Assembly (NCBI GenBank): GCA_021151765.1
Contig: JAGKWR010000009.1
Location: 8,525 to 72,524, forward strand
Reading direction: 5' to 3'
Origin: Alphaproteobacteria bacterium
Lineage (GTDB): Bacteria > Pseudomonadota > Alphaproteobacteria > Rickettsiales > UBA1997
DNA: 64,000 nt
Shown piece after piece: positions 1-64,000 of the stretch; positions within the stretch are counted from its first letter, which is position 1; every line of letters begins with the position of its first letter. The notes below the pieces were generated by a model. That model did not search any database and was not told the DNA's origin. It saw only the letters and a program-made list of their open reading frames with translations. Position numbers and translations under genes: made by a program.

Positions 1-398
1 ATTCAAAGGTGGAAGATTGTTTTGAAATTCTTGGTTGGACAACAGACAAAAATAAGTTCTTCGAAGAAATCGATATCTTCATTTTACCATCTTATGGTGA
101 AACTTTTGGGATCGTTTTGTTAGAAGCTATGTTACACAACACACCAATCATAACTAGTAATAGTTGGGGTCCAGATGAAATTATTGAAGATGGAGTTGAT
201 GGTTTGAAAGTAGCTCGTGAAGATGCAAATGCAGTTCCATTTTTAATCGCAGATGCAGTTGAGAAATTAGTCAAAGATCAAGAATTTGCCAAGAAATTAG
301 CTGATAAAGCGCACGAGAAATTCTATGAAAAATACACTTGTGAAAAAGTAATAGACCGACTTTGCGCTATTTTGGAAGAGGTGGTTAGTAAAAAATAG
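1..398 (+). CDS. glycosyltransferase family 1 (GT-B fold), C-terminal part; 5' end lies upstream of the window
   Basis: The frame is open to base 1. The tail carries the GT1 C-terminal signature region FILPSYGETFGIVLLEAM...IIEDGVDG. Stop at 396-398. Confidence 0.6.
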   Translation, partial: SKVEDCFEILGWTTDKNKFFEEIDIFILPSYGETFGIVLLEAMLHNTPIITSNSWGPDEIIEDGVDGLKVAREDANAVPFLIADAVEKLVKDQEFAKKLADKAHEKFYEKYTCEKVIDRLCAILEEVVSKK

Positions 399-408
399 TT
401 CGATATTT

Positions 409-1365
409 TTACCATCTAACTACTACAGAGCCCCAAGTTAGTCCACCACCAAGAGCTTCTAACACCACAATATCTCCACTTTTAATCCGGTTTTGTGAAT
501 TGGCAAAATCAAGAGCCAAAGGAATTGATGCGGCAGAAGTATTGGCATGATTTTCAACAGTCATGATAACTTTTTCCGAATCCAGATCTAGGCGAGTTGC
601 TACGGCATTTAATATTCTTGCGTTAGCTTGGTGTGGAACAAGTAAATCAATGTCTTTTGTAGTCAAACCAGCTTGTTCAAGAGCTGACAAAACCGACTTC
701 GACATCTTTTCAACAGCATGTTTGAAGACTTCTTTGCCTGACATTTCAATAAAACCAGTCTTCTGATTTGAAGTGCCGCCGCTAGTTTTTAAAATCGAGT
801 TTAGTGATCCATCAGAATGTAAATTTGAGGCGATTATTCCTCTATCTTCAGTAGTTGCTTGTAAAATAACAGCTCCAGCGCCATCACCGAAAAGTACACA
901 AGTATTGCGATCAGTCCAATCAACAATACGAGACAAGGTATCTGCACCAATTACCAAAACATTTTTAACTTGGCCAGATTTGATAAAATTATCAGCAACT
1001 GAGATGGCGTAGACAAAGCCAGAGCATACAGCTTGAATATCGAAAGCAAAAGCATGATTTGCGCCAAGTTTAGCTTGAACAGTTGTTGCAGTTGCAGGGA
1101 ATGTAAGATCTGGAGTGGTAGTAGCTAAAACAATCATATCGATTTCATTAGCGCTTATACCAGCTTTGGTTAGAGCACTTTGTGCGGCTTTAGTTGCGAT
1201 ATCTGAGGTTAATTCATTTTCTGCAGCAATATGTCTTTTTTTGATTCCTGTTCTTTCAACAATCCAAGAATCAGTGGTTTCAACACTTTTTTCTAAGTCA
1301 AAATTAGTAAGAAATTTCTCTGGCAAGTAAGAGCCAGTAGCGATGATTTTGCTATTAATTGCCAT
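409..1365 (-). CDS. fabH: 3-oxoacyl-ACP synthase III
   Basis: ATGSYLP N-terminus and catalytic-triad contexts AVCSGF, PHQANARI, NHANTSAASIP. I moved the start to ATG 1365 (MAINSKII...), 7 nt after the plsX stop. The ORF-track extension to 1455 overlaps plsX. Confidence 0.9.
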   Translation of the reverse strand: MAINSKIIATGSYLPEKFLTNFDLEKSVETTDSWIVERTGIKKRHIAAENELTSDIATKAAQSALTKAGISANEIDMIVLATTTPDLTFPATATTVQAKLGANHAFAFDIQAVCSGFVYAISVADNFIKSGQVKNVLVIGADTLSRIVDWTDRNTCVLFGDGAGAVILQATTEDRGIIASNLHSDGSLNSILKTSGGTSNQKTGFIEMSGKEVFKHAVEKMSKSVLSALEQAGLTTKDIDLLVPHQANARILNAVATRLDLDSEKVIMTVENHANTSAASIPLALDFANSQNRIKSGDIVVLEALGGGLTWGSVVVRW

Positions 1366-1372
1366 GATTAGA

Positions 1373-2422
1373 TTATGCTTCTGAAGTGTTATTATCAGTT
1401 TTTGAAGATGTTGACTGCAGCTCTTCTGTAATTTGTTCGTTAATTTTGTTTTCAACTAAGGAGATTGCTACTTTGATAGCATTAGAAAAACCAATAGCAT
1501 CTGTACCACCATGGCTTTTTACCACAACACCATTTAGTCCTACTAGCATTGCTCCATTATGTCTGCGGGGGTCAAGGTTTTTGGTAGATTCTTTAATTGC
1601 AAATCCTGCGAAAGCATATCCGATTAGACCAAACAATGAACTTTTGAATCCTTCCTTAACTAGAGATGAAATTAATTTAGCAGTGCCTTCGATAGCTTTT
1701 AAAGTTATATTTCCGGAAAAACCATCGGTTACAACTACGTCGGTTGTACCTTTTAATATATCGTCACCTTCAACGTAACCATAAAAGCAGTCTTTCAAGT
1801 GTTGATTTTCTCTGATTAGATTTGCGGCACCACGTACAGCTTCAGAACCTTTTAAGTCCTCGGAACCAACATTTAAGACGCCAATTGAAGGGTTGGCGAT
1901 TTTTAAAACAACTCTTGCAAAAGCATGACCCATAATTGCAAATTGGTGTAGGACTTCAGAGCCACATTCAACATTTGCTCCCATATCTAAAAGGACTGTA
2001 GCTGTTTTTTTCTGATTAGGAATTGCAGTAACAATCGCTGGACGATCAATGGAAGGAAGTGGACGCAAGACTATTTTTGCAATAGCCATTAATGCACCAG
2101 TATTTCCAGCAGATACAGCAACGTTTGCTTCACCATTTTTAACTGCATTGATGGCAAGTCTCATGCTTGAATTAGTGCCTTTTCGCAGAGCTATTGACGG
2201 TTTTTCATCAGAAGAAATGAATTCCTCAGTATGAACTAATTTGTGATTTTTTTTGAGATTTGGGCAACGTTGGAGTAGCGGATTAATTTTTGCAGCATCG
2301 CCAAATAGCAAGAACTCAACATCTGAGTTTTTATGAGCAATAATCTCTGCTCCATTGATTACAGAAAGAGGGGCGTTGTCACCCCCCATGCAATCGAGTG
2401 CTACTATGTATTTTTTTGACAC
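1373..2422 (-). CDS. plsX: phosphate acyltransferase PlsX
   Basis: ALDCMGGDNAP and VVKSHGG motifs. Classic rpmF-plsX-fabH gene order. Confidence 0.9.
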   Translation of the reverse strand: MSKKYIVALDCMGGDNAPLSVINGAEIIAHKNSDVEFLLFGDAAKINPLLQRCPNLKKNHKLVHTEEFISSDEKPSIALRKGTNSSMRLAINAVKNGEANVAVSAGNTGALMAIAKIVLRPLPSIDRPAIVTAIPNQKKTATVLLDMGANVECGSEVLHQFAIMGHAFARVVLKIANPSIGVLNVGSEDLKGSEAVRGAANLIRENQHLKDCFYGYVEGDDILKGTTDVVVTDGFSGNITLKAIEGTAKLISSLVKEGFKSSLFGLIGYAFAGFAIKESTKNLDPRRHNGAMLVGLNGVVVKSHGGTDAIGFSNAIKVAISLVENKINEQITEELQSTSSKTDNNTSEA

Positions 2423-2440
2423 TGCTACAATTGCGTTGGA

Positions 2441-2647
2441 TTATTCTTCCGAAGCAGCTTCTTTCTGTTTCTTTTTAATAATTTCTCTTCCGTTGTAGAA
2501 TCCATCAAGAGAAATATGGTGTGGAAGTTTGTACTCGCCGGTTGTTTTATCAGTAAGAACGTTAGCAACTTCTAGAGCATAAGAGCCATTGCTGCCTCTT
2601 CTCATGTTACGTTTTGATTTAGATGTCTTTCTTTTAGGAACTGCCAT
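2441..2647 (-). CDS. rpmF: 50S ribosomal protein L32
   Basis: [18 protein letters not shown]-terminus, 68 aa, upstream of plsX. Confidence 0.9.
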
Positions 2648-2846
2648 AGGAGTGACCGAATGTTTAGTTTATTAATTAAAGTTTTTGGATTTTGATTCGA
2701 ATTAGAATAGTGGTGCCTAAATTTGATTAGTGACTTAACTCAAGTCGTCTTCGAAATGTTGGCTTGAATATAGAAAGCCGTTTCGTAAAATCAAAGAGAA
2801 ATTTTCTTCTAAAATTTGTTTAACTTTTCTAAAAAAAAATTGCTCG

Positions 2847-3278
2847 ATGACCAAGATTTTATTTATCATTTTTACCATGATTTTTCTAACTTCATGTATG
2901 CAAAATCAACAAAAACATGGTTATGTTTTTGATTTGTCAGATTATCAAATGCTGCAACAAGGTGTTACAACAAAAGAAAATGTTTTAAAATTTATGGGAT
3001 CTCCAACTATTATTTCAAATTTGATGGATGAATCTTGGATCTATTATTCTGAAGATGTTGAGAACTTTTTGTTCTTTATTCCAGATACAAAAGAGAGAAT
3101 GATAATTAGTTTAAAATTTGATAATAGAGGCATCTTAAATTCTTTGGAAAAATTTGATTTATCAGATGAAAGCAAAAATTTGTCTTTTAGTTCAAAATAT
3201 ACAGAAGTTGAAAGTAATAAAATCGGTTTCTTTAAATCAATATTTAGCAATGTTGGACAAGTTAGAGCAGCTCAGTAA
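2847..3278 (+). CDS. bamE: outer membrane protein assembly factor BamE (SmpA/OmlA lipoprotein)
   Basis: Signal peptide with lipobox FLTS|C, followed by an HGYVFD...GVTTKENVLKFMGSP SmpA/OmlA-like core. Confidence 0.75.
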   Translation: MTKILFIIFTMIFLTSCMQNQQKHGYVFDLSDYQMLQQGVTTKENVLKFMGSPTIISNLMDESWIYYSEDVENFLFFIPDTKERMIISLKFDNRGILNSLEKFDLSDESKNLSFSSKYTEVESNKIGFFKSIFSNVGQVRAAQ

Positions 3279-3591
3279 AAAACTTTTAATTATTTTTCTT
3301 GCAGCAACTTCGAGCTGTGGGCCGAAATATCCAGACACTAATACTGAGATTGTATGTCCCAGCGGTTCTGCGATGTTGATTAAGTTCATTCGCGCGAAAG
3401 ATCTTCGCGCTGCAATTAATGAAAGCTATAAAAGAAAAAAGTTAGAGAAAACTTCTGAAAATTTCACTGTTGTAAGATTGCCAGACAAAAGATCTTTTTC
3501 TTTGAAGATGTCTCCTGAATATGCAGCTAGCTGTGAGTTGCGTGAAACTAAAATTGGTGAAGTAGAGAATGACTACATTCACCACTTTTAG
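3250..3591 (+). CDS. hypothetical small lipoprotein-like protein
   Basis: ATG at 3250 gives MLDKLEQLSKKLLIIFLAATSS|CG, a hydrophobic segment followed by Cys. It overlaps the bamE 3' end in another frame. No family recognised and the start is uncertain. Confidence 0.35.
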   Translation: MLDKLEQLSKKLLIIFLAATSSCGPKYPDTNTEIVCPSGSAMLIKFIRAKDLRAAINESYKRKKLEKTSENFTVVRLPDKRSFSLKMSPEYAASCELRETKIGEVENDYIHHF

Positions 3592-3593
3592 CT

Positions 3594-4457
3594 TTAGATT
3601 AATCTCCAAGCAGTTTCGTCACTTAATAATTTATGCAGCATTTTGTTGTTAATGCCATGTCCGGTTTTAACACCTTTAAATTGTCCGGAAATGTAATAGC
3701 CAGCAAGGTAGATGTCGCCTATGAAATCGAGAGTTTTATGTCTAACAAATTCATTCTCGTAACGTAATCCGCCTTCATTAACGATTCCGTTTTCTCCAAC
3801 CAAAATTGCATTTTTAAGAGATCCACCTTTAGCTAAACCCATTTTGTGAAGCTGCTCAATTTCGTGTTGGAATCCGAAGGTTCTAGCTCTTGCCAAATCA
3901 TTTTTAAAAGACGCAAAAGTAGTTTGATAATCAAAACTTTGTTTTTGGATGTGCTTATGATTGAAGTCGATATCAAGACTAATTGAGAATTCATTAGCAG
4001 GAGAAACCTCAATCATTTTACCGTCTTCTTCTTCAATTTTTACAGTTTTTAGTACTTCAATTACGTGTCGTGCTTTTTCCTGAACATTAATTCCAGCGCA
4101 TTCGAGCAAAAAAACGAATGGTTCAGAACTGCCATCCATAATTGGAACCTCAGGAGCATCAATATCGATATATAAGTTATCGATGCCACAACCCCAAATT
4201 GCCGCCATTAAATGTTCGATTGTTGAAACTTTGGTGCCAAATTCATTGGAAATGGTTGTTCCCAGATTCGTTGTAACAACATTTTTGTAATGAGCTCTGA
4301 CATTTGCTTTTGTTGCTTCAACGTCAGTTCTGCGGAAAACTATTCCAGTATCGCAAGGGGCAGGATGAAGAGTAATTGTAGTGTCGACTCCAGAGTGTAA
4401 TCCGACACCATTGCAACTGATTTTGCTATTAATAGTTTTTTGAGAGGAAATGAACAT
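3594..4457 (-). CDS. lpxC: UDP-3-O-acyl-N-acetylglucosamine deacetylase
   Basis: GVGLHSG...ITLHPA...GIVF and HKTLDFIGD...GHGINNK motifs typical of LpxC. Confidence 0.9.
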   Translation of the reverse strand: MFISSQKTINSKISCNGVGLHSGVDTTITLHPAPCDTGIVFRRTDVEATKANVRAHYKNVVTTNLGTTISNEFGTKVSTIEHLMAAIWGCGIDNLYIDIDAPEVPIMDGSSEPFVFLLECAGINVQEKARHVIEVLKTVKIEEEDGKMIEVSPANEFSISLDIDFNHKHIQKQSFDYQTTFASFKNDLARARTFGFQHEIEQLHKMGLAKGGSLKNAILVGENGIVNEGGLRYENEFVRHKTLDFIGDIYLAGYYISGQFKGVKTGHGINNKMLHKLLSDETAWRLI

Positions 4458-4529
4458 TTTTTTGTAAATTTTATTGTAATTGCATCAGCAATATCAGATT
4501 AGCAAACCAATATTTCAAAGAGATTTTTG

Positions 4530-5222
4530 TTACAAAAAGTTACTGATTTTACTTGGGCTCCAAGGAAATTTTGCAGAAGTCTTTTTCTTAATGATAACTG
4601 TTTTGCAGATTAAATCGTAAGCTGTGGTTTTGCGTTTCGTGAAACTTTGAATTTGTCCCCAAAGCACAAATAATAAACCGAAAAAAACGTTGGCAGTTGA
4701 AAAAGTAACTGCTTGGAAAAAAGTTAGGTTATTTCCAAGCTGAAAAGAAATTATGTAAAAAATATAGATGAACGGCAACACGGACAAAAAATAATGCATT
4801 AGTCCTAAGTTAAAACTCATTGGATCACCATTTTCTTTTTGAATTGTGATTTTCATCAAACGTTTACCAATTGTTGCCTGCCAAGATGAACAATTGAGAA
4901 GAGCATGATAAAGTGCACCCAGGAAGACAACAGCCGAATAAAACAACAACATAATGATAAAAATTCGATGATGAACTACGAAACTAATGTGTTCAGGGTT
5001 ATTTTTGACAAATTCAGTTCCGAAATGATCACGAAACTCTAACAAGAATTTTTGCAACATTGAGTTGATAAAAAGTAATCCGACAATTTGTGTAAAAACT
5101 ATGCGTAAAAACAAAACTATCGAAGCGTCGATCATAGCGGCAAAGCCACGAGTGAAAGTTGTGGCATAGATTTGTTCAGAGTTATTTTGTGAGTTGGAAG
5201 TAAAAAATTTTTCAATGTTCAT
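4530..5222 (-). CDS. RDD-family integral membrane protein
   Basis: RGFAAMIDASIVLFL (RDD-type N-terminal segment) plus several hydrophobic helices. Overlaps the thiL stop by 11 nt. Confidence 0.55.
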   Translation of the reverse strand: MNIEKFFTSNSQNNSEQIYATTFTRGFAAMIDASIVLFLRIVFTQIVGLLFINSMLQKFLLEFRDHFGTEFVKNNPEHISFVVHHRIFIIMLLFYSAVVFLGALYHALLNCSSWQATIGKRLMKITIQKENGDPMSFNLGLMHYFLSVLPFIYIFYIISFQLGNNLTFFQAVTFSTANVFFGLLFVLWGQIQSFTKRKTTAYDLICKTVIIKKKTSAKFPWSPSKISNFL

Positions 5223-6219
5223 AGCCAGTTTTTTTAATTTTTATTTTACGATTTTCTGCGTCGATTACGGCAGCTCTGTAGTTCTTAGTGTTGGTTTTTT
5301 GGAAACTACCAATGCAAGTTAAATCAAGTTTCAAATCTTGTGATAATTGTAGAATCTTTTTCTGATCTTTTGGTTTAACTGCGAAAATTAATTCGTAATC
5401 TTCACCTCCGGAAATCAGATCTTCAATTGTGATTTGAGGGTTTTTTTGCAAGAAATTTTGACTAGCAGAGGACAGTGGAATTTTTGATAACTCAATAATT
5501 GCTGAAATTTTAGAAGATCGACAAATTTGGTTGATATCAGCAAGTAAGCCATCCGAGACGTCAGTCGCACAGTTAGATAAGTTTTGCGCGACTAGTTTTT
5601 CTCCAAGTTGAACTCTAGGTTGAGGAAAAAAATGTCTTTTTTCTAAAAAGTTTTGAAATTTTTTAGAAATTTTAGTGATCTGTTTCCGATTTGGATTTTG
5701 TTCAATTCCAGATAGTAATCTGTAAATGTAAGCATCACCAATAGTTGCGGAAACAAAAATCAAATCACCATCCTTAGCATTGCAACGTTTAAGGTTTTTA
5801 CCTTTTTTAGCTTTGCCGAGAATAGTTAAGGAAAATGTCAAATTGCTTGATTTTACTGTATCTCCACCGATCAAACACAATGAAAATTCTTCCTGAGTTT
5901 TTTTTAAACCACGGGTGAAATCACTTAAAAATTTGGTATCAGTAACGCCATTTTTGCAAAATCCCAACATGTAATAAAGAGGTGTTGCACCTGAAGAAGC
6001 AAGGTCGGAGATGTTGCTACGCAATAGTTTTGAAGCGATTCTAAAACCACCATCTGTTGTTGAAAAATGCACATCCTGAGTCATCAAATCTTTACTGATT
6101 ACTAGCTCTTCGCTGATATCTAAACTAACAATCGCGGCATCATCAGCAAGGTTTTGCGAGGCTTGGCAGTTTTTCGTCAAGGGTTTGAAGTATTTATCAA
6201 TCAAATCGAATTCTTTCAT
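5212..6219 (-). CDS. thiL: thiamine-monophosphate kinase
   Basis: MKEFDLIDKYF...DDAAIV...DLMTQDVHF...LIGGDT, an AIR-synthase-like layout typical of ThiL. ATGA overlap with the upstream DUF2063 gene. Confidence 0.85.
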   Translation of the reverse strand: MKEFDLIDKYFKPLTKNCQASQNLADDAAIVSLDISEELVISKDLMTQDVHFSTTDGGFRIASKLLRSNISDLASSGATPLYYMLGFCKNGVTDTKFLSDFTRGLKKTQEEFSLCLIGGDTVKSSNLTFSLTILGKAKKGKNLKRCNAKDGDLIFVSATIGDAYIYRLLSGIEQNPNRKQITKISKKFQNFLEKRHFFPQPRVQLGEKLVAQNLSNCATDVSDGLLADINQICRSSKISAIIELSKIPLSSASQNFLQKNPQITIEDLISGGEDYELIFAVKPKDQKKILQLSQDLKLDLTCIGSFQKTNTKNYRAAVIDAENRKIKIKKTGYEH

Positions 6220-6974
6220 AAAGCGAATTTTGTAATCAAGCCGTTGGAAATAAAGAAATTTAACAAAGCGCCAATGTCAATTTCACGGTTTTCATTTTTC
6301 TTTTTGGAACTTTGACGATCGCTGTAATCGCACAAATTTTGATAAATTTTATAAAGTGGTAATTTTTGAGCAACTAATTCGGCAAATTTGAATTGTTCTG
6401 CACTCAAATTAAAGATTTGGTTACGATGAATGATTACTTGTTGTGGCTGTGTTTTTTTAATCTTTTTTTCTTGTTGCCAAATTGAGTAAATTGGAAACTC
6501 GGAATTAAATAAAACTGCTGTTTTTGAAAGGCTGAAAATAATTTTTTCGAAATTGGCTAAATCTATTTTTTGCAATTCGGTTATTTCAATTTTTTCATTA
6601 TCTTGCGATGCGAAATAAGATTGATGAAAAAATAATTCTAACTGAGCTAGATCATGCAAATATGAAGGCTTTAGAGGTTTTGTAAATTCAGGAAATTCTT
6701 GTCCAAAATTATTTAAATCTCCGCTTTTGGAAGGAAAAGCATGACAAAATTGGTGCGCCACTTTTTCAAATTTTTTCTCTCCAATAATTTTTTTAGTGAT
6801 CGGATAAGTTGATAATAAAACAGCTAAAAAATTTCCGAAAACATTATTGCGATAAATGTTTAGACGAGCCAAAGCTTCGGTTTTGCCATAATTTGTAGCG
6901 CTGATTATTTTTTGCTGTTTTTTATCAAAAAGATGCTGAGCAAAATTATTTTGCAATTGCTGAAGATTAGACAT
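6216..6974 (-). CDS. DUF2063-family protein (HvfC/BufC-type partner of MNIO RiPP maturases)
   Basis: MSNLQQLQNNFAQHLF...LNIYRNNVFGNFLAVLLSTYP...SKSGDLNNFGQEFPEF is characteristic of DUF2063. I chose ATG 6974, which overlaps the DUF692 stop by 8 nt, rather than the TTG at 7049 used by the ORF track. Confidence 0.7.
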   Translation of the reverse strand: MSNLQQLQNNFAQHLFDKKQQKIISATNYGKTEALARLNIYRNNVFGNFLAVLLSTYPITKKIIGEKKFEKVAHQFCHAFPSKSGDLNNFGQEFPEFTKPLKPSYLHDLAQLELFFHQSYFASQDNEKIEITELQKIDLANFEKIIFSLSKTAVLFNSEFPIYSIWQQEKKIKKTQPQQVIIHRNQIFNLSAEQFKFAELVAQKLPLYKIYQNLCDYSDRQSSKKKNENREIDIGALLNFFISNGLITKFAL

Positions 6975-7839
6975 TTTGCAAAATCCTCTCTGCTTTTTTA
7001 GCTTCGTTGAGTAAAATTTTGAACTCAGGAAAATCTTGATCCCATTCAATTAAAGAAGGTGCTTTTCCAAAATGCTGAAGCGCTTTTTTATATATTTCCC
7101 AAACTTCGTCACGCACCAAATTATTGTGAGTATCAATCAATATTTCTTGATAATTTTTACCATCAAAAATTTGTGAAACAGAATGACCAGCAAGGTGAAT
7201 TTCATAAACAATTGCTGGGTTTATTTTCTCAATGTAATCCGTGCTTTTGAACTGTTGGCAGTTTTTTGAGCTTACGAAAATATTATTCACATCTAATAAA
7301 AGTCCGCAGCCAGTTTTTTTGGCAATCTGATTTATAAAATCGGCTTCTTCCATTTCTTGGGTGGCAAATGCTAAATAAGACGAAGGGTTTTCAACTAAAA
7401 TCTGACGTTTCAGAAAATTTTGCATGAGATCAATGTTATCGCAAATCGCTGTTAAAGATTCTTTTGTATAACACAGTGGTAGTAAATCATTTAGGTGCTG
7501 ATTACCTATTTTACCCCAAGAAATGTGATCAGAAATCAAGAATGGCTGTACTTGATCAACTAAAATTTTTAGTTTTTTTAAATGAAGTGAGTCTATCTTC
7601 TGTGCCGAACCAAGCGAGTTTCCTACGCAGTGCAGGCTTATGGGAAAGTTAGAACGGATTTTGAGTAAGTCTTGAACTAAGTGGCTATTGTCAGCGTAGT
7701 AATTTTCGGAGTGAACTTCAAACCAACCGATTTTTTTAGAGATTTGTTCAGGGTTTTTGATGATGTGAGAAATATATGGTGATCGAAGCCCAACTCCAAC
7801 TAAATTGGTCGGAGTTGGAACTTTTTTAAAACTCATCAC
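6967..7839 (-). CDS. DUF692/UPF0276 multinuclear non-heme iron oxidase (MNIO; MbnB/HvfB/BufB-type RiPP maturase)
   Basis: VGVGLRSPY...WFEVHSENYY...ISLHCVGNSLGS...ISDHISW...EIHLAGH follows the DUF692 TIM-barrel motif pattern. Confidence 0.8.
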   Translation of the reverse strand: MMSFKKVPTPTNLVGVGLRSPYISHIIKNPEQISKKIGWFEVHSENYYADNSHLVQDLLKIRSNFPISLHCVGNSLGSAQKIDSLHLKKLKILVDQVQPFLISDHISWGKIGNQHLNDLLPLCYTKESLTAICDNIDLMQNFLKRQILVENPSSYLAFATQEMEEADFINQIAKKTGCGLLLDVNNIFVSSKNCQQFKSTDYIEKINPAIVYEIHLAGHSVSQIFDGKNYQEILIDTHNNLVRDEVWEIYKKALQHFGKAPSLIEWDQDFPEFKILLNEAKKAERILQNV

Positions 7840-7845
7840 TGAAAA

Positions 7846-8154
7846 TTAGTTTTTCTTTTCTTCAGTTTTAGTTTCAGCTTTAGCTTCAGTTTTCACTTCA
7901 GCTTTTTTGTGTTTTTTGTGTTTTTTTCCTTCTTTTTTAACTTCTTTTTTAGCTTCTTCAGATTTTGTTACTTTAGCTTCTTCTTTTTTAGCAGCTGAGC
8001 ATTTGTGAGCTTCGTCTTTTTTAACAGCAGCAGCACAACCATTTTGAGCACCACAAGCGTGTGATTCTTTTTTTGCACCAAAGCTAGAACAAGAAGCAAC
8101 AAGGCTCAAAGTTGCAATACCAGCGGCAACTGATTGTAAGAATTTTTTATTCAT
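7846..8154 (-). CDS. putative MNIO-modified RiPP precursor / small Cys-containing lipoprotein with Lys/Glu-rich tail
   Basis: Signal peptide plus lipobox LVAS|C22. Three further Cys: HAC34G, NGC40AAA, HKC52S. K/E/A low-complexity tail with HKKHKK. Located 6 nt upstream of the MNIO gene. Confidence 0.6.
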   Translation of the reverse strand: MNKKFLQSVAAGIATLSLVASCSSFGAKKESHACGAQNGCAAAVKKDEAHKCSAAKKEEAKVTKSEEAKKEVKKEGKKHKKHKKAEVKTEAKAETKTEEKKN

Positions 8155-8214
8155 ATTTTTTACCAGATTTTTTATTGAGAGAGATCAGTTTGAAATGCGG
8201 TGATTGTTAGGCGT

Positions 8215-8248
8215 AAATTATGCGACAATTTTGACTTGTCAATTGTCG
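8215..8248 (-). promoter_or_regulatory. candidate sigma70 promoter of the precursor operon with an embedded 8-bp inverted repeat (operator candidate)
   Basis: On the minus strand, TTGACA (8242-8237), a 16-nt spacer, then TAATTT (8220-8215). The inverted repeat CGACAATT (8223-8230) / AATTGTCG (8241-8248) flanks the -35 and spacer. TTGACT lies on the plus strand (8232-8237), facing kbl. Confidence 0.3.
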
Positions 8249-8308
8249 GAGTCGGATTTTAATGAAGAGGTGCCTTTAGTTTTCAAACGATTAATTAATC
8301 AAATTAAA

Positions 8309-9520
8309 ATGATCAAAGACAGATTTTTAAGTGATATCCGTTCAGAACTCGACGCGCTTAAGTTGAACGGTTTGTACAAAAGTGAATATGAAATTGTTAC
8401 TTCGCAATCTTCAGAAATTGAAATTGCTACTCGAGATGGTCAAAAAAAGGTGCTTAACTTTTGCGCCAACAATTATTTGGGCTTAGCTAACAATAATAAT
8501 TTGATCGAAGTTGCCAAAAAATCACTCGATGATTATGGCCTTGGCACAGCTTCTGTGCGTTTTATTTGCGGCACTTTTGATTTGCACAAAACTTTCGAAG
8601 AAAAATTGGCGAAGTTTTTGGGTTTTGAAGATGTTATCACTTTCTCTTCGTGTTTCGCGGCTAACGGTGCGGTTTTTGCTGCTTTGCTTGATGAACAAGA
8701 TGCGATTATTTCTGCCGATTTAAACCATGCGAGTTTGATTGACGGTATCAGACTTTCCAAAGCTGCGCGCTATTTTTATAAATTTGACGACATGGCAGAT
8801 TTAGAGCGCAAATTGCAAGAAGCGCAAAGTGCTAAAAATCGTCTAATCGTTACCGACGGGGTTTTTTCAATGGATGGCGACATTGCTGATTTGCAATCAA
8901 TTTGTGATTTAGCTGAAAAATATGATGCCATGGTTTTGGTCGATGATTCGCACGCCACTGGTTTTATCGGTGAAGATGGCCGCGGAACTTTGCAATATCG
9001 TCAAGTTGAGGGTCGTGTCGATATTTTGACTTCAACTTTAGGAAAGGCTTTGGGCGGAGCCGGTGGCGGTTTTATCGCTTCTAAAAAAGAAGTGATTGAT
9101 AAATTGCGCAACAAATCTCGTCCTTATTTATTTTCAAACAACATCTTACCAGCAGTTGCGGCAACTGGCATTGAGATCATCAACATGATTTCAGATTCTA
9201 AAGTTTTGATCAAAAAATTAGCCGACAACACCGCTTATTTCCGTCAAAAAATGGTAGAAGCTGGTTTTGATATTCGCGATAAAAATGGCGTTCATCCAGT
9301 AGTTCCTGTAATGTTGTACGACGCGGTTTTGGCGAGCAAATTCGCTAAAATGATGATTGAAGAAGAAGGAATTTATGTTATCGCCTTTTCGTTTCCGGTA
9401 GTTCCGAAAAATGAAGCGCGAATTCGTGTGCAAATTTCGGCGGCGCATGAAAAAGAACATTTAGATCGTGCCATCGCTGCATTTATCAAAGTTGCCAAAA
9501 AACTAAACGTAATCAAATAA
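8309..9520 (+). CDS. kbl: glycine C-acetyltransferase (2-amino-3-ketobutyrate CoA ligase)
   Basis: Nearly colinear with E. coli Kbl as I remember it: NFCANNYLGL, ASVRFICGT, DDSHATGF, TSTLGKALGG (PLP lysine), IRVQISAAH. I moved the start to ATG 8309 (MIKDRF...). Confidence 0.85.
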   Translation: MIKDRFLSDIRSELDALKLNGLYKSEYEIVTSQSSEIEIATRDGQKKVLNFCANNYLGLANNNNLIEVAKKSLDDYGLGTASVRFICGTFDLHKTFEEKLAKFLGFEDVITFSSCFAANGAVFAALLDEQDAIISADLNHASLIDGIRLSKAARYFYKFDDMADLERKLQEAQSAKNRLIVTDGVFSMDGDIADLQSICDLAEKYDAMVLVDDSHATGFIGEDGRGTLQYRQVEGRVDILTSTLGKALGGAGGGFIASKKEVIDKLRNKSRPYLFSNNILPAVAATGIEIINMISDSKVLIKKLADNTAYFRQKMVEAGFDIRDKNGVHPVVPVMLYDAVLASKFAKMMIEEEGIYVIAFSFPVVPKNEARIRVQISAAHEKEHLDRAIAAFIKVAKKLNVIK

Positions 9521-10614
9521 TGAAAAAAGTTGCTGCATTAATTGCTTTGGCTGTGGTTTTGAATTCTTGTGGATCAACCAAAGAAGCGAGAATTCAAAAA
9601 AATTTCAACGCGGCGTGGAATGAATTTTTTGTGCAAGATTTTGACCAAACCAGAGTTGTTGATGTTTACGTTATAACCAATCGCCAAGCCAAGAATGCCA
9701 ATTTTTTGTGCGATGATGAGCAATTCGGCGTCAATTTTTCCAAAACTCTGAAATACGGAATTTGCAAAGTTAGCGTGCCAAAAAATCACACAATTGGTGA
9801 AATTGAAGTCGCCAACGAAAATAACAAATCACTGCAGAATTTTTTTAAAGTGACGCAAGCTGTTGCAATTAAAGAGGCGGATTTATTGAAATCTTTGCAA
9901 GATAGTCAGCGTTATCCTTTGGTTTTTGTTCACGGTTTTAATGTGCGTTTCCAAGAAGCGGTTTTGCGAGCAGCGCAAATTGCTTATGATTTGAAATATC
10001 AAGGTCCGATAGTTTTATACACTTGGCCAGCGGGCGCTGGATTTGGCTTTTTGGAAGAAAAAATGTTGAATAAAACTTACGCCGACAACACGGCGAATGC
10101 TCGTGATTCTGTCGCGCTTTTCAAAAGCTTTTTGCTCGATTTGCAAAACAATAAAATTCAAATCAATTTAGCAGTGCATTCGATGGGACATCAAGTGGTG
10201 TTGCCGGCTTTGAAAGAAATCGCCGAAAGCAATCCCAAAGAGCCTTTGATTAACCAATTAGTTTTGAATGCGCCAGATTTTGAAGTTAATAGTTTCCGTA
10301 AATTTTCAAAAAATTTGAAAAAGGTCAGCAAACGCACAACGCTTTATTGCTCGCCAAATGACAAAGCGATGATTGCTTCCAAAACTTTCAACAACAATAA
10401 CCGCCTTGGCGCTTGTGATTTTGTCGAAGATGTCGATAGCATAAATGTTGGTCAAATTGATGATCCAACTATTGGTCTTGGTCATGGCTATTACTCTTCG
10501 CGTGCTATTTTGGGTGATGTTTTCCAAACTTTGATTGGCGTTGATGCCAACAAAAGACTTTTTATCGCCAAGTCCAATCCCAACAGCCCTTATCAATATT
10601 TTTTACGTAAATAA
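9520..10614 (+). CDS. alpha/beta hydrolase, DUF900-like lipoprotein
   Basis: Lipobox VLNS|C, then VFVHGFN and VHSMGHQV (nucleophile elbow). TAATG overlap with the kbl stop. Confidence 0.6.
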   Translation: MKKVAALIALAVVLNSCGSTKEARIQKNFNAAWNEFFVQDFDQTRVVDVYVITNRQAKNANFLCDDEQFGVNFSKTLKYGICKVSVPKNHTIGEIEVANENNKSLQNFFKVTQAVAIKEADLLKSLQDSQRYPLVFVHGFNVRFQEAVLRAAQIAYDLKYQGPIVLYTWPAGAGFGFLEEKMLNKTYADNTANARDSVALFKSFLLDLQNNKIQINLAVHSMGHQVVLPALKEIAESNPKEPLINQLVLNAPDFEVNSFRKFSKNLKKVSKRTTLYCSPNDKAMIASKTFNNNNRLGACDFVEDVDSINVGQIDDPTIGLGHGYYSSRAILGDVFQTLIGVDANKRLFIAKSNPNSPYQYFLRK

Positions 10615-10751
10615 TGTCGGAAGAAAAAAAACCGGAAAACATAGAAATTCCTGACAAATCTTTGATTATGGCGCGCGCCACAACGATTGCGCTTGGCATT
10701 GTTTTGGCAACATTGGCTGTACTTTTTGTAATTTTAACTTTGATCAAATGA
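10614..10751 (+). CDS. hypothetical 45-aa single-pass membrane protein (not in the ORF track)
   Basis: My own translation: MSEEKKPENIEIPDKSLIMARATTIALGIVLATLAVLFVILTLIK*. The ATG overlaps the upstream stop (TAATG) and the TGA overlaps the dgt ATG (ATGA). Polar N-terminus plus one hydrophobic helix. Confidence 0.45.
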   Translation: MSEEKKPENIEIPDKSLIMARATTIALGIVLATLAVLFVILTLIK

Positions 10752-11905
10752 TAGATTTTGAGTTAGCGTCTTTTGCGGTTAATGAAGCGAAATCGCGCGG
10801 CAGATTGTACGCCGAAAGTTATGATGATTCAAAATATCGTTCAGTTTTTGGCCGCGATCGTGATCGCATCATCAACTCTTCAGCATTTCGCCGTTTGCAA
10901 TATAAAACCCAAGTTTTTGTCAACCACGAAGGCGATCATTATCGCACTCGTTTAACTCACAGTTTGGAAGTTGCGCAAATCGCCCGCTGGATTGCCGGCG
11001 CTTTGAAAGTGAATAAAGATTTGGCTGAAATTGTGTCGTTGGCGCATGATTTGGGTCACACACCTTTTGGTCATGCTGGAGAAGATGCTCTGCATGATAA
11101 AATGAAAGATTTTGGCGGTTTTTCGCACAATGCCCACACGTTGAAAATTATCACAAAACTTGAATCGCGTTTTATTGAATTCGAGGGTTTGAATTTGTCG
11201 TGGGAAATGTTGGAAGGCGTAGTTAAGCATAACGGCCCAATTTTGAATCAAGCCAAACTGCATGAATATATTGTGCAATATAACTCAAATCATGATTTGG
11301 ATTTGAAAAATTTCCCATCAATTGAATCGCAAATTTCGGCAATTTCTGACGATATTGCGTATAATAATCACGACATTGAAGATGGTTTGCGTGCCGCAGT
11401 TTTTAAAGTGAAAGATCTTTTTGAATTGCCGGTAATCGGTAAAATTTATCAAGAAATTTTGCATAAACATCCCGATATCAAACGTGAAATGTTAGTGGGT
11501 GAGGCTAAGAAATTGCTGACTTTAGCGATGGTGATGGATGTTATTGCGACAACTCAGCAAAATATTTCTGATAACAAAATTGTTAGCGAAGAAGATGTGC
11601 GTAAATGCGGTAAATTTTTAGTGCATTTTTCGCCAGATATGGAGAAGGCGCATCAATCAATGAAGAAGTTTTTGATGCAAAATATGTATCGTCATTCGAC
11701 CGTCAATCGTATGACTGCAAGCGCTCACAAAATAGTTGGCGGCTTGTTTGATTTTTACTTCAATAATGTCAATTGCTTGCCAGATGAGCGTGCGGACATT
11801 GCAAAAAATATTTCTGACCAAAAAACTTTAGCGATTTTTATTGCGGACTACATCGCCGGAATGACTGATCGTTATGCAATTAAAGAATATGAGGAACTTG
11901 TATGA
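10748..11905 (+). CDS. dgt: dGTP triphosphohydrolase-like HD-domain protein
   Basis: FRRLQYKTQVF...RTRLTHSLEVAQI...HDLGHTPFGH...ISDDIAYNNHDIEDG, typical of the Dgt family. Confidence 0.85.
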   Translation: MIDFELASFAVNEAKSRGRLYAESYDDSKYRSVFGRDRDRIINSSAFRRLQYKTQVFVNHEGDHYRTRLTHSLEVAQIARWIAGALKVNKDLAEIVSLAHDLGHTPFGHAGEDALHDKMKDFGGFSHNAHTLKIITKLESRFIEFEGLNLSWEMLEGVVKHNGPILNQAKLHEYIVQYNSNHDLDLKNFPSIESQISAISDDIAYNNHDIEDGLRAAVFKVKDLFELPVIGKIYQEILHKHPDIKREMLVGEAKKLLTLAMVMDVIATTQQNISDNKIVSEEDVRKCGKFLVHFSPDMEKAHQSMKKFLMQNMYRHSTVNRMTASAHKIVGGLFDFYFNNVNCLPDERADIAKNISDQKTLAIFIADYIAGMTDRYAIKEYEELV

Positions 11906-12459
11906 AAAATATACTATCTTATCGTGGCATGAAGCCAGAAATCGATGCATCATCTTTTATAGCACCAAACGCTTTATTGTCTGGCGCGGTTAAAATTGGT
12001 AAAAATTCCGGAATTTGGTACGGCTGCGTTTTACGTGGTGACGTTACTAAAATCGTGGTTGGCGACAATACCAACATCCAAGATAATTGTGTTTTGCACG
12101 GTACTCGTCCAAATCATGCGCAAAACAAAACTGGGGCGGAAGGTTCGCCAGTAATTATTGGCAACAACGTCACAATTGGCCACGGTGCGATAATTCACGC
12201 GTGTACTATTGAAGATAATTCGTTCATTGGCATGGGCTCAATAATTATGGATATGGCGCGTGTTGAAAAGTTTGGTATGTTGGCTGCTGGTGCGGTTTTA
12301 ACGCCGGGAAAAGTTGTGAAGTCAGGACAAATTTGGGCGGGAAATCCGGCAAAATATTTTCGTGATATGACGGAAGTTGAAAAAAATTACATTCAAATTT
12401 CAGCTGATAACTACGCAGAGTTGGCTCGTGAGTATAAACAAGAAAATAGCGAGCAGTAA
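11902..12459 (+). CDS. gamma-carbonic-anhydrase-like hexapeptide-repeat protein
   Basis: Left-handed beta-helix repeats (IGKNSGIWYGCVLRGD..., IGNNVTIGHGAIIH). Size and C-terminal helix as in the YrdA/PaaY family. Confidence 0.75.
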   Translation: MKNILSYRGMKPEIDASSFIAPNALLSGAVKIGKNSGIWYGCVLRGDVTKIVVGDNTNIQDNCVLHGTRPNHAQNKTGAEGSPVIIGNNVTIGHGAIIHACTIEDNSFIGMGSIIMDMARVEKFGMLAAGAVLTPGKVVKSGQIWAGNPAKYFRDMTEVEKNYIQISADNYAELAREYKQENSEQ

Positions 12460-12462
12460 TTA

Positions 12463-13266
12463 ATGGCGCATAGTTTTAACCAACAACAAGTTGAAAAAAT
12501 AGTTTCGATTGCACGTGAAGCTGGTAAAATTGCCGCTCAGTTTCAGCAATCCGGCGATTTTAAAGTTATGTATAAAGCTGATAACTCAAAAGTTAGCAGC
12601 GCTGATATTGCTGTGAGTCAATTTATCGGTGAAAAACTGCAACAAGAATTTCCACAAATTCCAATTATTTGCGAAGAAGGTAAATTACGCGTTGCTGAAA
12701 ATATTTTTTGGCTAATTGATCCAATTGACGGAACTAGCGGTTTTATTGACGGAAACAATGAATTTGCCATCAACATTGCCTTAGTTGAAAATCAAAAAGC
12801 TGTTTTCGGATTAATTTATGCTCCGCTTTTTGAGGATGCCAAAATGATTTATTTGGATAGCGATCAGAAAGTTATTTTGCGAAATGGCAGCGATGAACAA
12901 AAAGTTTTGGCATTTAAAAAATCTTCGTCAAATACTCTGCGCATTATTACTAGCCCAAGAACCAAAGCCAAAGATATCAAAAATTATTTAGAACAATTTC
13001 ATCAAGAAGTCGGTGAAAATTTCGTAGTTGAGCGTCTGTCTTCAGCAATAAAATTTTTTCGTATTGTAGAAAGCTCCGCAGATTTATATTTGCATTTTAG
13101 AGAATCGATGGAATGGGATACAGCAGCTGGACAAGCTTTGGTTGAAGCCTTTGGTGGCAAAGTGAAAACAATATTTTTGAATCAGGAAAAATTCTCGTTG
13201 GGCCAAGATTTGGTATACAGAAAAACTGATTTTCTTAATCAACAATTCGTAACTTTTATCGATTAG
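12463..13266 (+). CDS. inositol monophosphatase family / 3'(2'),5'-bisphosphate nucleotidase-like
   Basis: EEG...WLIDPIDGTSGF and WDTAAGQAL motifs. Confidence 0.7.
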   Translation: MAHSFNQQQVEKIVSIAREAGKIAAQFQQSGDFKVMYKADNSKVSSADIAVSQFIGEKLQQEFPQIPIICEEGKLRVAENIFWLIDPIDGTSGFIDGNNEFAINIALVENQKAVFGLIYAPLFEDAKMIYLDSDQKVILRNGSDEQKVLAFKKSSSNTLRIITSPRTKAKDIKNYLEQFHQEVGENFVVERLSSAIKFFRIVESSADLYLHFRESMEWDTAAGQALVEAFGGKVKTIFLNQEKFSLGQDLVYRKTDFLNQQFVTFID

Positions 13267-13267
13267 T

Positions 13268-13591
13268 ATGGTACAAAAATTTACCGCTAAATGCGATTTT
13301 GGAGGAAGAAAAATTCCTGTTACTTTATACATCGGCAATCCTTCTCCTAACACTCATCCGCTTGAGTTCCAAAATCGTTGGTTATCAAAAGAAAAAGGCG
13401 GAGCTGTGCCAAGTGACATCATGGAATCTTTTAACAAGCTGCAAAAAATTTCTAACGAAAGTAAAGTTTCTTTCGAAGAACTTTGTAAATACGTGATTGA
13501 CGAGCTGCAATCATCAGGTGAAATTGAAAACGATTTCAATAAAGCGACGCAATTTTCCGATCCAAAAAATACTCAATCTGACAACAAATAA
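13268..13591 (+). CDS. conserved-looking hypothetical protein
   Basis: 107-aa ORF tightly packed between the IMPase-like gene and ddl. No motif recognised. Confidence 0.45.
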   Translation: MVQKFTAKCDFGGRKIPVTLYIGNPSPNTHPLEFQNRWLSKEKGGAVPSDIMESFNKLQKISNESKVSFEELCKYVIDELQSSGEIENDFNKATQFSDPKNTQSDNK

Positions 13592-13592
13592 A

Positions 13593-14528
13593 ATGACAAA
13601 AAATATACATGTAGCCGTTTTGATGGGCGGTTGGAATTCTGAGCGTGAAGTTTCTTTGCGATCTGGCCAAGCAGCTTACGAAGCTCTGGTTAAACTTGGT
13701 TATGCCAAAGTAAGCAAAATCGATTTTTCGCGTGAAATTTATCAACAAATTCAAGAGCTAAAACCAGACGTGATTTTCAATGCGTTGCACGGTCAGTACG
13801 GTGAAGATGGGCGTTTGCAAGGCTTGTTGGACATCTTAAATATTCGATACACTCATTCCGGAATTACTGCTTCGGCAATTTGTATGGATAAAATTTTGAC
13901 GAGAAAAGTTTGTTCTTCAGTTGGAGTTTTGTCACCGCAATATGAAATTTTGAAGAAAGGTGAAGATGCACAAAATAAAGAGAAAATTTTCAATATCGGT
14001 AAACCGTTTGTAATCAAGCCAGTAAATGAAGGATCAAGTGTTGGCGTCGAAGTTATTTTGCAAAATTCGCAATTCGATATTTCTAAATATGAATGGAAAT
14101 ATGGCGATGAAATGATTTTGGAAAAATATCTCGCTGGTCAAGAAATTCAGGTGGCGGTTATGAATAACAAAGCTTTGGGCGCAATTGAAATTCGTCCGAA
14201 AGGTTTATTCTACGACTACACTTGTAAATATACAGCTGGAATGACGGATTACATTATGCCAGCCGAAATTTCGGAAGAAAAATATGCTGAAGTTTTGGAA
14301 CTTGCGCAAAAATGCCATCAAGTTGTTGGTTGCAAAGGAGTGAGCCGCGTTGACTTTATTTTGAATAACAAAGACGACGGTGACAACAATTTCTACTTGT
14401 TGGAAGTTAACACTCATCCAGGTTTTACCCAAACTTCTTTGGTGCCTAAAATTGCTAAATATGTCGGAATTTCTTTTGAAGAAATTGTCGAATACTTAGT
14501 TAACTCAGCATCTTGTGGAATTTCGTAA
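13593..14528 (+). CDS. ddl: D-alanine--D-alanine ligase
   Basis: VAVLMGGWNSEREVSLRSG, HGQYGEDG, LLEVNTHPG. Start at ATG 13593, 1 nt after the preceding stop. Confidence 0.9.
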   Translation: MTKNIHVAVLMGGWNSEREVSLRSGQAAYEALVKLGYAKVSKIDFSREIYQQIQELKPDVIFNALHGQYGEDGRLQGLLDILNIRYTHSGITASAICMDKILTRKVCSSVGVLSPQYEILKKGEDAQNKEKIFNIGKPFVIKPVNEGSSVGVEVILQNSQFDISKYEWKYGDEMILEKYLAGQEIQVAVMNNKALGAIEIRPKGLFYDYTCKYTAGMTDYIMPAEISEEKYAEVLELAQKCHQVVGCKGVSRVDFILNNKDDGDNNFYLLEVNTHPGFTQTSLVPKIAKYVGISFEEIVEYLVNSASCGIS

Positions 14529-14530
14529 AA

Positions 14531-15433
14531 ATGAAGAATTTTTCTTTCAAAAACATTAAAGAAAAATATGTCGCAACTTCTTCAGAAAGCTTGGTGGTGC
14601 GTCGTATAAAAAATTGGTTTCATCACAAAATACTGCCATTTTTTGTTAAAATGATCGCTGCTTTCGTTACTTTCATTGTAGTTGCTTTACTAATGCTGAA
14701 GCTTTTTAAACCTTTATATCTCGAAAAAATTTATCAAAAAACCAGCTTCTATTTCTTTCATTATCTTAATTTGGATAACCAAAATTTTTCGGTGATTAAA
14801 GTTAGCGGTAATATTCGTACAAAAACCGCAGAAATTGAAGATTTGGTAAATCGAGTTTCGGAAGACTTTAAGCTTAAAGAAGCAAATAAAGATTTCGATG
14901 AATCCTACGAACCATTGATTAAACAACTGGTCGTAGAAATTAAAAAAGAGTTGCCGTGGATCAACAAAATTGTGATTACACGCAGCATGCCTAATACGGT
15001 TAATATTGCAGTTACTGAATATGAACCGTTTGCAATTTGGCAAGATGAAGGCCAAAAATATGTCACAGATAAAGACGGCAACATTGTTTTAGTTGACGAT
15101 ATTGAAGAGTTTAAGCATTTGATTATTTTGTCTGGCAAAGACGCCAATATTCACGCTAATTCTCTGTTTAATATTTTCGCAATTGATCCGGAGTTGAGTA
15201 AAGAAATCTACTCAGCAACTTGGCTTGGCGGCAGAAGATGGGATATTCGTTTGGATAATGGTTTATTGATTAAATTGCCGGAAGACAATATTTCTGAGGC
15301 TTGGCACAGTTTAATTAAAATTTATTCGATGCCTGGTTCGATTAATGATCTGAAAATTATTGATCTGAGAATTGCTGGAAAAGTTTATTTAGAGTACGGC
15401 GACTTTGTCATCAAAGAACTCAAGAGTTTGTAA
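14531..15433 (+). CDS. ftsQ: cell division protein FtsQ
   Basis: N-terminal TM helix plus a POTRA-like region. Sits between ddl and ftsA. Start chosen at ATG 14531. Confidence 0.8.
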   Translation: MKNFSFKNIKEKYVATSSESLVVRRIKNWFHHKILPFFVKMIAAFVTFIVVALLMLKLFKPLYLEKIYQKTSFYFFHYLNLDNQNFSVIKVSGNIRTKTAEIEDLVNRVSEDFKLKEANKDFDESYEPLIKQLVVEIKKELPWINKIVITRSMPNTVNIAVTEYEPFAIWQDEGQKYVTDKDGNIVLVDDIEEFKHLIILSGKDANIHANSLFNIFAIDPELSKEIYSATWLGGRRWDIRLDNGLLIKLPEDNISEAWHSLIKIYSMPGSINDLKIIDLRIAGKVYLEYGDFVIKELKSL

Positions 15434-15441
15434 ATTTAATA

Positions 15442-16674
15442 ATGAAAAACGTCAAAAAAGGTAAAATCGTTGCGTGTTTAGACATGGGTACATCAAAGCT
15501 GGTGTGCTTTATCGCGTCTATCACTAATAACGACGAAATAAAAATTCTTGGTTACGGCGTTAAAGAATCGAAGGGTGTTGCGGAAAGTGCCATTTCTGAC
15601 ATGCGCTTGGCACAAAAATCGATCACTAACGTAGTTTCGGAAGCAGAAAGAATGGCCGGTTTTAACATTGATCGTTTGATGATTGGTTTGTCGGGCAGCC
15701 AAGTAATTTCAACGCGTAAAGAAGTTAGCGTTAAGATTGCTTCAGAAATTGTAAAAACTTCTGACATCAATAATTTAGCCAACAAAATCCGCAGCGAATA
15801 TAAAAAGAGTCATCGCGAAATTATTCACTTAATTCCCTTGCAATATCGTATTGACGACTCAACGCCAGTTTCAAACCCGCGCTATATGTCGGGTGAAAAT
15901 TTATACGCGAAATTTCACATCGTTTCTACTTCGCAAACCACAGTAAAAAACATTGAAAATTGTTTAAAACGCTGCCAGCTTTCAGTTAATAATTATGTGG
16001 TTGAACCTTACGCTTCATTGCTTTCTTGCCTCAGTGAAAGTGAAAATAATTTAGGAACTTTGCTAATCGATATTGGCGCTAGTTCAACTTCTTATTGTAT
16101 CACAATTGACGGAAAATTGTCTTATGTCGGTAACACGCAATTGGGCGGGATGCACGTCACGAAAGACATTGCAACCATTTTGAATATTCCTTTCGAAATA
16201 GCTGAAAAAATCAAAAGTTTGAATAGTTCTTTGCTGATCAGCCCGCTGGAAGAACGTGAATTAATCAATTTGAAATCGTCAATTAATAACGAAGGATTGG
16301 CGACAATTCGTATTACTCGCGCCGAGTTTCGCGACATTATGAAATATCGTATTGAAGAGATTTTTGATTCAGTAAAAGCAAATTTGGAAAAAGCCGGAGT
16401 ACCACTTTATATTTTAAGTAACGTTATCTTAACTGGTGGTGCAGCTTCAACAATTGGTATTGATAAGCTGGCTTCTGAAATTTTTGCTAAAGCAGTTAGA
16501 GTAGGTTACCCAAATCAACTCAACGCCGCTTCAGAGTTCTTAAACACAGGAAACGCTTGCTCTCTTGGCATGTTAGCTTTTTTGAAAAACATGTATCTAA
16601 GAGAAAAAATCAAAAGCGGATTCGAAAGCAAATCAAGTTGGTTTAGAAGATTAATTGAGAAATTAGCGTCTTAA
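15442..16674 (+). CDS. ftsA: cell division protein FtsA
   Basis: Actin-like ATPase motifs (CLDMGTSK, IDIGASST, LTGGAAS) and a C-terminal amphipathic tail. Confidence 0.9.
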   Translation: MKNVKKGKIVACLDMGTSKLVCFIASITNNDEIKILGYGVKESKGVAESAISDMRLAQKSITNVVSEAERMAGFNIDRLMIGLSGSQVISTRKEVSVKIASEIVKTSDINNLANKIRSEYKKSHREIIHLIPLQYRIDDSTPVSNPRYMSGENLYAKFHIVSTSQTTVKNIENCLKRCQLSVNNYVVEPYASLLSCLSESENNLGTLLIDIGASSTSYCITIDGKLSYVGNTQLGGMHVTKDIATILNIPFEIAEKIKSLNSSLLISPLEERELINLKSSINNEGLATIRITRAEFRDIMKYRIEEIFDSVKANLEKAGVPLYILSNVILTGGAASTIGIDKLASEIFAKAVRVGYPNQLNAASEFLNTGNACSLGMLAFLKNMYLREKIKSGFESKSSWFRRLIEKLAS

Positions 16675-16690
16675 TAAAATAGTATTTTAT

Positions 16691-16780
16691 CCTTTCTGGA
16701 TACGGAAACGCGACACGAGTCGCGCCCCGCATTGCGAGGATCCCCATCCCGTATTTTAAAGGGACATACGGTATAAAATA
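16691..16780. repeat. GC-rich nested-hairpin element between convergent ftsA and the mfd operon (terminator or REP-like element)
   Basis: Perfect hairpin CGCGAC-acga-GTCGCG (16709-16724), enclosed by ATACGG (16700-16705) / CCGTAT (16749-16754). A second ATACGGTAT palindrome lies at about 16766-16774. Locally far more GC-rich than the flanks. Confidence 0.5.
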
Positions 16781-16784
16781 AATC

Positions 16785-17327
16785 TTAAATCCCGCGTCCG
16801 CCTTTATTTTCATGGCTGCGATCTTGCTTCATATTTCTTAGTCTTGCGACATAACCCATATTATCAAAATCACTGCCTTCAGATTTCTTGCTTTGATTTT
16901 CAATCGCAGCACCAGCAGCTTCAGCATGATGTTTTGCCGCTCTTTTTTTTGCTAAACGATCGCGCTTTTGTTTCCACACGACTGATTTCATGGAAGTAGT
17001 ATTAAAAGTGTCTGTTGAACCCATCTTATCTACTTCTTCAGAACGATCATCCCAAACATCTTTGTTACTATTTTCTTTTTGCTCTTCATCTTCCAAGCCA
17101 CCAACTTCGCGATCTAAATTTCGCTGTTGATTGCTTTCCGGCTTAATTGCATTTTGCGAACTAGCTTCAATATTTTCTGTATTTTGGCTTTTATTCGCTT
17201 CTTCTTGTGGTTGTTCAACTATTTCTTTTTTGATGAATTTTTGATCATCATCTTCTTCTTTTTTACTATCGCTTTGAATTTGTTGCATAGCTTGAGCTAG
17301 TAGTTGGCGATTTGATAATTCAGCCAT
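16785..17327 (-). CDS. hypothetical acidic, low-complexity protein
   Basis: 180-aa ORF whose start lies 2 nt after the mfd stop. E/D/Q/K/N-rich with no hydrophobic segments. Basic C-terminal part (KQKRDRLAKKRAAKHH). Confidence 0.45.
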   Translation of the reverse strand: MAELSNRQLLAQAMQQIQSDSKKEEDDDQKFIKKEIVEQPQEEANKSQNTENIEASSQNAIKPESNQQRNLDREVGGLEDEEQKENSNKDVWDDRSEEVDKMGSTDTFNTTSMKSVVWKQKRDRLAKKRAAKHHAEAAGAAIENQSKKSEGSDFDNMGYVARLRNMKQDRSHENKGGRGI

Positions 17328-17329
17328 AT

Positions 17330-20300
17330 TTAAAGAAGTTTTTGCAGTTGTTCAATTACGCGTTGTGCGGCGACAATTTTGTTGTCTGGATTTTTAATAT
17401 CGCAAACGAAAAGAATTTTATGACCTTGATGAATTTTGATCTGGTTCTTGCTTGAAAACACCATTTTCAAAAGTGCATCAGGATTGGCGAATTTATTGTC
17501 TTTGAAGCTGATTAGAATTCCGTCAGAAATTGTTTCGATACGCTCAACTCCAACTTTGCGGCAAGATGATTTTAAGCGCGCCACTTCCATCAAATTTTTG
17601 ACTTCCTGCGGCAATTTTCCGAAACGATCATTCATTTCGTTGGATAAATCTTCTTCATCTTCCAAATTTTTGATTGCTGAAATCTTTTTGTAGAAACTCA
17701 TGCGCAGCGACAAATCAGGCATATATTCTTCTGGAATCAGCAAGGAAATTCCGAGTTTGATTGAAACTGAGAAGTCGAGATCAACGCTGACAATTTCATT
17801 ATTTTCAGATTTAATTGCCGGAGAATTTTTCAACTCCTCAATAGTTTCGAGCAACATTTGTTGATAAAGTTCAACGCCGGTTTCATTGATGTGGCCGGAT
17901 TGTTCATCGCCAAGTAAATTACCGCTGCCGCGAATATCCATGTCGTGAGTTGCAACAGTGAAGCCAACGCCGAGCGAATCGAGATTTTGCATCACTTCCA
18001 ATTTTTTGCGCGATTCGTCAGAAACTCTGCGATTATCGAGCATGAAATAGCAGTAAGCGCGCATTTTGCCGCGACCAACACGACCGCGTAGTTGGTAAAG
18101 TTGCGATAAGCCAAACATTTCGGATTTGTAAATAATCATGGTGTTGGCGTCAGAAACGTCGATTCCTGATTCGACAATTGTGGTGGAAAGCAACATGTCG
18201 ATTTTGCCGTCGACAAAATCATTCATAATTTGATCGAGTTTGCTTGGCGGCATTTGGCCGTGAGCACTGGTGATTTTGATTTCAGGAAGCAGAATTTTCA
18301 AACGCGGTTCGATTTCTTCCAAATCGCGAATGCGTGGCACCACGAAGAAAACGCGACCACCGCGATTATGTTCACGCATCACAGCTTCGCGGACGATTAC
18401 TGAATCGTAAGGCATTACGAAATTGCGTACTGCCAAACGATCAAGCGGCGGAGTTGAAATTAAACTCAAATCTTTCACGCCAGTCAGCGACATTTGCAAC
18501 GTGCGCGGAATTGGTGTGGCAGAAAGCGTCAAAACGTGAACTTCGTTACGCATTTCTTTCAAACGCTCTTTTTGAGCGACGCCGAAATGTTGTTCTTCGT
18601 CAATTATGACCAATCCAAGATTTTTGAATTCGATCGATTTTTGTAAAATAGCATGAGTTCCAATCACAATTTGCGCTTCATTTGCGGCAATTTGTGCGCG
18701 CACTTCTTTGGCTTTGGCCGGAGTTACTAAACGTGAAAGCTGTACAATTTTTACGTCACTTCCTTCAAATCTTTTCGAAAAATTCTTGAAATGTTGACGA
18801 GCAAGCAAAGTAGTCGGAGCAACAACAGCAACTTGCGCTTTATTGTTTTCACTTCCTACAACAATAGCCGCAGCACGCAGCGCCACTTCAGTTTTGCCGA
18901 AACCAACGTCACCACAAATTAAACGATCCATCGGTGAACCTTTGCGCAAATCTTCCTCAACTTCTTCAATCGCGCGCATTTGATCTTCAGTTTCGACAAA
19001 GCCAAAGCGATTGCGGAATTCATCGTAAAAATGTTGTTCTGGTGTGAAAGCTGATGCTTTTTTCAAGTGACGTGCAGCAGCGATTTTCAATAATTCTTCC
19101 GCGGCAACTTTGATGCGTTTACGAACTTTATCGCGACGATTTTTCCACGCAGCAACGCCCAAACGATCAAGTTGAATCAGCGGGTTGTCGGCGCCGTAGC
19201 GAGTGATTAAACCGATATCGTCAACGGGAACGAATAAAGTGTCGTTGCCGCCATATTCGATTTTGATCATGTCGCTTTTAATATTTCCGGCGCTGATAGT
19301 TTGAATGCCTTGGAAGCGGCCAATACCATGATCGCGATGCACAATCAACTCGCCGGCTTGAATCGTTAAACCTTCTTCAATTAATCGTTGGGAAGCGGCG
19401 CGGCTACTTTTTTTGCGGACGATTTTTTCACCAAAAATTGCTTGTTCACCAATCAACATTTGGTCAGTAGTTTCAAAACCAAAATGCAGCGGAAGAACTA
19501 TTGTGGGACATTTCAGGTTGTAATCTGGAAGTAGTTTCGCAACACGATCTTTGAAAGCTTCGCTTAAGCAAGCGATGACGAATTTTTTGCCGGCAGTGTA
19601 TTCTTTTAGAAGTTCCAACGGATCACGTTGATTGGTTTTGCCAGCTAAAGCGAAATCAGGAATCGCTTTGATTTCGAGATCTAAAATACGCTGATTTTTG
19701 TCAGCTTCGTCAAATTGGTTGAACTGAATGGCAGTTTGTTTGGCGAGTTTGTCACGTAAATCAGCGGCGCTGAAATAAAGCAATTCCGGCTTAATTGGGT
19801 TATAAATTATGCCGTCTTTGATTTTTTGTTCGGCGACGCGAGCTTGATAATATTCGTTGACTAGTTCGTCGCGATGTTTGGCAAAGGTAAAAATTTTATC
19901 GCTGAAGAAAATTGCTGGCTGACGCAAATAATCAAAAAAACTGGAAAGTTCTTCTTCAAAGAAAAGTGGTAACCAATTTTCCATGCCAGAATAAGTGCGC
20001 ATTTCCGAAATCGCCGAGTAAAGATGATCGTCTACGGCGGCACCAAAACTGGCGCGATATTTTTGACGGAAAGTTTCTACCGATTTTTTGCTCATGATCA
20101 CTTCGTTGCTCGGCAAAATTTCCAGTGACTTTACCGATTCTTGGGTCATTTGTGTTAAAGGATCGAAGACTTTGATCGATTCAACTTCTTCACCGAAAAA
20201 ATCGATGCGATAACCAATTAAATCTGCGGCTTGTTGCATCACCAAATCAACGATACCGCCACGCACCGCAAATTCGCCAACATCATTGGCGCAAGCTTGG

Positions 20301-20761
20301 CGTTCATAACCTTTGGAAACCAAAACTTCGGCGATTTGCGTAATCGAAATTTTGCTGCCAACTTGTAAATAAAGTCCTAAATCCTTGATCTGTTTAGGCT
20401 GAATCGTTTTTTGTAAAATTGCATTGATACCGGCAATAACGAAAAATTTTTGGCCATCTTTACGTGTGATTAATTTGTAAAGCGTCTTGATGCGTTCTGA
20501 TAAAATTGCCGCTTTTGGCGATGCACGATCATAAGGCAGAGAATCCCAAGCCGGAAAAACCAAGATTTGCGTGTCTGGTGCAAAAAACTGAATTTGCTTT
20601 TGGACCATCTCAATTTCAGCGTCATTTTGGGCGATGAAAAGCGTGTCAGAATCGGGAAAATTTTTAGCAATTTCGGCAGTCAAAAAAACCTGCGCATCCG
20701 CAGGAGTTTTGATTAAAACACAAGATTCTTTGATTTGTTTTAGCTTAACTTTGTAATCCAT
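17330..20761 (-). CDS. mfd: transcription-repair coupling factor
   Basis: 1143 aa. UvrB-homology N-terminus, CarD-like RNAP-interaction domain (IVHRDHGIGRF), helicase motifs GDVGFGKTEVA and IIDEEQHFG, and a TRG region. Confidence 0.95.
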   Translation of the reverse strand: MDYKVKLKQIKESCVLIKTPADAQVFLTAEIAKNFPDSDTLFIAQNDAEIEMVQKQIQFFAPDTQILVFPAWDSLPYDRASPKAAILSERIKTLYKLITRKDGQKFFVIAGINAILQKTIQPKQIKDLGLYLQVGSKISITQIAEVLVSKGYERQACANDVGEFAVRGGIVDLVMQQAADLIGYRIDFFGEEVESIKVFDPLTQMTQESVKSLEILPSNEVIMSKKSVETFRQKYRASFGAAVDDHLYSAISEMRTYSGMENWLPLFFEEELSSFFDYLRQPAIFFSDKIFTFAKHRDELVNEYYQARVAEQKIKDGIIYNPIKPELLYFSAADLRDKLAKQTAIQFNQFDEADKNQRILDLEIKAIPDFALAGKTNQRDPLELLKEYTAGKKFVIACLSEAFKDRVAKLLPDYNLKCPTIVLPLHFGFETTDQMLIGEQAIFGEKIVRKKSSRAASQRLIEEGLTIQAGELIVHRDHGIGRFQGIQTISAGNIKSDMIKIEYGGNDTLFVPVDDIGLITRYGADNPLIQLDRLGVAAWKNRRDKVRKRIKVAAEELLKIAAARHLKKASAFTPEQHFYDEFRNRFGFVETEDQMRAIEEVEEDLRKGSPMDRLICGDVGFGKTEVALRAAAIVVGSENNKAQVAVVAPTTLLARQHFKNFSKRFEGSDVKIVQLSRLVTPAKAKEVRAQIAANEAQIVIGTHAILQKSIEFKNLGLVIIDEEQHFGVAQKERLKEMRNEVHVLTLSATPIPRTLQMSLTGVKDLSLISTPPLDRLAVRNFVMPYDSVIVREAVMREHNRGGRVFFVVPRIRDLEEIEPRLKILLPEIKITSAHGQMPPSKLDQIMNDFVDGKIDMLLSTTIVESGIDVSDANTMIIYKSEMFGLSQLYQLRGRVGRGKMRAYCYFMLDNRRVSDESRKKLEVMQNLDSLGVGFTVATHDMDIRGSGNLLGDEQSGHINETGVELYQQMLLETIEELKNSPAIKSENNEIVSVDLDFSVSIKLGISLLIPEEYMPDLSLRMSFYKKISAIKNLEDEEDLSNEMNDRFGKLPQEVKNLMEVARLKSSCRKVGVERIETISDGILISFKDNKFANPDALLKMVFSSKNQIKIHQGHKILFVCDIKNPDNKIVAAQRVIEQLQKLL

Positions 20762-20762
20762 T

Positions 20763-23255
20763 TTAAGAAATTTTTTCGACTGAGAAATAAGCCTCGCTAG
20801 AATTTATATCTGGGGGCAGAATTGCGATGCCTTGTGATTTGGCGGCTTGCAGGAAGATGTTGATTTTGTCGGTGTTGTCGATCTCTAAATTAATTGAAGC
20901 GGTGAAAAATTCGACAGGGTAGTGCGCTTTCAAATAAGCGGTTTGGTAAGAAATTAAAGCGTAAGCCGCAGCGTGAGATTTGTTGAAACCGTAGCCCGCG
21001 AATTTGTCGACGAGGTCAAAAATTTCGCCCGCTTGTTTTTCCGGCACGTTGTTTTTCATGGCGCCTTCAACGAAAATAGCGCGCTGTTTGTCCATTTCTT
21101 CTTTGATTTTTTTACCCATAGCGCGACGAAGCAAATCAGCGCCGCCCAAGGTGTATCCTGCCAAAACGCGGGCGATTTCCATAACTTGTTCTTGGTAAAC
21201 AATTACACCGTAAGTTTCTTTCAAAGTATTTTCCAAAAGCGGGTGCGGATATTCGATTTTTTCCAATCCGTGTTTACGGCGAATATAGGTTGGAATGTTG
21301 TCCATCGGGCCTGGGCGATACAGCGAAATAAGGGCGATAATATCTTCAATTTTATCAGATTTCATTTGGCGCAGAACAGAACGCATTCCCGAAGACTCGA
21401 TTTGGAAAACGCCGATCGAGTCGCCTTTGGCCAACATGTCGAAGGTTTTTTTGTCGTCTAAACGAATGTTGGAAATGTCGATTTTAACGCCGCGAGTTTT
21501 TTCGATTAATTTTACAGCTTCGGAAATTGTGGTCAGAGTTTTCAATCCCAAAAAGTCGAACTTAACCAAGCCAGCACTTTCCGCATATTTCATCGAATAA
21601 CCAACCGCTGGCATTTCTGAGCCTTCGTCGTTGTAGAGCGCACAAATTTCGTGGAGCGGTTTATCACCAATCACCACGCCAGCAGCGTGAGTTGAGGCAT
21701 GGCGGTTCAAGCCTTCAAGTTTTAAACCAATATCAACCAATTTATTGACTTGCGGATCTTCCAAAATGGCTTGCTGCAAGTCTTTGTCCATTTCAATGGC
21801 CTTTTCCAAAGTTACGGCTTCGATGGCGTTAAATGGAATCAATTTACAAATGCGATCAACTTGGTTGTAAGCCATTTGTAAAACGCGGCCAACGTCTTTT
21901 AGCACAGCGCGTGCCTGCAATTTTCCGAAAGTTATAATTTGTGCGACATATTCGCGGCCATATTTTTTTTGTACGTAATCGATCACTTCGTCACGGCGCG
22001 ATTGGCAAAAATCGACGTCAAAATCGGGCATTGAAACACGATCAGGATTCAAAAAACGTTCAAAAAGAAGTCCGAAACGAATCGGATCAAGATCGGTAAT
22101 TTGCAGCGCCCAAGCCACAATTGAACCAGCACCAGAACCACGTCCTGGGCCGACAGGAATATCATTATTTTTAGCCCATTTGATGAAGTCGGATACGATC
22201 AAGAAATAGCCATCGAACTGCATTTTGGTGATGACGGAAACCTCAAAATCAAGGCGCGCGAAATATTGTTGGCGCAGTTCCTGTTGAGTTGTTGCGGCAA
22301 TTTCTTCAACCGCAAATTTACGTTGAAGGCGCATTTCCAAACCTTCTGAAGCTTGTTTTTTCAACTCTGCCGCTTCGTTGAAATCAGCGGAATTATTGAA
22401 GCGCGGCAAAGTTGGTGGGCGTTCAAAGGCCATGATGTGGCACTTTTTAGCGATATTAACCGTATTTTCGATGGCTTCGGGAATATCGCTGAATAATTCT
22501 TCAAGCTCTTGCGGAGATTTAAAATATTGCTCTGGTGAATTTTTTTTGCGATCAGCTTCCAAGAAAAATCTACCTTCGCCAATACAGCTCAAAATATCTT
22601 GTGCTTCGTGCATTTCGCGACTCAAAAAATAAACGTCGTTGGTTGCAACTAAAGGCAGATTATTTTTGAAAGCGAGATCGATAAATTTAGCTTCGAGTTT
22701 TTCTTCAATTGCAGTGTTATGGCGGGTGATTTCGATGTAAAAATTATTGGGAAAAGTTTGCGCTAATTGTTTGACGACATCGTTAAGTTTATTGTCTTGG
22801 TTGTTGTTTATCAGCTTGGCTAAAGGACCTTCAGCTCCGCCAGATAAAGCGATTAAACCGGCGGATTTTTCAGCCAAAAGTTCGAAAGAAATGTGTGGAG
22901 ATAAACCATTTTCTCTGTTTAAAAAGCTGTGCGAAACCAAATACATCAAGTTTTTGTAGCCTTCGTCATTGTGAGCAATTAAAGGCAATTTCGAAAAAGA
23001 ATTTTCGATGTCGAGATTGGATAAGTTTTTTTGATTCGGATCGTTGAAGCGAATTAATATTTCACAGCCAATAATTGGTTGAATTCCTGCTTTTTTGCAG
23101 GCTGAAGAAAACTCAAGCGCGGCGAAAAGATTTTGGCTGTCCATTATGCCAATTGCGGGAATTTTGAAGCTTTCTGCGCGTTTGATTAAATCTGGAATTT
23201 TAATCGCACCTTGGCAAAGCGAGTAGGTTGTGTGATTTCGTAAAGGAATGAACAT
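20763..23255 (-). CDS. dnaE: DNA polymerase III alpha subunit, C-terminally truncated (830 aa)
   Basis: PHP N-terminus (MFIPLRNHTTYSL), GPGRGSGAGS, PDFDVDF catalytic aspartates and a fingers region (GFNKSHAAAY). The ORF ends ...LPPDINSSEAYFSVEKIS*, 1 nt before the mfd ATG. Confidence 0.9.
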   Translation of the reverse strand: MFIPLRNHTTYSLCQGAIKIPDLIKRAESFKIPAIGIMDSQNLFAALEFSSACKKAGIQPIIGCEILIRFNDPNQKNLSNLDIENSFSKLPLIAHNDEGYKNLMYLVSHSFLNRENGLSPHISFELLAEKSAGLIALSGGAEGPLAKLINNNQDNKLNDVVKQLAQTFPNNFYIEITRHNTAIEEKLEAKFIDLAFKNNLPLVATNDVYFLSREMHEAQDILSCIGEGRFFLEADRKKNSPEQYFKSPQELEELFSDIPEAIENTVNIAKKCHIMAFERPPTLPRFNNSADFNEAAELKKQASEGLEMRLQRKFAVEEIAATTQQELRQQYFARLDFEVSVITKMQFDGYFLIVSDFIKWAKNNDIPVGPGRGSGAGSIVAWALQITDLDPIRFGLLFERFLNPDRVSMPDFDVDFCQSRRDEVIDYVQKKYGREYVAQIITFGKLQARAVLKDVGRVLQMAYNQVDRICKLIPFNAIEAVTLEKAIEMDKDLQQAILEDPQVNKLVDIGLKLEGLNRHASTHAAGVVIGDKPLHEICALYNDEGSEMPAVGYSMKYAESAGLVKFDFLGLKTLTTISEAVKLIEKTRGVKIDISNIRLDDKKTFDMLAKGDSIGVFQIESSGMRSVLRQMKSDKIEDIIALISLYRPGPMDNIPTYIRRKHGLEKIEYPHPLLENTLKETYGVIVYQEQVMEIARVLAGYTLGGADLLRRAMGKKIKEEMDKQRAIFVEGAMKNNVPEKQAGEIFDLVDKFAGYGFNKSHAAAYALISYQTAYLKAHYPVEFFTASINLEIDNTDKINIFLQAAKSQGIAILPPDINSSEAYFSVEKIS

Positions 23256-23411
23256 TTTTGAGAAATAAGCTGGAAAAATTTATTGGCTAATAATCAAAAT
23301 TTTTTGCCAGAAGTTCAATCGAAAAAATAGTTCTTTATCACGATTTAAGGGCTTTTTAAGAAAGTATTCTGATTTTGTTTAAAAAATTATTAATCCTCAA
23401 TTTTCACAATT

Positions 23412-24077
23412 ATGCGCATACTTTTATTGGAAGATGATTTGATGCTGGGTAAAGCGATTAAAAATGCGCTGGAATCTTCAAATTATGTCGCGGATTGGGT
23501 TACTACTTTTGAAGATTGTGAAGCGGCTTTGAAGACGACCAATTTTGAAATTGTGCTTTTAGACATCAATTTGCCGCAAGGTTCAGGTTTGGATATTTTG
23601 AAGAAATTGCGTTTGGCGAAAAGTCCGATTCCGGTTTTGATTTTGACAGCGCGCGATTCGGTTGCGCAAAAAATTGAAGGTTTAGATTTGGGCGCTGACG
23701 ATTATTTGTCGAAACCATTTGATATTGAAGAATTATTCGCGCGCATTCGTTCTTTGGTGCGTCGTAGCAAAGGAATTGCAACCACAGTTTTGCAATGCAG
23801 AGATATTGAGTTGAATCCGGCGAATTTTACGGTGAGCAAATTGGGAGAGAAAATTGAAGTTTCCCCTAAGGAATTTATGATTCTTAAGTTTTTAATGGAA
23901 AATCTAGGAAAAGTTATTTCGCGTCCGCGTTTAGAAGAATTGCTATATAGTTGGGACAACAGCGTTGAAAGCAATGCAGTTGAAGTTCATATTCATCATT
24001 TACGAAAAAAATTAGGCAAAGATTTTATCAAAACTTCTCGTGGTTTTGGATATGTAATCGAAAAAAATAATGACTAA
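23412..24077 (+). CDS. OmpR-family response regulator
   Basis: Receiver domain (MRILLLEDD...LLDINLP...KPF) plus a winged-helix C-terminus (VEVHIHHLRKKL...GFGY). Confidence 0.9.
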   Translation: MRILLLEDDLMLGKAIKNALESSNYVADWVTTFEDCEAALKTTNFEIVLLDINLPQGSGLDILKKLRLAKSPIPVLILTARDSVAQKIEGLDLGADDYLSKPFDIEELFARIRSLVRRSKGIATTVLQCRDIELNPANFTVSKLGEKIEVSPKEFMILKFLMENLGKVISRPRLEELLYSWDNSVESNAVEVHIHHLRKKLGKDFIKTSRGFGYVIEKNND

Positions 24078-24093
24078 AAATTGGTAAAACTTC

Positions 24094-25461
24094 GTGACTT
24101 CTTTTAGAAAAACTTCACTGAAAAGAAATTTAATCATAACTTTATCATCCCTTCTTGCTGTTGCTCTGACAATTGTTTTTTTGGTTGGATATTTTTTTGC
24201 CAGAAATGAAATAAATAAAGTTTTTGATGCTAATCTGATCAAGTCAGCAAAGTTGATTTCTAGTTTGATTGAACACGAAATTTTGGAAGAGAAAAAATCT
24301 AAATTTGACCTAGATTTAACAGGAGTGGATGAGCAAAAAATATTCCATCGTTACGAATATAAAATTCATTCGCAAATCTGGAATGGCGATAAATTAATCT
24401 ATAATTCAAGCAAAGATTATTGTGCCGAGAAGCCAGATTATCAGGGTTTGAAAGACGTTTCATACGATAACAAAAAATGGCGTTCTTTTGTGCTAACTGA
24501 TCAAAAAGATAACGCCACAATTTTGGTGATGGAACAAGATGAGATAAGAGATGAGTTGACCAACGAAATTATTTTTTCGTTATTTTTGCCTTTGATGTTT
24601 TCTTTCGTTTTGTTGTTTTTGATCATCGTTTTGACAGTAAATAAAAGGCTGCAGCCTTTGGAAATTATGGCACAAAAAATTGCTAAAATGTCATCGAAAT
24701 CTTTAAAGAAATTGAACAACAAAGAAGCGCCACTTGAGCTCGAACCTTTTATTGCTTCGTTTAATTCGCTTGTCGATAAAGTTAGTGATTCGATGGTTTT
24801 GGAAAGAAGATTTACCGATTACGCGGCGCACGAGCTGAAAACACCACTTGCAGCTGTAAAAATTCAATCACAACTTTTGCAAAAAATTAAAGATCCGCAA
24901 AAACAAATTGAGTATTTACAAGATTTAACTGATGGCGTTGAGCGCATGACTCACATGGTTAATCAGCTTTTGACTTTAACCAGATTAGAGCCAGAAAATA
25001 ATCAAATTCAGAGAGAGGATTTTTCGTTAAAACATCTGATTGAAAGCATTATCGAACTTTATTCAAAGCAAGTTAACAATCACAATGTTACGCTGAATTT
25101 TGAATCTGATGCCAATCAAGATTTTGTGATTAGCGCCAATAAAACTTACATCGAAATTATGGTGCGTAATCTTATTGATAACGCCATCAAATACAGTCCA
25201 GAAAATGAAAAAGTGCAGGTGGAATTGCAGAAAAATAATCGTAGAATTATTTTAGCTATTACCAATAAAGGCGCGACAATTAGTGAAGCAGAACAGGATA
25301 AATTATTCGACAATTTCTACCGTGCCAATATCGTCAGTCACCAAAACAAACAAGGAAGCGGACTTGGTTTAGCAATTGTGAAAAAAATTGCTGATTTGCA
25401 CGAAGCTAAAATAATTTTTACTTCAAGAAATAGTGTGAACAAAGTTGAAATTAGATTTTAA
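24094..25461 (+). CDS. sensor histidine kinase (QseC/PmrB-like architecture)
   Basis: Two TM segments, H-box AAHELKTPLA, N-box DNAIKYS, G-box GSGLGLAIV. GTG start 17 nt after the regulator stop. Confidence 0.85.
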   Translation: MTSFRKTSLKRNLIITLSSLLAVALTIVFLVGYFFARNEINKVFDANLIKSAKLISSLIEHEILEEKKSKFDLDLTGVDEQKIFHRYEYKIHSQIWNGDKLIYNSSKDYCAEKPDYQGLKDVSYDNKKWRSFVLTDQKDNATILVMEQDEIRDELTNEIIFSLFLPLMFSFVLLFLIIVLTVNKRLQPLEIMAQKIAKMSSKSLKKLNNKEAPLELEPFIASFNSLVDKVSDSMVLERRFTDYAAHELKTPLAAVKIQSQLLQKIKDPQKQIEYLQDLTDGVERMTHMVNQLLTLTRLEPENNQIQREDFSLKHLIESIIELYSKQVNNHNVTLNFESDANQDFVISANKTYIEIMVRNLIDNAIKYSPENEKVQVELQKNNRRIILAITNKGATISEAEQDKLFDNFYRANIVSHQNKQGSGLGLAIVKKIADLHEAKIIFTSRNSVNKVEIRF

Positions 25462-25480
25462 CTACCAATTTTTTGACATA

Positions 25481-25517
25481 AAAAAAGCCCTCAGATCTTT
25501 TGACCTGAGGGCTTTTT
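25481..25517. terminator. bidirectional rho-independent terminator
   Basis: aaaaaaGCCCTCAG-atcttttgac-CTGAGGGCttttt, between the convergent kinase and skp genes. Confidence 0.75.
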
Positions 25518-25538
25518 AAGTAAATTAATTAAATTCAA

Positions 25539-26063
25539 TTATTCGAATTTAACATCAACTTTAGTAATTTTTTTGTTAAGTCTTTTTAAAACTTCTTCAG
25601 AAACATCTAAACCATCTTTGAAGAACAAAGTTTGAGCTGCAGGAACGATAACGTCCAAATCTTTTTCTTTAGAAACTTCAGCGATGATTTCTTTAACTTT
25701 TTCGTTAACTTTGCTCATGCTGTCAACTGAGGCTTTTTTCAAGCTGCTTTGTTTTTTCTCAACTAAAGTTTTTAATTCAGTAACTTTTTCTTCGAATTTT
25801 TTAGATTCTTTTTCAAAAGCTTCTTTTGAAAGAACGTTTCTTTTGCCTTCAATCTTTTTTTGCTCTGCTTCTAAATCTTTTTGTTTTTTGTTAACTTCTT
25901 TTTGGTACTCTTCTTGTTTTTTGCTAACTTTGCTTTGGATATCACGCATTGCGGTAGATTCTTTCACGATTTTTTCAACGTCAAGAACTGCCAATGATCC
26001 GGCAAAGGCATTAAAAGAGAACAACGCGCAAGCGGTTGATAGTGCTATAAAAGTTTTTTTCAT
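25539..26063 (-). CDS. skp: periplasmic chaperone Skp (OmpH family)
   Basis: Signal peptide, then a K/E-rich coiled-coil of OmpH size (174 aa), with VLDVEKI... at the start and ...DVK at the end. Confidence 0.75.
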   Translation of the reverse strand: MKKTFIALSTACALFSFNAFAGSLAVLDVEKIVKESTAMRDIQSKVSKKQEEYQKEVNKKQKDLEAEQKKIEGKRNVLSKEAFEKESKKFEEKVTELKTLVEKKQSSLKKASVDSMSKVNEKVKEIIAEVSKEKDLDVIVPAAQTLFFKDGLDVSEEVLKRLNKKITKVDVKFE

Positions 26064-26297
26064 TTTTACTCCTGTTGGGAATTATTGATTGTGAATTTTG
26101 TTAGTGGTGTCTTGAAATGATTGACTTCGGCGGTTTTTTCTTAAACCAAATCAAAAAGACTGGCGCAATCTATTTTCGCATTTTTTTAATTTCAAGCGAC
26201 GGAATAGATAAAGTTCTTTTTTGATACTTGTAATTTCTCAAGTGCCGATTAGCTTAGAGCTTCTTCAATTTTCCGCTCTTAATTTTTTACAAAAAAA

Positions 26298-26915
26298 ATG
26301 ACAAAATCCAAAAATCCAAAAAAAGATAGTATTGTGCGTCCTTCAGTAAAAGAAGCTGAGGCAGCAGTTAGAACATTAATTGCTTGGGCAGGCGACAATC
26401 CTGATCGCGAAGGTTTAATTGAAACTCCAAAAAGAGTGGTAAATGCTTATCGTGAATTTTTCCAAGGTTATGATGAAGATCCTGAAGAAATTTTGGGTAA
26501 AACTTTTGAAGAAGTTGGTGGTTATGATGATATGGTGTTACTGAAAGATATGCGTGTTGAATCTCATTGTGAACATCACATGGTTCCAATCATTGGTAAA
26601 GCTCATATCGCTTATATTCCAAATAAAAAAGTTGTAGGAATAAGCAAAATTGCTCGTCTTTTAGATGTATTTAGCAAGCGTTTGCAAACTCAAGAAACAA
26701 TGACAGCTCAGATTGCTGATACTATTAATAAAGTTCTAAAACCAAAAGGTGTGGCAATTCTAGTTGATGCTAAACATCAATGTATGACAACCCGTGGAAT
26801 TCATAAAATTAATACCACAACAATTACCAAAAGGATGCTCGGTTCTTTTAAAACTGATCCAGAAATGGAGAGAAAGTTTTTAACTATGATCAACTTAAAT
26901 TCAGACCAATGTTAA
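26298..26915 (+). CDS. folE: GTP cyclohydrolase I
   Basis: [10 protein letters not shown] and HQCMTTRG motifs. Confidence 0.9.
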
Positions 26916-27508
26916 TTGATCACAATTGTAGATTGATTCTGGCTTCAACTTCCAAAGTTCGTAAAAAAATTTTGGAAGAGGTTGGTTTGAAATTCGAAGT
27001 AATGACACCACTTTTTGACGAAGAGGAAGGAAAGAAAAAAGTAAAGTTATCGCCACAAAAGTTGGCGATGTACTTAGCTGAACAAAAAGCTTTGTCGATT
27101 AGCAATAAATTTCCTGCGGCTTATGTTATAGGTTCAGATCAGGCTTGTGAATTTGAGGGGGTCGAAATCTCAAAATCTAATAATGCTGACGAAGCTTTAT
27201 CACAGCTTAAAAAATTTAACGGAAACATTCACTTTCAGAATAATGCTGTTGTTATTGCTTTAAATGGTAAAATTATTTTTCGTAAGTTTTCGCGTGTTAG
27301 GATGGAAATGCGTAACATGTCAGTAAATGAAATTGAAAATTACGTTGCTTCTGATCAACCTTGGGGTTGCGCCGGTAGTTATAAATATGAGTCACTTGGA
27401 AAACATTTGTTTGCCAGAATTTCCGGTGATTATTATTCAGTTTTAGGATTGGCAATTCAGCCCGTTTTAAACTTCCTTCATCAAAAAAAGTTAATTGAAA
27501 TAAAATGA
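26909..27508 (+). CDS. maf: Maf-like nucleoside triphosphate pyrophosphatase
   Basis: [15 protein letters not shown]-terminus and GSDQ motifs; 199 aa. Confidence 0.8.
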
Positions 27509-28218
27509 GTTTTTTTACCTATGAGACGATGCTGAGCTTGGCGACTCTCACTTTCTTGGAAATTATCTTGGGTATTGATAATTTAGTATTCATCGCCCTT
27601 GTAGTTAGTAAATTACCGAAAAAAAGTCGTCAGTTTGCTCGTGCTTTTGGTCTTGGTTTGGCTTTTGTTATTAGAGTCTTGATGTTGCTAACCCTTTCTT
27701 GGGTGATGACTTTAGTTGAGCCTGTTTTCTTTATTGGAGAGCAAGGAATATCGTTTAAAGATCTATTGTTGATCGCTGGTGGTTTATTTTTGATGGGTAA
27801 AAGTGGATTAGAAATTTATTCCGACGTTAATCATGGTTTGAGTTCTGAAAAAGGTGAAAAACAGATCAGTGTTGGAAAAACTATGATGGCTGCAATTTTG
27901 CAAATAAGTATGATAGATTTTGTCTTCTCTTTTGACTCGATAATCACAGCAGTAGGAATGACAAATAATATTCCAGTAATTATCATCGCTGTAGTAATTT
28001 CAATGCTTTTGATGTTATTTGCTTTGGAAAAAATCAATTATGTTTTGCAAACTTATCCATCTTTAAAAGTGGTCGCTTTGGCCTTTATTTTTATGGTTGG
28101 TGTAATTTTGCTTGCTGATGGACTTCATATTCATATTTCCAAAGGTTATCTTTACTTTTCGTTATTCTTCACTTTGGTTGTCGAATATCTCAATATTTTG
28201 GCCCGTAAGCGCCACTAA
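27505..28218 (+). CDS. TerC-family integral membrane protein
   Basis: LEIILGIDNLVFIALVV and a repeated DSIITAVGMT-type motif, with about 7 TM segments. Confidence 0.75.
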   Translation: MSFFTYETMLSLATLTFLEIILGIDNLVFIALVVSKLPKKSRQFARAFGLGLAFVIRVLMLLTLSWVMTLVEPVFFIGEQGISFKDLLLIAGGLFLMGKSGLEIYSDVNHGLSSEKGEKQISVGKTMMAAILQISMIDFVFSFDSIITAVGMTNNIPVIIIAVVISMLLMLFALEKINYVLQTYPSLKVVALAFIFMVGVILLADGLHIHISKGYLYFSLFFTLVVEYLNILARKRH

Positions 28219-28235
28219 TTTATTTTCTAATCATT

Positions 28236-28880
28236 ATGAAAAACTCTCTTCGTATTTTAGCGGTATTAGGTACTGCAACTGCCCTTTCTTCTTGCGCTGT
28301 AATTGATAGATTCACATACAAACCAAATGAAATTACTTCTTTGGAAAGAGGTTCAAAAATGGAAATTAAAAATTTCTTTAACGGTGACATCGAAGTTTTT
28401 GCAATTACTCAAGATAATTATGGCAAAATTATCGGTACTTTTACAGGTAAAATGAATGGCAAGTGGGACGATAACAAAGGTGTAGTTCAACAAAATTTTT
28501 CTTATGATAATGGCAAAAAAGATAGCAGAACTTGGTTAATCACTGCTGATTCTGATGGAACTTTTAGTGCTGTTGGACATGACGTTACTGCTCCGGTGAA
28601 AGGTAGACAAACTGGTAATGCAATGCAAATGGTCTATTCACTCTCAGTTAAAACTGATAGCGGTAGAAAAGTTGTTGATCATGAAGATAATTTTTACTTA
28701 GTCGATGATCGTTCTGCAATTGGTACGATCTTTTTGAGACAAGATGGAGTTTCTGCTGGTAAATCAATTGTCTCATATAGAAAGATTGGCAAGTCAGATA
28801 AATCTGAAAAGTCAGAAAAAATAGAAAAAATAGAAAAGTCAGAGAAATCTTCCGAAAAATCTGCCGATAAAACTGAATAA
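28236..28880 (+). CDS. DUF3833-like lipoprotein with C-terminal (K-S/I-E)n repeat tail
   Basis: Lipobox ALSS|C. Lipocalin-like core (FFNGDIEVFAITQD...GKWDDNKG...RTWLIT). Tail is KSDKSEKSEKIEKIEKSEKSSEKSADKTE. Confidence 0.55.
   Translation: MKNSLRILAVLGTATALSSCAVIDRFTYKPNEITSLERGSKMEIKNFFNGDIEVFAITQDNYGKIIGTFTGKMNGKWDDNKGVVQQNFSYDNGKKDSRTWLITADSDGTFSAVGHDVTAPVKGRQTGNAMQMVYSLSVKTDSGRKVVDHEDNFYLVDDRSAIGTIFLRQDGVSAGKSIVSYRKIGKSDKSEKSEKIEKIEKSEKSSEKSADKTE
28788..28868 (+). repeat. short imperfect tandem repeat encoding (K-S/I-E)n
   Basis: Iterated gataaatctgaaaagtcagaaaaaatagaaaaaatagaaaagtcagagaaatct units at the 3' end of the lipoprotein gene. Confidence 0.5.
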
Positions 28881-28882
28881 AC

Positions 28883-29857
28883 ATGCACAGCAAGCACATT
28901 ATTTTCGCTCACTCCTTTGATCATAACGGTTTATCTAAAAAGTTAGACAACAACCTAGTTGCCAAAGAGTTAGAAAATGATGGCTTGTGTTGGGTTCATC
29001 TCGATGCTTCGAGTAAACAAACAAGAAATTGGTTAGAAAAAGAGGTTATCTATCTTGATCATTTGATCGTTGATGCATTACTAGCTGAAGAGGCGCGCCC
29101 CAGAATTGTTGAATTTGATAAGGGAATTTTAATTATTTTGCGTGCTGTCAATTTTAATAAAGGTTCAAACCCAGAAGATATGGTATCAATTCGTATTTGG
29201 ATTGATAGCTGCCGTATTATAACCATTCAGCGTCGTAATGTTAAGTCAGCCTTTACTATTTCTGAAAATATTAATTCCGGTAAGTTAATTAAAAATTCAG
29301 GCGAACTTCTGTACAATTTGCTTTATGAAACCTTGTCTGATATCTCAACTTTCATTTATGGAGTTAGTGAGTCTTTGGATTCCTTAGAGCAAAAAGTCAC
29401 TAGCACTCATGATATGATTTTTCGTGAACAAGTTATTAAAGCTAGAAGTCAATCAGCAGTATTAAAACGTCATTTAATTCCTCAAAGAGAAGTAATCCGT
29501 AAACTTCAAACTGTCGAACATTCTTTCATCAATGAATGGGCGCGCCGACATTTCCAAGAAAATTACGAAAATATTGCCGGAATGATCGAAGAAGCTGAAG
29601 AGGCTAAAGATAGATCACAAATTCTTCACGATGAACTTTCCAACGCTTTAAGCGAAAAGTTAAACCGTAGTATGTATAAGTTATCTATCATAACATCGAT
29701 TTTCATGCCTCTAACTTTTGTCACAGGAATTTTTGGTATGAATATTGGCGGTGTTCCTGGAATTGGTAATTCAGAAGCTTTCAATTTTTGTATGTTTGGG
29801 ATGTTGCTTATATTTTTGCTACAAATGCTATTTTTTAAACGCGGTAAGTGGTTCTAG
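28883..29857 (+). CDS. zntB: CorA-superfamily zinc transporter ZntB-like
   Basis: Cytoplasmic N-domain plus two C-terminal TM helices with the GMN motif (GIFGMNIGGVPG). Confidence 0.75.
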   Translation: MHSKHIIFAHSFDHNGLSKKLDNNLVAKELENDGLCWVHLDASSKQTRNWLEKEVIYLDHLIVDALLAEEARPRIVEFDKGILIILRAVNFNKGSNPEDMVSIRIWIDSCRIITIQRRNVKSAFTISENINSGKLIKNSGELLYNLLYETLSDISTFIYGVSESLDSLEQKVTSTHDMIFREQVIKARSQSAVLKRHLIPQREVIRKLQTVEHSFINEWARRHFQENYENIAGMIEEAEEAKDRSQILHDELSNALSEKLNRSMYKLSIITSIFMPLTFVTGIFGMNIGGVPGIGNSEAFNFCMFGMLLIFLLQMLFFKRGKWF

Positions 29858-29859
29858 CA

Positions 29860-30324
29860 ATGCGTAAAATATTGTTCGTTTGTACAGGAAATATTTGCCG
29901 TTCACCAACAGCTCACGCTGTTGCCCTTAATAAAGTTAAATTGGCTGGATTGGAAAATGATTTTTTATTTGATTCAGCCGGCACAGAAAGTTTTCATCAA
30001 GGCGAGAAGCCAGATCCAAGAACAATGGAAGTTGGAGAAGAAAGAGGAATCTCATTCGCAGGGATTTATTCTCGTAAAATTATAGCTCAAGATTTTGCAA
30101 ATTTTGATTTGATAATGTGTATGGATCGTAGTCATCAAAAGAGACTATTGCAAATTTCAGATCCGAAATATCACTCAAAAATTCATCTTTTTCTAAAATT
30201 TTGTAATGCAAATAATCCATGGCAAGATGAAGTCATAGATCCTTACTACAAAGGTAATCAAGCATTTGAGATGGTCTATGATGTTATTGAAAATGCCATC
30301 GAAAATCTAATTCAAATGAAGTAG
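29860..30324 (+). CDS. low-molecular-weight protein-tyrosine phosphatase
   Basis: CTGNICRS P-loop at the N-terminus and a DPYY general-acid region. Start chosen at ATG 29860. Confidence 0.85.
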   Translation: MRKILFVCTGNICRSPTAHAVALNKVKLAGLENDFLFDSAGTESFHQGEKPDPRTMEVGEERGISFAGIYSRKIIAQDFANFDLIMCMDRSHQKRLLQISDPKYHSKIHLFLKFCNANNPWQDEVIDPYYKGNQAFEMVYDVIENAIENLIQMK

Positions 30325-30343
30325 AATTTGGCAATATAAACCA

Positions 30344-32842
30344 ATGCAAAACACCAAAATTACCCAAATTTTTCTTGTTATACTATTTTTATTCCTAGGC
30401 TCATGTGGTGGCGGCGGTGGCGGAGGAGGTGGAAATAGTTCTCCTACCACATCTAATACAACTAATAATTCTGAAAGTTGGATTAGTTCAGTTTCAACTT
30501 CTGAAGTGAATTCTTATCGTACTACAGAATACAATGTTCAATGGGGTTTAGAAGAAATCAATGCTGCGGAAGCCTATGCTTTACTGGAAGCTAACTCAAA
30601 AACTATTGCTGGAAGCGGTGTTACCATATCTATTATTGATAGTGGCGTACAAAGCACTCATGTTGAAATCGCTAATAACTATGATTCATCAGGAAGTTAT
30701 GATTATGTAAATAGTGATTCTGATCCATCTGATGATAATGGTCATGGAACTCATGTAGCAAGTATCGCTGCTGGTGCTAAAGATGGATCAGGAATGCATG
30801 GTGTTGCTTATGAATCTACAATCATTTCACAAAAAGTCCTAAATGCTTCGGGTTCTGGAAATACAACTAATGTTGCAAATGGGATCACTAATTCGGTGAG
30901 ACAAGGAGCTGATATTATTAATATGAGTTTGGGAAGTTCATCTGCTAGTACTACAATTTATAATGCTTTGCTTAATGCTAAAAATAGTGGAGCTTTGGTT
31001 ATTGCTGCAACTGGTAATGATGGAAATTCTCAGCCAGATTATCCTGCTTATTATGCTTCGAATTCTGCTTTGGCTGGTTATGTTCTAGCAGTTGGTGCTA
31101 TTGGTTATGATGGAACTTTAGCCAGCTACAGCAATTATTGTGGTGATGCCAAAAGCTACTGTTTAGTTGCACCGGGTGGCTCAAATGACGGTAATTCAGC
31201 TCATGGTATTTATGCTGCTTTGCCGATTGGTTCGACAATTGATCTTAATTCTGCATACGGTTGCAATAGTTCTGGTTATTGTTCATTAAGTGGAACTTCT
31301 ATGGCAACTCCGACTGTTGCAGGTGCAGCTGCGGTGATTAAAGGTGCTTGGTCATTTTTAAGCGCGCCGCAAATTTCTAGTATTTTATTAACCTCGGCAA
31401 ATCGCAGCTTCAGTGGGTATGATGAAAATAAATACGGACAAGGAATTTTAGATTTATACGCAGCTGTTCAGGCACAAGGTCAAAATACTTTGGGCTATGG
31501 GTCGTCGGTAGTTTCAAACGCTGGTTATGATGTGCGTGATTCTGCAATAACTAGTGACGCAATTTTTGGCGATGCTTTTTCGACCAGAGTCGCACCACAA
31601 CTATCAGAGGCAATATTTTATGATGATTATGGTCGTGATTACCAAGCTAATTTAGGAAATAAAATTACCGCACGTTCTAATAACATAGCCGCCAGTTTCA
31701 ATGCGATCGCTTTTAATAATTATAAAAACCAAATTATACCGTTAAATTTTGGCAATAAAAGTGCGACGCAGCTTAACTTGCAGATACGTTCTTATTCAAA
31801 TCAAGCAGCTTTAAATCAATTAGGTTTGAAATATGCGACTATTGATCATAGCCAAGAAGATAAGACTTTGTCAGCTAGCAGTGGTTTTTCTTTTTCACAA
31901 AATTTTGACCAAACTTTTATTAGTAACTCAAATATTTTGTCAGATTTTAAGTTTGGTTTCTCATTTAACCGTGATGAAGTCAGCAAAATGATGAACAGTA
32001 AGTTCAACAATTTAGGATTTATCTCCGTAAATAATTGGGCGTCTAATCCTTTTCAGTCATTTGTGATGAATTCTTATAATGCCGCTAATGTTTATTCGCC
32101 GATTCAGCGTAATTATAATCAAATATTTTTGGCGACTAAATTTTTCGATGAAAAATTTGCCATCAACTTTTCGCAACAAAATGCTTATGATAGCACATCA
32201 ATATTTGCTGTGAAGTCTGTGCAGAATAGCTTAAATGATTTTAATTTTTCGTACGTTCCAAATTCATCATCTCATTTCTCAGTTTCTTTCGGTAACTTAA
32301 ACGAATTTCAAAATAATATTTTAAACTCGAAAGCTGTTGGTGCTTTTTCTGCGGCTGGTAACTCTAAAACTTCTTATTGGAAATTATCTTTAAGCCAAAA
32401 GTTGTTTGCTGATTTATCGATGATTACCAGTTATGCAGAAGGAAAAACAACGGTGCAGGGTAATAATTTGGGAATATTTCGTGATTATAGCGACATTCTT
32501 AGCCGAAGTACGTCAATTGGTTTGGTTGATGAAAATTTCTTAAGTGGTAAATTTGGTTTGATTTATTCTCAGCCAATGCGTGTTTATAGAGGCAGTGCAG
32601 TAATAAACATTCCAGTTGCTCGTGATGAAAATGGCAATATTTCACGTTATTCGACTACTGTTTCTTTAAAACCAAAAGGTCGAGAGCAAGATATAGAAAT
32701 TTTTTATGCTAAAAATTTGCAGTTTATAAACTTCATAGAGTCGGCTCTAAAGTTTAATTTTATTGTGCAACTGCAACCATCGAATATCAAAAATGCAGAT
32801 AATGCTTACCTAGGAATGGTTAATTGGAACGGTAAATTTTAG
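30344..32842 (+). CDS. lipidated subtilisin-family (S8) serine protease autotransporter
   Basis: Lipobox FLGS|C followed by nine Gly. Catalytic contexts IIDSGV, GHGTHVASIAAG, SGTSMATP. About 400-aa C-terminal beta-rich domain ending in an aromatic residue (...WNGKF). Confidence 0.8.
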   Translation: MQNTKITQIFLVILFLFLGSCGGGGGGGGGNSSPTTSNTTNNSESWISSVSTSEVNSYRTTEYNVQWGLEEINAAEAYALLEANSKTIAGSGVTISIIDSGVQSTHVEIANNYDSSGSYDYVNSDSDPSDDNGHGTHVASIAAGAKDGSGMHGVAYESTIISQKVLNASGSGNTTNVANGITNSVRQGADIINMSLGSSSASTTIYNALLNAKNSGALVIAATGNDGNSQPDYPAYYASNSALAGYVLAVGAIGYDGTLASYSNYCGDAKSYCLVAPGGSNDGNSAHGIYAALPIGSTIDLNSAYGCNSSGYCSLSGTSMATPTVAGAAAVIKGAWSFLSAPQISSILLTSANRSFSGYDENKYGQGILDLYAAVQAQGQNTLGYGSSVVSNAGYDVRDSAITSDAIFGDAFSTRVAPQLSEAIFYDDYGRDYQANLGNKITARSNNIAASFNAIAFNNYKNQIIPLNFGNKSATQLNLQIRSYSNQAALNQLGLKYATIDHSQEDKTLSASSGFSFSQNFDQTFISNSNILSDFKFGFSFNRDEVSKMMNSKFNNLGFISVNNWASNPFQSFVMNSYNAANVYSPIQRNYNQIFLATKFFDEKFAINFSQQNAYDSTSIFAVKSVQNSLNDFNFSYVPNSSSHFSVSFGNLNEFQNNILNSKAVGAFSAAGNSKTSYWKLSLSQKLFADLSMITSYAEGKTTVQGNNLGIFRDYSDILSRSTSIGLVDENFLSGKFGLIYSQPMRVYRGSAVINIPVARDENGNISRYSTTVSLKPKGREQDIEIFYAKNLQFINFIESALKFNFIVQLQPSNIKNADNAYLGMVNWNGKF

Positions 32843-33128
32843 CTTTAGGATCAATATTGTTTAGCAATGCACGTTTGACAATTGCGTGGCATAGCAAATT
32901 TACGATCACTAAATTTACAAAAATAAGGGCAATAATTTTGGCAAAGGAAACCCAAGAAAATTTATCCAACCCAATTGCCAGCAGTATTAATGGAATAAAA
33001 TAGCAATTTGCGATCATCACAATATGCGACATGGTAAAGAGATCGCGTGCTTTCTTGAAAGCTAGGCTGGAAATTATCAATAAGACACTTCCAATGCAGC
33101 CAATTACTAAAGCAAAATAATGTAACAT
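32820..33128 (-). CDS. MrpG/MnhG-like small membrane protein (cation:proton antiporter subunit G-like)
   Basis: Three hydrophobic helices. FKKARDLFTMSHI resembles the RFPDxYxRxHA region of MnhG, and the size matches. Recognised by eye only. Confidence 0.45.
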   Translation of the reverse strand: MLHYFALVIGCIGSVLLIISSLAFKKARDLFTMSHIVMIANCYFIPLILLAIGLDKFSWVSFAKIIALIFVNLVIVNLLCHAIVKRALLNNIDPKAKIYRSN

Positions 33129-33388
33129 CAGATTTTCTTTTTGTTATAAAGTAAAAACAGAACAGTGACTAATTTTAGTAAAAAAAGAATGATAGCGATG
33201 TCGAGTATTTCATCAAAATTTGCTACTGAATTAGCTAAAATCAAGATGATGATATTAGTTAAAATAAAGTAGAAGCTTATGATTTTTTCGTAAGCATTTG
33301 AAGCCTGTAAGAATTTAAATCCGATAAAAGAGACGGCGATCACAATTAAAAACGATACTATCTCTGTGACTAAAATTACTTCCTGCAT
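33128..33388 (-). CDS. MrpF/MnhF-like small membrane protein (antiporter subunit F-like)
   Basis: 86 aa with three helices. The layout (...NAYEKIISFYF...ILDIAIILFLLKLV...) resembles MnhF. 1-nt overlaps with both neighbouring genes. Confidence 0.45.
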   Translation of the reverse strand: MQEVILVTEIVSFLIVIAVSFIGFKFLQASNAYEKIISFYFILTNIIILILANSVANFDEILDIAIILFLLKLVTVLFLLYNKKKI

Positions 33389-35823
33389 TAGTAAATTCCA
33401 CTTGGAGAGCTTTCTGATTCTTTATCGCCAAAACCTTCATCTTCTTTGGAATCAGAAGATGAATCAGAATTGTCTAGCGAATCATCAATTTTGAATGCTT
33501 CAAAAAATACACGATCTTTTGGAGTAGAAGATGAAGGGAATTTTCCAGTCGCACGATCAACTTTAACAAACTTAACGGAACTAGGAACGCGGAAAGGTGT
33601 TGAAGGAGTATCTTTCAGTGCTTGTTTCATGAAATCGATGAAAACTGGCAAAGCGACAGAAGAACCGGTTTCATTGGAACCCAAGCTTTTTGGTGTATCA
33701 AAACCAACGTAAACTCCCGCAACTAAATCTGGTGAAAACCCAACAAACCATGAATCGTAAGAACTATTAGTTGTACCAGTTTTACCAGCAATAATTTTGC
33801 CAATCGCTTTAGCACGAGCTGCGGTTCCTCTTTCAACAACACCTTGTAGCATAGAAGTAATTTGGTAAGCAGTTGCAGAGTCAGTAACTTGTTCTTTCGA
33901 GTCATCAAGGAATGGAATTGTTACCGAATTAATGTCTTTTTCGATATTGCCGTTGGCGTCAGAAATCATGCAATATTCACATTTTCTTTTGTCGCGACGA
34001 TAAATGGTTACGCCGTTACGATCTTGAATTTTTTCAATCATTGATGGAGTAACTTTCTTGCCACCATTTGCCATCATTGAGTAAGCAGTAACCAAACGTA
34101 CCAAGCTGGTTTCGGTTGAACCTAAAACAAGAGAGTAAATTTTTTGAGGATCATCGTTAACACCAAATCGTTTAACAACATCGACCACTTTGTCTAAACC
34201 AATTTGGTCAGCCATGCGAACTGTTGTAACGTTGCGTGATTGCTCTAATCCAGTACGTAAGGTGTTAGGTCCATAAAATTCACCGGAATAGTTAGTTGGG
34301 CGATATGGCGGTAATCCAAAACCTTGGTTTAGGGTTATTTCTTCATCCATAATCACAGTTGCTGGAGTCATGCCATTTTCGAGTGCGGCAATGTAGCCAA
34401 AAGGTTTCATTGTAGAACCAGGTTGACGCATTGCTTGAGTTGCGCGGTTAAATTGATTAGCTGCGTCAACATAACCACCAGTCATTGCTAAAACACGACC
34501 GGTGTGAGGATCCATAGCTAAAAAGGCACCGTTAACTTCCGGAATTTGGCGTAATAAATAACCATCACCTTTGCCAGTCTTTTCAACCAAAATAACATCG
34601 CCGATTGTCAGAACATCATCAACTTTTTTGATAACAGGGCCCAAAGAGTCGATACTTAAATGTTTGCGGGCCCATTTCATTGTTGAAATGTTAATGGTTC
34701 CGAGTTCGCCATTTTCAACGCCAATAGTTGCATTGTCTTTTGCAACCGAGATAACCACAGCGCGTCGCCAAGAATCTTTGTAGATTTTTTTGACATTGAA
34801 TTTTTGTAGCTCTTCTTGCCATTTGCCTGTGGAATCTATTTTACCAAGAGCTCCACGGTAGCCATGTTTCTGGTCGTAATCTTCGATACCAGCTTCAAAT
34901 GCTTTGACAGCAATTCTTTGTAAATTGGTGTCCAAAGTTGTGCGAACTACGATACCATTTTCAAAAACGTCGTCTGATCCGTAAAGTTCTGTAAGTTCTT
35001 TTTTGACGCTATCAGAGAAAAATTCAGCTTTTACAAAAGATTCAGAATCAGGCTGTTTAATAACGATTGGTTTTTCAATAGCAGCTTCTCCTTCAGCTTG
35101 TGTAATAAAGCCTTCTTCGATCATTCTTCCAATGACCCAATCACGGCGCGCTTTAGCTTTTTCAATATTTTTGCGTGGATCAAGTTTCGACGGAGCCTTT
35201 GGTAAAGTTGCAAGTAAAGCATCTTCTTCGATCGAAAGCTCTTCAATTGACTTATTGAAATAAACTTGCGCTGCTGCTGCAACGCCATAAGCGCCTGATC
35301 CGAGATAAATTTGGTTTAGATAAAGCTCGAGAATTTGTTCTTTAGTAAAAGTTTGGCTAATACGAAAAGCCAGGATCGCTTCTTTGACTTTTCTTTGCAG
35401 AGTTCTTTCACGTGATAAAAGTAGGTTCTTTACAACTTGTTGAGTGATAGTTGAAGCACCGCCGACTGATTCATCACCACGTAAAAGTGACAAACCATTT
35501 TTAATTGAAGTACGAAAAATAGCGAAAGGGTCAATACCAGAGTGTTTATAAAAATTAGAATCTTCTGCCGCCAAAAAAGCATTAATCAAATGTTTTGGAA
35601 TAATGTCGATTGGGGCGAAAACGCGTTTTTCTTTGGAATATTCACTAAGAAGAGAACCGTCAGCAGCGTAAAGACGAGTTGTGATTGGAGGAGTATAGTT
35701 TTTCAGCTGTTCGTAATCAGGAAGATTTTCGCTATATTTTTTGAAGATATAAAATCCGAAAGCACTGCAAATTAGCATCAAAAGCAAAAAGGCGGCACCA
35801 AGTGTTCTGTAAGTATTATTCAT
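33388..35823 (-). CDS. mrcA: penicillin-binding protein 1A (bifunctional transglycosylase/transpeptidase)
   Basis: GT51 motifs EDSNFYKHSGID and RKVKE. Transpeptidase motifs STMKP and KTGTT. Start at ATG 35823, overlapping the amiC stop by 8 nt. Confidence 0.9.
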   Translation of the reverse strand: MNNTYRTLGAAFLLLMLICSAFGFYIFKKYSENLPDYEQLKNYTPPITTRLYAADGSLLSEYSKEKRVFAPIDIIPKHLINAFLAAEDSNFYKHSGIDPFAIFRTSIKNGLSLLRGDESVGGASTITQQVVKNLLLSRERTLQRKVKEAILAFRISQTFTKEQILELYLNQIYLGSGAYGVAAAAQVYFNKSIEELSIEEDALLATLPKAPSKLDPRKNIEKAKARRDWVIGRMIEEGFITQAEGEAAIEKPIVIKQPDSESFVKAEFFSDSVKKELTELYGSDDVFENGIVVRTTLDTNLQRIAVKAFEAGIEDYDQKHGYRGALGKIDSTGKWQEELQKFNVKKIYKDSWRRAVVISVAKDNATIGVENGELGTINISTMKWARKHLSIDSLGPVIKKVDDVLTIGDVILVEKTGKGDGYLLRQIPEVNGAFLAMDPHTGRVLAMTGGYVDAANQFNRATQAMRQPGSTMKPFGYIAALENGMTPATVIMDEEITLNQGFGLPPYRPTNYSGEFYGPNTLRTGLEQSRNVTTVRMADQIGLDKVVDVVKRFGVNDDPQKIYSLVLGSTETSLVRLVTAYSMMANGGKKVTPSMIEKIQDRNGVTIYRRDKRKCEYCMISDANGNIEKDINSVTIPFLDDSKEQVTDSATAYQITSMLQGVVERGTAARAKAIGKIIAGKTGTTNSSYDSWFVGFSPDLVAGVYVGFDTPKSLGSNETGSSVALPVFIDFMKQALKDTPSTPFRVPSSVKFVKVDRATGKFPSSSTPKDRVFFEAFKIDDSLDNSDSSSDSKEDEGFGDKESESSPSGIY

Positions 35824-37030
35824 TTTTATTTTTCTTCGAAGCTTTTTTATTTTTATGGAAAAATTCGTTAACAGCATCAGTCAAGCTGGCAACCATTTTC
35901 CTTTTGTAAATTAGATTGTTAAGTTGTTTTTCTTCTTCGCGATTCGATAAGTAACCAATTTCTATTAAAACAGAAGTGATGTCTGGAGCTGTTAAAACAG
36001 CAAATCCGGCAAAGCGATGACTATTTTGCAAAACTTTAATTTCAGCTTCATCGACTTTTTTAATTACAATATTAGCAAAACTGGAAGAACGATTCATCGA
36101 GTCGCGTTGCGATAAATCGATCAAAGTTTTCATGATATCAGGGCTGGCTCCAGAAAAATTAACGCCATTTATAATGTCGGCGCGATTTTCTTTTTGAGCC
36201 AATAATTCAGCTTGTTTGTCGGATGATTTTTCAGACAAAGTATAAATTGAGAAACCAGAAGTTTGTGAATTTTCAATTGAGTTGGCATGAAGAGAAATAA
36301 AAAGGTCAGCTTTTAGTTTCCGAGCTTTCTCGACTCTTTGACGTAGCGGAATAAAAAAATCAGAATCGCGCGTTAAATGAACTTTATAGAATTTGGTGTT
36401 ATCGAGCGATTTTTTAAGTTCTTTGGCGTAAGAAAGTGTGACGTTTTTTTCTTTAGTACGAGCGTAATCACCAATTGTTCCAGGATCTTTCCCACCGTGA
36501 CCAGCATCAATTACAATTACTGGTTGTTTGATAGTTGTGATTAGATTTTGTGAAGATTTAGAGTTTTTTGAGTTTTCGTTAGCACTGATAAGCTGATAAT
36601 GTGGTGCAGAGTTTTTAGAATTTGAGGATTCTGTTTCTGTAAGCTCAATTGATATTTTGGCGTATTCTTGGTTTTTAACTTTTTTTACAGCGCTTTTAAC
36701 AATTGATGTTTGTTGTTTTAAATCGAATACAACACGGGCTACACCTTCTTGGTTGCTGCTGCGGATAGAAGATATGAAATCTGGTGTTTCAATTTTTAAT
36801 GCTGATTTATCAATTTCAGCATTGGCTATATCAACAACTAATCGATCGGGATTATTCAGCAAAAAAGCACGATATTCGCTTTTTTTGGATATGATAATTT
36901 CAAGGCCATTTTGCGAGGTAAAGCTGATCTTTTGCACAGAAACTTTATCAGCATTTTGAGCATGAATATCGTTACTGACAAAAAGCCAACAAAAGGCAGC
37001 AGCAAAAAAAAGCCAACGCATTTTAAGCAT
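35816..37030 (-). CDS. amiC: N-acetylmuramoyl-L-alanine amidase with N-terminal AMIN domain
   Basis: Signal peptide, AMIN-like region (RLVVDIANA, ARVVFDL), and Amidase_3 motifs IVIDAGHGGKDPG and SLHANS. Confidence 0.85.
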   Translation of the reverse strand: MLKMRWLFFAAAFCWLFVSNDIHAQNADKVSVQKISFTSQNGLEIIISKKSEYRAFLLNNPDRLVVDIANAEIDKSALKIETPDFISSIRSSNQEGVARVVFDLKQQTSIVKSAVKKVKNQEYAKISIELTETESSNSKNSAPHYQLISANENSKNSKSSQNLITTIKQPVIVIDAGHGGKDPGTIGDYARTKEKNVTLSYAKELKKSLDNTKFYKVHLTRDSDFFIPLRQRVEKARKLKADLFISLHANSIENSQTSGFSIYTLSEKSSDKQAELLAQKENRADIINGVNFSGASPDIMKTLIDLSQRDSMNRSSSFANIVIKKVDEAEIKVLQNSHRFAGFAVLTAPDITSVLIEIGYLSNREEEKQLNNLIYKRKMVASLTDAVNEFFHKNKKASKKNKNE

Positions 37031-37233
37031 TGATAAAATTGTAGTTGTTGGGAGTTAGCTAGAGAAAATTTGTGAAAACAATATGAACAAGTTTTATCAG
37101 TTGCAACTTTTGTTAAACAGGCAGATTTGATATTTCAAAACATTACTATTTACTTTGTTAGGCTGTACTTCATAAAAGCACGCTATAATTGGTTTGATGA
37201 ACCTTTCTAATATAAATTTATTTATCGAAAAAA

Positions 37234-39066
37234 ATGTGCGGAATTGTTGGCGTTGTCGGATCTCAAGACGTTGTCGCTAAAATCATCGATGGTTTGAAAA
37301 AGCTGGAATATCGTGGATATGATTCTGCCGGTATTGCTGTGCTTGAAAATGGAGCGTTCAAAACTGTCAAAGAAGAAGGTAAAATTGCAAATTTAGAAGC
37401 TTTATTGCAGCAAAATCCTGTGCATTCAATTATCGGAATTGGTCATACGCGTTGGGCAACTCATGGTCGTCCAAGCCGTGAAAATGCTCATCCTCACGCT
37501 TCTTCAACTGTTTGCGTTGTGCATAACGGCATTATTGAAAACTACCAAGAGTTGAAAGAAAAATTGCAAAAAAGTGGCGTTGAATTTTTAAGCCAAACCG
37601 ACACCGAAGTTGTGCCGCATTTGATTGAATATCATTTCAATAAAACATCAGACATCAAAAAATCTTTGATGGCAGCTTTGGAAGAAATTCAAGGAACTTT
37701 GGCTTTAGCGGTTACTTTCAAAGGCCATGAAGATCTCATTGCTTTTGCCAAAAAAGGTTCACCGTTGATTATTGGTATCGGCAAAGATGAAAATTATGTC
37801 GCCTCTGATTATTACGCTTTAAGTGCTAATACCAATAAAATCATTGTTTTAGAAGATGGTGAATTTGGTATGGTGACTAAAAATTCTTACGAAATTTTCC
37901 AATCAGATGGTAAAGCGGTGAAGAAGAAAATCAAAACCATGGAAGCTCACAATAACAAAGTTTCCAAAGAAGGTTTTGACCACTTTATGTTGAAAGAAAT
38001 TTTCGAACAGCCACGTGTTTTGGAAGAAACAATCCAAGCTTATGTCGATATCGACAGCGTTTCGAGCAACTTGCCAAAATTCCCTTTCGATTTGTCTAAA
38101 ATCAACAAAGTTACGATTGTCGCTTGCGGCACTTCATATTACGCCGGAATGTGCGCCAAATATATGATCGAAGAAATTGCCCAAGTTGAAGTTGAAGTTG
38201 ATATTGCTTCGGAATTTCGTTACCGCTCGCATCCATTTAGAGACGATAATTTGATGGTTTTCATCTCACAATCAGGCGAAACCGCCGATACAATCGCAGC
38301 TTTGAAATATGCTAAAGTTAATGGTCAGAAAATTATGTCGATCGTTAACGTTGCTCACAGCAGCATGGCACAATTGTCGGATGCGGTAATTCGCACAATT
38401 GCTGGTCCGGAAATTGGAGTTGCTTCAACTAAAGCTTACACAGCGCAAATCGCAGTTTTGGCTTTGTTCGCTATTGAGCTTGGCGTTTTGCGTGGCAAGG
38501 TACAAAAGCAGCAAAAAATTTCTTTGATTTCACAAATCATTGAAGCCGGCTCGAAGATGAATCATTTCTTCGAAGAGAAGGCGATCAAAAATATCAAAAA
38601 AATTGCTAAATCGCTAACTCGTGCCAATCACATGCTCTACATTGGTCGTGGCATTTCTCAAGTTACGTCTTTTGAAGCTGCTTTGAAGTTGCGTGAACTT
38701 TCTTACATTGATGCTCAAGGAATTGCTGCTGGTGAATTAAAACACGGTACAATCGCTTTGATTGATAAAAAAATGCCAGTGATCGTGATTGCGCCAAGTA
38801 ACGCGCTTTTCGAAAAAATCTTGTCTAACGCTGAAGAAGTTAACGCGCGTGGCGGAAAATTAGTTTTTGTCAGCGACAAAAAAGGTCTGAGCCATTTCGG
38901 TAAAATGTCTGATCGTAAAATAGCGATTCCAGAAACTAGCGGCATTATTCAAGAAGCATTGCTGCCAGTTGTTGCAACTCAACTTTTAGCTTATTACGTC
39001 GCGTTGTTTAAAGGTAACGACGTTGACCAACCACGCAACCTGGCGAAATCAGTCACGGTTGAATAA
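37234..39066 (+). CDS. glmS: glutamine--fructose-6-phosphate aminotransferase
   Basis: MCGIVG N-terminal nucleophile, two SIS domains, C-terminus ...LAKSVTVE. Confidence 0.95.
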   Translation: MCGIVGVVGSQDVVAKIIDGLKKLEYRGYDSAGIAVLENGAFKTVKEEGKIANLEALLQQNPVHSIIGIGHTRWATHGRPSRENAHPHASSTVCVVHNGIIENYQELKEKLQKSGVEFLSQTDTEVVPHLIEYHFNKTSDIKKSLMAALEEIQGTLALAVTFKGHEDLIAFAKKGSPLIIGIGKDENYVASDYYALSANTNKIIVLEDGEFGMVTKNSYEIFQSDGKAVKKKIKTMEAHNNKVSKEGFDHFMLKEIFEQPRVLEETIQAYVDIDSVSSNLPKFPFDLSKINKVTIVACGTSYYAGMCAKYMIEEIAQVEVEVDIASEFRYRSHPFRDDNLMVFISQSGETADTIAALKYAKVNGQKIMSIVNVAHSSMAQLSDAVIRTIAGPEIGVASTKAYTAQIAVLALFAIELGVLRGKVQKQQKISLISQIIEAGSKMNHFFEEKAIKNIKKIAKSLTRANHMLYIGRGISQVTSFEAALKLRELSYIDAQGIAAGELKHGTIALIDKKMPVIVIAPSNALFEKILSNAEEVNARGGKLVFVSDKKGLSHFGKMSDRKIAIPETSGIIQEALLPVVATQLLAYYVALFKGNDVDQPRNLAKSVTVE

Positions 39067-39990
39067 ATGAACCAAAAAATGCCCACAAACAAAGAATTAA
39101 CAATTATCGTTTTAACCTTCAATAGCTCGGCAATTATTGGTCAGTGCTTATCACATCTCAATTTTGATAAATATGAAGTTGTGGTTGTTGATAATGCTAG
39201 CTCGGATCAAACTATTGAAGTTGTTAGTCGCCATTTTCCAAAAGCCAAAATAGTGCAGATAGAAAAAAATATTGGTTATGGTTGTGGCAACAACGTTGCT
39301 TTGAAAAATGTTACTACAGAGTTTGCTTTGGTTTTGAATCCGGATGCGGTGATTTTTGAAAAAGATATTGAAGAATCTTTAGCTCAGTTAAAAAAGTTTC
39401 CAAAGGTTGTAAATGCTGGTCCGGTAGTTTTGAGAAATTATCCGTTCGATCAAATTGAGTTAGAAAATAAAATCAAAATGATGAACGAAGATTTTTACGG
39501 TATCAAAGATTGTTACCGTGAGAAGTTGGATGAAAATTATTCAGTACGATTTGTTGTTGGTGCGGCTTTGTTTTTGCGAATGAGTTTGATGAAAGAAATA
39601 GGCTATTTCGACGAGAAGTTTTTTATGTATTATGAAGATGATGAGCTTTGTAAAAGAGTGCGTGATTATGGTTATGAATCGATGATTATTACTTCCGCAA
39701 TAGCTTTCCATATTGGTGGTGAATCTTCCGAAAAATCCCTGCGTGCGCTTTACAAAAAATATTGGCATTTATCGTGGTCAAAAATGTATTGGAAAGGAAT
39801 TCAAAAGGGTGGTTTGCGTTGTAAAAGATCGGCTTTGAAAATTGCGATTTTAAATTTTTCCAAATCAATTTTATTGGCACTTACATTCCAAAAAGAAGAG
39901 GCAATTAAATCATTTGCTACATCTTTTGGTGCTTTTGCTTTTTTTATTGGTCTTGACGCATTTAAGAAAAATGGTGAGTCGCGAGGGTAA
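39067..39990 (+). CDS. glycosyltransferase family 2 (rhamnosyltransferase-like)
   Basis: IIVLTFNS...VVVVDNASSD...NIGYGCGNN...LNPDAV...YYEDDELC. The start codon directly abuts the glmS stop. Confidence 0.8.
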   Translation: MNQKMPTNKELTIIVLTFNSSAIIGQCLSHLNFDKYEVVVVDNASSDQTIEVVSRHFPKAKIVQIEKNIGYGCGNNVALKNVTTEFALVLNPDAVIFEKDIEESLAQLKKFPKVVNAGPVVLRNYPFDQIELENKIKMMNEDFYGIKDCYREKLDENYSVRFVVGAALFLRMSLMKEIGYFDEKFFMYYEDDELCKRVRDYGYESMIITSAIAFHIGGESSEKSLRALYKKYWHLSWSKMYWKGIQKGGLRCKRSALKIAILNFSKSILLALTFQKEEAIKSFATSFGAFAFFIGLDAFKKNGESRG

Positions 39991-40066
39991 AAACTAAATT
40001 TTGATTTTTCAGAATTTAGGGGAAGTCACTTTAGAAAATAGAGTTAGAATAGTTGAAGATCCTAGC

Positions 40067-40483
40067 TCACGAGTTTCTAATTTTTAATAAAGTTTCATTT
40101 ATTAGTGTTGATGAAGTAGTTTTGGTATATGGAAAGTACATTACTTTAACTCCTACTTCTTTAAATCTATTTTCCATATCCTTCCATTTTGCATCAAGAA
40201 ACCAATCATCTCCTACGAATAAAACGTTAAATTTTATTTTTTCCCAAGCTTTGAATTTATCTATCTCAAATTGTGGAATTGCTGAATCAACATATTTAAT
40301 CGATCGAACTATTTCTATTCTTTCATCAAAAGGTATAACTGACTTTTTATTTTTATAGCTGACTAACTCATCAGATGTAACTCCAACTATTAACTTATCA
40401 CACATTCCTTTGGCATTTCTTAGCAAATTTAGGTGACCAACATGAAATAAATCATAAACACCAGTAGTATACCCGATAATCAT
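40067..40483 (-). CDS. tagD: glycerol-3-phosphate cytidylyltransferase
   Basis: GYTTGVYDLFHVGHLNLL (HxGH) and 138 aa, typical of TagD/TarD. Confidence 0.85.
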   Translation of the reverse strand: MIIGYTTGVYDLFHVGHLNLLRNAKGMCDKLIVGVTSDELVSYKNKKSVIPFDERIEIVRSIKYVDSAIPQFEIDKFKAWEKIKFNVLFVGDDWFLDAKWKDMENRFKEVGVKVMYFPYTKTTSSTLINETLLKIRNS

Positions 40484-40486
40484 ATT

Positions 40487-42034
40487 CTAAAACGATTGTT
40501 TAAAAATTTCTAAATTAAGATCCAGCCACTTGTCATATCCATTAGTATGAGAATCTTTTATAATTCTATTAACATCAACCGGGAAGCCAACTTTAGATCT
40601 TTGGATTATTTCTTTTGGTAAGTATTTATCTGCTACTCTTTTTAGTAACATTTTTGGATTTGAGGAAGAGGTGCGTTGATTAAAAGGAACTCCAGACATT
40701 GCTTCTATTAGTCTATAATCAAGAAATGGTGAGCGAGCCTCAATTCCTGCAAGCATTGAAGAGCTATCTAATCTTTTCAGTAGACCACTTAAATGGCTAA
40801 TTTGAAAAAAGGCAGCCACTATATCGATAGTATTCTCATATTTACTTAGAAATGGAGATAACGCATCTTCTAATACTTCCATGTCTTTATTGCTTCCATA
40901 GGAATAAAACTTATCAAATTCGTACAAATCAAATTTATTAGAATTAGCCCAGCTAAATATCCGGTCATAACCAAAAAATATTTCGTCAGCACCTTCACCA
41001 CTGATCAATACTGTATTATAAGCTTTAGCTTCTTTGCTCATCTTGTAGATTAGAACTTCGTTTGGAACTGACAGCGGTTCTCGTTTTTTGCCAATCATAA
41101 AACGTAGTAATTCAATAAACTCTTCATCATTTATGAAAATTTTATGATGATTTGAATTAATATAATTACTGACCAGATCAGACCATTGAAATTCATTGTT
41201 GTATTCAAATCCTATTGACCAGGTATGGAAGTCTTCTTTTATATTTTTTGCAATTACAGAAGAAATAAAACTGCTATCTAATCCTCCACTTAAATAAGAA
41301 CCTATAGAAACATCGCTTATCATTCTGTAATTGATCGCACTTAGTAGTAATTCTTCTAACTCTTCCTCAGAAGGAGCAGTTTTATCTACTATGTTTAGTT
41401 CCCAATATTTTTTGATAGAATTACCATCAAAGTAGTGGCCGCCTTCTAAAGCTTTAATTTCTTTGAAGAAAGTTCTGCCATTAAATAGTGATCTTAATTT
41501 TTTGTATTGTCGTAATGAAAAATCATCAACATTACAGTTTCCAAGCAATTCAATAATTGATGATGTATCAGAGCTAAAAATAATCCCAGTATGGCTCTTA
41601 TAGTAATATAAAGGTTTGACACCCAATCTATCTCGTGCAGCGAAGATTCTATCCTCAATTGAGTCATATATAACAAAAGCGAACATTCCGTTTAACTTAT
41701 TGAGAAAGGAAGATCCAATTTTTATGTAGAGCTTTAGTAGAAGTTCAGTATCACAGTTTGTTTCTAAAGGAATATTATAATCTTTGGCTAATTCTTTGTA
41801 GTTATAAATCTCTCCATTATAGACCATAATGTATCTTCCATCCTTTGATTTAAAGGGTTGATTAGATCTTGGATTGTTATCAATTATGACAAGTCTATTA
41901 TGACCAAATTTATGATTTTTATGCTCTGAATAGCATTGGGGATAATCTGGACCTCGATAAGATGAGACGGAGAGAGATTTTAAGAAGCTCGCTTTAGAAA
42001 GAGCTGGAATATTTGTATATAATAAGCCGCACAT
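40487..42034 (-). CDS. asnB: asparagine synthase (glutamine-hydrolysing) family amidotransferase
   Basis: MCGL N-terminal Cys nucleophile and SGGLDSS PP-loop. Its setting in a glycan cluster suggests a sugar or uronate amidotransferase role. Confidence 0.8.
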   Translation of the reverse strand: MCGLLYTNIPALSKASFLKSLSVSSYRGPDYPQCYSEHKNHKFGHNRLVIIDNNPRSNQPFKSKDGRYIMVYNGEIYNYKELAKDYNIPLETNCDTELLLKLYIKIGSSFLNKLNGMFAFVIYDSIEDRIFAARDRLGVKPLYYYKSHTGIIFSSDTSSIIELLGNCNVDDFSLRQYKKLRSLFNGRTFFKEIKALEGGHYFDGNSIKKYWELNIVDKTAPSEEELEELLLSAINYRMISDVSIGSYLSGGLDSSFISSVIAKNIKEDFHTWSIGFEYNNEFQWSDLVSNYINSNHHKIFINDEEFIELLRFMIGKKREPLSVPNEVLIYKMSKEAKAYNTVLISGEGADEIFFGYDRIFSWANSNKFDLYEFDKFYSYGSNKDMEVLEDALSPFLSKYENTIDIVAAFFQISHLSGLLKRLDSSSMLAGIEARSPFLDYRLIEAMSGVPFNQRTSSSNPKMLLKRVADKYLPKEIIQRSKVGFPVDVNRIIKDSHTNGYDKWLDLNLEIFKQSF

Positions 42035-43119
42035 TACTTGAAACTTTTTAATAGTTTAAAAACCCGCTTCGAAAATTTATTATCGTAAGTGTTATACTTA
42101 ATGGCGATTTGTTTGCTTTTATTGGAGCCAGATAAAATCGATTTTTTTAGTTCATCGGTATTTATACATACATCACCAGCACTGTTATCTTCAGACATTA
42201 TATCGAAATACAGATTTCTTATGTTAAGTGAATATAAATCATGATTGGGAATAAAATGGATAATTCTGTTTCCTGTTAAAGCAAAATCAAATAGAACAGA
42301 TGAATAATCAGTTATCATGAGATCAAATAAATTCATGGCTGGATATAAATCACAATCAGTTTCCAATAAAATGATATTGTTAAACTGATCTTTTAACTGT
42401 GAGGAGTTATCAGCAACGTGTTTTTTTGTGAGTAGTAGAAAATTATTTGATTGTAAGAAATCATCAAAATCCTGATTTATCCAAGCAAATGAGTTAATAT
42501 CCTGACTATCATCAAATGTTGGTAGATAAAGTATGAGTTTTCTATTTTTTCTGAGTTCTTCAATGTAGCTGATAAAATTAAGATCTTTACGAGTTGGATT
42601 TAGCTTATTACTTAACCAATCGTTCCTTGGAAGCCCTGTAACATATATTGAAGATCTATTTAAATTAAAGGCTGTTGCAAGGTTGTTTCTGTCAAAATCA
42701 CTGGCCGCAACTATAATATCGGGTTTTCCAAATGCATCTATCGATGTTTTGTAATCAGTTTTTACATCCAGTCCGTTAGTTTTGAGGGCAATTCCATGCC
42801 ACAAATTAACATGAAAAGAGTTCTTAAAATATTGTGAGTTTATATCATTTATTCCCCAATCGGTGATGTGATATTTGGCAATTAAACATAGTATTTTTGC
42901 TACTGATGATTCTGCATGAAAGGCAAAAAAGCCTTCTGATCTTAATTCTTTAACTAACTCAGAATTCATCGAAATCCAAATTGGCTTCACAAGCTTCCTT
43001 TTGTGACAATATAGAAAAAATGCTTTAGAGTTATGAAAGAAGGACTCTCTCTTAAAAGAACCAAAAACCCATATTGGCGAGAATCTTTTTGCTAAGTTTT
43101 TTATAGTTCTTGTTAACAT
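42034..43119 (-). CDS. CDP-glycerol glycerophosphotransferase family (TagB/TagF-like)
   Basis: LYLPTFDD and ITDYSSVLFDFALTGNRIIHF, typical of the Glyphos_transf family. Confidence 0.7.
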   Translation of the reverse strand: MLTRTIKNLAKRFSPIWVFGSFKRESFFHNSKAFFLYCHKRKLVKPIWISMNSELVKELRSEGFFAFHAESSVAKILCLIAKYHITDWGINDINSQYFKNSFHVNLWHGIALKTNGLDVKTDYKTSIDAFGKPDIIVAASDFDRNNLATAFNLNRSSIYVTGLPRNDWLSNKLNPTRKDLNFISYIEELRKNRKLILYLPTFDDSQDINSFAWINQDFDDFLQSNNFLLLTKKHVADNSSQLKDQFNNIILLETDCDLYPAMNLFDLMITDYSSVLFDFALTGNRIIHFIPNHDLYSLNIRNLYFDIMSEDNSAGDVCINTDELKKSILSGSNKSKQIAIKYNTYDNKFSKRVFKLLKSFK

Positions 43120-43120
43120 T

Positions 43121-44334
43121 CTTAATTAGTGGATTTTTTATTATTTCCGAATTTTGTCTAGTTTAGATAGATTGATTTAACTGTTAGAGTTTTATCGTAT
43201 TTAAACAAATAGTATCATAATTTTTTGTTTGGATTTTGAGAAACATACTTTCATGTCGTTCCACAATATCATCTCGATTTAATAGAAAGTAAGCAAGATT
43301 AGCTAACCCAATTTTTTCTTCTAGCTAAGATTTCAGTTTGTTGTTCTCCTATGTTCAAATTATTCTCTATTTTCACATTAACTGTTTTGAGTTTGCTGTA
43401 CGCCTTGCAACGATAGATAACTCAAATCTTTTTGTAGAGTGTAATAGGAAAAGTTGATATTGGAAATATGCTCTTTTGGTAAGTTCTTAAGATTATTATT
43501 TTTTAAATTTGTAGGTCATTGCATAACGATCCATCATCTCTGGTTTGCCAATTGGTCACCTAAACATATCCAGAATGTTGATGCATAGAAGGTCCGCTAT
43601 CAACTAAAATTGTTTTTCGATTATGCAACTTTTGGTAAATTTTATTCCAATCAAAATTTACTAAATGAATTTCGATTGCTGTAAACATTCTCCGGAAAAT
43701 GAACCAGTTTCTTTATGAGGGGTGGGTTGTTTTCTGCCGATATCATTCCAAGAATGAGCGAAGTAATAAATATCATGATTTTGGCTATTAAAATTCCATC
43801 TTGTGAAGGCATTTTTAAATCCTCTTAATTGGCCAGAAATGCAGATGGTAATTTTTTTGGTATTAGCAATATTTGGAGGGAAACTAGTTTCTTTAAATTG
43901 AGATAAACATTATTGATAAAGATCACGTTTGCTGTAGATGTATTCTATTGTGGGTTGAATGTTAGAGGGTAATTAGGAATTTAAGCAGAATTTTTTATGT
44001 GGTCGCGAATATTTTCTATGGCATGATTTATTTCTGCAGGATTTAGGAAATCTCGATCACTTAAAATCTTAAGGCAGTATTCTTTTGAGCTGATTACTTC
44101 AAAATTTTCGGGAAAAAGAACTTCAGCTTTTAACCAAAAAGCGAGTGTATATTTTAAATCTCCTCTTTTTTGGACTTTTCTGGCGTAATTACGTATATTA
44201 TTTACTGGAAAGAGACCGCCATATCTATTACTGAATATTTCGGCGAATCTTATATAACAAAAAACACCATCATTATGTTTTTGTAGTGATGCGTTTTTTA
44301 AAGTAAAATACTGGGATACGGAAAACTTTAATAA
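43121..44334 (-). pseudogene. eroded minus-strand gene(s): start-less open frames separated by frameshifts and stops
   Basis: No ORF of 60 aa or more appears in any frame across about 1.15 kb. My own translation finds three fragments:
- 117 open codons with no ATG/GTG/TTG at 43981-44334 (...GGLFPVNNIRNYARKVQKRGDLKYTLAFWLKAEVLF...).
- 82 open codons at 43661-43909 (...KKITICISGQLRGFKNAFTRWNFNSQNHDIYYFAHSWNDIGRK...).
- A further protein-like piece (MFTAIEIHLVNFDWNKIYQKLHNRKTILVDSGPSMHQHSGYV). Confidence 0.55.
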
Positions 44335-45367
44335 TTATGGCGTTTCCTTTAGTGACTTTTTTTTGAATGAAGAATTTTTTATTAATTCTATCGTTGATGC
44401 TTAATTCTATAAATTCGCTCACCTTATCAGATTTCTTTAAATTTACTCCAATTCTTTTGGCATGAGATTTGATCAAATTACAATCAAAAGCTGTGTAATG
44501 ACTAATTATTTCTTCCCAAAAGTTGGAAATTTTATGCTTTAAGAAAAGGGTTCTGGATTGATCTATGACTACTCTTTTTACTAAAGGAAAGCCAAGTTTT
44601 ATCTGAATTAGAAACTTATTAGAATGAATTTGGTTGTGTGTGGAAACGTCAAAAATGTCTCCCAATATTTTTCTAATAATGTCAGGAGACTGAAAGATTT
44701 TTGATTTGTTACCAACTATTTGGGATATTTCTTTTGTTAGAGTTTTATAGTTGTGGAGGATGTATTCGTTAACTTTATCTCGTGGAAGATATACTGATAT
44801 TTTTTTGTTATTTTTTAGCAATAGTTGCGAAGTGCCTTCTTCGTAATGTTTTACTATATCAGCCGGTTGCGCGTAGTTTTTGATTCCTTTGATAAAGTCT
44901 ATAAAAAACTCTTGCTGGAAAGATGATCTGCGGAACGCAAGAAAATAACTTTGCAGATGGTAAGAATCATATTTCGATGGAATGTTTGTGTAATCGTCAG
45001 CTAATCCCCAAGCATCACATTCTGTTGTTTCCATCTCAGCAAAAACTTTATCAAAATCTCCGACACAGTAACAGGAGTCATTCACAAAGATTAATTCATC
45101 AGAATCACGAAAAATTTCGGGATAATCAGTCATTAAAATCTGGAAACCCTTTTTATAACTGCCGAAATCTTTAGAAAAATTTGATCTCTCGCAAAGATTA
45201 AAAATAGTTAAACCAGCAAGTTTCTCTTGTTCCTTTTCGTCTATAACGCAATCAGATATAAATAGAATATTATCTACAAATTTTTTTAATTTGTTCAGAT
45301 ATAAAATTACGTAATCATCGATAACGCCTTTAGCATCATAATGTGCAAATATAGCGACTCTTTTCAT
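44273..45367 (-). CDS. rhamnan-synthesis protein F (RgpF)-like glycan biosynthesis protein
   Basis: VAIFAHYDAKGVIDDYVILYL...DFGSYKKGF...ELIFVNDSCY matches the proteobacterial RgpF-like pattern as I remember it. Confidence 0.55.
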   Translation of the reverse strand: MKRVAIFAHYDAKGVIDDYVILYLNKLKKFVDNILFISDCVIDEKEQEKLAGLTIFNLCERSNFSKDFGSYKKGFQILMTDYPEIFRDSDELIFVNDSCYCVGDFDKVFAEMETTECDAWGLADDYTNIPSKYDSYHLQSYFLAFRRSSFQQEFFIDFIKGIKNYAQPADIVKHYEEGTSQLLLKNNKKISVYLPRDKVNEYILHNYKTLTKEISQIVGNKSKIFQSPDIIRKILGDIFDVSTHNQIHSNKFLIQIKLGFPLVKRVVIDQSRTLFLKHKISNFWEEIISHYTAFDCNLIKSHAKRIGVNLKKSDKVSEFIELSINDRINKKFFIQKKVTKGNAIIIKVFRIPVFYFKKRITTKT

Positions 45368-45387
45368 TTTGTTTGATTAAAATTTTT

Positions 45388-46278
45388 TTAGTGAATTCCT
45401 TCAAGATAAGTTCGATAAGGCGAACCTTTTTTGTAGTTATTGATCAGTTTCTGAAATTGTTCAAAGTTGATAAAACACTTGCGATAAGCCATTTCTTCGA
45501 TGCAGGCGATTTTCAATCCTTGGCGTTTTTCAATTGTGTGAATGAATTGTGATGCTTCTAAAAGTGAGTCGGGAGTTCCAGCATCAAGCCAAGCAAAACC
45601 ACGTTTTAATCTTACAATTCCCAGTTTGCCTTTTTGTAAATAAGCGTTGTTAACGTCAGTAATCTCAAGTTCTCCGCGCGCAGAAGGTTTGAGGTTTTTA
45701 GTGATCTCAACAACTTCTGAGTTGTAAATATAAAGACCAGTAACAGCTAAATTTGATTTCGGATGTTTTGGTTTTTCTTCAATTGAAATTGCTTTTTCTT
45801 CATTTTTATCAAATTCAACGACGCCATATCTTTCAGGGTCAGAAACGTGGTAAGCAAAAACAAATGCGCCCATTTTACCTTCTTCGATTTGTGAAATTTT
45901 ATCTTTCAAGTCGCTACGGTTAATTTCATTTCCGTAAAAAATATTATCGCCGAGAATCAGGCAAACATTGTCATTTCCAATAAAATCTTTGCCGATAATG
46001 AAAGCTTCGGCAATGCCTTTTGGTTGGTCTTGAATTGCGTAAGAAATTTTGATTCCATAGCTTGATCCATCGCCCAAAAATTTTTCGATATTTGGTGTGT
46101 CTTGTGGAGTTGAGATAATCAAAATGTCTTTAATCTCAAGATTCATCAATGTTGAAAGTGGGTAACAAATCATCGGTTTGTCGTAAACCGGAAGTAATTG
46201 TTTGCTGATAACATTGGTTAAAGGAGCAAGTCTAGTACCGCTTCCGCCTGCAAGAATAATGCCTTTCATATTAGTCAT
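45388..46278 (-). CDS. rfbA: glucose-1-phosphate thymidylyltransferase
   Basis: [17 protein letters not shown]...[12 protein letters not shown]...GLKIACIEE. The start may instead be the ATG 9 nt downstream. Confidence 0.9.
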
Positions 46279-46576
46279 TCATTAAAAAAAATCTTTCTTT
46301 GTGTTTTTCTGTAAAGTCTTCAATCGTAAGCTCAGTTGCATTGGAAGCTGAGTTCATTATTAAAACTTTTCCTGAGTGATAATTACCATCAGTACTATCG
46401 AAAAAATCGATAATAGATCCTTCACGGACTAGATTACCAGATTCAATTTGGATGGCAGAATTATTTTTTAAATCAATTCCATCCCACGCAAGAGCTGTTT
46501 CGTTTTGTAAAAGGAAAATGCAAACTAAGACTAGTGCGGTTTCGGATGTTTTTTTGTAGTGATTTGTGAGTTTCAT
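46271..46576 (-). CDS. hypothetical small secreted protein
   Basis: 101 aa with a signal-peptide-like [18 protein letters not shown]|W. Overlaps the rfbA start by 8 nt. No family recognised. Confidence 0.4.
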
Positions 46577-46597
46577 AATTTTTTGGTGAAAATGGTG

Positions 46598-46626
46598 TTG
46601 ACTTTTTTAAAGGTGACGTGTCTATT
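46598..46626 (+). promoter_or_regulatory. candidate promoter for tRNA-Pro
   Basis: TTGACT (46598-46603), a 17-nt spacer, then TCTATT (46621-46626), followed by a GC-rich discriminator GCGCGCC. About 70 nt upstream of the tRNA. Confidence 0.25.
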
Positions 46627-46695
46627 GCGCGCCTTCTTTTTTACAAAGATAAATCCACTTCTCAAAAAACCAACAAATCTTTCTATTTTTTTACT

Positions 46696-46773
46696 CGGGG
46701 CGTAGCGCAGTCTGGCTAGCGCATCTGGTTTGGGACCAGAGGGTCGGGAGTTCGAATCTCTCCGCCCCGACCA
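46696..46773 (+). tRNA. tRNA-Pro (anticodon UGG), CCA encoded
   Basis: Manual cloverleaf: acceptor CGGGGCG/CGCCCCG, D stem GCGC/GCGC, anticodon stem TCTGG/CCAGA with loop TTTGGGA, T arm GGGAG-TTCGAAT-CTCTC, then A-CCA. Confidence 0.9.
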
Positions 46774-46778
46774 CTTCT

Positions 46779-48554
46779 TTATTGTTTCTCTTCCTTAATT
46801 TCTTTCTTATTCGCCATCTTCTCAAAGATGGTACCGCTCACTTCATTTTCGTCGTAAAGAATTACTTCTTTCATAATTTCAGAGTTGATATCGCGGAAAG
46901 CGTTTAAAGCTTCGTTGATTTCACGAGCGTTTACGCCGACAGATGAAAGTGCTAATTTACTGAGTTGCAAACCAGTTTCGAGATTTTTTGAAACTACCAA
47001 ACTTGCGCCAACTTTTTTAAATCTTTCGGCATTATTTAAAGTTTCGGATTTAGTGACAACAGTACTGCGTGGGAAATTTTCGTGAATGAAACGTGTAATT
47101 TTAATACAAGCTACTTCGTCTTCCATAGCGACAATTACTGATTCGGCGCGTTCGATTCCAACATATTTTAAAATATCAATATTCATGGCATCGCCATAGT
47201 AAATGTTGTAGCCGTTGTTTTTTTCGATGTGAACGATGCGATGATTGCTGTCTAAAATTACATAGTTCAAGCCGCGTTTGCGTAGAATGTAAGAGACAAT
47301 ACGACCAACTTTGGTAAATCCGATGATGATAACGTGTTTGGAAAGTTCATCGATTTCGCGCTTAATTTTGTGATCTTGCAACACATCTTTAGTATAAAGT
47401 TTGGTTTTGATTTTGCGTCCGATATTTGCAAGTAGAGGAGTGAGAGCCATACTGAAAGTAACTACTGTCATCAAAAATTGTGATAGATCAGGCTCCATAA
47501 AGCGTTCTTGAACTGCCATCACAAATACTACGAAACCAAATTCACCACCTTGTGAAAGTAATAAACCAGTGTGAATTGCTGGCGCCATTGGAAAGCGAAA
47601 TATTTTACACAATAAAACTATGATTGACGATTTGATCAAAATTAAAGCACAAGCCGCTGCCATGATGTAGGGAAAGCTACGCAGCAATAAATCAAAGTCA
47701 AAAGACATGCCGATTGTCATGAAAAACAAACCCATCAATAGCGATTTCAAAGACAAAATTTCTTCTTCAACGCGATATTTAAATTCAGTTTCAGCGACCA
47801 TCAAACCAGCGATGAACGCACCAAGGGCAAAAGATAATCCCATATAATCGCTTAAGTAAGCTGATCCTAGAATTACAATTAAAGTAAAGCTGAGGAACAA
47901 AACCTCATTTTTTGAGTTAGCAATTAAACGATAAATCGGACGCAACAAAGAACGGCCAGTAGCAAAAATTATGATCATGGCAATCGCGGCATCAAACAAA
48001 GCTCCGCCAACCGCTGATAAAATATTGGCATCTTTTTTTGCTAAAAGTGGTAATAAAACTAAGACAGGAATTACTGCCAAATCTTGCATCAACAATACTG
48101 AAAATGACAGGCGTCCAACACGAGTAGAATCTTCACCATTTTCAGAAATTACCTGCATAACAATCGCAGTTGAAGATAATGCTAAAGCGCTTCCGACAAT
48201 AATTGAAGTTGCCAAGCCTAAATGGGCTAACTTATAACAAATTAGAAATATAGCTGCGGAAGTTAGAATGATTTGAAGGCTACCAAATCCTAAAACATAT
48301 TTCTTCATGGCCATCAATTTGCCAAAAGTTAGCTCTAAACCAATAGCAAAAAGCAGAAATACTACGCCAAGTTCAGCAATTGAGCTTGTAGTTTCTATAC
48401 TTGTCAAAACACCAAAACCAAAAGGACCAATTGCGGCGCCAGCAACTAAATAACCAAGGGCAGGGCTTAGTCCGAATTGTTTAAAGACAATTACAATCGC
48501 AACGGAAGCAAATAAAAGTACGAGAATGTCGTGAAGATAGCTGATATCGTGCAT
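46779..48554 (-). CDS. CPA2-family monovalent cation:proton antiporter with C-terminal RCK/TrkA-N domain (KefB/KefC-like)
   Basis: About 12 TM segments of Na_H_Exchanger type, plus the Rossmann motif IIIGFTKVGR. 591 aa. Confidence 0.8.
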   Translation of the reverse strand: MHDISYLHDILVLLFASVAIVIVFKQFGLSPALGYLVAGAAIGPFGFGVLTSIETTSSIAELGVVFLLFAIGLELTFGKLMAMKKYVLGFGSLQIILTSAAIFLICYKLAHLGLATSIIVGSALALSSTAIVMQVISENGEDSTRVGRLSFSVLLMQDLAVIPVLVLLPLLAKKDANILSAVGGALFDAAIAMIIIFATGRSLLRPIYRLIANSKNEVLFLSFTLIVILGSAYLSDYMGLSFALGAFIAGLMVAETEFKYRVEEEILSLKSLLMGLFFMTIGMSFDFDLLLRSFPYIMAAACALILIKSSIIVLLCKIFRFPMAPAIHTGLLLSQGGEFGFVVFVMAVQERFMEPDLSQFLMTVVTFSMALTPLLANIGRKIKTKLYTKDVLQDHKIKREIDELSKHVIIIGFTKVGRIVSYILRKRGLNYVILDSNHRIVHIEKNNGYNIYYGDAMNIDILKYVGIERAESVIVAMEDEVACIKITRFIHENFPRSTVVTKSETLNNAERFKKVGASLVVSKNLETGLQLSKLALSSVGVNAREINEALNAFRDINSEIMKEVILYDENEVSGTIFEKMANKKEIKEEKQ

Positions 48555-48690
48555 TAATTAAGTTTTGATTTTAGATTTTTAATTATTTTAGATTCCAACT
48601 TTCAATTAGAGCTAAATTATAGATGCAGTTTTTAAAGCTTGTTGGTTAGAATTTTCAAATCAAAAAATCCATAAATCTAAAAATAATAAA

Positions 48691-49260
48691 ATGAGTATAC
48701 TTTCTGATAAATCGATTGCCGCTCTTGCGAAAAGTCAGGGCATGATTGAACCGTTCACTGAAAATCAAGTGAAGCAAAATTCCCAAGGTGAAAAAATTAT
48801 TTCTTACGGAAATTCATCTTATGGCTATGATGCCAGAGTTTCCAATGAGTTCAAGATTTTTACTAACATTGATTCAGCTATAGTTGATCCGAAAAACTTT
48901 TCAGAAAGCAGTTTTGTAAATCGCACAACTGATGTTTGTATAATTCCGCCAAACAGTTTTGCTTTGGCTCGTACGGTTGAATACTTCCGAATTCCTAAAG
49001 ATGTTTTGGTAGTTTGTGTTGGTAAATCAACTTATGCGCGTTGCGGCATTATTGTGAACGTAACGCCACTTGAGCCAGGTTGGGAAGGTCATGTGACTCT
49101 TGAGTTTTCTAATACTACGCCGTTGCCAGCAAAAATTTATGCCGGTGAGGGTGCTTGCCAATTCTTGTTCTTCAAAGGTGATCAACCTTGTGAAGTTTCT
49201 TACGATAAAAGAAGTGGCAAATATATGGGACAAACTGGCGTTACTTTGCCAAAAGTGTAG
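48691..49260 (+). CDS. dcd: dCTP deaminase
   Basis: MSILSDKSI...SYGYD...[13 protein letters not shown], typical of Dcd; 189 aa. Confidence 0.9.
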
Positions 49261-49262
49261 AT

Positions 49263-50081
49263 ATGAAAAAAATTTGTCTGTTCATTTTAGTTCTAATTAG
49301 TTTTGAGGCTCTGGCTCAGCAACTTCCTGCTGCCTCATCTAATTCAATTGAGCAGCAAACTATTCCGCAATTTTCTCAACTTTCTGAATATTGGCAAGTT
49401 GCGCCGCAAGCGCCGACTCGTTCAGAAATCAACATTGTACAGCCATCTTCTAAAATTAGTGCTATTCAGAAAGATGATAAAAAAAACTCATTAGCAATTT
49501 TTGAAGAAAAAAAACCAACTCCATCACGCTTTTTTACTGCTGATATCTCAATGCCAGATCGTTTTTCGACTAGTAACAATTTAGCAAAAAAATCAGGATC
49601 ATTTTATCGTGCGTATGGTGAAATAATTTTTGTGAAAGGTACAGTTACTGACTCTTTTGGAGTTCCAATCGAAGGCGCAATTATTGAGATTTGGCAAGCC
49701 AACGCCGCCGGTAAATATCACACTTTGCTTGATGAAGACAGCGAATATTACGATAAATATTTTAGCATGTCCGGCCGCGCTATTACTGATAATTTAGGAC
49801 AATACGATTTTATCACAATTATGCCTGGCTCAAATCCTGGTCGTGGTCCACATATTAACATGAATGTGTATCATCAAAAATTTGGTCGATTGGAAACAGA
49901 AATGTATTTTGAAGATCATCCTTACAATAAAGGAGATTATCAATATATGGCTTACAATGAGCAAGATCGCAAATTAGTTACAGCAAAAGTTCGTCGTTCA
50001 AATTTTGCTGATAAAAACTCAATTAAAATTTGCACCTTCAACATTGTAATGCGTGGTGTTCATCAGTATAAACAATATTAA
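49263..50081 (+). CDS. secreted intradiol-dioxygenase-fold protein (protocatechuate 3,4-dioxygenase beta-like, possibly non-catalytic)
   Basis: Signal peptide, then GTVTDSFGVPIEGAIIEIWQANAAGKY...ITIMPGSNPGRGPHINMNV, which resembles the PcaH core. Two expected iron-ligand positions look substituted. Confidence 0.65.
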   Translation: MKKICLFILVLISFEALAQQLPAASSNSIEQQTIPQFSQLSEYWQVAPQAPTRSEINIVQPSSKISAIQKDDKKNSLAIFEEKKPTPSRFFTADISMPDRFSTSNNLAKKSGSFYRAYGEIIFVKGTVTDSFGVPIEGAIIEIWQANAAGKYHTLLDEDSEYYDKYFSMSGRAITDNLGQYDFITIMPGSNPGRGPHINMNVYHQKFGRLETEMYFEDHPYNKGDYQYMAYNEQDRKLVTAKVRRSNFADKNSIKICTFNIVMRGVHQYKQY

Positions 50082-50098
50082 ATTTTAGTCTTCATTTT

Positions 50099-50536
50099 AT
50101 GAAATCACAAAGACAGCTTCAAATTGGTGAAAATATTAAACGCATCATGTCAGAAATATTTTTGCGTGAAGATATTTTAACAGTTCCGGGAAGCTTGATT
50201 ACAATCTTAGAAGCTGACGTTAGCCCTGATGCTAAAAATGCTAGAATTTATATTGATATTTTTGGTAATGAAAAAATTCACGATAAAATTGTTGAAAAAC
50301 TTAACGATATGCGACCTTTTTTTCGTCACCAAATGTCAAAAAAAGTAGTTTTGAGAACAATTCCAGAAATTGTTTTTATGCTTGATAAAACTCAAGATAA
50401 AGCGATTGGTATTGAAAAATTAATCGCCCAAGAATCTCAAAAATATCAAGAACCAGAAAAAAAGCCTACTAAGCATCAAGTAAAGCCAAAAGCCACTGCA
50501 AATTCAGTCCGCAAATCGACAAAAACTAAAAAGTAA
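50099..50536 (+). CDS. rbfA: ribosome-binding factor A
   Basis: RQLQIGENIKRIMSEIF...ITILEADVSPDAKNARIY matches the RbfA pattern. Has a basic C-terminal extension. Confidence 0.8.
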   Translation: MKSQRQLQIGENIKRIMSEIFLREDILTVPGSLITILEADVSPDAKNARIYIDIFGNEKIHDKIVEKLNDMRPFFRHQMSKKVVLRTIPEIVFMLDKTQDKAIGIEKLIAQESQKYQEPEKKPTKHQVKPKATANSVRKSTKTKK

Positions 50537-50537
50537 G

Positions 50538-51683
50538 ATGAAAAGAATTTCTATTTTAGGATCAACTGGCTCAATTGGTAGAAGCACAATCGAAGTAATA
50601 AAAAACGCGCCGCACGATTTTGAAATTATCGCTTTAGTCGCTCGTAATGATGTTAAAACTTTGATTGAACAAGCATTGTTACTTAAGCCGGCTCATGTTG
50701 TGATTGAAAATAAAAATTACTACTCAGAGTTGAAAGATGCCCTGAAAATATTACCAAAATGTCAGGTGCATTGCGGTTTCGAAGCTATAATTCAAGTTGC
50801 TAAAATAAAATGTGACATAGTTTTGTCAGCAATTGTCGGAGCTGCTGGAATGCTTCCAACATTAGCGGCAATTCAAGCCGGATCGGATATTGCTTTGGCG
50901 AATAAGGAATCCTTGGTTTGTGCCGGCGAATTTTTGATGAAAGCAGTTCAAGAAAATAATGTTAAAATTATTCCCGTTGATTCTGAACATAACGCCATTT
51001 TTCAAATTTTTGAAAAGGATAATCTTGAGCAAATTGAAGCTATAACTCTTACAGCTTCAGGTGGTCCATTTTTTGATTCTGATGTCGATTTTTCTAAAAT
51101 AACAGTTGAGCAAGCGTTGAAACATCCAAATTGGTCGATGGGTGCTAAAATATCGATTGATTCTGCGACTATGATGAATAAAGGCTTGGAAATGATTGAG
51201 GCTTTTCATCTTTTTCCGATAAATAAAAATCAGATCAAAATTTTAGTTCATCCGCAATCAATTATTCACGGAATGGTAGATTACAAAGACGGCTCAACTT
51301 TGGCGATGATGAGCAATCCAGATATGCAAGTGCCAATTTCTTACGCTTTGTCTTTTCCGAAAAGAATGGCGATTAAGTATGAAAAATTAGATTTAGCAGT
51401 ATTGCAGAATCTAACTTTTTTTGCTCCGAAATATGATAAATTTCCTGCTTTGAAGCTTTGTTTTGAAGCTTTGGAAATTGATGGAACTGCTCCAGTAGTT
51501 TTGAACGCGGCTAATGAAATTGCGGTTGCACGCTTTTTAAATAAAGAAATTACCTTCGATAAAATTGCAATAATTGTAGCGCAGACTTTAGATAGAATTG
51601 ATCATAAAAAACCTTATTCGATCGATGAAATTTTAGAATTCGATAGAAGGGCTAGAGAAATTTCTTCCACTATTTCAATTTAA
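50538..51683 (+). CDS. dxr: 1-deoxy-D-xylulose 5-phosphate reductoisomerase
   Basis: ISILGSTGSIG, LANKESLV, PVDSEHNAIFQ, NWSMGAKISIDSATMMNKGLE. Confidence 0.95.
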   Translation: MKRISILGSTGSIGRSTIEVIKNAPHDFEIIALVARNDVKTLIEQALLLKPAHVVIENKNYYSELKDALKILPKCQVHCGFEAIIQVAKIKCDIVLSAIVGAAGMLPTLAAIQAGSDIALANKESLVCAGEFLMKAVQENNVKIIPVDSEHNAIFQIFEKDNLEQIEAITLTASGGPFFDSDVDFSKITVEQALKHPNWSMGAKISIDSATMMNKGLEMIEAFHLFPINKNQIKILVHPQSIIHGMVDYKDGSTLAMMSNPDMQVPISYALSFPKRMAIKYEKLDLAVLQNLTFFAPKYDKFPALKLCFEALEIDGTAPVVLNAANEIAVARFLNKEITFDKIAIIVAQTLDRIDHKKPYSIDEILEFDRRAREISSTISI

Positions 51684-51831
51684 CGCGAATCCTTATTTGA
51701 CATATCTTGAGAGATATTTTGCGAATGGGCGTTTTTTATTTTAAAGTGGGGTTGAACTTTAGAAGTTGAGTTATAATTTGCGCCACCTCTCAATTTTTTT
51801 GAGAAAATTTGTTAACAATTCAAATATCCTT

Positions 51832-52377
51832 GTGAGACCAATTAAAAATCAGCCAACGCAGAATCAGAATTTCGATAAAATGTTTCGTATTAATGATCAA
51901 ATCAAAGCCAATGAGGTGAGAGTTATTGATCAAGACGGAAAAATGCTTGGAGTTATAACGGTTGCTGAAGCCTTGAGAAAGGCGCAAGAAGTTGAATTAG
52001 ATTTAGTTGAAGTTTCACCAAACGTAAATCCACCAGTTTGTAAAATTACCAATTTTGGTAAAATGCGTTACGAGCTACAAAAAAAAGCTGCTGATGCTAA
52101 AAAGAAGCAAAAAGTTGTCGAAGTTAAAGAAATAAAAATGACTATTAATATTGGTAAAGGAGATTTCGATACCAAAATTCGTCATACCAAAGAGTTCATC
52201 GAGAAAGGTAATAAAGTAAAAGTCAGCATTAGAATGAAGGGGCGTGAAATTACACACCAAGACTTAGCTGAAAAGATGATGCAAGATATTTTAAGAGATA
52301 CAGAAAGTTTCGCAAAACCAGAAGTTCCGCATCGTTTGGAAGGTATGCAGATGGTCGTTATACTTATTAAAAAATAA
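51832..52377 (+). CDS. infC: translation initiation factor IF-3 (start codon uncertain)
   Basis: RINDQIKANEVRVIDQDGKMLGV...ELDLVEVSPNVNPPVCKI...VKEIKM. In-frame start candidates are GTG 51832, ATT 51841, ATG 51880 and the ORF-track TTG 51766. Confidence 0.85.
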   Translation: MRPIKNQPTQNQNFDKMFRINDQIKANEVRVIDQDGKMLGVITVAEALRKAQEVELDLVEVSPNVNPPVCKITNFGKMRYELQKKAADAKKKQKVVEVKEIKMTINIGKGDFDTKIRHTKEFIEKGNKVKVSIRMKGREITHQDLAEKMMQDILRDTESFAKPEVPHRLEGMQMVVILIKK

Positions 52378-52394
52378 TTTTTTCAAAGAGTTCT

Positions 52395-55300
52395 ATGGAA
52401 GTAATGCAAAATCTTATTGATCAGGTTATCAGTTTTTCTCATCAACAAAAATATGAAAAAGATTTTTCGCGCGAAAAATTTCTCAATTTCGTAAACTTAT
52501 TTTATTTACAAAACCAAGGTCGTGATTTTGTAAATTATTCAGTTGATGAACTACATAACTCAGCCTTATCAAGCTTTAAGTTTTTTTCTGAAAAGAACTC
52601 AATTTTCAAAGTAAGAATCCATAATCCTTCAGAAAAATCAGACGGTTTTGAATCAATCCATACTTTCTTAGAAGTTGTCTCTGATGATATGCCATTCTTG
52701 GTTGATTCAATTGTTGACCATCTTGATAAAATCGGCGTAGCTATCAAAAATATTGTGCATCCAATTTACTCTGTTAGTCGTGACTCGGGCGGTAACTTAT
52801 TAGAAGTTGATGTAAAAAAAGATTCAAAACATGAATCTGTAATTCAGTTGCACTTAAACAAGATTACTGCCAGTTCTGATTTAGAAATGTTACAGTCAGA
52901 CATTACAAAAATTATCGAAACACTAGTTTTGGTTGTTAGTGATTGGAAGAAGATGATTGACGTTGCTGAGAAAGCAAAATCTCAAGTCGAAAATGCTAAA
53001 AAAATCATAAAAGATCAAAAAGAAATTGCCGAAATAAAGGAGTTCATCTCTTGGATGACTACAGGTAACTTCATTTTGTTAGGTGCGAAAGAATTTAACA
53101 TTAAAGACACAGGAAAAGGCAGCTATATTTTAGAAGAAGTTAAAAATTCCAGCCTTGGTGTTTTTGCATCTACTGATCAAGATGTTATTCCAGAAGTTCT
53201 TAACTCATCTGTTGAAGAAGTTTGTGATTCAGTAAAAAATCCTTATGTTATTGAGATTCTGAAATCACGCTATAAGTCGCGTATTCACAAAATAACTAAT
53301 GCAGAACGTGTTCGTGTTCAAAAAATTTCTGATGAAGGAAAAGTTACTGGTGAATATAGATTCCTAGGATTATTTACTTCGATGGCATACAGCCATACAC
53401 CAAGCAACATTCCTTTGGTAAAGAACAAAATTGCTAAGGTCATAGAAGATTCTGGCTATATTTCAGGAAGTCACAACTACAAAGATTTGGTTTCAGTTTT
53501 GGAATCTTATCCTCGTGATGAGTTATTCCAAACTAATGCTAATGATTTACTACGTATTGCGACTGGTATTGTTGCGATTTGTGGCAGATCACAAGTTAGA
53601 TTTTTCCCACGCAAAGATAAATATAATCGTTTTGTTAGCTGTTTAATTTTTACTCCTCGTGATCGCAGTAACTCTGAGTTGAGAGAAAAAATAAAAAACT
53701 ATCTTGCAGATTTATATAAAGGTGAAGTTGCTGATTCGTTTGTTGAAATCAATGACTCTAAATTAACACGTTTCCACGTAATTATCCGTACAGATAACGG
53801 TATACCTTCTGTCGATACTTTGAAAGTTGAACGTGATATCGCCAATATGACTCGTATTTGGAGTGATGATTTGAGAGAATCTATCTCTGCGAAGTTTGAA
53901 AATGAAAAAAGCATTGCGCTTTTTGCTAAGTATCAGAACGCTTTTTCTGTAAGTTACATTAATCGTTTTGATTCAAAACGTGCTGCTATTGACATTTCTC
54001 GTGTTGAAGAATGTTTGGATAAAAACTCGATTGTTTTCAACTTATATCGTTCAGATGAAAATCTTGCTCCGGAAGTTACAGAATTAAAAATTTACAATCC
54101 TCAGAAAGAGCTTATCCTTTCTGAGATGATGCCAGTTCTTGAAAGCTTTGGTTTCAATGTAATTCAAGAGCATACTTACGTCATAACTCCCGAGTCCGAA
54201 GATCGTAGAGAGTCATCAAAAAAAGTTTGGGTTCACTATTTCCTATTGAATTTGAGCAAACAAGGCGACCAATTTTCTGAAAAAATTAAAATTAATTTCG
54301 AAAAAGCTATCTCTTTGATTTGGAATAAAACGGCAGAAGTTAGTATGCTAAATCGTTTGGTTGTTTCTGCTGATTTGGATTGGAAGCAAATTTACATGCT
54401 TAGAGCCTATTCAAAATACATTCACCAAACTGGCTTTAGATATAGTCAATCTTATGTCGCTGATGTATTGGTTAAGTATCGTGATTTGACTAAATTTTTG
54501 GTTGAAATGTTCGAAGTGAAGTTCAATCCATCATTGAAACTTGATATTGCACAACGTCAAAAAAGAGTTGAAGAAATTACTCATGAAATCTCTTTAGGAT
54601 TAAATCAGGTTAAAGATTTGGTTGATGACGCAACAATTAAAAAATTCCTAAGTGTTATAACTGCGACTTTACGTACAAACTATTATCAATCAGCCAAAGA
54701 AGGTGCTTTTAAAGGCTACGTTTCATTTAAATTTGATTGTAAAAAAGTTTTGGATTTGCCTTTGCCACTTCCTTACGCAGAAATTTTTGTTTATTCTTCA
54801 ACTATGGAAGGTGTTCATTTGCGTGGTGGAAGAGTTGCTCGTGGTGGCTTGCGTTGGTCAGATCGTCATGAAGATTTCCGTACAGAAGTTTTAGGTTTGA
54901 TGAAAGCTCAAATGACTAAAAACGCAGTTATTGTTCCAGTAGGTTCGAAAGGCGGTTTTGTTGTTAAAAAACCAACCGCTGGCTTGTCCCGTGATGAAGT
55001 TTTAAAAGATGGTGTTTCATCTTATCAAACTTTCTTGCGTGGATTGCTTGATGTAACAGATAACGTTGTTGAAGGAAAAATTATTCATCCTCAAAATGTT
55101 GTAATGCATGATGCGGCTGATCCTTATTTGGTAGTTGCTGCTGACAAAGGTACTGCAACTTTCTCAGATATTGCTAATGGTATTTCTGCCGAATATAATT
55201 TTTGGCTTGGTGATGCTTTTGCTTCTGGTGGTTCAGTTGGGTATGATCACAAAAAAATGGGTATCACTGCAAAAGGTGGTTGGGTTTCTGTAATGCGTCA

Positions 55301-57236
55301 TTTCCGCGAAATGGGGCACGACACTCAAACTCAAGATTTCACTTGTGTTGGTATTGGCGATTTAGCCGGAGACGTTTTCGGAAATGGTATGTTGTTGTCA
55401 AAACACATTAAGTTAGTCGCTGCTTTCAACCATATGCATATTTTCTTTGATCCAAATCCTGATGCGGCAAAATCATTTGAAGAACGTGTTCGTATGTTCA
55501 ATTTACCACGCTCAAGCTGGACAGATTATGATAAATCTTTGATTTCTAAAGGTGGCGGTATTTTTGAAAGAAGTGCTAAATCAATTAAAATTTCTGAGGA
55601 AGTGAAAGCAATTCTCGCGATCAATGAAGATGAACTTGAACCTAATGAATTAATCAAAGCTATCTTGAAAGCTCCTGTTGACTTGTTGTGGAATGGTGGA
55701 ATTGGAACTTATGTTAAAGCTCTTGACGAATCTCATCAAGAAGTCGGTGATCGTGCTAATGACAATTTGCGTATCAACGGCTCGGATCTTCGCTGCAAAG
55801 TTGTTGGTGAAGGGGGAAATTTAGGTTTCACACAAAAAGGTCGTATTGAATACGCTTTGAAAGGCGGACGCGTTAATACAGATGCAATGGATAATTCAGC
55901 TGGTGTGGATTGTTCGGATCATGAGGTAAATATCAAAATTGCTTTGATTCAAGCAATGCGTTCTAACAAAATAACTTTGGAAGAAAGAAATGTCGTTCTT
56001 GAAAAAATGACAGATGAAGTTTCTAACTTAGTTTTGTTGGATAATAGACTCCAAACTCAAGCAATATCGATCGCCTCATCTCAAGGAATTTCTAATATTG
56101 GTAACCAATCACAGTTTTTGGACCGTTTAGAGAAATCAGGTTTATTGAACCGTAAAATCGAGTTTTTGCCTTCGAAAAAAGAAATTGAAAAAAGACAGTC
56201 AGATAAAATTGGATTAACCCGTCCAGAACTTTGTGTGATGTTGGCTTACTCTAAAATGGATATTTACAACGCTCTCTTGACTTCGGATTTATTGAAAGAC
56301 AAGTATTTTGAAAATGAACTCTTGTCATATTTCCCTAAAATGATGCAAGAAAAGTTCTCTGAAGAAGTTCTGAGCCATCAACTCCGTAATGAAATTATCG
56401 CAACTCAAATTACAAACTTTGTTGTAAACCGAGCTGGAATAACTTTTGTAAACCAACTTTGCCAAGAAAGCGGTTTTGGGATTAGCGATGTTGTTAAAAG
56501 CTTCATAATAGCATGTGATTCCTTTAGACTTCGTGAGATTTGGCAAGAAGTTGAAAATCTTGATGGAAAAGTTGATCCTCAAATTCAGTCTCAGATGTTT
56601 TTGGCATCAAGTAAATTAATAGAAAGATCAACCTTGTGGTTATTACGCAATCAGTCAAAAGGTGAAATTGCTCCAATCGTGACTCGTTTTAGAAAAAATG
56701 CTGATGAGCTTTTAACAGTTTTATCTGATGTTTTGGCTAAAGCTTCTCGTGATTCTTTTGAGCGTAAAATTGATAAATACTGTCTAAACAACGTTGAACG
56801 TAAATTGTCAGAAAAAATCGCATCTCTAGATCCTTTGGCTTCTGTTTTCGATATTGCTGAAATTTCTTCAGACTCAAATTCTGACATAAAAACAATTGCC
56901 AAAATATATTTTGCAGTAGGAAACAGGTTTTCCTTGAAATGGTTACGCACTAAAGTTTCGGGAGTTAACTATGAAAATCACTGGCAAAGACTTTCTTCAA
57001 AAACGATTTTAGAAGATTTGTACACATATCAGATGAAAATCGCTAAAAGTATTGTAGAGTCTGTTTCTAAGGATAATAAAACTTCTCCAGATATTTGTTT
57101 GGAAAACTGGATTAACAAATCAGAGTTTTTGGTGGAAAGATTTGACAACTTTATTACCGAGTTAAAAGATCAAAACAATCCTGACTTATCGGTGTTTATT
57201 GTTGCTTTAAATCGTCTAAAGCCTTTGGTTAACTAA
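52395..57236 (+). CDS. gdhB: NAD-specific glutamate dehydrogenase, large (about 180 kDa) class
   Basis: 1613 aa with the Bac_GDH core (HLRGGRVARGGLRWSDR, MTKNAVIVPVGSKGGF, VVAADKGTATFSD, GGNLGFTQ). Confidence 0.9.
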   Translation: MEVMQNLIDQVISFSHQQKYEKDFSREKFLNFVNLFYLQNQGRDFVNYSVDELHNSALSSFKFFSEKNSIFKVRIHNPSEKSDGFESIHTFLEVVSDDMPFLVDSIVDHLDKIGVAIKNIVHPIYSVSRDSGGNLLEVDVKKDSKHESVIQLHLNKITASSDLEMLQSDITKIIETLVLVVSDWKKMIDVAEKAKSQVENAKKIIKDQKEIAEIKEFISWMTTGNFILLGAKEFNIKDTGKGSYILEEVKNSSLGVFASTDQDVIPEVLNSSVEEVCDSVKNPYVIEILKSRYKSRIHKITNAERVRVQKISDEGKVTGEYRFLGLFTSMAYSHTPSNIPLVKNKIAKVIEDSGYISGSHNYKDLVSVLESYPRDELFQTNANDLLRIATGIVAICGRSQVRFFPRKDKYNRFVSCLIFTPRDRSNSELREKIKNYLADLYKGEVADSFVEINDSKLTRFHVIIRTDNGIPSVDTLKVERDIANMTRIWSDDLRESISAKFENEKSIALFAKYQNAFSVSYINRFDSKRAAIDISRVEECLDKNSIVFNLYRSDENLAPEVTELKIYNPQKELILSEMMPVLESFGFNVIQEHTYVITPESEDRRESSKKVWVHYFLLNLSKQGDQFSEKIKINFEKAISLIWNKTAEVSMLNRLVVSADLDWKQIYMLRAYSKYIHQTGFRYSQSYVADVLVKYRDLTKFLVEMFEVKFNPSLKLDIAQRQKRVEEITHEISLGLNQVKDLVDDATIKKFLSVITATLRTNYYQSAKEGAFKGYVSFKFDCKKVLDLPLPLPYAEIFVYSSTMEGVHLRGGRVARGGLRWSDRHEDFRTEVLGLMKAQMTKNAVIVPVGSKGGFVVKKPTAGLSRDEVLKDGVSSYQTFLRGLLDVTDNVVEGKIIHPQNVVMHDAADPYLVVAADKGTATFSDIANGISAEYNFWLGDAFASGGSVGYDHKKMGITAKGGWVSVMRHFREMGHDTQTQDFTCVGIGDLAGDVFGNGMLLSKHIKLVAAFNHMHIFFDPNPDAAKSFEERVRMFNLPRSSWTDYDKSLISKGGGIFERSAKSIKISEEVKAILAINEDELEPNELIKAILKAPVDLLWNGGIGTYVKALDESHQEVGDRANDNLRINGSDLRCKVVGEGGNLGFTQKGRIEYALKGGRVNTDAMDNSAGVDCSDHEVNIKIALIQAMRSNKITLEERNVVLEKMTDEVSNLVLLDNRLQTQAISIASSQGISNIGNQSQFLDRLEKSGLLNRKIEFLPSKKEIEKRQSDKIGLTRPELCVMLAYSKMDIYNALLTSDLLKDKYFENELLSYFPKMMQEKFSEEVLSHQLRNEIIATQITNFVVNRAGITFVNQLCQESGFGISDVVKSFIIACDSFRLREIWQEVENLDGKVDPQIQSQMFLASSKLIERSTLWLLRNQSKGEIAPIVTRFRKNADELLTVLSDVLAKASRDSFERKIDKYCLNNVERKLSEKIASLDPLASVFDIAEISSDSNSDIKTIAKIYFAVGNRFSLKWLRTKVSGVNYENHWQRLSSKTILEDLYTYQMKIAKSIVESVSKDNKTSPDICLENWINKSEFLVERFDNFITELKDQNNPDLSVFIVALNRLKPLVN

Positions 57237-57239
57237 ACA

Positions 57240-57271
57240 ATACTTGCCTGAATTTTAGGCAAGTATGTTTT
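57240..57271 (+). terminator. rho-independent terminator after gdhB
   Basis: ATACTTGCCT-gaatttt-AGGCAAGTAT followed by gtttt, beginning 4 nt after the stop. Confidence 0.75.
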
Positions 57272-57276
57272 CAAGT

Positions 57277-57363
57277 GCGGTCGTGGCGGAATTGGTATAC
57301 GCGCAACGTTGAGGTCGTTGTGGGGTAAAACCCGTGGAAGTTCAAATCTTCTCGACCGCACCA
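57277..57363 (+). tRNA. tRNA-Leu (anticodon GAG), long variable arm, CCA encoded
   Basis: Acceptor GCGGTCG/CGACCGC, D region GTGGCGGAATTGGTATACGCGC, anticodon stem CAACG/CGTTG with loop TTGAGGT, variable arm TGGGGTAAAACCCGT, T loop TTCAAAT. Confidence 0.9.
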
Positions 57364-57377
57364 ATTAAATAAAACTT

Positions 57378-58457
57378 ATGAAGCTTCTTGTTCTAAAGGA
57401 AAATATTGCTAGCGAAAAAAGAGTTGCTCTTACGCCGGACTTGGTTGGTAAATATATAAAGCTAGGCGTTGAGGTTTTTGTTGAGTCAAATGCTGGTGTA
57501 AATTCTTCTATTTCAGATGATTTATATGAAAAATCTGGTGCTAAAGTTGTACTTGATATTGATCAGATTATTCCAGAGATAGACGTTGTAATTTCAGTTC
57601 AAAGATCAGAACTAAATTTTTCAAAAGTAAAAGAGGGTCTGATTTTCATTTCAGTTTTCAATCCTTACTTGCAAAAAGAAAAAGTTGTCAATTTGTTAAA
57701 TAATAAGGTTCTGCCTTTTTCTCTTGATTTAATGCCAAGAATTACGCGTGCTCAAAGTATGGATGTGCTTTCTTCACAAAGTAATTTATCTGGCTATGTT
57801 TCAGTTTTAGAAGCTGTTAATAACCTACCGAAAGTGGTACCAATGATGATGACTGCTGCGGGTACTATTTCGGCAGCTAAATTTATGGTAATTGGTGCCG
57901 GAGTTGCTGGATTGCAAGCAATAGCAACCGCCAAAAGATTGGGTGGAATAGTTTGTGCTTTTGATGTTCGTACTGCTGCAAAAGAGCAAGTTCAAAGCTT
58001 GGGTGCCAAGTTTATTGAAGTAAAATCTGAAGAAAATAATGATGGAGTATATGCAAAAGAAGCAAGTGAAGAATACAAAAAAAGACAGGAACAACTATTA
58101 AAAGAAGTAATTCAGAATCAGGATGTTGTCATAACTACGGCTCTGATTCCTGGAAAAAATGCACCTATTTTGATTTCGGAAGAAATGGTTAGAATGATGA
58201 AAAAAGGATCTGTAATTGTAGATATCGCTGCAGTCAACGGTGGCAACTGTGCTCTTACTAAAAAAGGTGAAATTGTTGAAGTTAACGGTGTAAAAATAAT
58301 TGGTCATGAAAATTTCCCAAGCTTTGTTTCTTCAGATGCTAGTAAATTATTTGCAAAAAACGTACTAAATTTCTTTGAGTTGATGGTCAATAAAGAAAAA
58401 AGCGAGATTTTTATTGATCGTGAAGATGAAATCATAAAAGCAACTTTGCTTCAATAA
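57378..58457 (+). CDS. pntAA: NAD(P) transhydrogenase subunit alpha part 1 (dI domain)
   Basis: RVALTPDLV...SQSNLSGY...VIGAGVAGLQAIATAKRLGG...DVR, with no membrane segment. Matches the split PntAA of alphaproteobacteria. Confidence 0.85.
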   Translation: MKLLVLKENIASEKRVALTPDLVGKYIKLGVEVFVESNAGVNSSISDDLYEKSGAKVVLDIDQIIPEIDVVISVQRSELNFSKVKEGLIFISVFNPYLQKEKVVNLLNNKVLPFSLDLMPRITRAQSMDVLSSQSNLSGYVSVLEAVNNLPKVVPMMMTAAGTISAAKFMVIGAGVAGLQAIATAKRLGGIVCAFDVRTAAKEQVQSLGAKFIEVKSEENNDGVYAKEASEEYKKRQEQLLKEVIQNQDVVITTALIPGKNAPILISEEMVRMMKKGSVIVDIAAVNGGNCALTKKGEIVEVNGVKIIGHENFPSFVSSDASKLFAKNVLNFFELMVNKEKSEIFIDREDEIIKATLLQ

Positions 58458-58472
58458 ATAAAATATAGTCTG

Positions 58473-59855
58473 ATGGTGCTCGATAAAAAACAGGAATCTG
58501 GCTATGAATCTGAGTTTGGCATAGACCAAAACATTAAAAATCGTATTTTGAATTCACTCGAAAACGATTTAACCACTCAAGTTAAAAAGCTATTTTTAGA
58601 ACTTCATCCAGCTGATCAGGCTGACTTTCTGTCATCTCTTAACTTTGAGCAAAGAATTAAACTAGTCGCAACTATTGCCAGTGAGTTTGATCCAGAAATT
58701 TTGACATACCTAGATGATGATCTTAAAAGTGATGTAATTGATCTTTTAGGTAGTAAAAATTCAGCAAAAGCAATTGATCAACTTGAAGTTGATGATGCAG
58801 TTCAAGTTATTGAGACTTTAGAAAATGAAGGAATAAGTGAGATTCTGGATCATGTCTCGGAAGAAAAACGTAGTGAGATTGAAGAAGCTCTTTCTTATCC
58901 AGAAAATTCTATCGGTCGTTTGATGCAACAAAATTTTGTTGCAGTTAAACAGGATTGGAGTGTTGCGCAAGCTACATATCACTTACAGAATGCAGAAGAT
59001 TTGCCTGAAGATTTTCATAATATTGTTATTGTAGATGACGATTTTCGTCCAATTTCTGAAGTTAGTGTTAGCAGAATACTTAAAAAGAAGAAGCACGTTT
59101 TGATGTCAGAGATTATGTCTGACAAAGAAGAAATAATGGTTTTATCAGCCAATATGGATAAAGAAGAGGGGGCCCAACTCTTCAGTAAATACTCTTTAGA
59201 TTATGCACCAGTTATTGATGAAAAAGGAGTTTTAGTGGGTGTGATATATGCCAATGATGTGATTGATATTTTGCAAGAAGAAGCTGAAGAGGATATTCTT
59301 TTGCTTGGTGGTGTGAATGACAGTAATCTTCACGCTTCTTCTTTTACAACTGCAAGATCACGAATTTCTTGGTTATCAACTAGCCTTATAACTAATTTGT
59401 TTTCCGCTACAATCATTGCATTTTTTGCGGATCAAATCCAAAAGATTGTCGCTCTTGCAGCGCTTTTACCAATTGTTTCATCTCTTTCCGGTAATTCTGG
59501 AACACAGGCCTTAACAGTATTGGTTAGATCAATTGCTACAAAAGAAATTGATAATATCGCCATAACAAAACTTTTCGCTAAAGAATTATTTGTGGCATTT
59601 CTAAATGGATTATCACTGGCTTTAATAGCCGGAATAGCCTGTTATTTTTGGCAACATAATTTACATTTAAGTGTAGTTTTTGCTTCTGCTATTTTAGCGG
59701 CAATAACTTTATCTGGATTCTTCGGTGTATTTATTCCTCTGGTTTTGCATAGATTAAAGTTCGACCCCGCAATTTCATCTGGAGTATTTCTTACTACAAT
59801 GACAGATATGTTTTCTTTTTTGACTCTGCTTGGATTAGCAACAATAGTGATGTAG
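58473..59855 (+). CDS. mgtE: magnesium transporter MgtE
   Basis: MgtE_N region, tandem CBS domains and a 5-TM C-terminal channel domain (...PLVLHRLKFDPAISSGVFLTTMTD). Confidence 0.9.
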   Translation: MVLDKKQESGYESEFGIDQNIKNRILNSLENDLTTQVKKLFLELHPADQADFLSSLNFEQRIKLVATIASEFDPEILTYLDDDLKSDVIDLLGSKNSAKAIDQLEVDDAVQVIETLENEGISEILDHVSEEKRSEIEEALSYPENSIGRLMQQNFVAVKQDWSVAQATYHLQNAEDLPEDFHNIVIVDDDFRPISEVSVSRILKKKKHVLMSEIMSDKEEIMVLSANMDKEEGAQLFSKYSLDYAPVIDEKGVLVGVIYANDVIDILQEEAEEDILLLGGVNDSNLHASSFTTARSRISWLSTSLITNLFSATIIAFFADQIQKIVALAALLPIVSSLSGNSGTQALTVLVRSIATKEIDNIAITKLFAKELFVAFLNGLSLALIAGIACYFWQHNLHLSVVFASAILAAITLSGFFGVFIPLVLHRLKFDPAISSGVFLTTMTDMFSFLTLLGLATIVM

Positions 59856-60060
59856 TAATTCTTTGTCAAAATTGTAAATTATAAACTTCAATAATTAAAT
59901 GCCTTATTTTTAAGGTTAGGGTGCTTATCTCTTAAAGTTAATTATCAGAAAATACATAATAAGTTTTTTTTAAAAAACCACGATATTAAAAATTGCGCAT
60001 TATTTTTTTGATTATTATAAAAAGTTTTGAACCTCTTTTGACCTAAAAATTCAAATTCCC

Positions 60061-61758
60061 ATGAAAACAACTAGAAGAACAAAAAGCTCAGATATGTCAC
60101 TTAACATTAACATTCCTCAGCCTGAATTATTAAAGCCAAAAATTACAATTTTTGGTGTTGGTGGTGCCGGAGGAAACGCAATCAATAATATGATTCGTTC
60201 TAATCTAGAAGGTGTAGAATTTATTGCTGCTAATACAGATGCTCAATCTTTATCAAATTCACTTGCACCTAATAGAATTCAGCTCGGTGTTGTTACAACT
60301 AAAGGTCTAGGTGCTGGTTCTTTTCCAGATCGTGGACGTGTTGCTGCAGAAGAAAATATTGAAGAGATAGAAAAATATTTAGAAGGTAGCAATATGGTAT
60401 TTATTGCTGCTGGAATGGGAGGTGGAACTGGAACAGGTGCTGCACCAGTGATCGCCAAACTAGCTAGAGAAAGAGAAGTTTTGACTGTTGGTGTTGTTAC
60501 AAAACCTTTTCATTTTGAAGGCAAATATCGTATGGAAACAGCTGAGGCTGGGATTGAAGAATTAAAAAAATACGTAGACACTTTAATCATTATTCCAAAT
60601 CAAAATTTGTTCAGAATTGCTAACGAGAATACAACTTTTGAATCAGCTTTTAAAATGGCTGATGACGTTTTGCATGCTGGCGTTCGTGGTGTAACTGATT
60701 TGATTACTATGCCTGGCTTAGTGAATCTAGATTTTGCTGATATTAGAACTATCATGACTAAAATGGGCAAAGCTATGATGGGAACTGGTGAAGCTGAAGG
60801 CCCAAATCGTGCAATAGCAGCTTGTGAGGCGGCAATTTCTAATCCGTTGCTTGATGATATCTCGATTAAAGGTGCTAAAGGAGTTTTAGTTAACATGACT
60901 GGCGGTCCAGATATGACTCTTTTTGAAGCTGATTTAGCTGTTAATACAATTCGCAAAGAAGTTGACTCAAATGCTAATATTATTTTCGGTTCTGCTTTTA
61001 ACGAAAATATGAAAGGCAAAATCAGAATTTCTGTAGTTGCTACAGGAATTGATGAGGACGAATATAGAAAAGATATTGATAAATCAGTTGAGATAAAAGA
61101 CTCTAGTCGCTTTAAAATTGAGGCTCCAGAACTTTCATCTAAAAAATTAGATACTTCACTAACTGGTAAAAGTTTTTTTAATCCAGGATCTATAATTGCT
61201 CCTGTCGAAGATAAAATAGAAGAAATTGTTGAGACAGATTTGAAACCAAAACAAAATTTTCTGAAAGAACCAAATTTAAATTACGGACAAGATCTTCCTA
61301 AGAAAATTGTTGAAGAAAAAACTTCGAATCAATCAAACTTCTTTCCTCAAGTTGAAATTGAAGCAGAAACAAAACAAGTAGAAGAAGAATTAGTATTAGA
61401 AGAGGTTAATTCAAAACCGAATAAAGCTTTAAAAACTCCGGTAAGAAAAGAAAGAAAAGATAACGGATTTAGTTTGTTCAGCTTTATGAATAATTCAAAA
61501 GCTAAATCATCTTCAATAGAGGAAGAAGAAGTGCAGTTTTCAGATATAATTTCGGAATCTTCTATTTTTAAACAAGAATCTGTTGTTCAAAACAAAAACC
61601 AATCCTTAATTACTCAAGAAAAGACCCAAGAAGCTGAAAGAAAACATCAAGAATTCTTCGGCTCAACTGTATTTGATGAAGAAAAAGAAATAACCGAAGA
61701 CAAAGTTGACGATGATATTTTGAACGTCCCAGCATTTTTTAGAAGAAGAAACGGTTAA
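60061..61758 (+). CDS. ftsZ: cell division protein FtsZ with long disordered linker
   Basis: [33 protein letters not shown]. About 230-aa E/K/S/N-rich linker and a C-terminal peptide [14 protein letters not shown]. The start could instead be ATG 60094. Confidence 0.95.
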
Positions 61759-61762
61759 TTAA

Positions 61763-62392
61763 ATGACACAAATTTATTTGATCAGCCCGCCGCAAATTGA
61801 GTTAAAACAATTCGCGGCGGAACTGGAGAAAGCTTTGAAAACTAATTTAGTTCCGGTTTTTCAGATGCGTTTGAAAGGTTATGAAAGAGAGGAAGTTGCT
61901 AAAATTTCTCGTGAGTTATTGAAAATCTGTCAGGCAAATAATACTCAATTTATCGTCAATGATGATTTCGATTTGGCTCTAGAAATAGGAGCTCATGGTG
62001 TTCATCTCGGCGTAGAAGATGGTTCGATTAAATTAGCACGTCAAAAATCACTAAAAGTTAATCCTAATTTTGTTATTGGCGCAAGCTGTTATGACTCGCG
62101 TCATTTGGCTATGGAAGCTGGAGAGCAGGGCGCGGATTACATTTCATTTGGTGCTTTTTTTGAAAGTAAAACTAAAAAATCGCGCGGTAAACCAACCCTA
62201 GAGATTTTAGATTGGGCCAATGAAATCACTAATTTGCCGATTGTTGCGATTGGTGGAATTAATGATGAAAACTGTCCGCCACTTGTAAAGTCTGGTGCTG
62301 ATTTTTTGGCATTTATTTCCTACGTTTGGGATAATCAAAAAGGTGTTGCGGAAGCTTTGAAAAGATTAGATGCTGCGATCAAATCTGCTTAA
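61763..62392 (+). CDS. thiE: thiamine-phosphate synthase
   Basis: TIM-barrel ThiE pattern: IYLISPP..., FIVNDDFDLALEIGAHGVHLG, VAIGGI. Confidence 0.8.
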   Translation: MTQIYLISPPQIELKQFAAELEKALKTNLVPVFQMRLKGYEREEVAKISRELLKICQANNTQFIVNDDFDLALEIGAHGVHLGVEDGSIKLARQKSLKVNPNFVIGASCYDSRHLAMEAGEQGADYISFGAFFESKTKKSRGKPTLEILDWANEITNLPIVAIGGINDENCPPLVKSGADFLAFISYVWDNQKGVAEALKRLDAAIKSA

Positions 62393-63039
62393 TTCCTAAA
62401 ATCTTCTAAACGTTTTATCTGTTTTCCTTCAGCATCAAAATTCTTTTCATCAAGCCAAGATTCAAATTCTTTTTTGCGAGTTGGCCATTCTGATTCGATA
62501 ATTGAAAAAAGTGCGGAGTCACGGCTTTTGCCTTTTGTTATCCAGTGATTACGAATTATTCCTTCAAAAACAAATCCAAATCTTTTCGCAGCTTTTTTTG
62601 AGGGTTCATTTTCGGTGTGACATTTCCATTGTAATCTTCGTACTGCCAAATCTTCAAAAGCGTAACAACTCAACAAAAAGACTGCTTCACTGGCAATTGT
62701 GGTTTTTTGCAATTTTTTGGAAAAGAAAATACCACCAATTTCAATTGTGGCATTTTGAAGATCGCAATCCATTAAGCAAAAAGCCCCGAGATATTTTTGT
62801 CTATGATCAGAAATTGCGTAGTAAAATCTTGATGGGTTATTTTCGTATGATTCTAACCATTTGAGAAAATCCTTGTTACTATTACATGGACCAGATGAGA
62901 GATAAGTCCAAATTTCATCATCACTTCCAGTTTCCAGCCATAAATCATCGCCGTGTTTTGCAACATCAAGTGGTTCAAGTCGACAATATTTGCCTTCAAG
63001 CACAACTTTTTGCGGCAATGATTTGGCTGGTTTAACCAT
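62389..63039 (-). CDS. GNAT-family N-acetyltransferase (RimJ/RimL-like)
   Basis: GKYCRLEPL...IEIGGIFFSKKLQKT...RLQWKCHTENEPSKKAAKRFGFVFEG, an Acetyltransf_3-like pattern. Confidence 0.7.
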   Translation of the reverse strand: MVKPAKSLPQKVVLEGKYCRLEPLDVAKHGDDLWLETGSDDEIWTYLSSGPCNSNKDFLKWLESYENNPSRFYYAISDHRQKYLGAFCLMDCDLQNATIEIGGIFFSKKLQKTTIASEAVFLLSCYAFEDLAVRRLQWKCHTENEPSKKAAKRFGFVFEGIIRNHWITKGKSRDSALFSIIESEWPTRKKEFESWLDEKNFDAEGKQIKRLEDFRN

Positions 63040-63042
63040 TTT

Positions 63043-64000
63043 TTACAAACCGTGTTTTTTTACTAAAACTTCAGCGATTTGTACAGCGTTCAAAGCAGCA
63101 CCTTTTCTTAAGTTGTCAGAAACAACCCAAAGTGACAAGCCGTGAGCAACGGATTTATCTTCGCGAATTCTTGAAACGAAAACGGGATCTTGCGTTGAAA
63201 TTTCAACCGGAGTTACAAATTTCATTTCTTGCGGACGATCGATAACCACAACGCCTTCAGAATCATCTAAAAGTTTACGAGCTTGCGACGCTGAAATTGG
63301 TTTTTCAAATTCAACGTTTACGGCTTCTGAGTGACAATTAAACACTGGAACGCGCACGCAAGTTGCTTCAACTTTAATATTTGGATCGAGAATTTTTTGC
63401 GTCTCAACTTTCATTTTCCATTCTTCTTTAGTAACGCCGTCATCCATGAAAACGTCGATTTGTGGAATAACGTTGAAAGCAATTCTTTTGCTGAATTTTT
63501 TCGGCTCTAAAAATTGGTTAGCGTAGATTTTTTTAGTTGAGTCGTAAAGTTCATCCATCGCTTCTTTTCCAGCGCCAGAAACGGCTTGGTAAGTTGCAAC
63601 TACGATACGTTTGATTTTAGCAACATCGTGAAGTGGTTTCAAAGCAACCAACATTTGAATAGTTGAACAATTTGGATTGGCGATGATGCCGCGTTTTTTG
63701 TAGTCAGCGATTGCTTCAGGGTTAACTTCAGGAACAACCAAAGGAATATCTTTTTCCATTCTAAAATGCGAAGTATTGTCAACAACAACGCAACCTTGAG
63801 CTGCAGCGCGTGGCGCATGAACAGCAGAAACTTTTCCACCAGGAGAAAACAAAGCAATTGAAGTGCCAGTGAAATCGTAATCGTCTAAAACTTGTACCGT
63901 TAATTCCTTGTCGCCGTAAGAAACTTTTTTGCCCAAAGAATTAGCTGAAGCCAAAGCAACAACTTCATCAGCAGGGAAATTTCTTTCTGCTAAAATGTTT
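63043..64000 (-). CDS. asd: aspartate-semialdehyde dehydrogenase; 5' end beyond the window
   Basis: IANPNCSTIQM (active-site Cys) and VRVPVFNCHSEAV. The frame stays open to base 64000 (...NILAERNFPADEVVALASANSLGK). Confidence 0.9.
   Translation of the reverse strand, partial: NILAERNFPADEVVALASANSLGKKVSYGDKELTVQVLDDYDFTGTSIALFSPGGKVSAVHAPRAAAQGCVVVDNTSHFRMEKDIPLVVPEVNPEAIADYKKRGIIANPNCSTIQMLVALKPLHDVAKIKRIVVATYQAVSGAGKEAMDELYDSTKKIYANQFLEPKKFSKRIAFNVIPQIDVFMDDGVTKEEWKMKVETQKILDPNIKVEATCVRVPVFNCHSEAVNVEFEKPISASQARKLLDDSEGVVVIDRPQEMKFVTPVEISTQDPVFVSRIREDKSVAHGLSLWVVSDNLRKGAALNAVQIAEVLVKKHGL

Follow-up and report, generated by a model that had tools for sequence, protein, structure and literature searches.

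The window, that is, the whole 64,000-nucleotide stretch of DNA that was analysed, carries three minus-strand genes for a small Cys-containing precursor, an MNIO and its partner protein, with two further genes downstream and a divergent one upstream. The features, with the evidence for each in brackets, are as follows.

7846-8154, minus strand: precursor gene, 102 aa, with a lipoprotein signal peptide, a short Cys core and a K/E/A tail (ORF, homologues, alignment A1)
8089-8154, minus strand: signal peptide and lipobox, codons 1-22, MNKKFLQSVAAGIATLSLVAS-C22 (S21 and C22 invariant in A1)
7987-8088, minus strand: core region, codons 23-56, with three candidate modification sites (Cys conservation)
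6967-7839, minus strand: MNIO (DUF692) of the bufferin-maturase type, 290 aa (PF05114, NF050167, ligand alignment)
6216-6974, minus strand: partner protein, PME type 1, BufC/HvfC-like, 252 aa (PF09836, AF2, Foldseek)
5212-6219, minus strand: thiL, thiamine-phosphate kinase (TIGR01379, 264.5 bits, cutoff 184)
4530-5222, minus strand: RDD-family membrane protein (PF06271, 44.5 bits)
8155-8308, no strand: divergent intergenic region of 154 nt from the precursor gene to kbl, presumed operon promoter region
8309-9520, plus strand: kbl, glycine C-acetyltransferase (NF005394, 582.6 bits)

The MNIO reading frame begins 6 nt past the precursor stop with a GTG, an ATG lying 3 nt further in, and the partner gene, whose ATG is at 6974, reaches 8 nt into the end of the MNIO gene. 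The next junction, between the partner gene and thiL, is an ATGA overlap, and the RDD gene shares 11 nt with thiL; thiL is probably co-transcribed with the partner gene. All coordinates, the strand, the gap and overlap lengths, and the Cys positions of the original prediction were reproduced, and the AT-rich host that it described agrees with a genome of roughly 35% GC labelled Rickettsiales. A promoter scan of 3400-8700 remained at the background level (16 matches vs 15.1 expected), and no terminator-like site was found at the gene junctions.

The precursor protein starts with MNKKFLQSVAAGIATLSLVAS|C22, and its lipobox, V-A-S-C22, fits the DAG-RiPP pattern [LVI][ASTVI][GAS]C beside a RiPP-modifying enzyme. 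C22 (codon 8089-8091) would become the N-terminal residue of the mature product and is predicted to carry a diacylglyceryl group. By inspection, the core contains three Cys, C34 (codon 8053-8055, context SHAC-G), C40 (8035-8037, NGC-A), and C52 (7999-8001, HKC-S), each followed by a small residue (G, A and S, respectively), and includes a C-x5-C pair (CGAQNGC). The K/E/A-rich tail contains KKHKKHKK, ends with a conserved KTEEKKN, and is predicted to be disordered, with 24 Lys and a net charge of +10; the AF2 model of the precursor shows a helix only at residues 3-20, in the signal peptide, and the remainder is disordered. No other small Cys-rich ORF was found within the cluster in the ORF list.

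The original prediction hinged on this small ORF being translated. A collection of 5.8 billion proteins yielded 36 homologues at E<=0.01, and in 25 distinct genes the invariant residues N2, F5, S8, L16, and C22 are each encoded by 2-4 synonymous codons; therefore, the constraint acts on the protein. Judged from its homologues and codon use, the ORF is a real, translated gene. Relatives of the precursor are present in 22 GTDB species genomes, and the family is narrow: in a set of 1.84 billion proteins clustered at 50% identity, it makes up 53 clusters. Its members come from MAGs of fresh water and wastewater that carry the label Rickettsiales or Alphaproteobacteria. A lipobox occurs in 105 of the 106 distinct family members, C34 is invariant, and C52 is present in at least 90% of the members. 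The relatives carry 2-9 further Cys in a variable number of repeats with the context [N/H]-[K/G/T/S]-C-[S/A/G], and some contain a C-x4-C pair, such as CNTNSC and CSSQKC; across the 381 Cys of the family, position -2 is N or H in 84%, position -1 is K in 49%, and position +1 is S, A, or G in 79%. The pairwise identity is 0.80 in the signal peptide vs 0.50 in the mature part, whereas a neighbouring DUF900 lipoprotein from the same 16 genomes shows the reverse pattern, with 0.45 in the signal peptide and 0.65 in the mature part. The lower conservation of the mature peptide relative to the signal peptide is a point that the original prediction did not contain.

That the precursor might lie outside the current models proved correct: none of the 47 family members scanned matched a Pfam or NCBIfam precursor model. 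In particular, these 47 members gave no match to NF050137 (KCGExKCG_twice) or NF050188 (HvfA) at E<=10, while a synthetic EGKCG sequence, used as a positive control, matched the HvfA models with 84.4 bits. The hhalign comparison of our family (A4) with the EGKCG family (A3) returned a probability of 16.8% over 13 signal-peptide columns only and thus no profile-level relation. An identity as Buf1 (DUF2282, PF10048) was rejected, as the precursor has no DUF2282 match; its sole Pfam match at E<=0.1, LCIB_C_CA with 15.7 bits, was judged spurious. The precursor family is therefore without any existing family model, and the kind of system to which it belongs is already known.

The assignment of 6967-7839 to the DUF692/MNIO family, with its iron ligands, was confirmed. 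The protein matches PF05114 (MbnB_TglH_ChrH) with 309.5 bits (cutoff 25) and the NF050167 MNIO_BufB equivalog with 333.4 bits, above the cutoff of 310. An identity as HvfB was rejected (NF003818, 204.6 bits, below the cutoff of 360), and the MbnB model is only a distant match (63 bits vs a cutoff of 325). H70, D104/H105, E150, D183, N186, H215, H219, D236, H238, and E265 align with conserved motifs of 3BWW and MbnB 7DZ9, which we take to be the Fe ligands on the basis of the MbnB structures; as far as this alignment tells, the full ligand set is kept.

The product of 6216-6974 is a DUF2063 protein of the HvfC/BufC type, as had been proposed, though it falls below the HvfC equivalog cutoff. Its N-terminal helical domain (residues 6-97) matches DUF2063 (PF09836) with 78.9 bits (cutoff 27.2). 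Its C-terminal domain, at about residues 146-251, may be RRE-like; in the AF2 model of the partner (pLDDT 89.9, 49 sequences), the top PDB matches of this domain found by Foldseek are the leader-binding RRE proteins TbiB1 (5v1u), lasso B1 (6jx3), and PqqD (5sxy), with probabilities of 0.90-0.99 and target TM values of 0.64-0.69. The E values are weak, at 0.27 or worse, and 3DEE is absent from the matches. No sequence-level PDB match was found for the partner. Identity with the HvfC equivalog was rejected (NF050145, 53.6 bits, cutoff 142), leaving HvfC as a relative only.

With the BufB cutoff passed, a DUF2063 partner, and a nearly universal lipobox, the locus agrees with the prediction of a compact MNIO/DUF2063 RiPP operon whose Cys precursor bears a lipobox. 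Building on the gene order, the enzyme families, the ligand set, the lipobox, and the conserved, translated precursor observed here, we consider it likely that the three genes make a copper-binding peptide held in a membrane by a lipid anchor, a member of the bufferin/oxazolin-like MNIO/PME1 class called 'captophorin'. Against this reading stand the surroundings, which consist of housekeeping genes and contain no copper-homeostasis gene or regulator, the lack of a curated model that matches the precursor, and the partner's score below the HvfC cutoff together with its weak RRE matches.

Captophorins and bufferins are MNIO BufB plus PME1 BufC systems (Leprevost 2024, PMC11626156; Antoine 2025, PMC12452194; Gadgil 2026, PMC13097082). 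The present cluster resembles them in its MNIO above the BufB cutoff with a full set of Fe ligands, its DUF2063 partner with a putative RRE-like domain, its order of precursor, MNIO, and partner, which recurs in 24 of the 29 loci first examined (L001-L029), and its Cys-rich precursor with a Sec-type signal peptide in place of a classical leader. Unlike in bufferins, the precursor is not Buf1 and has three Cys rather than 6 or 12, so that by inspection it is not Buf2-like; no DoxX occurs in the 64-kb window, and no sigma/anti-sigma or other regulator comes with the genes; and the cluster lies in a housekeeping region of a genome labelled Rickettsiales, an order reported to be depleted in such clusters. 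The original prediction had listed the three candidate Cys and the missing DoxX as unusual. The count of three and the absence of DoxX within the 64-kb window both stand, but neither is rare: unclassified three-Cys precursors are the commonest class beside such MNIOs (217 of 776), and DoxX accompanies only ~40% of MNIO genes.

Compared with the oxazolin/fontiphorin/gonophorin precursors (HvfA, FonA), the precursor has a similarly short disordered core with a variable repeat number, and its Cys pair near the N terminus likewise precedes repeated x-x-K-C-small units, in which Lys stands in front of the target Cys and a small residue behind it. However, its motif is [A/S]-[H/N]-K-C-[S/A/G] instead of EGKCG, its Cys pair is C-x5-C, the NF050137 and NF050188 models do not match, and its MNIO scores as BufB, not HvfB. 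In methanobactin (MbnA/MbnB/MbnC), an MNIO with aligning Fe-ligand residues likewise acts on Cys to give N,S copper ligands, but the partner MbnC is not DUF2063, the precursor has a leader without a signal peptide, and the secreted product is a chalkophore containing oxazolone-thioamides, unlike the lipid-anchored product proposed here. The lipobox, also predicted to be unusual, is indeed present; lipobox-bearing MNIO precursors have been described before, as DAG-RiPPs, with NedA shown experimentally (PMC13056109), and as 16% of Buf2 (PMC12452194). In the DAG-RiPPs lipo-NedABC of Neisseria dentiae and the lipidated chryseobasin-like DybA (PMC13056109), NedA carries EGKCG repeats and DybA is the product of a ChrH-type MNIO; the core motif and family here differ, and the lipobox is fixed across our family rather than present in only a subset. 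The uncharacterised lipoprotein 'Cluster X' (CxxxxC) of PMC13056109 might overlap the precursor family.

The chemistry, lipidation, and metal of the product are proposed from relatives. The DUF2063-RRE partner would bind the 102-aa precursor in the cytoplasm, with the conserved N-terminal signal peptide as the probable handle, and would present the disordered core to the multi-iron oxidase. With O2, the oxidase may then convert C34, C40, and C52 into 5-thiooxazoles (-4 Da each), as in the characterised relatives: MNIO plus PME1 install 5-thiooxazoles on Lys-Cys-type motifs and the products bind copper, FonBC needs a small residue after the Cys (both PMC13097082), and according to 10.64898/2026.07.17.739211 the oxazolin structure has been revised to thiooxazole. 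Given the invariant lipobox, the modified precursor would leave the cytoplasm through Sec, receive a diacylglyceryl group on C22 from Lgt and, once signal peptidase II has cut it, be N-acylated; the lipobox-bearing NedA was modified and triacylated in E. coli (PMC13056109). The mature 81-aa product would be anchored in a membrane facing the periplasm, where Ser at +2 would favour the outer membrane if the sorting rules of E. coli apply, while the disordered tail would reach away from the anchor. The thiooxazole N,S donors may chelate Cu(I) near the membrane surface, perhaps aided by the -2 His/Asn.

BufB-BufC has been proposed to recognise the signal peptide (PMC12452194). The greater conservation of the signal peptide than of the mature part, the reverse of the DUF900 lipoprotein, fits this proposal, and the signal peptide may double as a recognition (leader) sequence. 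Against such recognition, HvfA without its signal peptide is still modified (PMC11252979).

In L023, L026, L029, L030, and L031/L032, which represent at least four distinct organisms, the Cys lipoprotein lies directly upstream of thiL-RDD, and no MNIO or partner genes or remnants were found at the locus. These loci still keep the Cys motifs and the conserved signal peptide. They are not monophyletic in a neighbour-joining tree of thiL plus RDD (a rough distance tree), which suggests repeated loss of the enzymes with the lipoprotein retained. The absence of the enzyme pair in several lineages that keep the lipoprotein likewise adds to what the original prediction contained. It means that the lipoprotein may work unmodified and that the conservation of its signal peptide may have another cause. 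The protein could thus be an ordinary Cys/Lys-rich envelope lipoprotein that binds metal through thiolate or His, for example, or serves as a charged spacer, the MNIO pair being dispensable, an optional enhancer, or directed at another substrate; unmodified HvfA binds 2-3 Cu(I), though weakly (PMC11252979). We regard this as distinctly unlikely. The gene adjoins the MNIO in the canonical upstream precursor position in those 24 loci, the cluster offers no other small Cys-rich candidate, and the residues around the Cys, a small one behind it and often Lys in front, match the preferences of the enzyme class; moreover, the absence of the enzymes applies to the locus only.

The original prediction also had the operon continue into thiL and the RDD gene, and the overlaps are as it described. 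Their significance did not hold, since thiL-RDD persists where the MNIO pair is absent. The stop/start overlaps, the lack of terminator-like sites at the junctions, and the partner-thiL-RDD order, conserved throughout the main clade, would suit a five-gene operon in which thiL and RDD are functional parts, for example with RDD replacing DoxX as a new accessory membrane component. This is highly improbable, as the thiL-RDD order is held in every locus long enough to show it, MNIO present or absent, and the pair stays directly after the lipoprotein gene in the enzyme-less loci. A 317-aa opposite-strand ORF separates the partner gene from thiL in L016 and L020, RDD falls outside the set of domains that accompany MNIO genes at >=5%, and thiL, a housekeeping enzyme of thiamine diphosphate synthesis, is judged a neighbour outside the system. 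L028, the most distant member, has DoxX directly after the partner gene, as in Hvf/bufferin layouts. Because thiL-RDD persists without the MNIO pair and L028 has DoxX in that place, the linkage appears to reflect inherited gene order rather than function. On the other side, the divergent kbl-precursor layout is conserved in most related loci; kbl is replaced by a DUF900 gene in L014, L017, L018, L019, L022, and L025 and by another gene in L028.

The modified lipopeptide could instead serve the acquisition or delivery of copper in an organism with a small genome, e.g., by passing Cu(I) on to cuproenzymes of the periplasm or membrane such as the cbb3/aa3 oxidases. The cluster is embedded among cell-envelope and division genes of the conserved core genome and is inherited vertically across the clade, a setting that suits a housekeeping function better than a stress island. 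The cluster also lacks an accompanying metal-responsive regulator, ECF sigma/anti-sigma pair, and DoxX. In L004, ccoN/ccoO/ccoQ and a DsbD_2 gene are located at a distance of 1-5 kb, and a chalkophore role has been raised for oxazolin (PMC11252979). However, the cco proximity concerns one locus only, the repeated loss of the enzymes speaks against an essential role, and the experimental data on relatives indicate protection against copper excess (PMC13097082 and PMC11626156), so that we hold a delivery role to be unlikely, if somewhat less so than an unmodified lipoprotein.

A broader and rather doubtful picture, to which we give a little more credence than to delivery taken singly, would combine three elements. 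The signal peptide would be a RiPP leader, with M-N-K-K-F-L-Q-S-V read by the partner RRE before export by Sec; the protein would belong to the core envelope of a Rickettsiales-like clade with small genomes and be inherited vertically there; and it would work in two tiers, as a basal Cys/His lipoprotein where the enzymes were lost and with a thiooxazole high-affinity Cu(I) site where they were kept, perhaps for copper delivery rather than detoxification. As for the lipid-anchored copper-binding peptide that we favour, the cluster joins two known kinds of system, the MNIO plus DUF2063 captophorins/bufferins and the lipidated DAG-RiPPs such as NedA.

The original prediction placed three co-directional minus-strand genes, encoding a small Cys-containing lipoprotein (the precursor), a DUF692 enzyme (MNIO) and a DUF2063 protein (the partner), in an operon continuing by an ATGA overlap into thiL and by an 11-nt overlap into an RDD-family gene. 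Both the gene coordinates and the overlaps were reproduced exactly in the sequence.

Genes of the operon in the window
7846-8154 (-), precursor: 102 aa; starts MNKKFLQSVAAGIATLSLVAS-C22; further Cys at 34, 40 and 52; K/E/A-rich tail with KKHKKHKK
6967-7839 (-), MNIO: 290 aa; begins 6 nt past the precursor stop
6216-6974 (-), partner: 252 aa; 8-nt overlap with the MNIO ORF
5212-6219 (-), thiL: ATGA overlap with the partner gene
4530-5222 (-), RDD-family gene: 11-nt overlap with thiL

The GC content of the window is ~35%. A scan of positions 3400-8700 found promoter-like sites at the background level (16 against 15.1 expected) and terminator-like sites at approximately twice the shuffle mean (7 against 3.3, sd 2.1), none of them at a gene junction. 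No riboswitch or other RNA was found near the cluster, and an Rfam scan of the whole window returned two tRNAs only.

The MNIO matches the Pfam family MbnB_TglH_ChrH with 309.5 bits and the NCBIfam equivalog "MNIO family bufferin maturase" with 333.4 bits (cutoff 310), and falls under the cutoffs of the NCBIfam models for HvfB, MbnB, ApyH and ChrH. Alignment to the DUF692 structure 3BWW and to MbnB (7DZ9) indicates that all conserved metal-site motifs are kept, namely H70, D104/H105, E150, D183/N186, H215/H219, D236/H238, and E265. With the His/Asp/Glu set complete and the maturase cutoff passed, the DUF692/MNIO assignment is confirmed. The partner carries the expected DUF2063 domain at its N-terminus (78.9 bits), and scores below the cutoff of the HvfC equivalog (53.6 versus 142). 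Its AlphaFold2 model (49 homologues; pLDDT 89.9, pTM 0.83) has a helical domain at the N-terminus and, at ~residues 146-251, a C-terminal domain of strands and helices. In Foldseek, its best PDB matches are TbiB1, lasso-peptide B1, and PqqD, all of them RRE proteins that bind leader peptides, with probabilities of 0.90-0.99 and weak E-values (0.27 or worse); PDB sequence searches with the single sequence and with a 49-sequence profile gave no match, and 3DEE was not recovered. The predicted domain layout, DUF2063 plus a putative RRE, would be the PME type 1 architecture, which has been described for the partners of MNIOs acting on signal-peptide-bearing substrates (PMC12452194).

Neither Pfam nor NCBIfam contains a model that matches the window precursor or any of 46 relatives, even at E<=10. 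HvfA/oxazolin models are present in NCBIfam, and the positive control, a synthetic EGKCG peptide, reached 84.4 bits on NF050137; the precursor thus lies outside the current precursor models, as had been suspected. A DUF2282 identity was rejected for lack of a model match. For the EGKCG precursors, 2,239 hits were collected, and 32 of them were aligned and compared profile-to-profile with the precursor family. The match had a probability of 16.8% over 13 aligned columns, all of them in the signal peptide; therefore, there is no detectable EGKCG/oxazolin membership, which was ruled out by both the HMM and the profile-profile comparisons.

A search of 5.8 billion proteins yielded 36 precursor homologues of 79-109 aa, and a profile search of 1.84 billion cluster representatives yielded 53 clusters at E<=0.001. 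With each GTDB species represented by one genome, a scan detected the family in 22 genomes, every one a MAG of lake, reservoir or wastewater origin with a Rickettsiales or Alphaproteobacteria label; some of the names are obviously mislabelled. The family is real yet narrow. Among 25 distinct genes, the invariant residues use several synonymous codons (four each for S8 and L16, TGC or TGT for C22), so that selection acts on the protein; together with the homologues, this pattern supports the small ORF as a real gene. An identical 108-aa precursor in a fully conserved gene order is present in L002 (GCA_013565575.1, JACCDM010621413.1), one of the related loci (L001-L032); contig numbers above 620,000 suggest that this assembly is either a metagenome of very large size or a host genome that includes the bacterium.

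The lipobox is found in 105 of the 106 distinct family members, each with 2-9 further Cys, and it is this pattern and its invariance that mark the precursor as a putative lipoprotein. The Cys residues share a context: 84% have N or H at -2, 49% are directly preceded by K (the others by G, T or S), and 79% are directly followed by S, A or G. The first core unit, E-S-N/H-x-C-G, is usually followed by a second Cys 5 or 6 residues on (K-N-G-C-A), and then by a variable number of K-[KD]-E-A-[HN]-K-C-[SA] units. L025 has lost the HKC unit and carries no such repeat. The repeat number is evolutionarily labile, as in the EGKCG precursors. An expanded ANKCS/SNKCS run was observed in the precursor of L018 (6001-6294), which has 11 Cys in 97 aa. 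The C-terminal K-T-E-E-K-K-N (window 7849-7869, codons 96-102) is conserved in most of the family, and its conservation after a variable, low-complexity tail suggests a specific interaction or a processing signal. AlphaFold2 predicts only the signal-peptide helix, with the mature part disordered (mean pLDDT 54).

The mean pairwise identity of the precursors is 0.80 in the signal peptide versus 0.50 in the mature peptide, whereas the neighbouring DUF900 lipoprotein from the same 16 genomes shows the usual pattern (0.45 versus 0.65). BufB-BufC has been suggested to recognize the signal peptide (PMC12452194), and the conservation seen in these sequences would fit such recognition, with the M-N-K-K-F-L-Q-S-V segment as a candidate leader for the putative RRE of the partner. 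Two caveats apply to the leader reading: the same signal peptide is kept at loci without the enzymes, and HvfA without its signal peptide is still modified (PMC11252979).

The block of divergent kbl followed by precursor, MNIO, partner, thiL and RDD recurs in most related loci, flanked on one side by lpxC, bamE, rpmF, plsX, and fabH and on the other by DUF900, a dGTPase, gamma-carbonic anhydrase, cysQ, ddl, ftsQ, and ftsA; directly upstream of the precursor in L014, L017, L018, L019, L022, and L025 lies the DUF900 gene instead of kbl. The setting of the cluster is core-genome gene order, not an island. On comparative grounds, thiL and RDD were rejected as functional members of the system. They look like neighbours rather than parts, because they directly follow the precursor where MNIO and partner are absent, because a 317-aa opposite-strand ORF splits the partner from thiL in L016 and L020, and because L028, the most distant member, has a different upstream neighbour from the other loci and a DoxX gene (Pfam DoxX, 64 bits) after the partner. 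The product of the 317-aa ORF (L016:7873-8826, minus strand, and its L020 equivalent) is predicted to be a membrane protein and matches no Pfam or NCBIfam model. The layout of L028 is as follows.

L028:6001-9225: precursor, MNIO, a 232-aa opposite-strand ORF of unknown function (7123-7821), DUF2063, DoxX (8767-9225)

This locus shows the ancestral Hvf/bufferin-like layout with DoxX, and the main clade therefore appears to have lost DoxX. The absence of a DoxX-type gene noted in the original prediction was borne out, as tblastn of the 64-kb window with the L028 DoxX gave a best E-value of 0.61, but this absence is not unusual, because DoxX accompanies only ~40% of MNIO genes (Antoine et al., PMC12452194). 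In L004, which branches deepest among the loci having MNIO, the ccoN/ccoO/ccoQ genes of a cbb3 oxidase and a DsbD_2 gene (2756-5781) lie 1-5 kb upstream of kbl, an arrangement seen in this one lineage only.

At L023, L026, L029, L030, and L031/L032, the precursor is followed directly by thiL-RDD with no MNIO or partner gene at the locus, and the short gaps contain no remnants of either.

Precursor-like lipoprotein genes without MNIO/DUF2063
L023:2408-2665 (MAG CAMCMF01)
L026:2979-3236 (MAG CAMDMO01)
L029:162-386 (MAG CAINKA01)
L030:878-1153
L031:4001-4264

These loci still encode the Cys motifs and the conserved signal peptide, and a rough distance tree of thiL+RDD does not group them as one clade. 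One sub-lineage has diversified with its Cys motifs kept (CN[ST]NSC ... EEGNKC in L023, L030, and L031). In those genomes, either another region encodes the enzymes or the lipoprotein is functional when unmodified.

Three further features of the window were observed. The gene for the DUF900 lipoprotein, an alpha/beta-hydrolase (MKKVAALIALAVVLNSC), precedes a 45-aa ORF for a single-pass membrane protein (9520-10751 for both; the ORF at 10614-10751). This small ORF overlaps the last base of the DUF900 gene and 4 nt of the dGTPase gene, and 44-46-aa counterparts are also called in L001, L003, and L007. The DNA polymerase III alpha ORF (20763-23255, minus strand) stops 1 nt short of mfd (17330-20761) and has only 830 aa; it contains PHP, NTPase, and finger domains, and at E<=1e-10 neither an OB nor a tau-binding region is seen at its C-terminus. 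It could represent a short or split dnaE. The gene at 52395-57236 (plus strand) encodes an NAD-specific glutamate dehydrogenase of 1613 aa that belongs to the large bacterial type (Bac_GDH_CD, 866 bits), and it is large for an apparently small genome.

The gene identities, metal-site ligands, lipobox, conservation, and gene order observed here can be combined with the chemistry, lipidation, and metal of characterized relatives (PMC13097082, PMC13056109, PMC11626156) into a probable pathway. In the cytoplasm, the partner would bind the precursor and MNIO would oxidize C34, C40, and C52 to 5-thiooxazoles; export, lipidation, and cleavage at C22 would proceed through Sec, Lgt, LspA, and Lnt; and the anchored 81-aa product, which has a net charge of +10 and 4 His, would chelate Cu(I) at the membrane surface. 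The window precursor is functionally like the "Lys-Cys" group in that Cys is preceded by Lys and followed by a small residue, the preference measured for the characterized pair FonBC (PMC13097082).

More than 24,000 MNIO-PME1 "captophorin" loci have been reported (PMC13097082), and lipobox-bearing members of the class are known: for NedA of Neisseria dentiae, both modification and triacylation have been demonstrated (PMC13056109), and 16% of Buf2 precursors have lipoprotein signals (PMC12452194). Antoine et al. also list 776 unclassified signal-peptide precursors adjoining such MNIOs, 217 of them with 3 Cys (PMC12452194); the N-terminal string of our precursor does not occur in the searchable part of their supplement tables. 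Rickettsiales are reported to be depleted in MNIO/PME1 clusters. The class is thus established, and the new element is a separate precursor subfamily, covered by no model, from a reportedly depleted lineage; it may be among the 776 or equal "Cluster X" of the DAG-RiPP paper (PMC13056109). The signal-peptide conservation and enzyme-loss observations are also new.

The known picture of the MNIO/PME1 class is unchanged by this finding, which extends its copper-peptide systems to an environmental Rickettsiales-like lineage and defines, by an obligate lipobox, the [N/H]-K-C-[S/A/G] motif and the KTEEKKN end, a compact unmodelled precursor family currently missed by genome-mining models. Because the enzyme pair was apparently lost repeatedly while the lipoprotein stayed, modified and unmodified forms can be compared in nature, and the precursor is a natural test case for how signal-peptide-bearing RiPP precursors are recognized before export.
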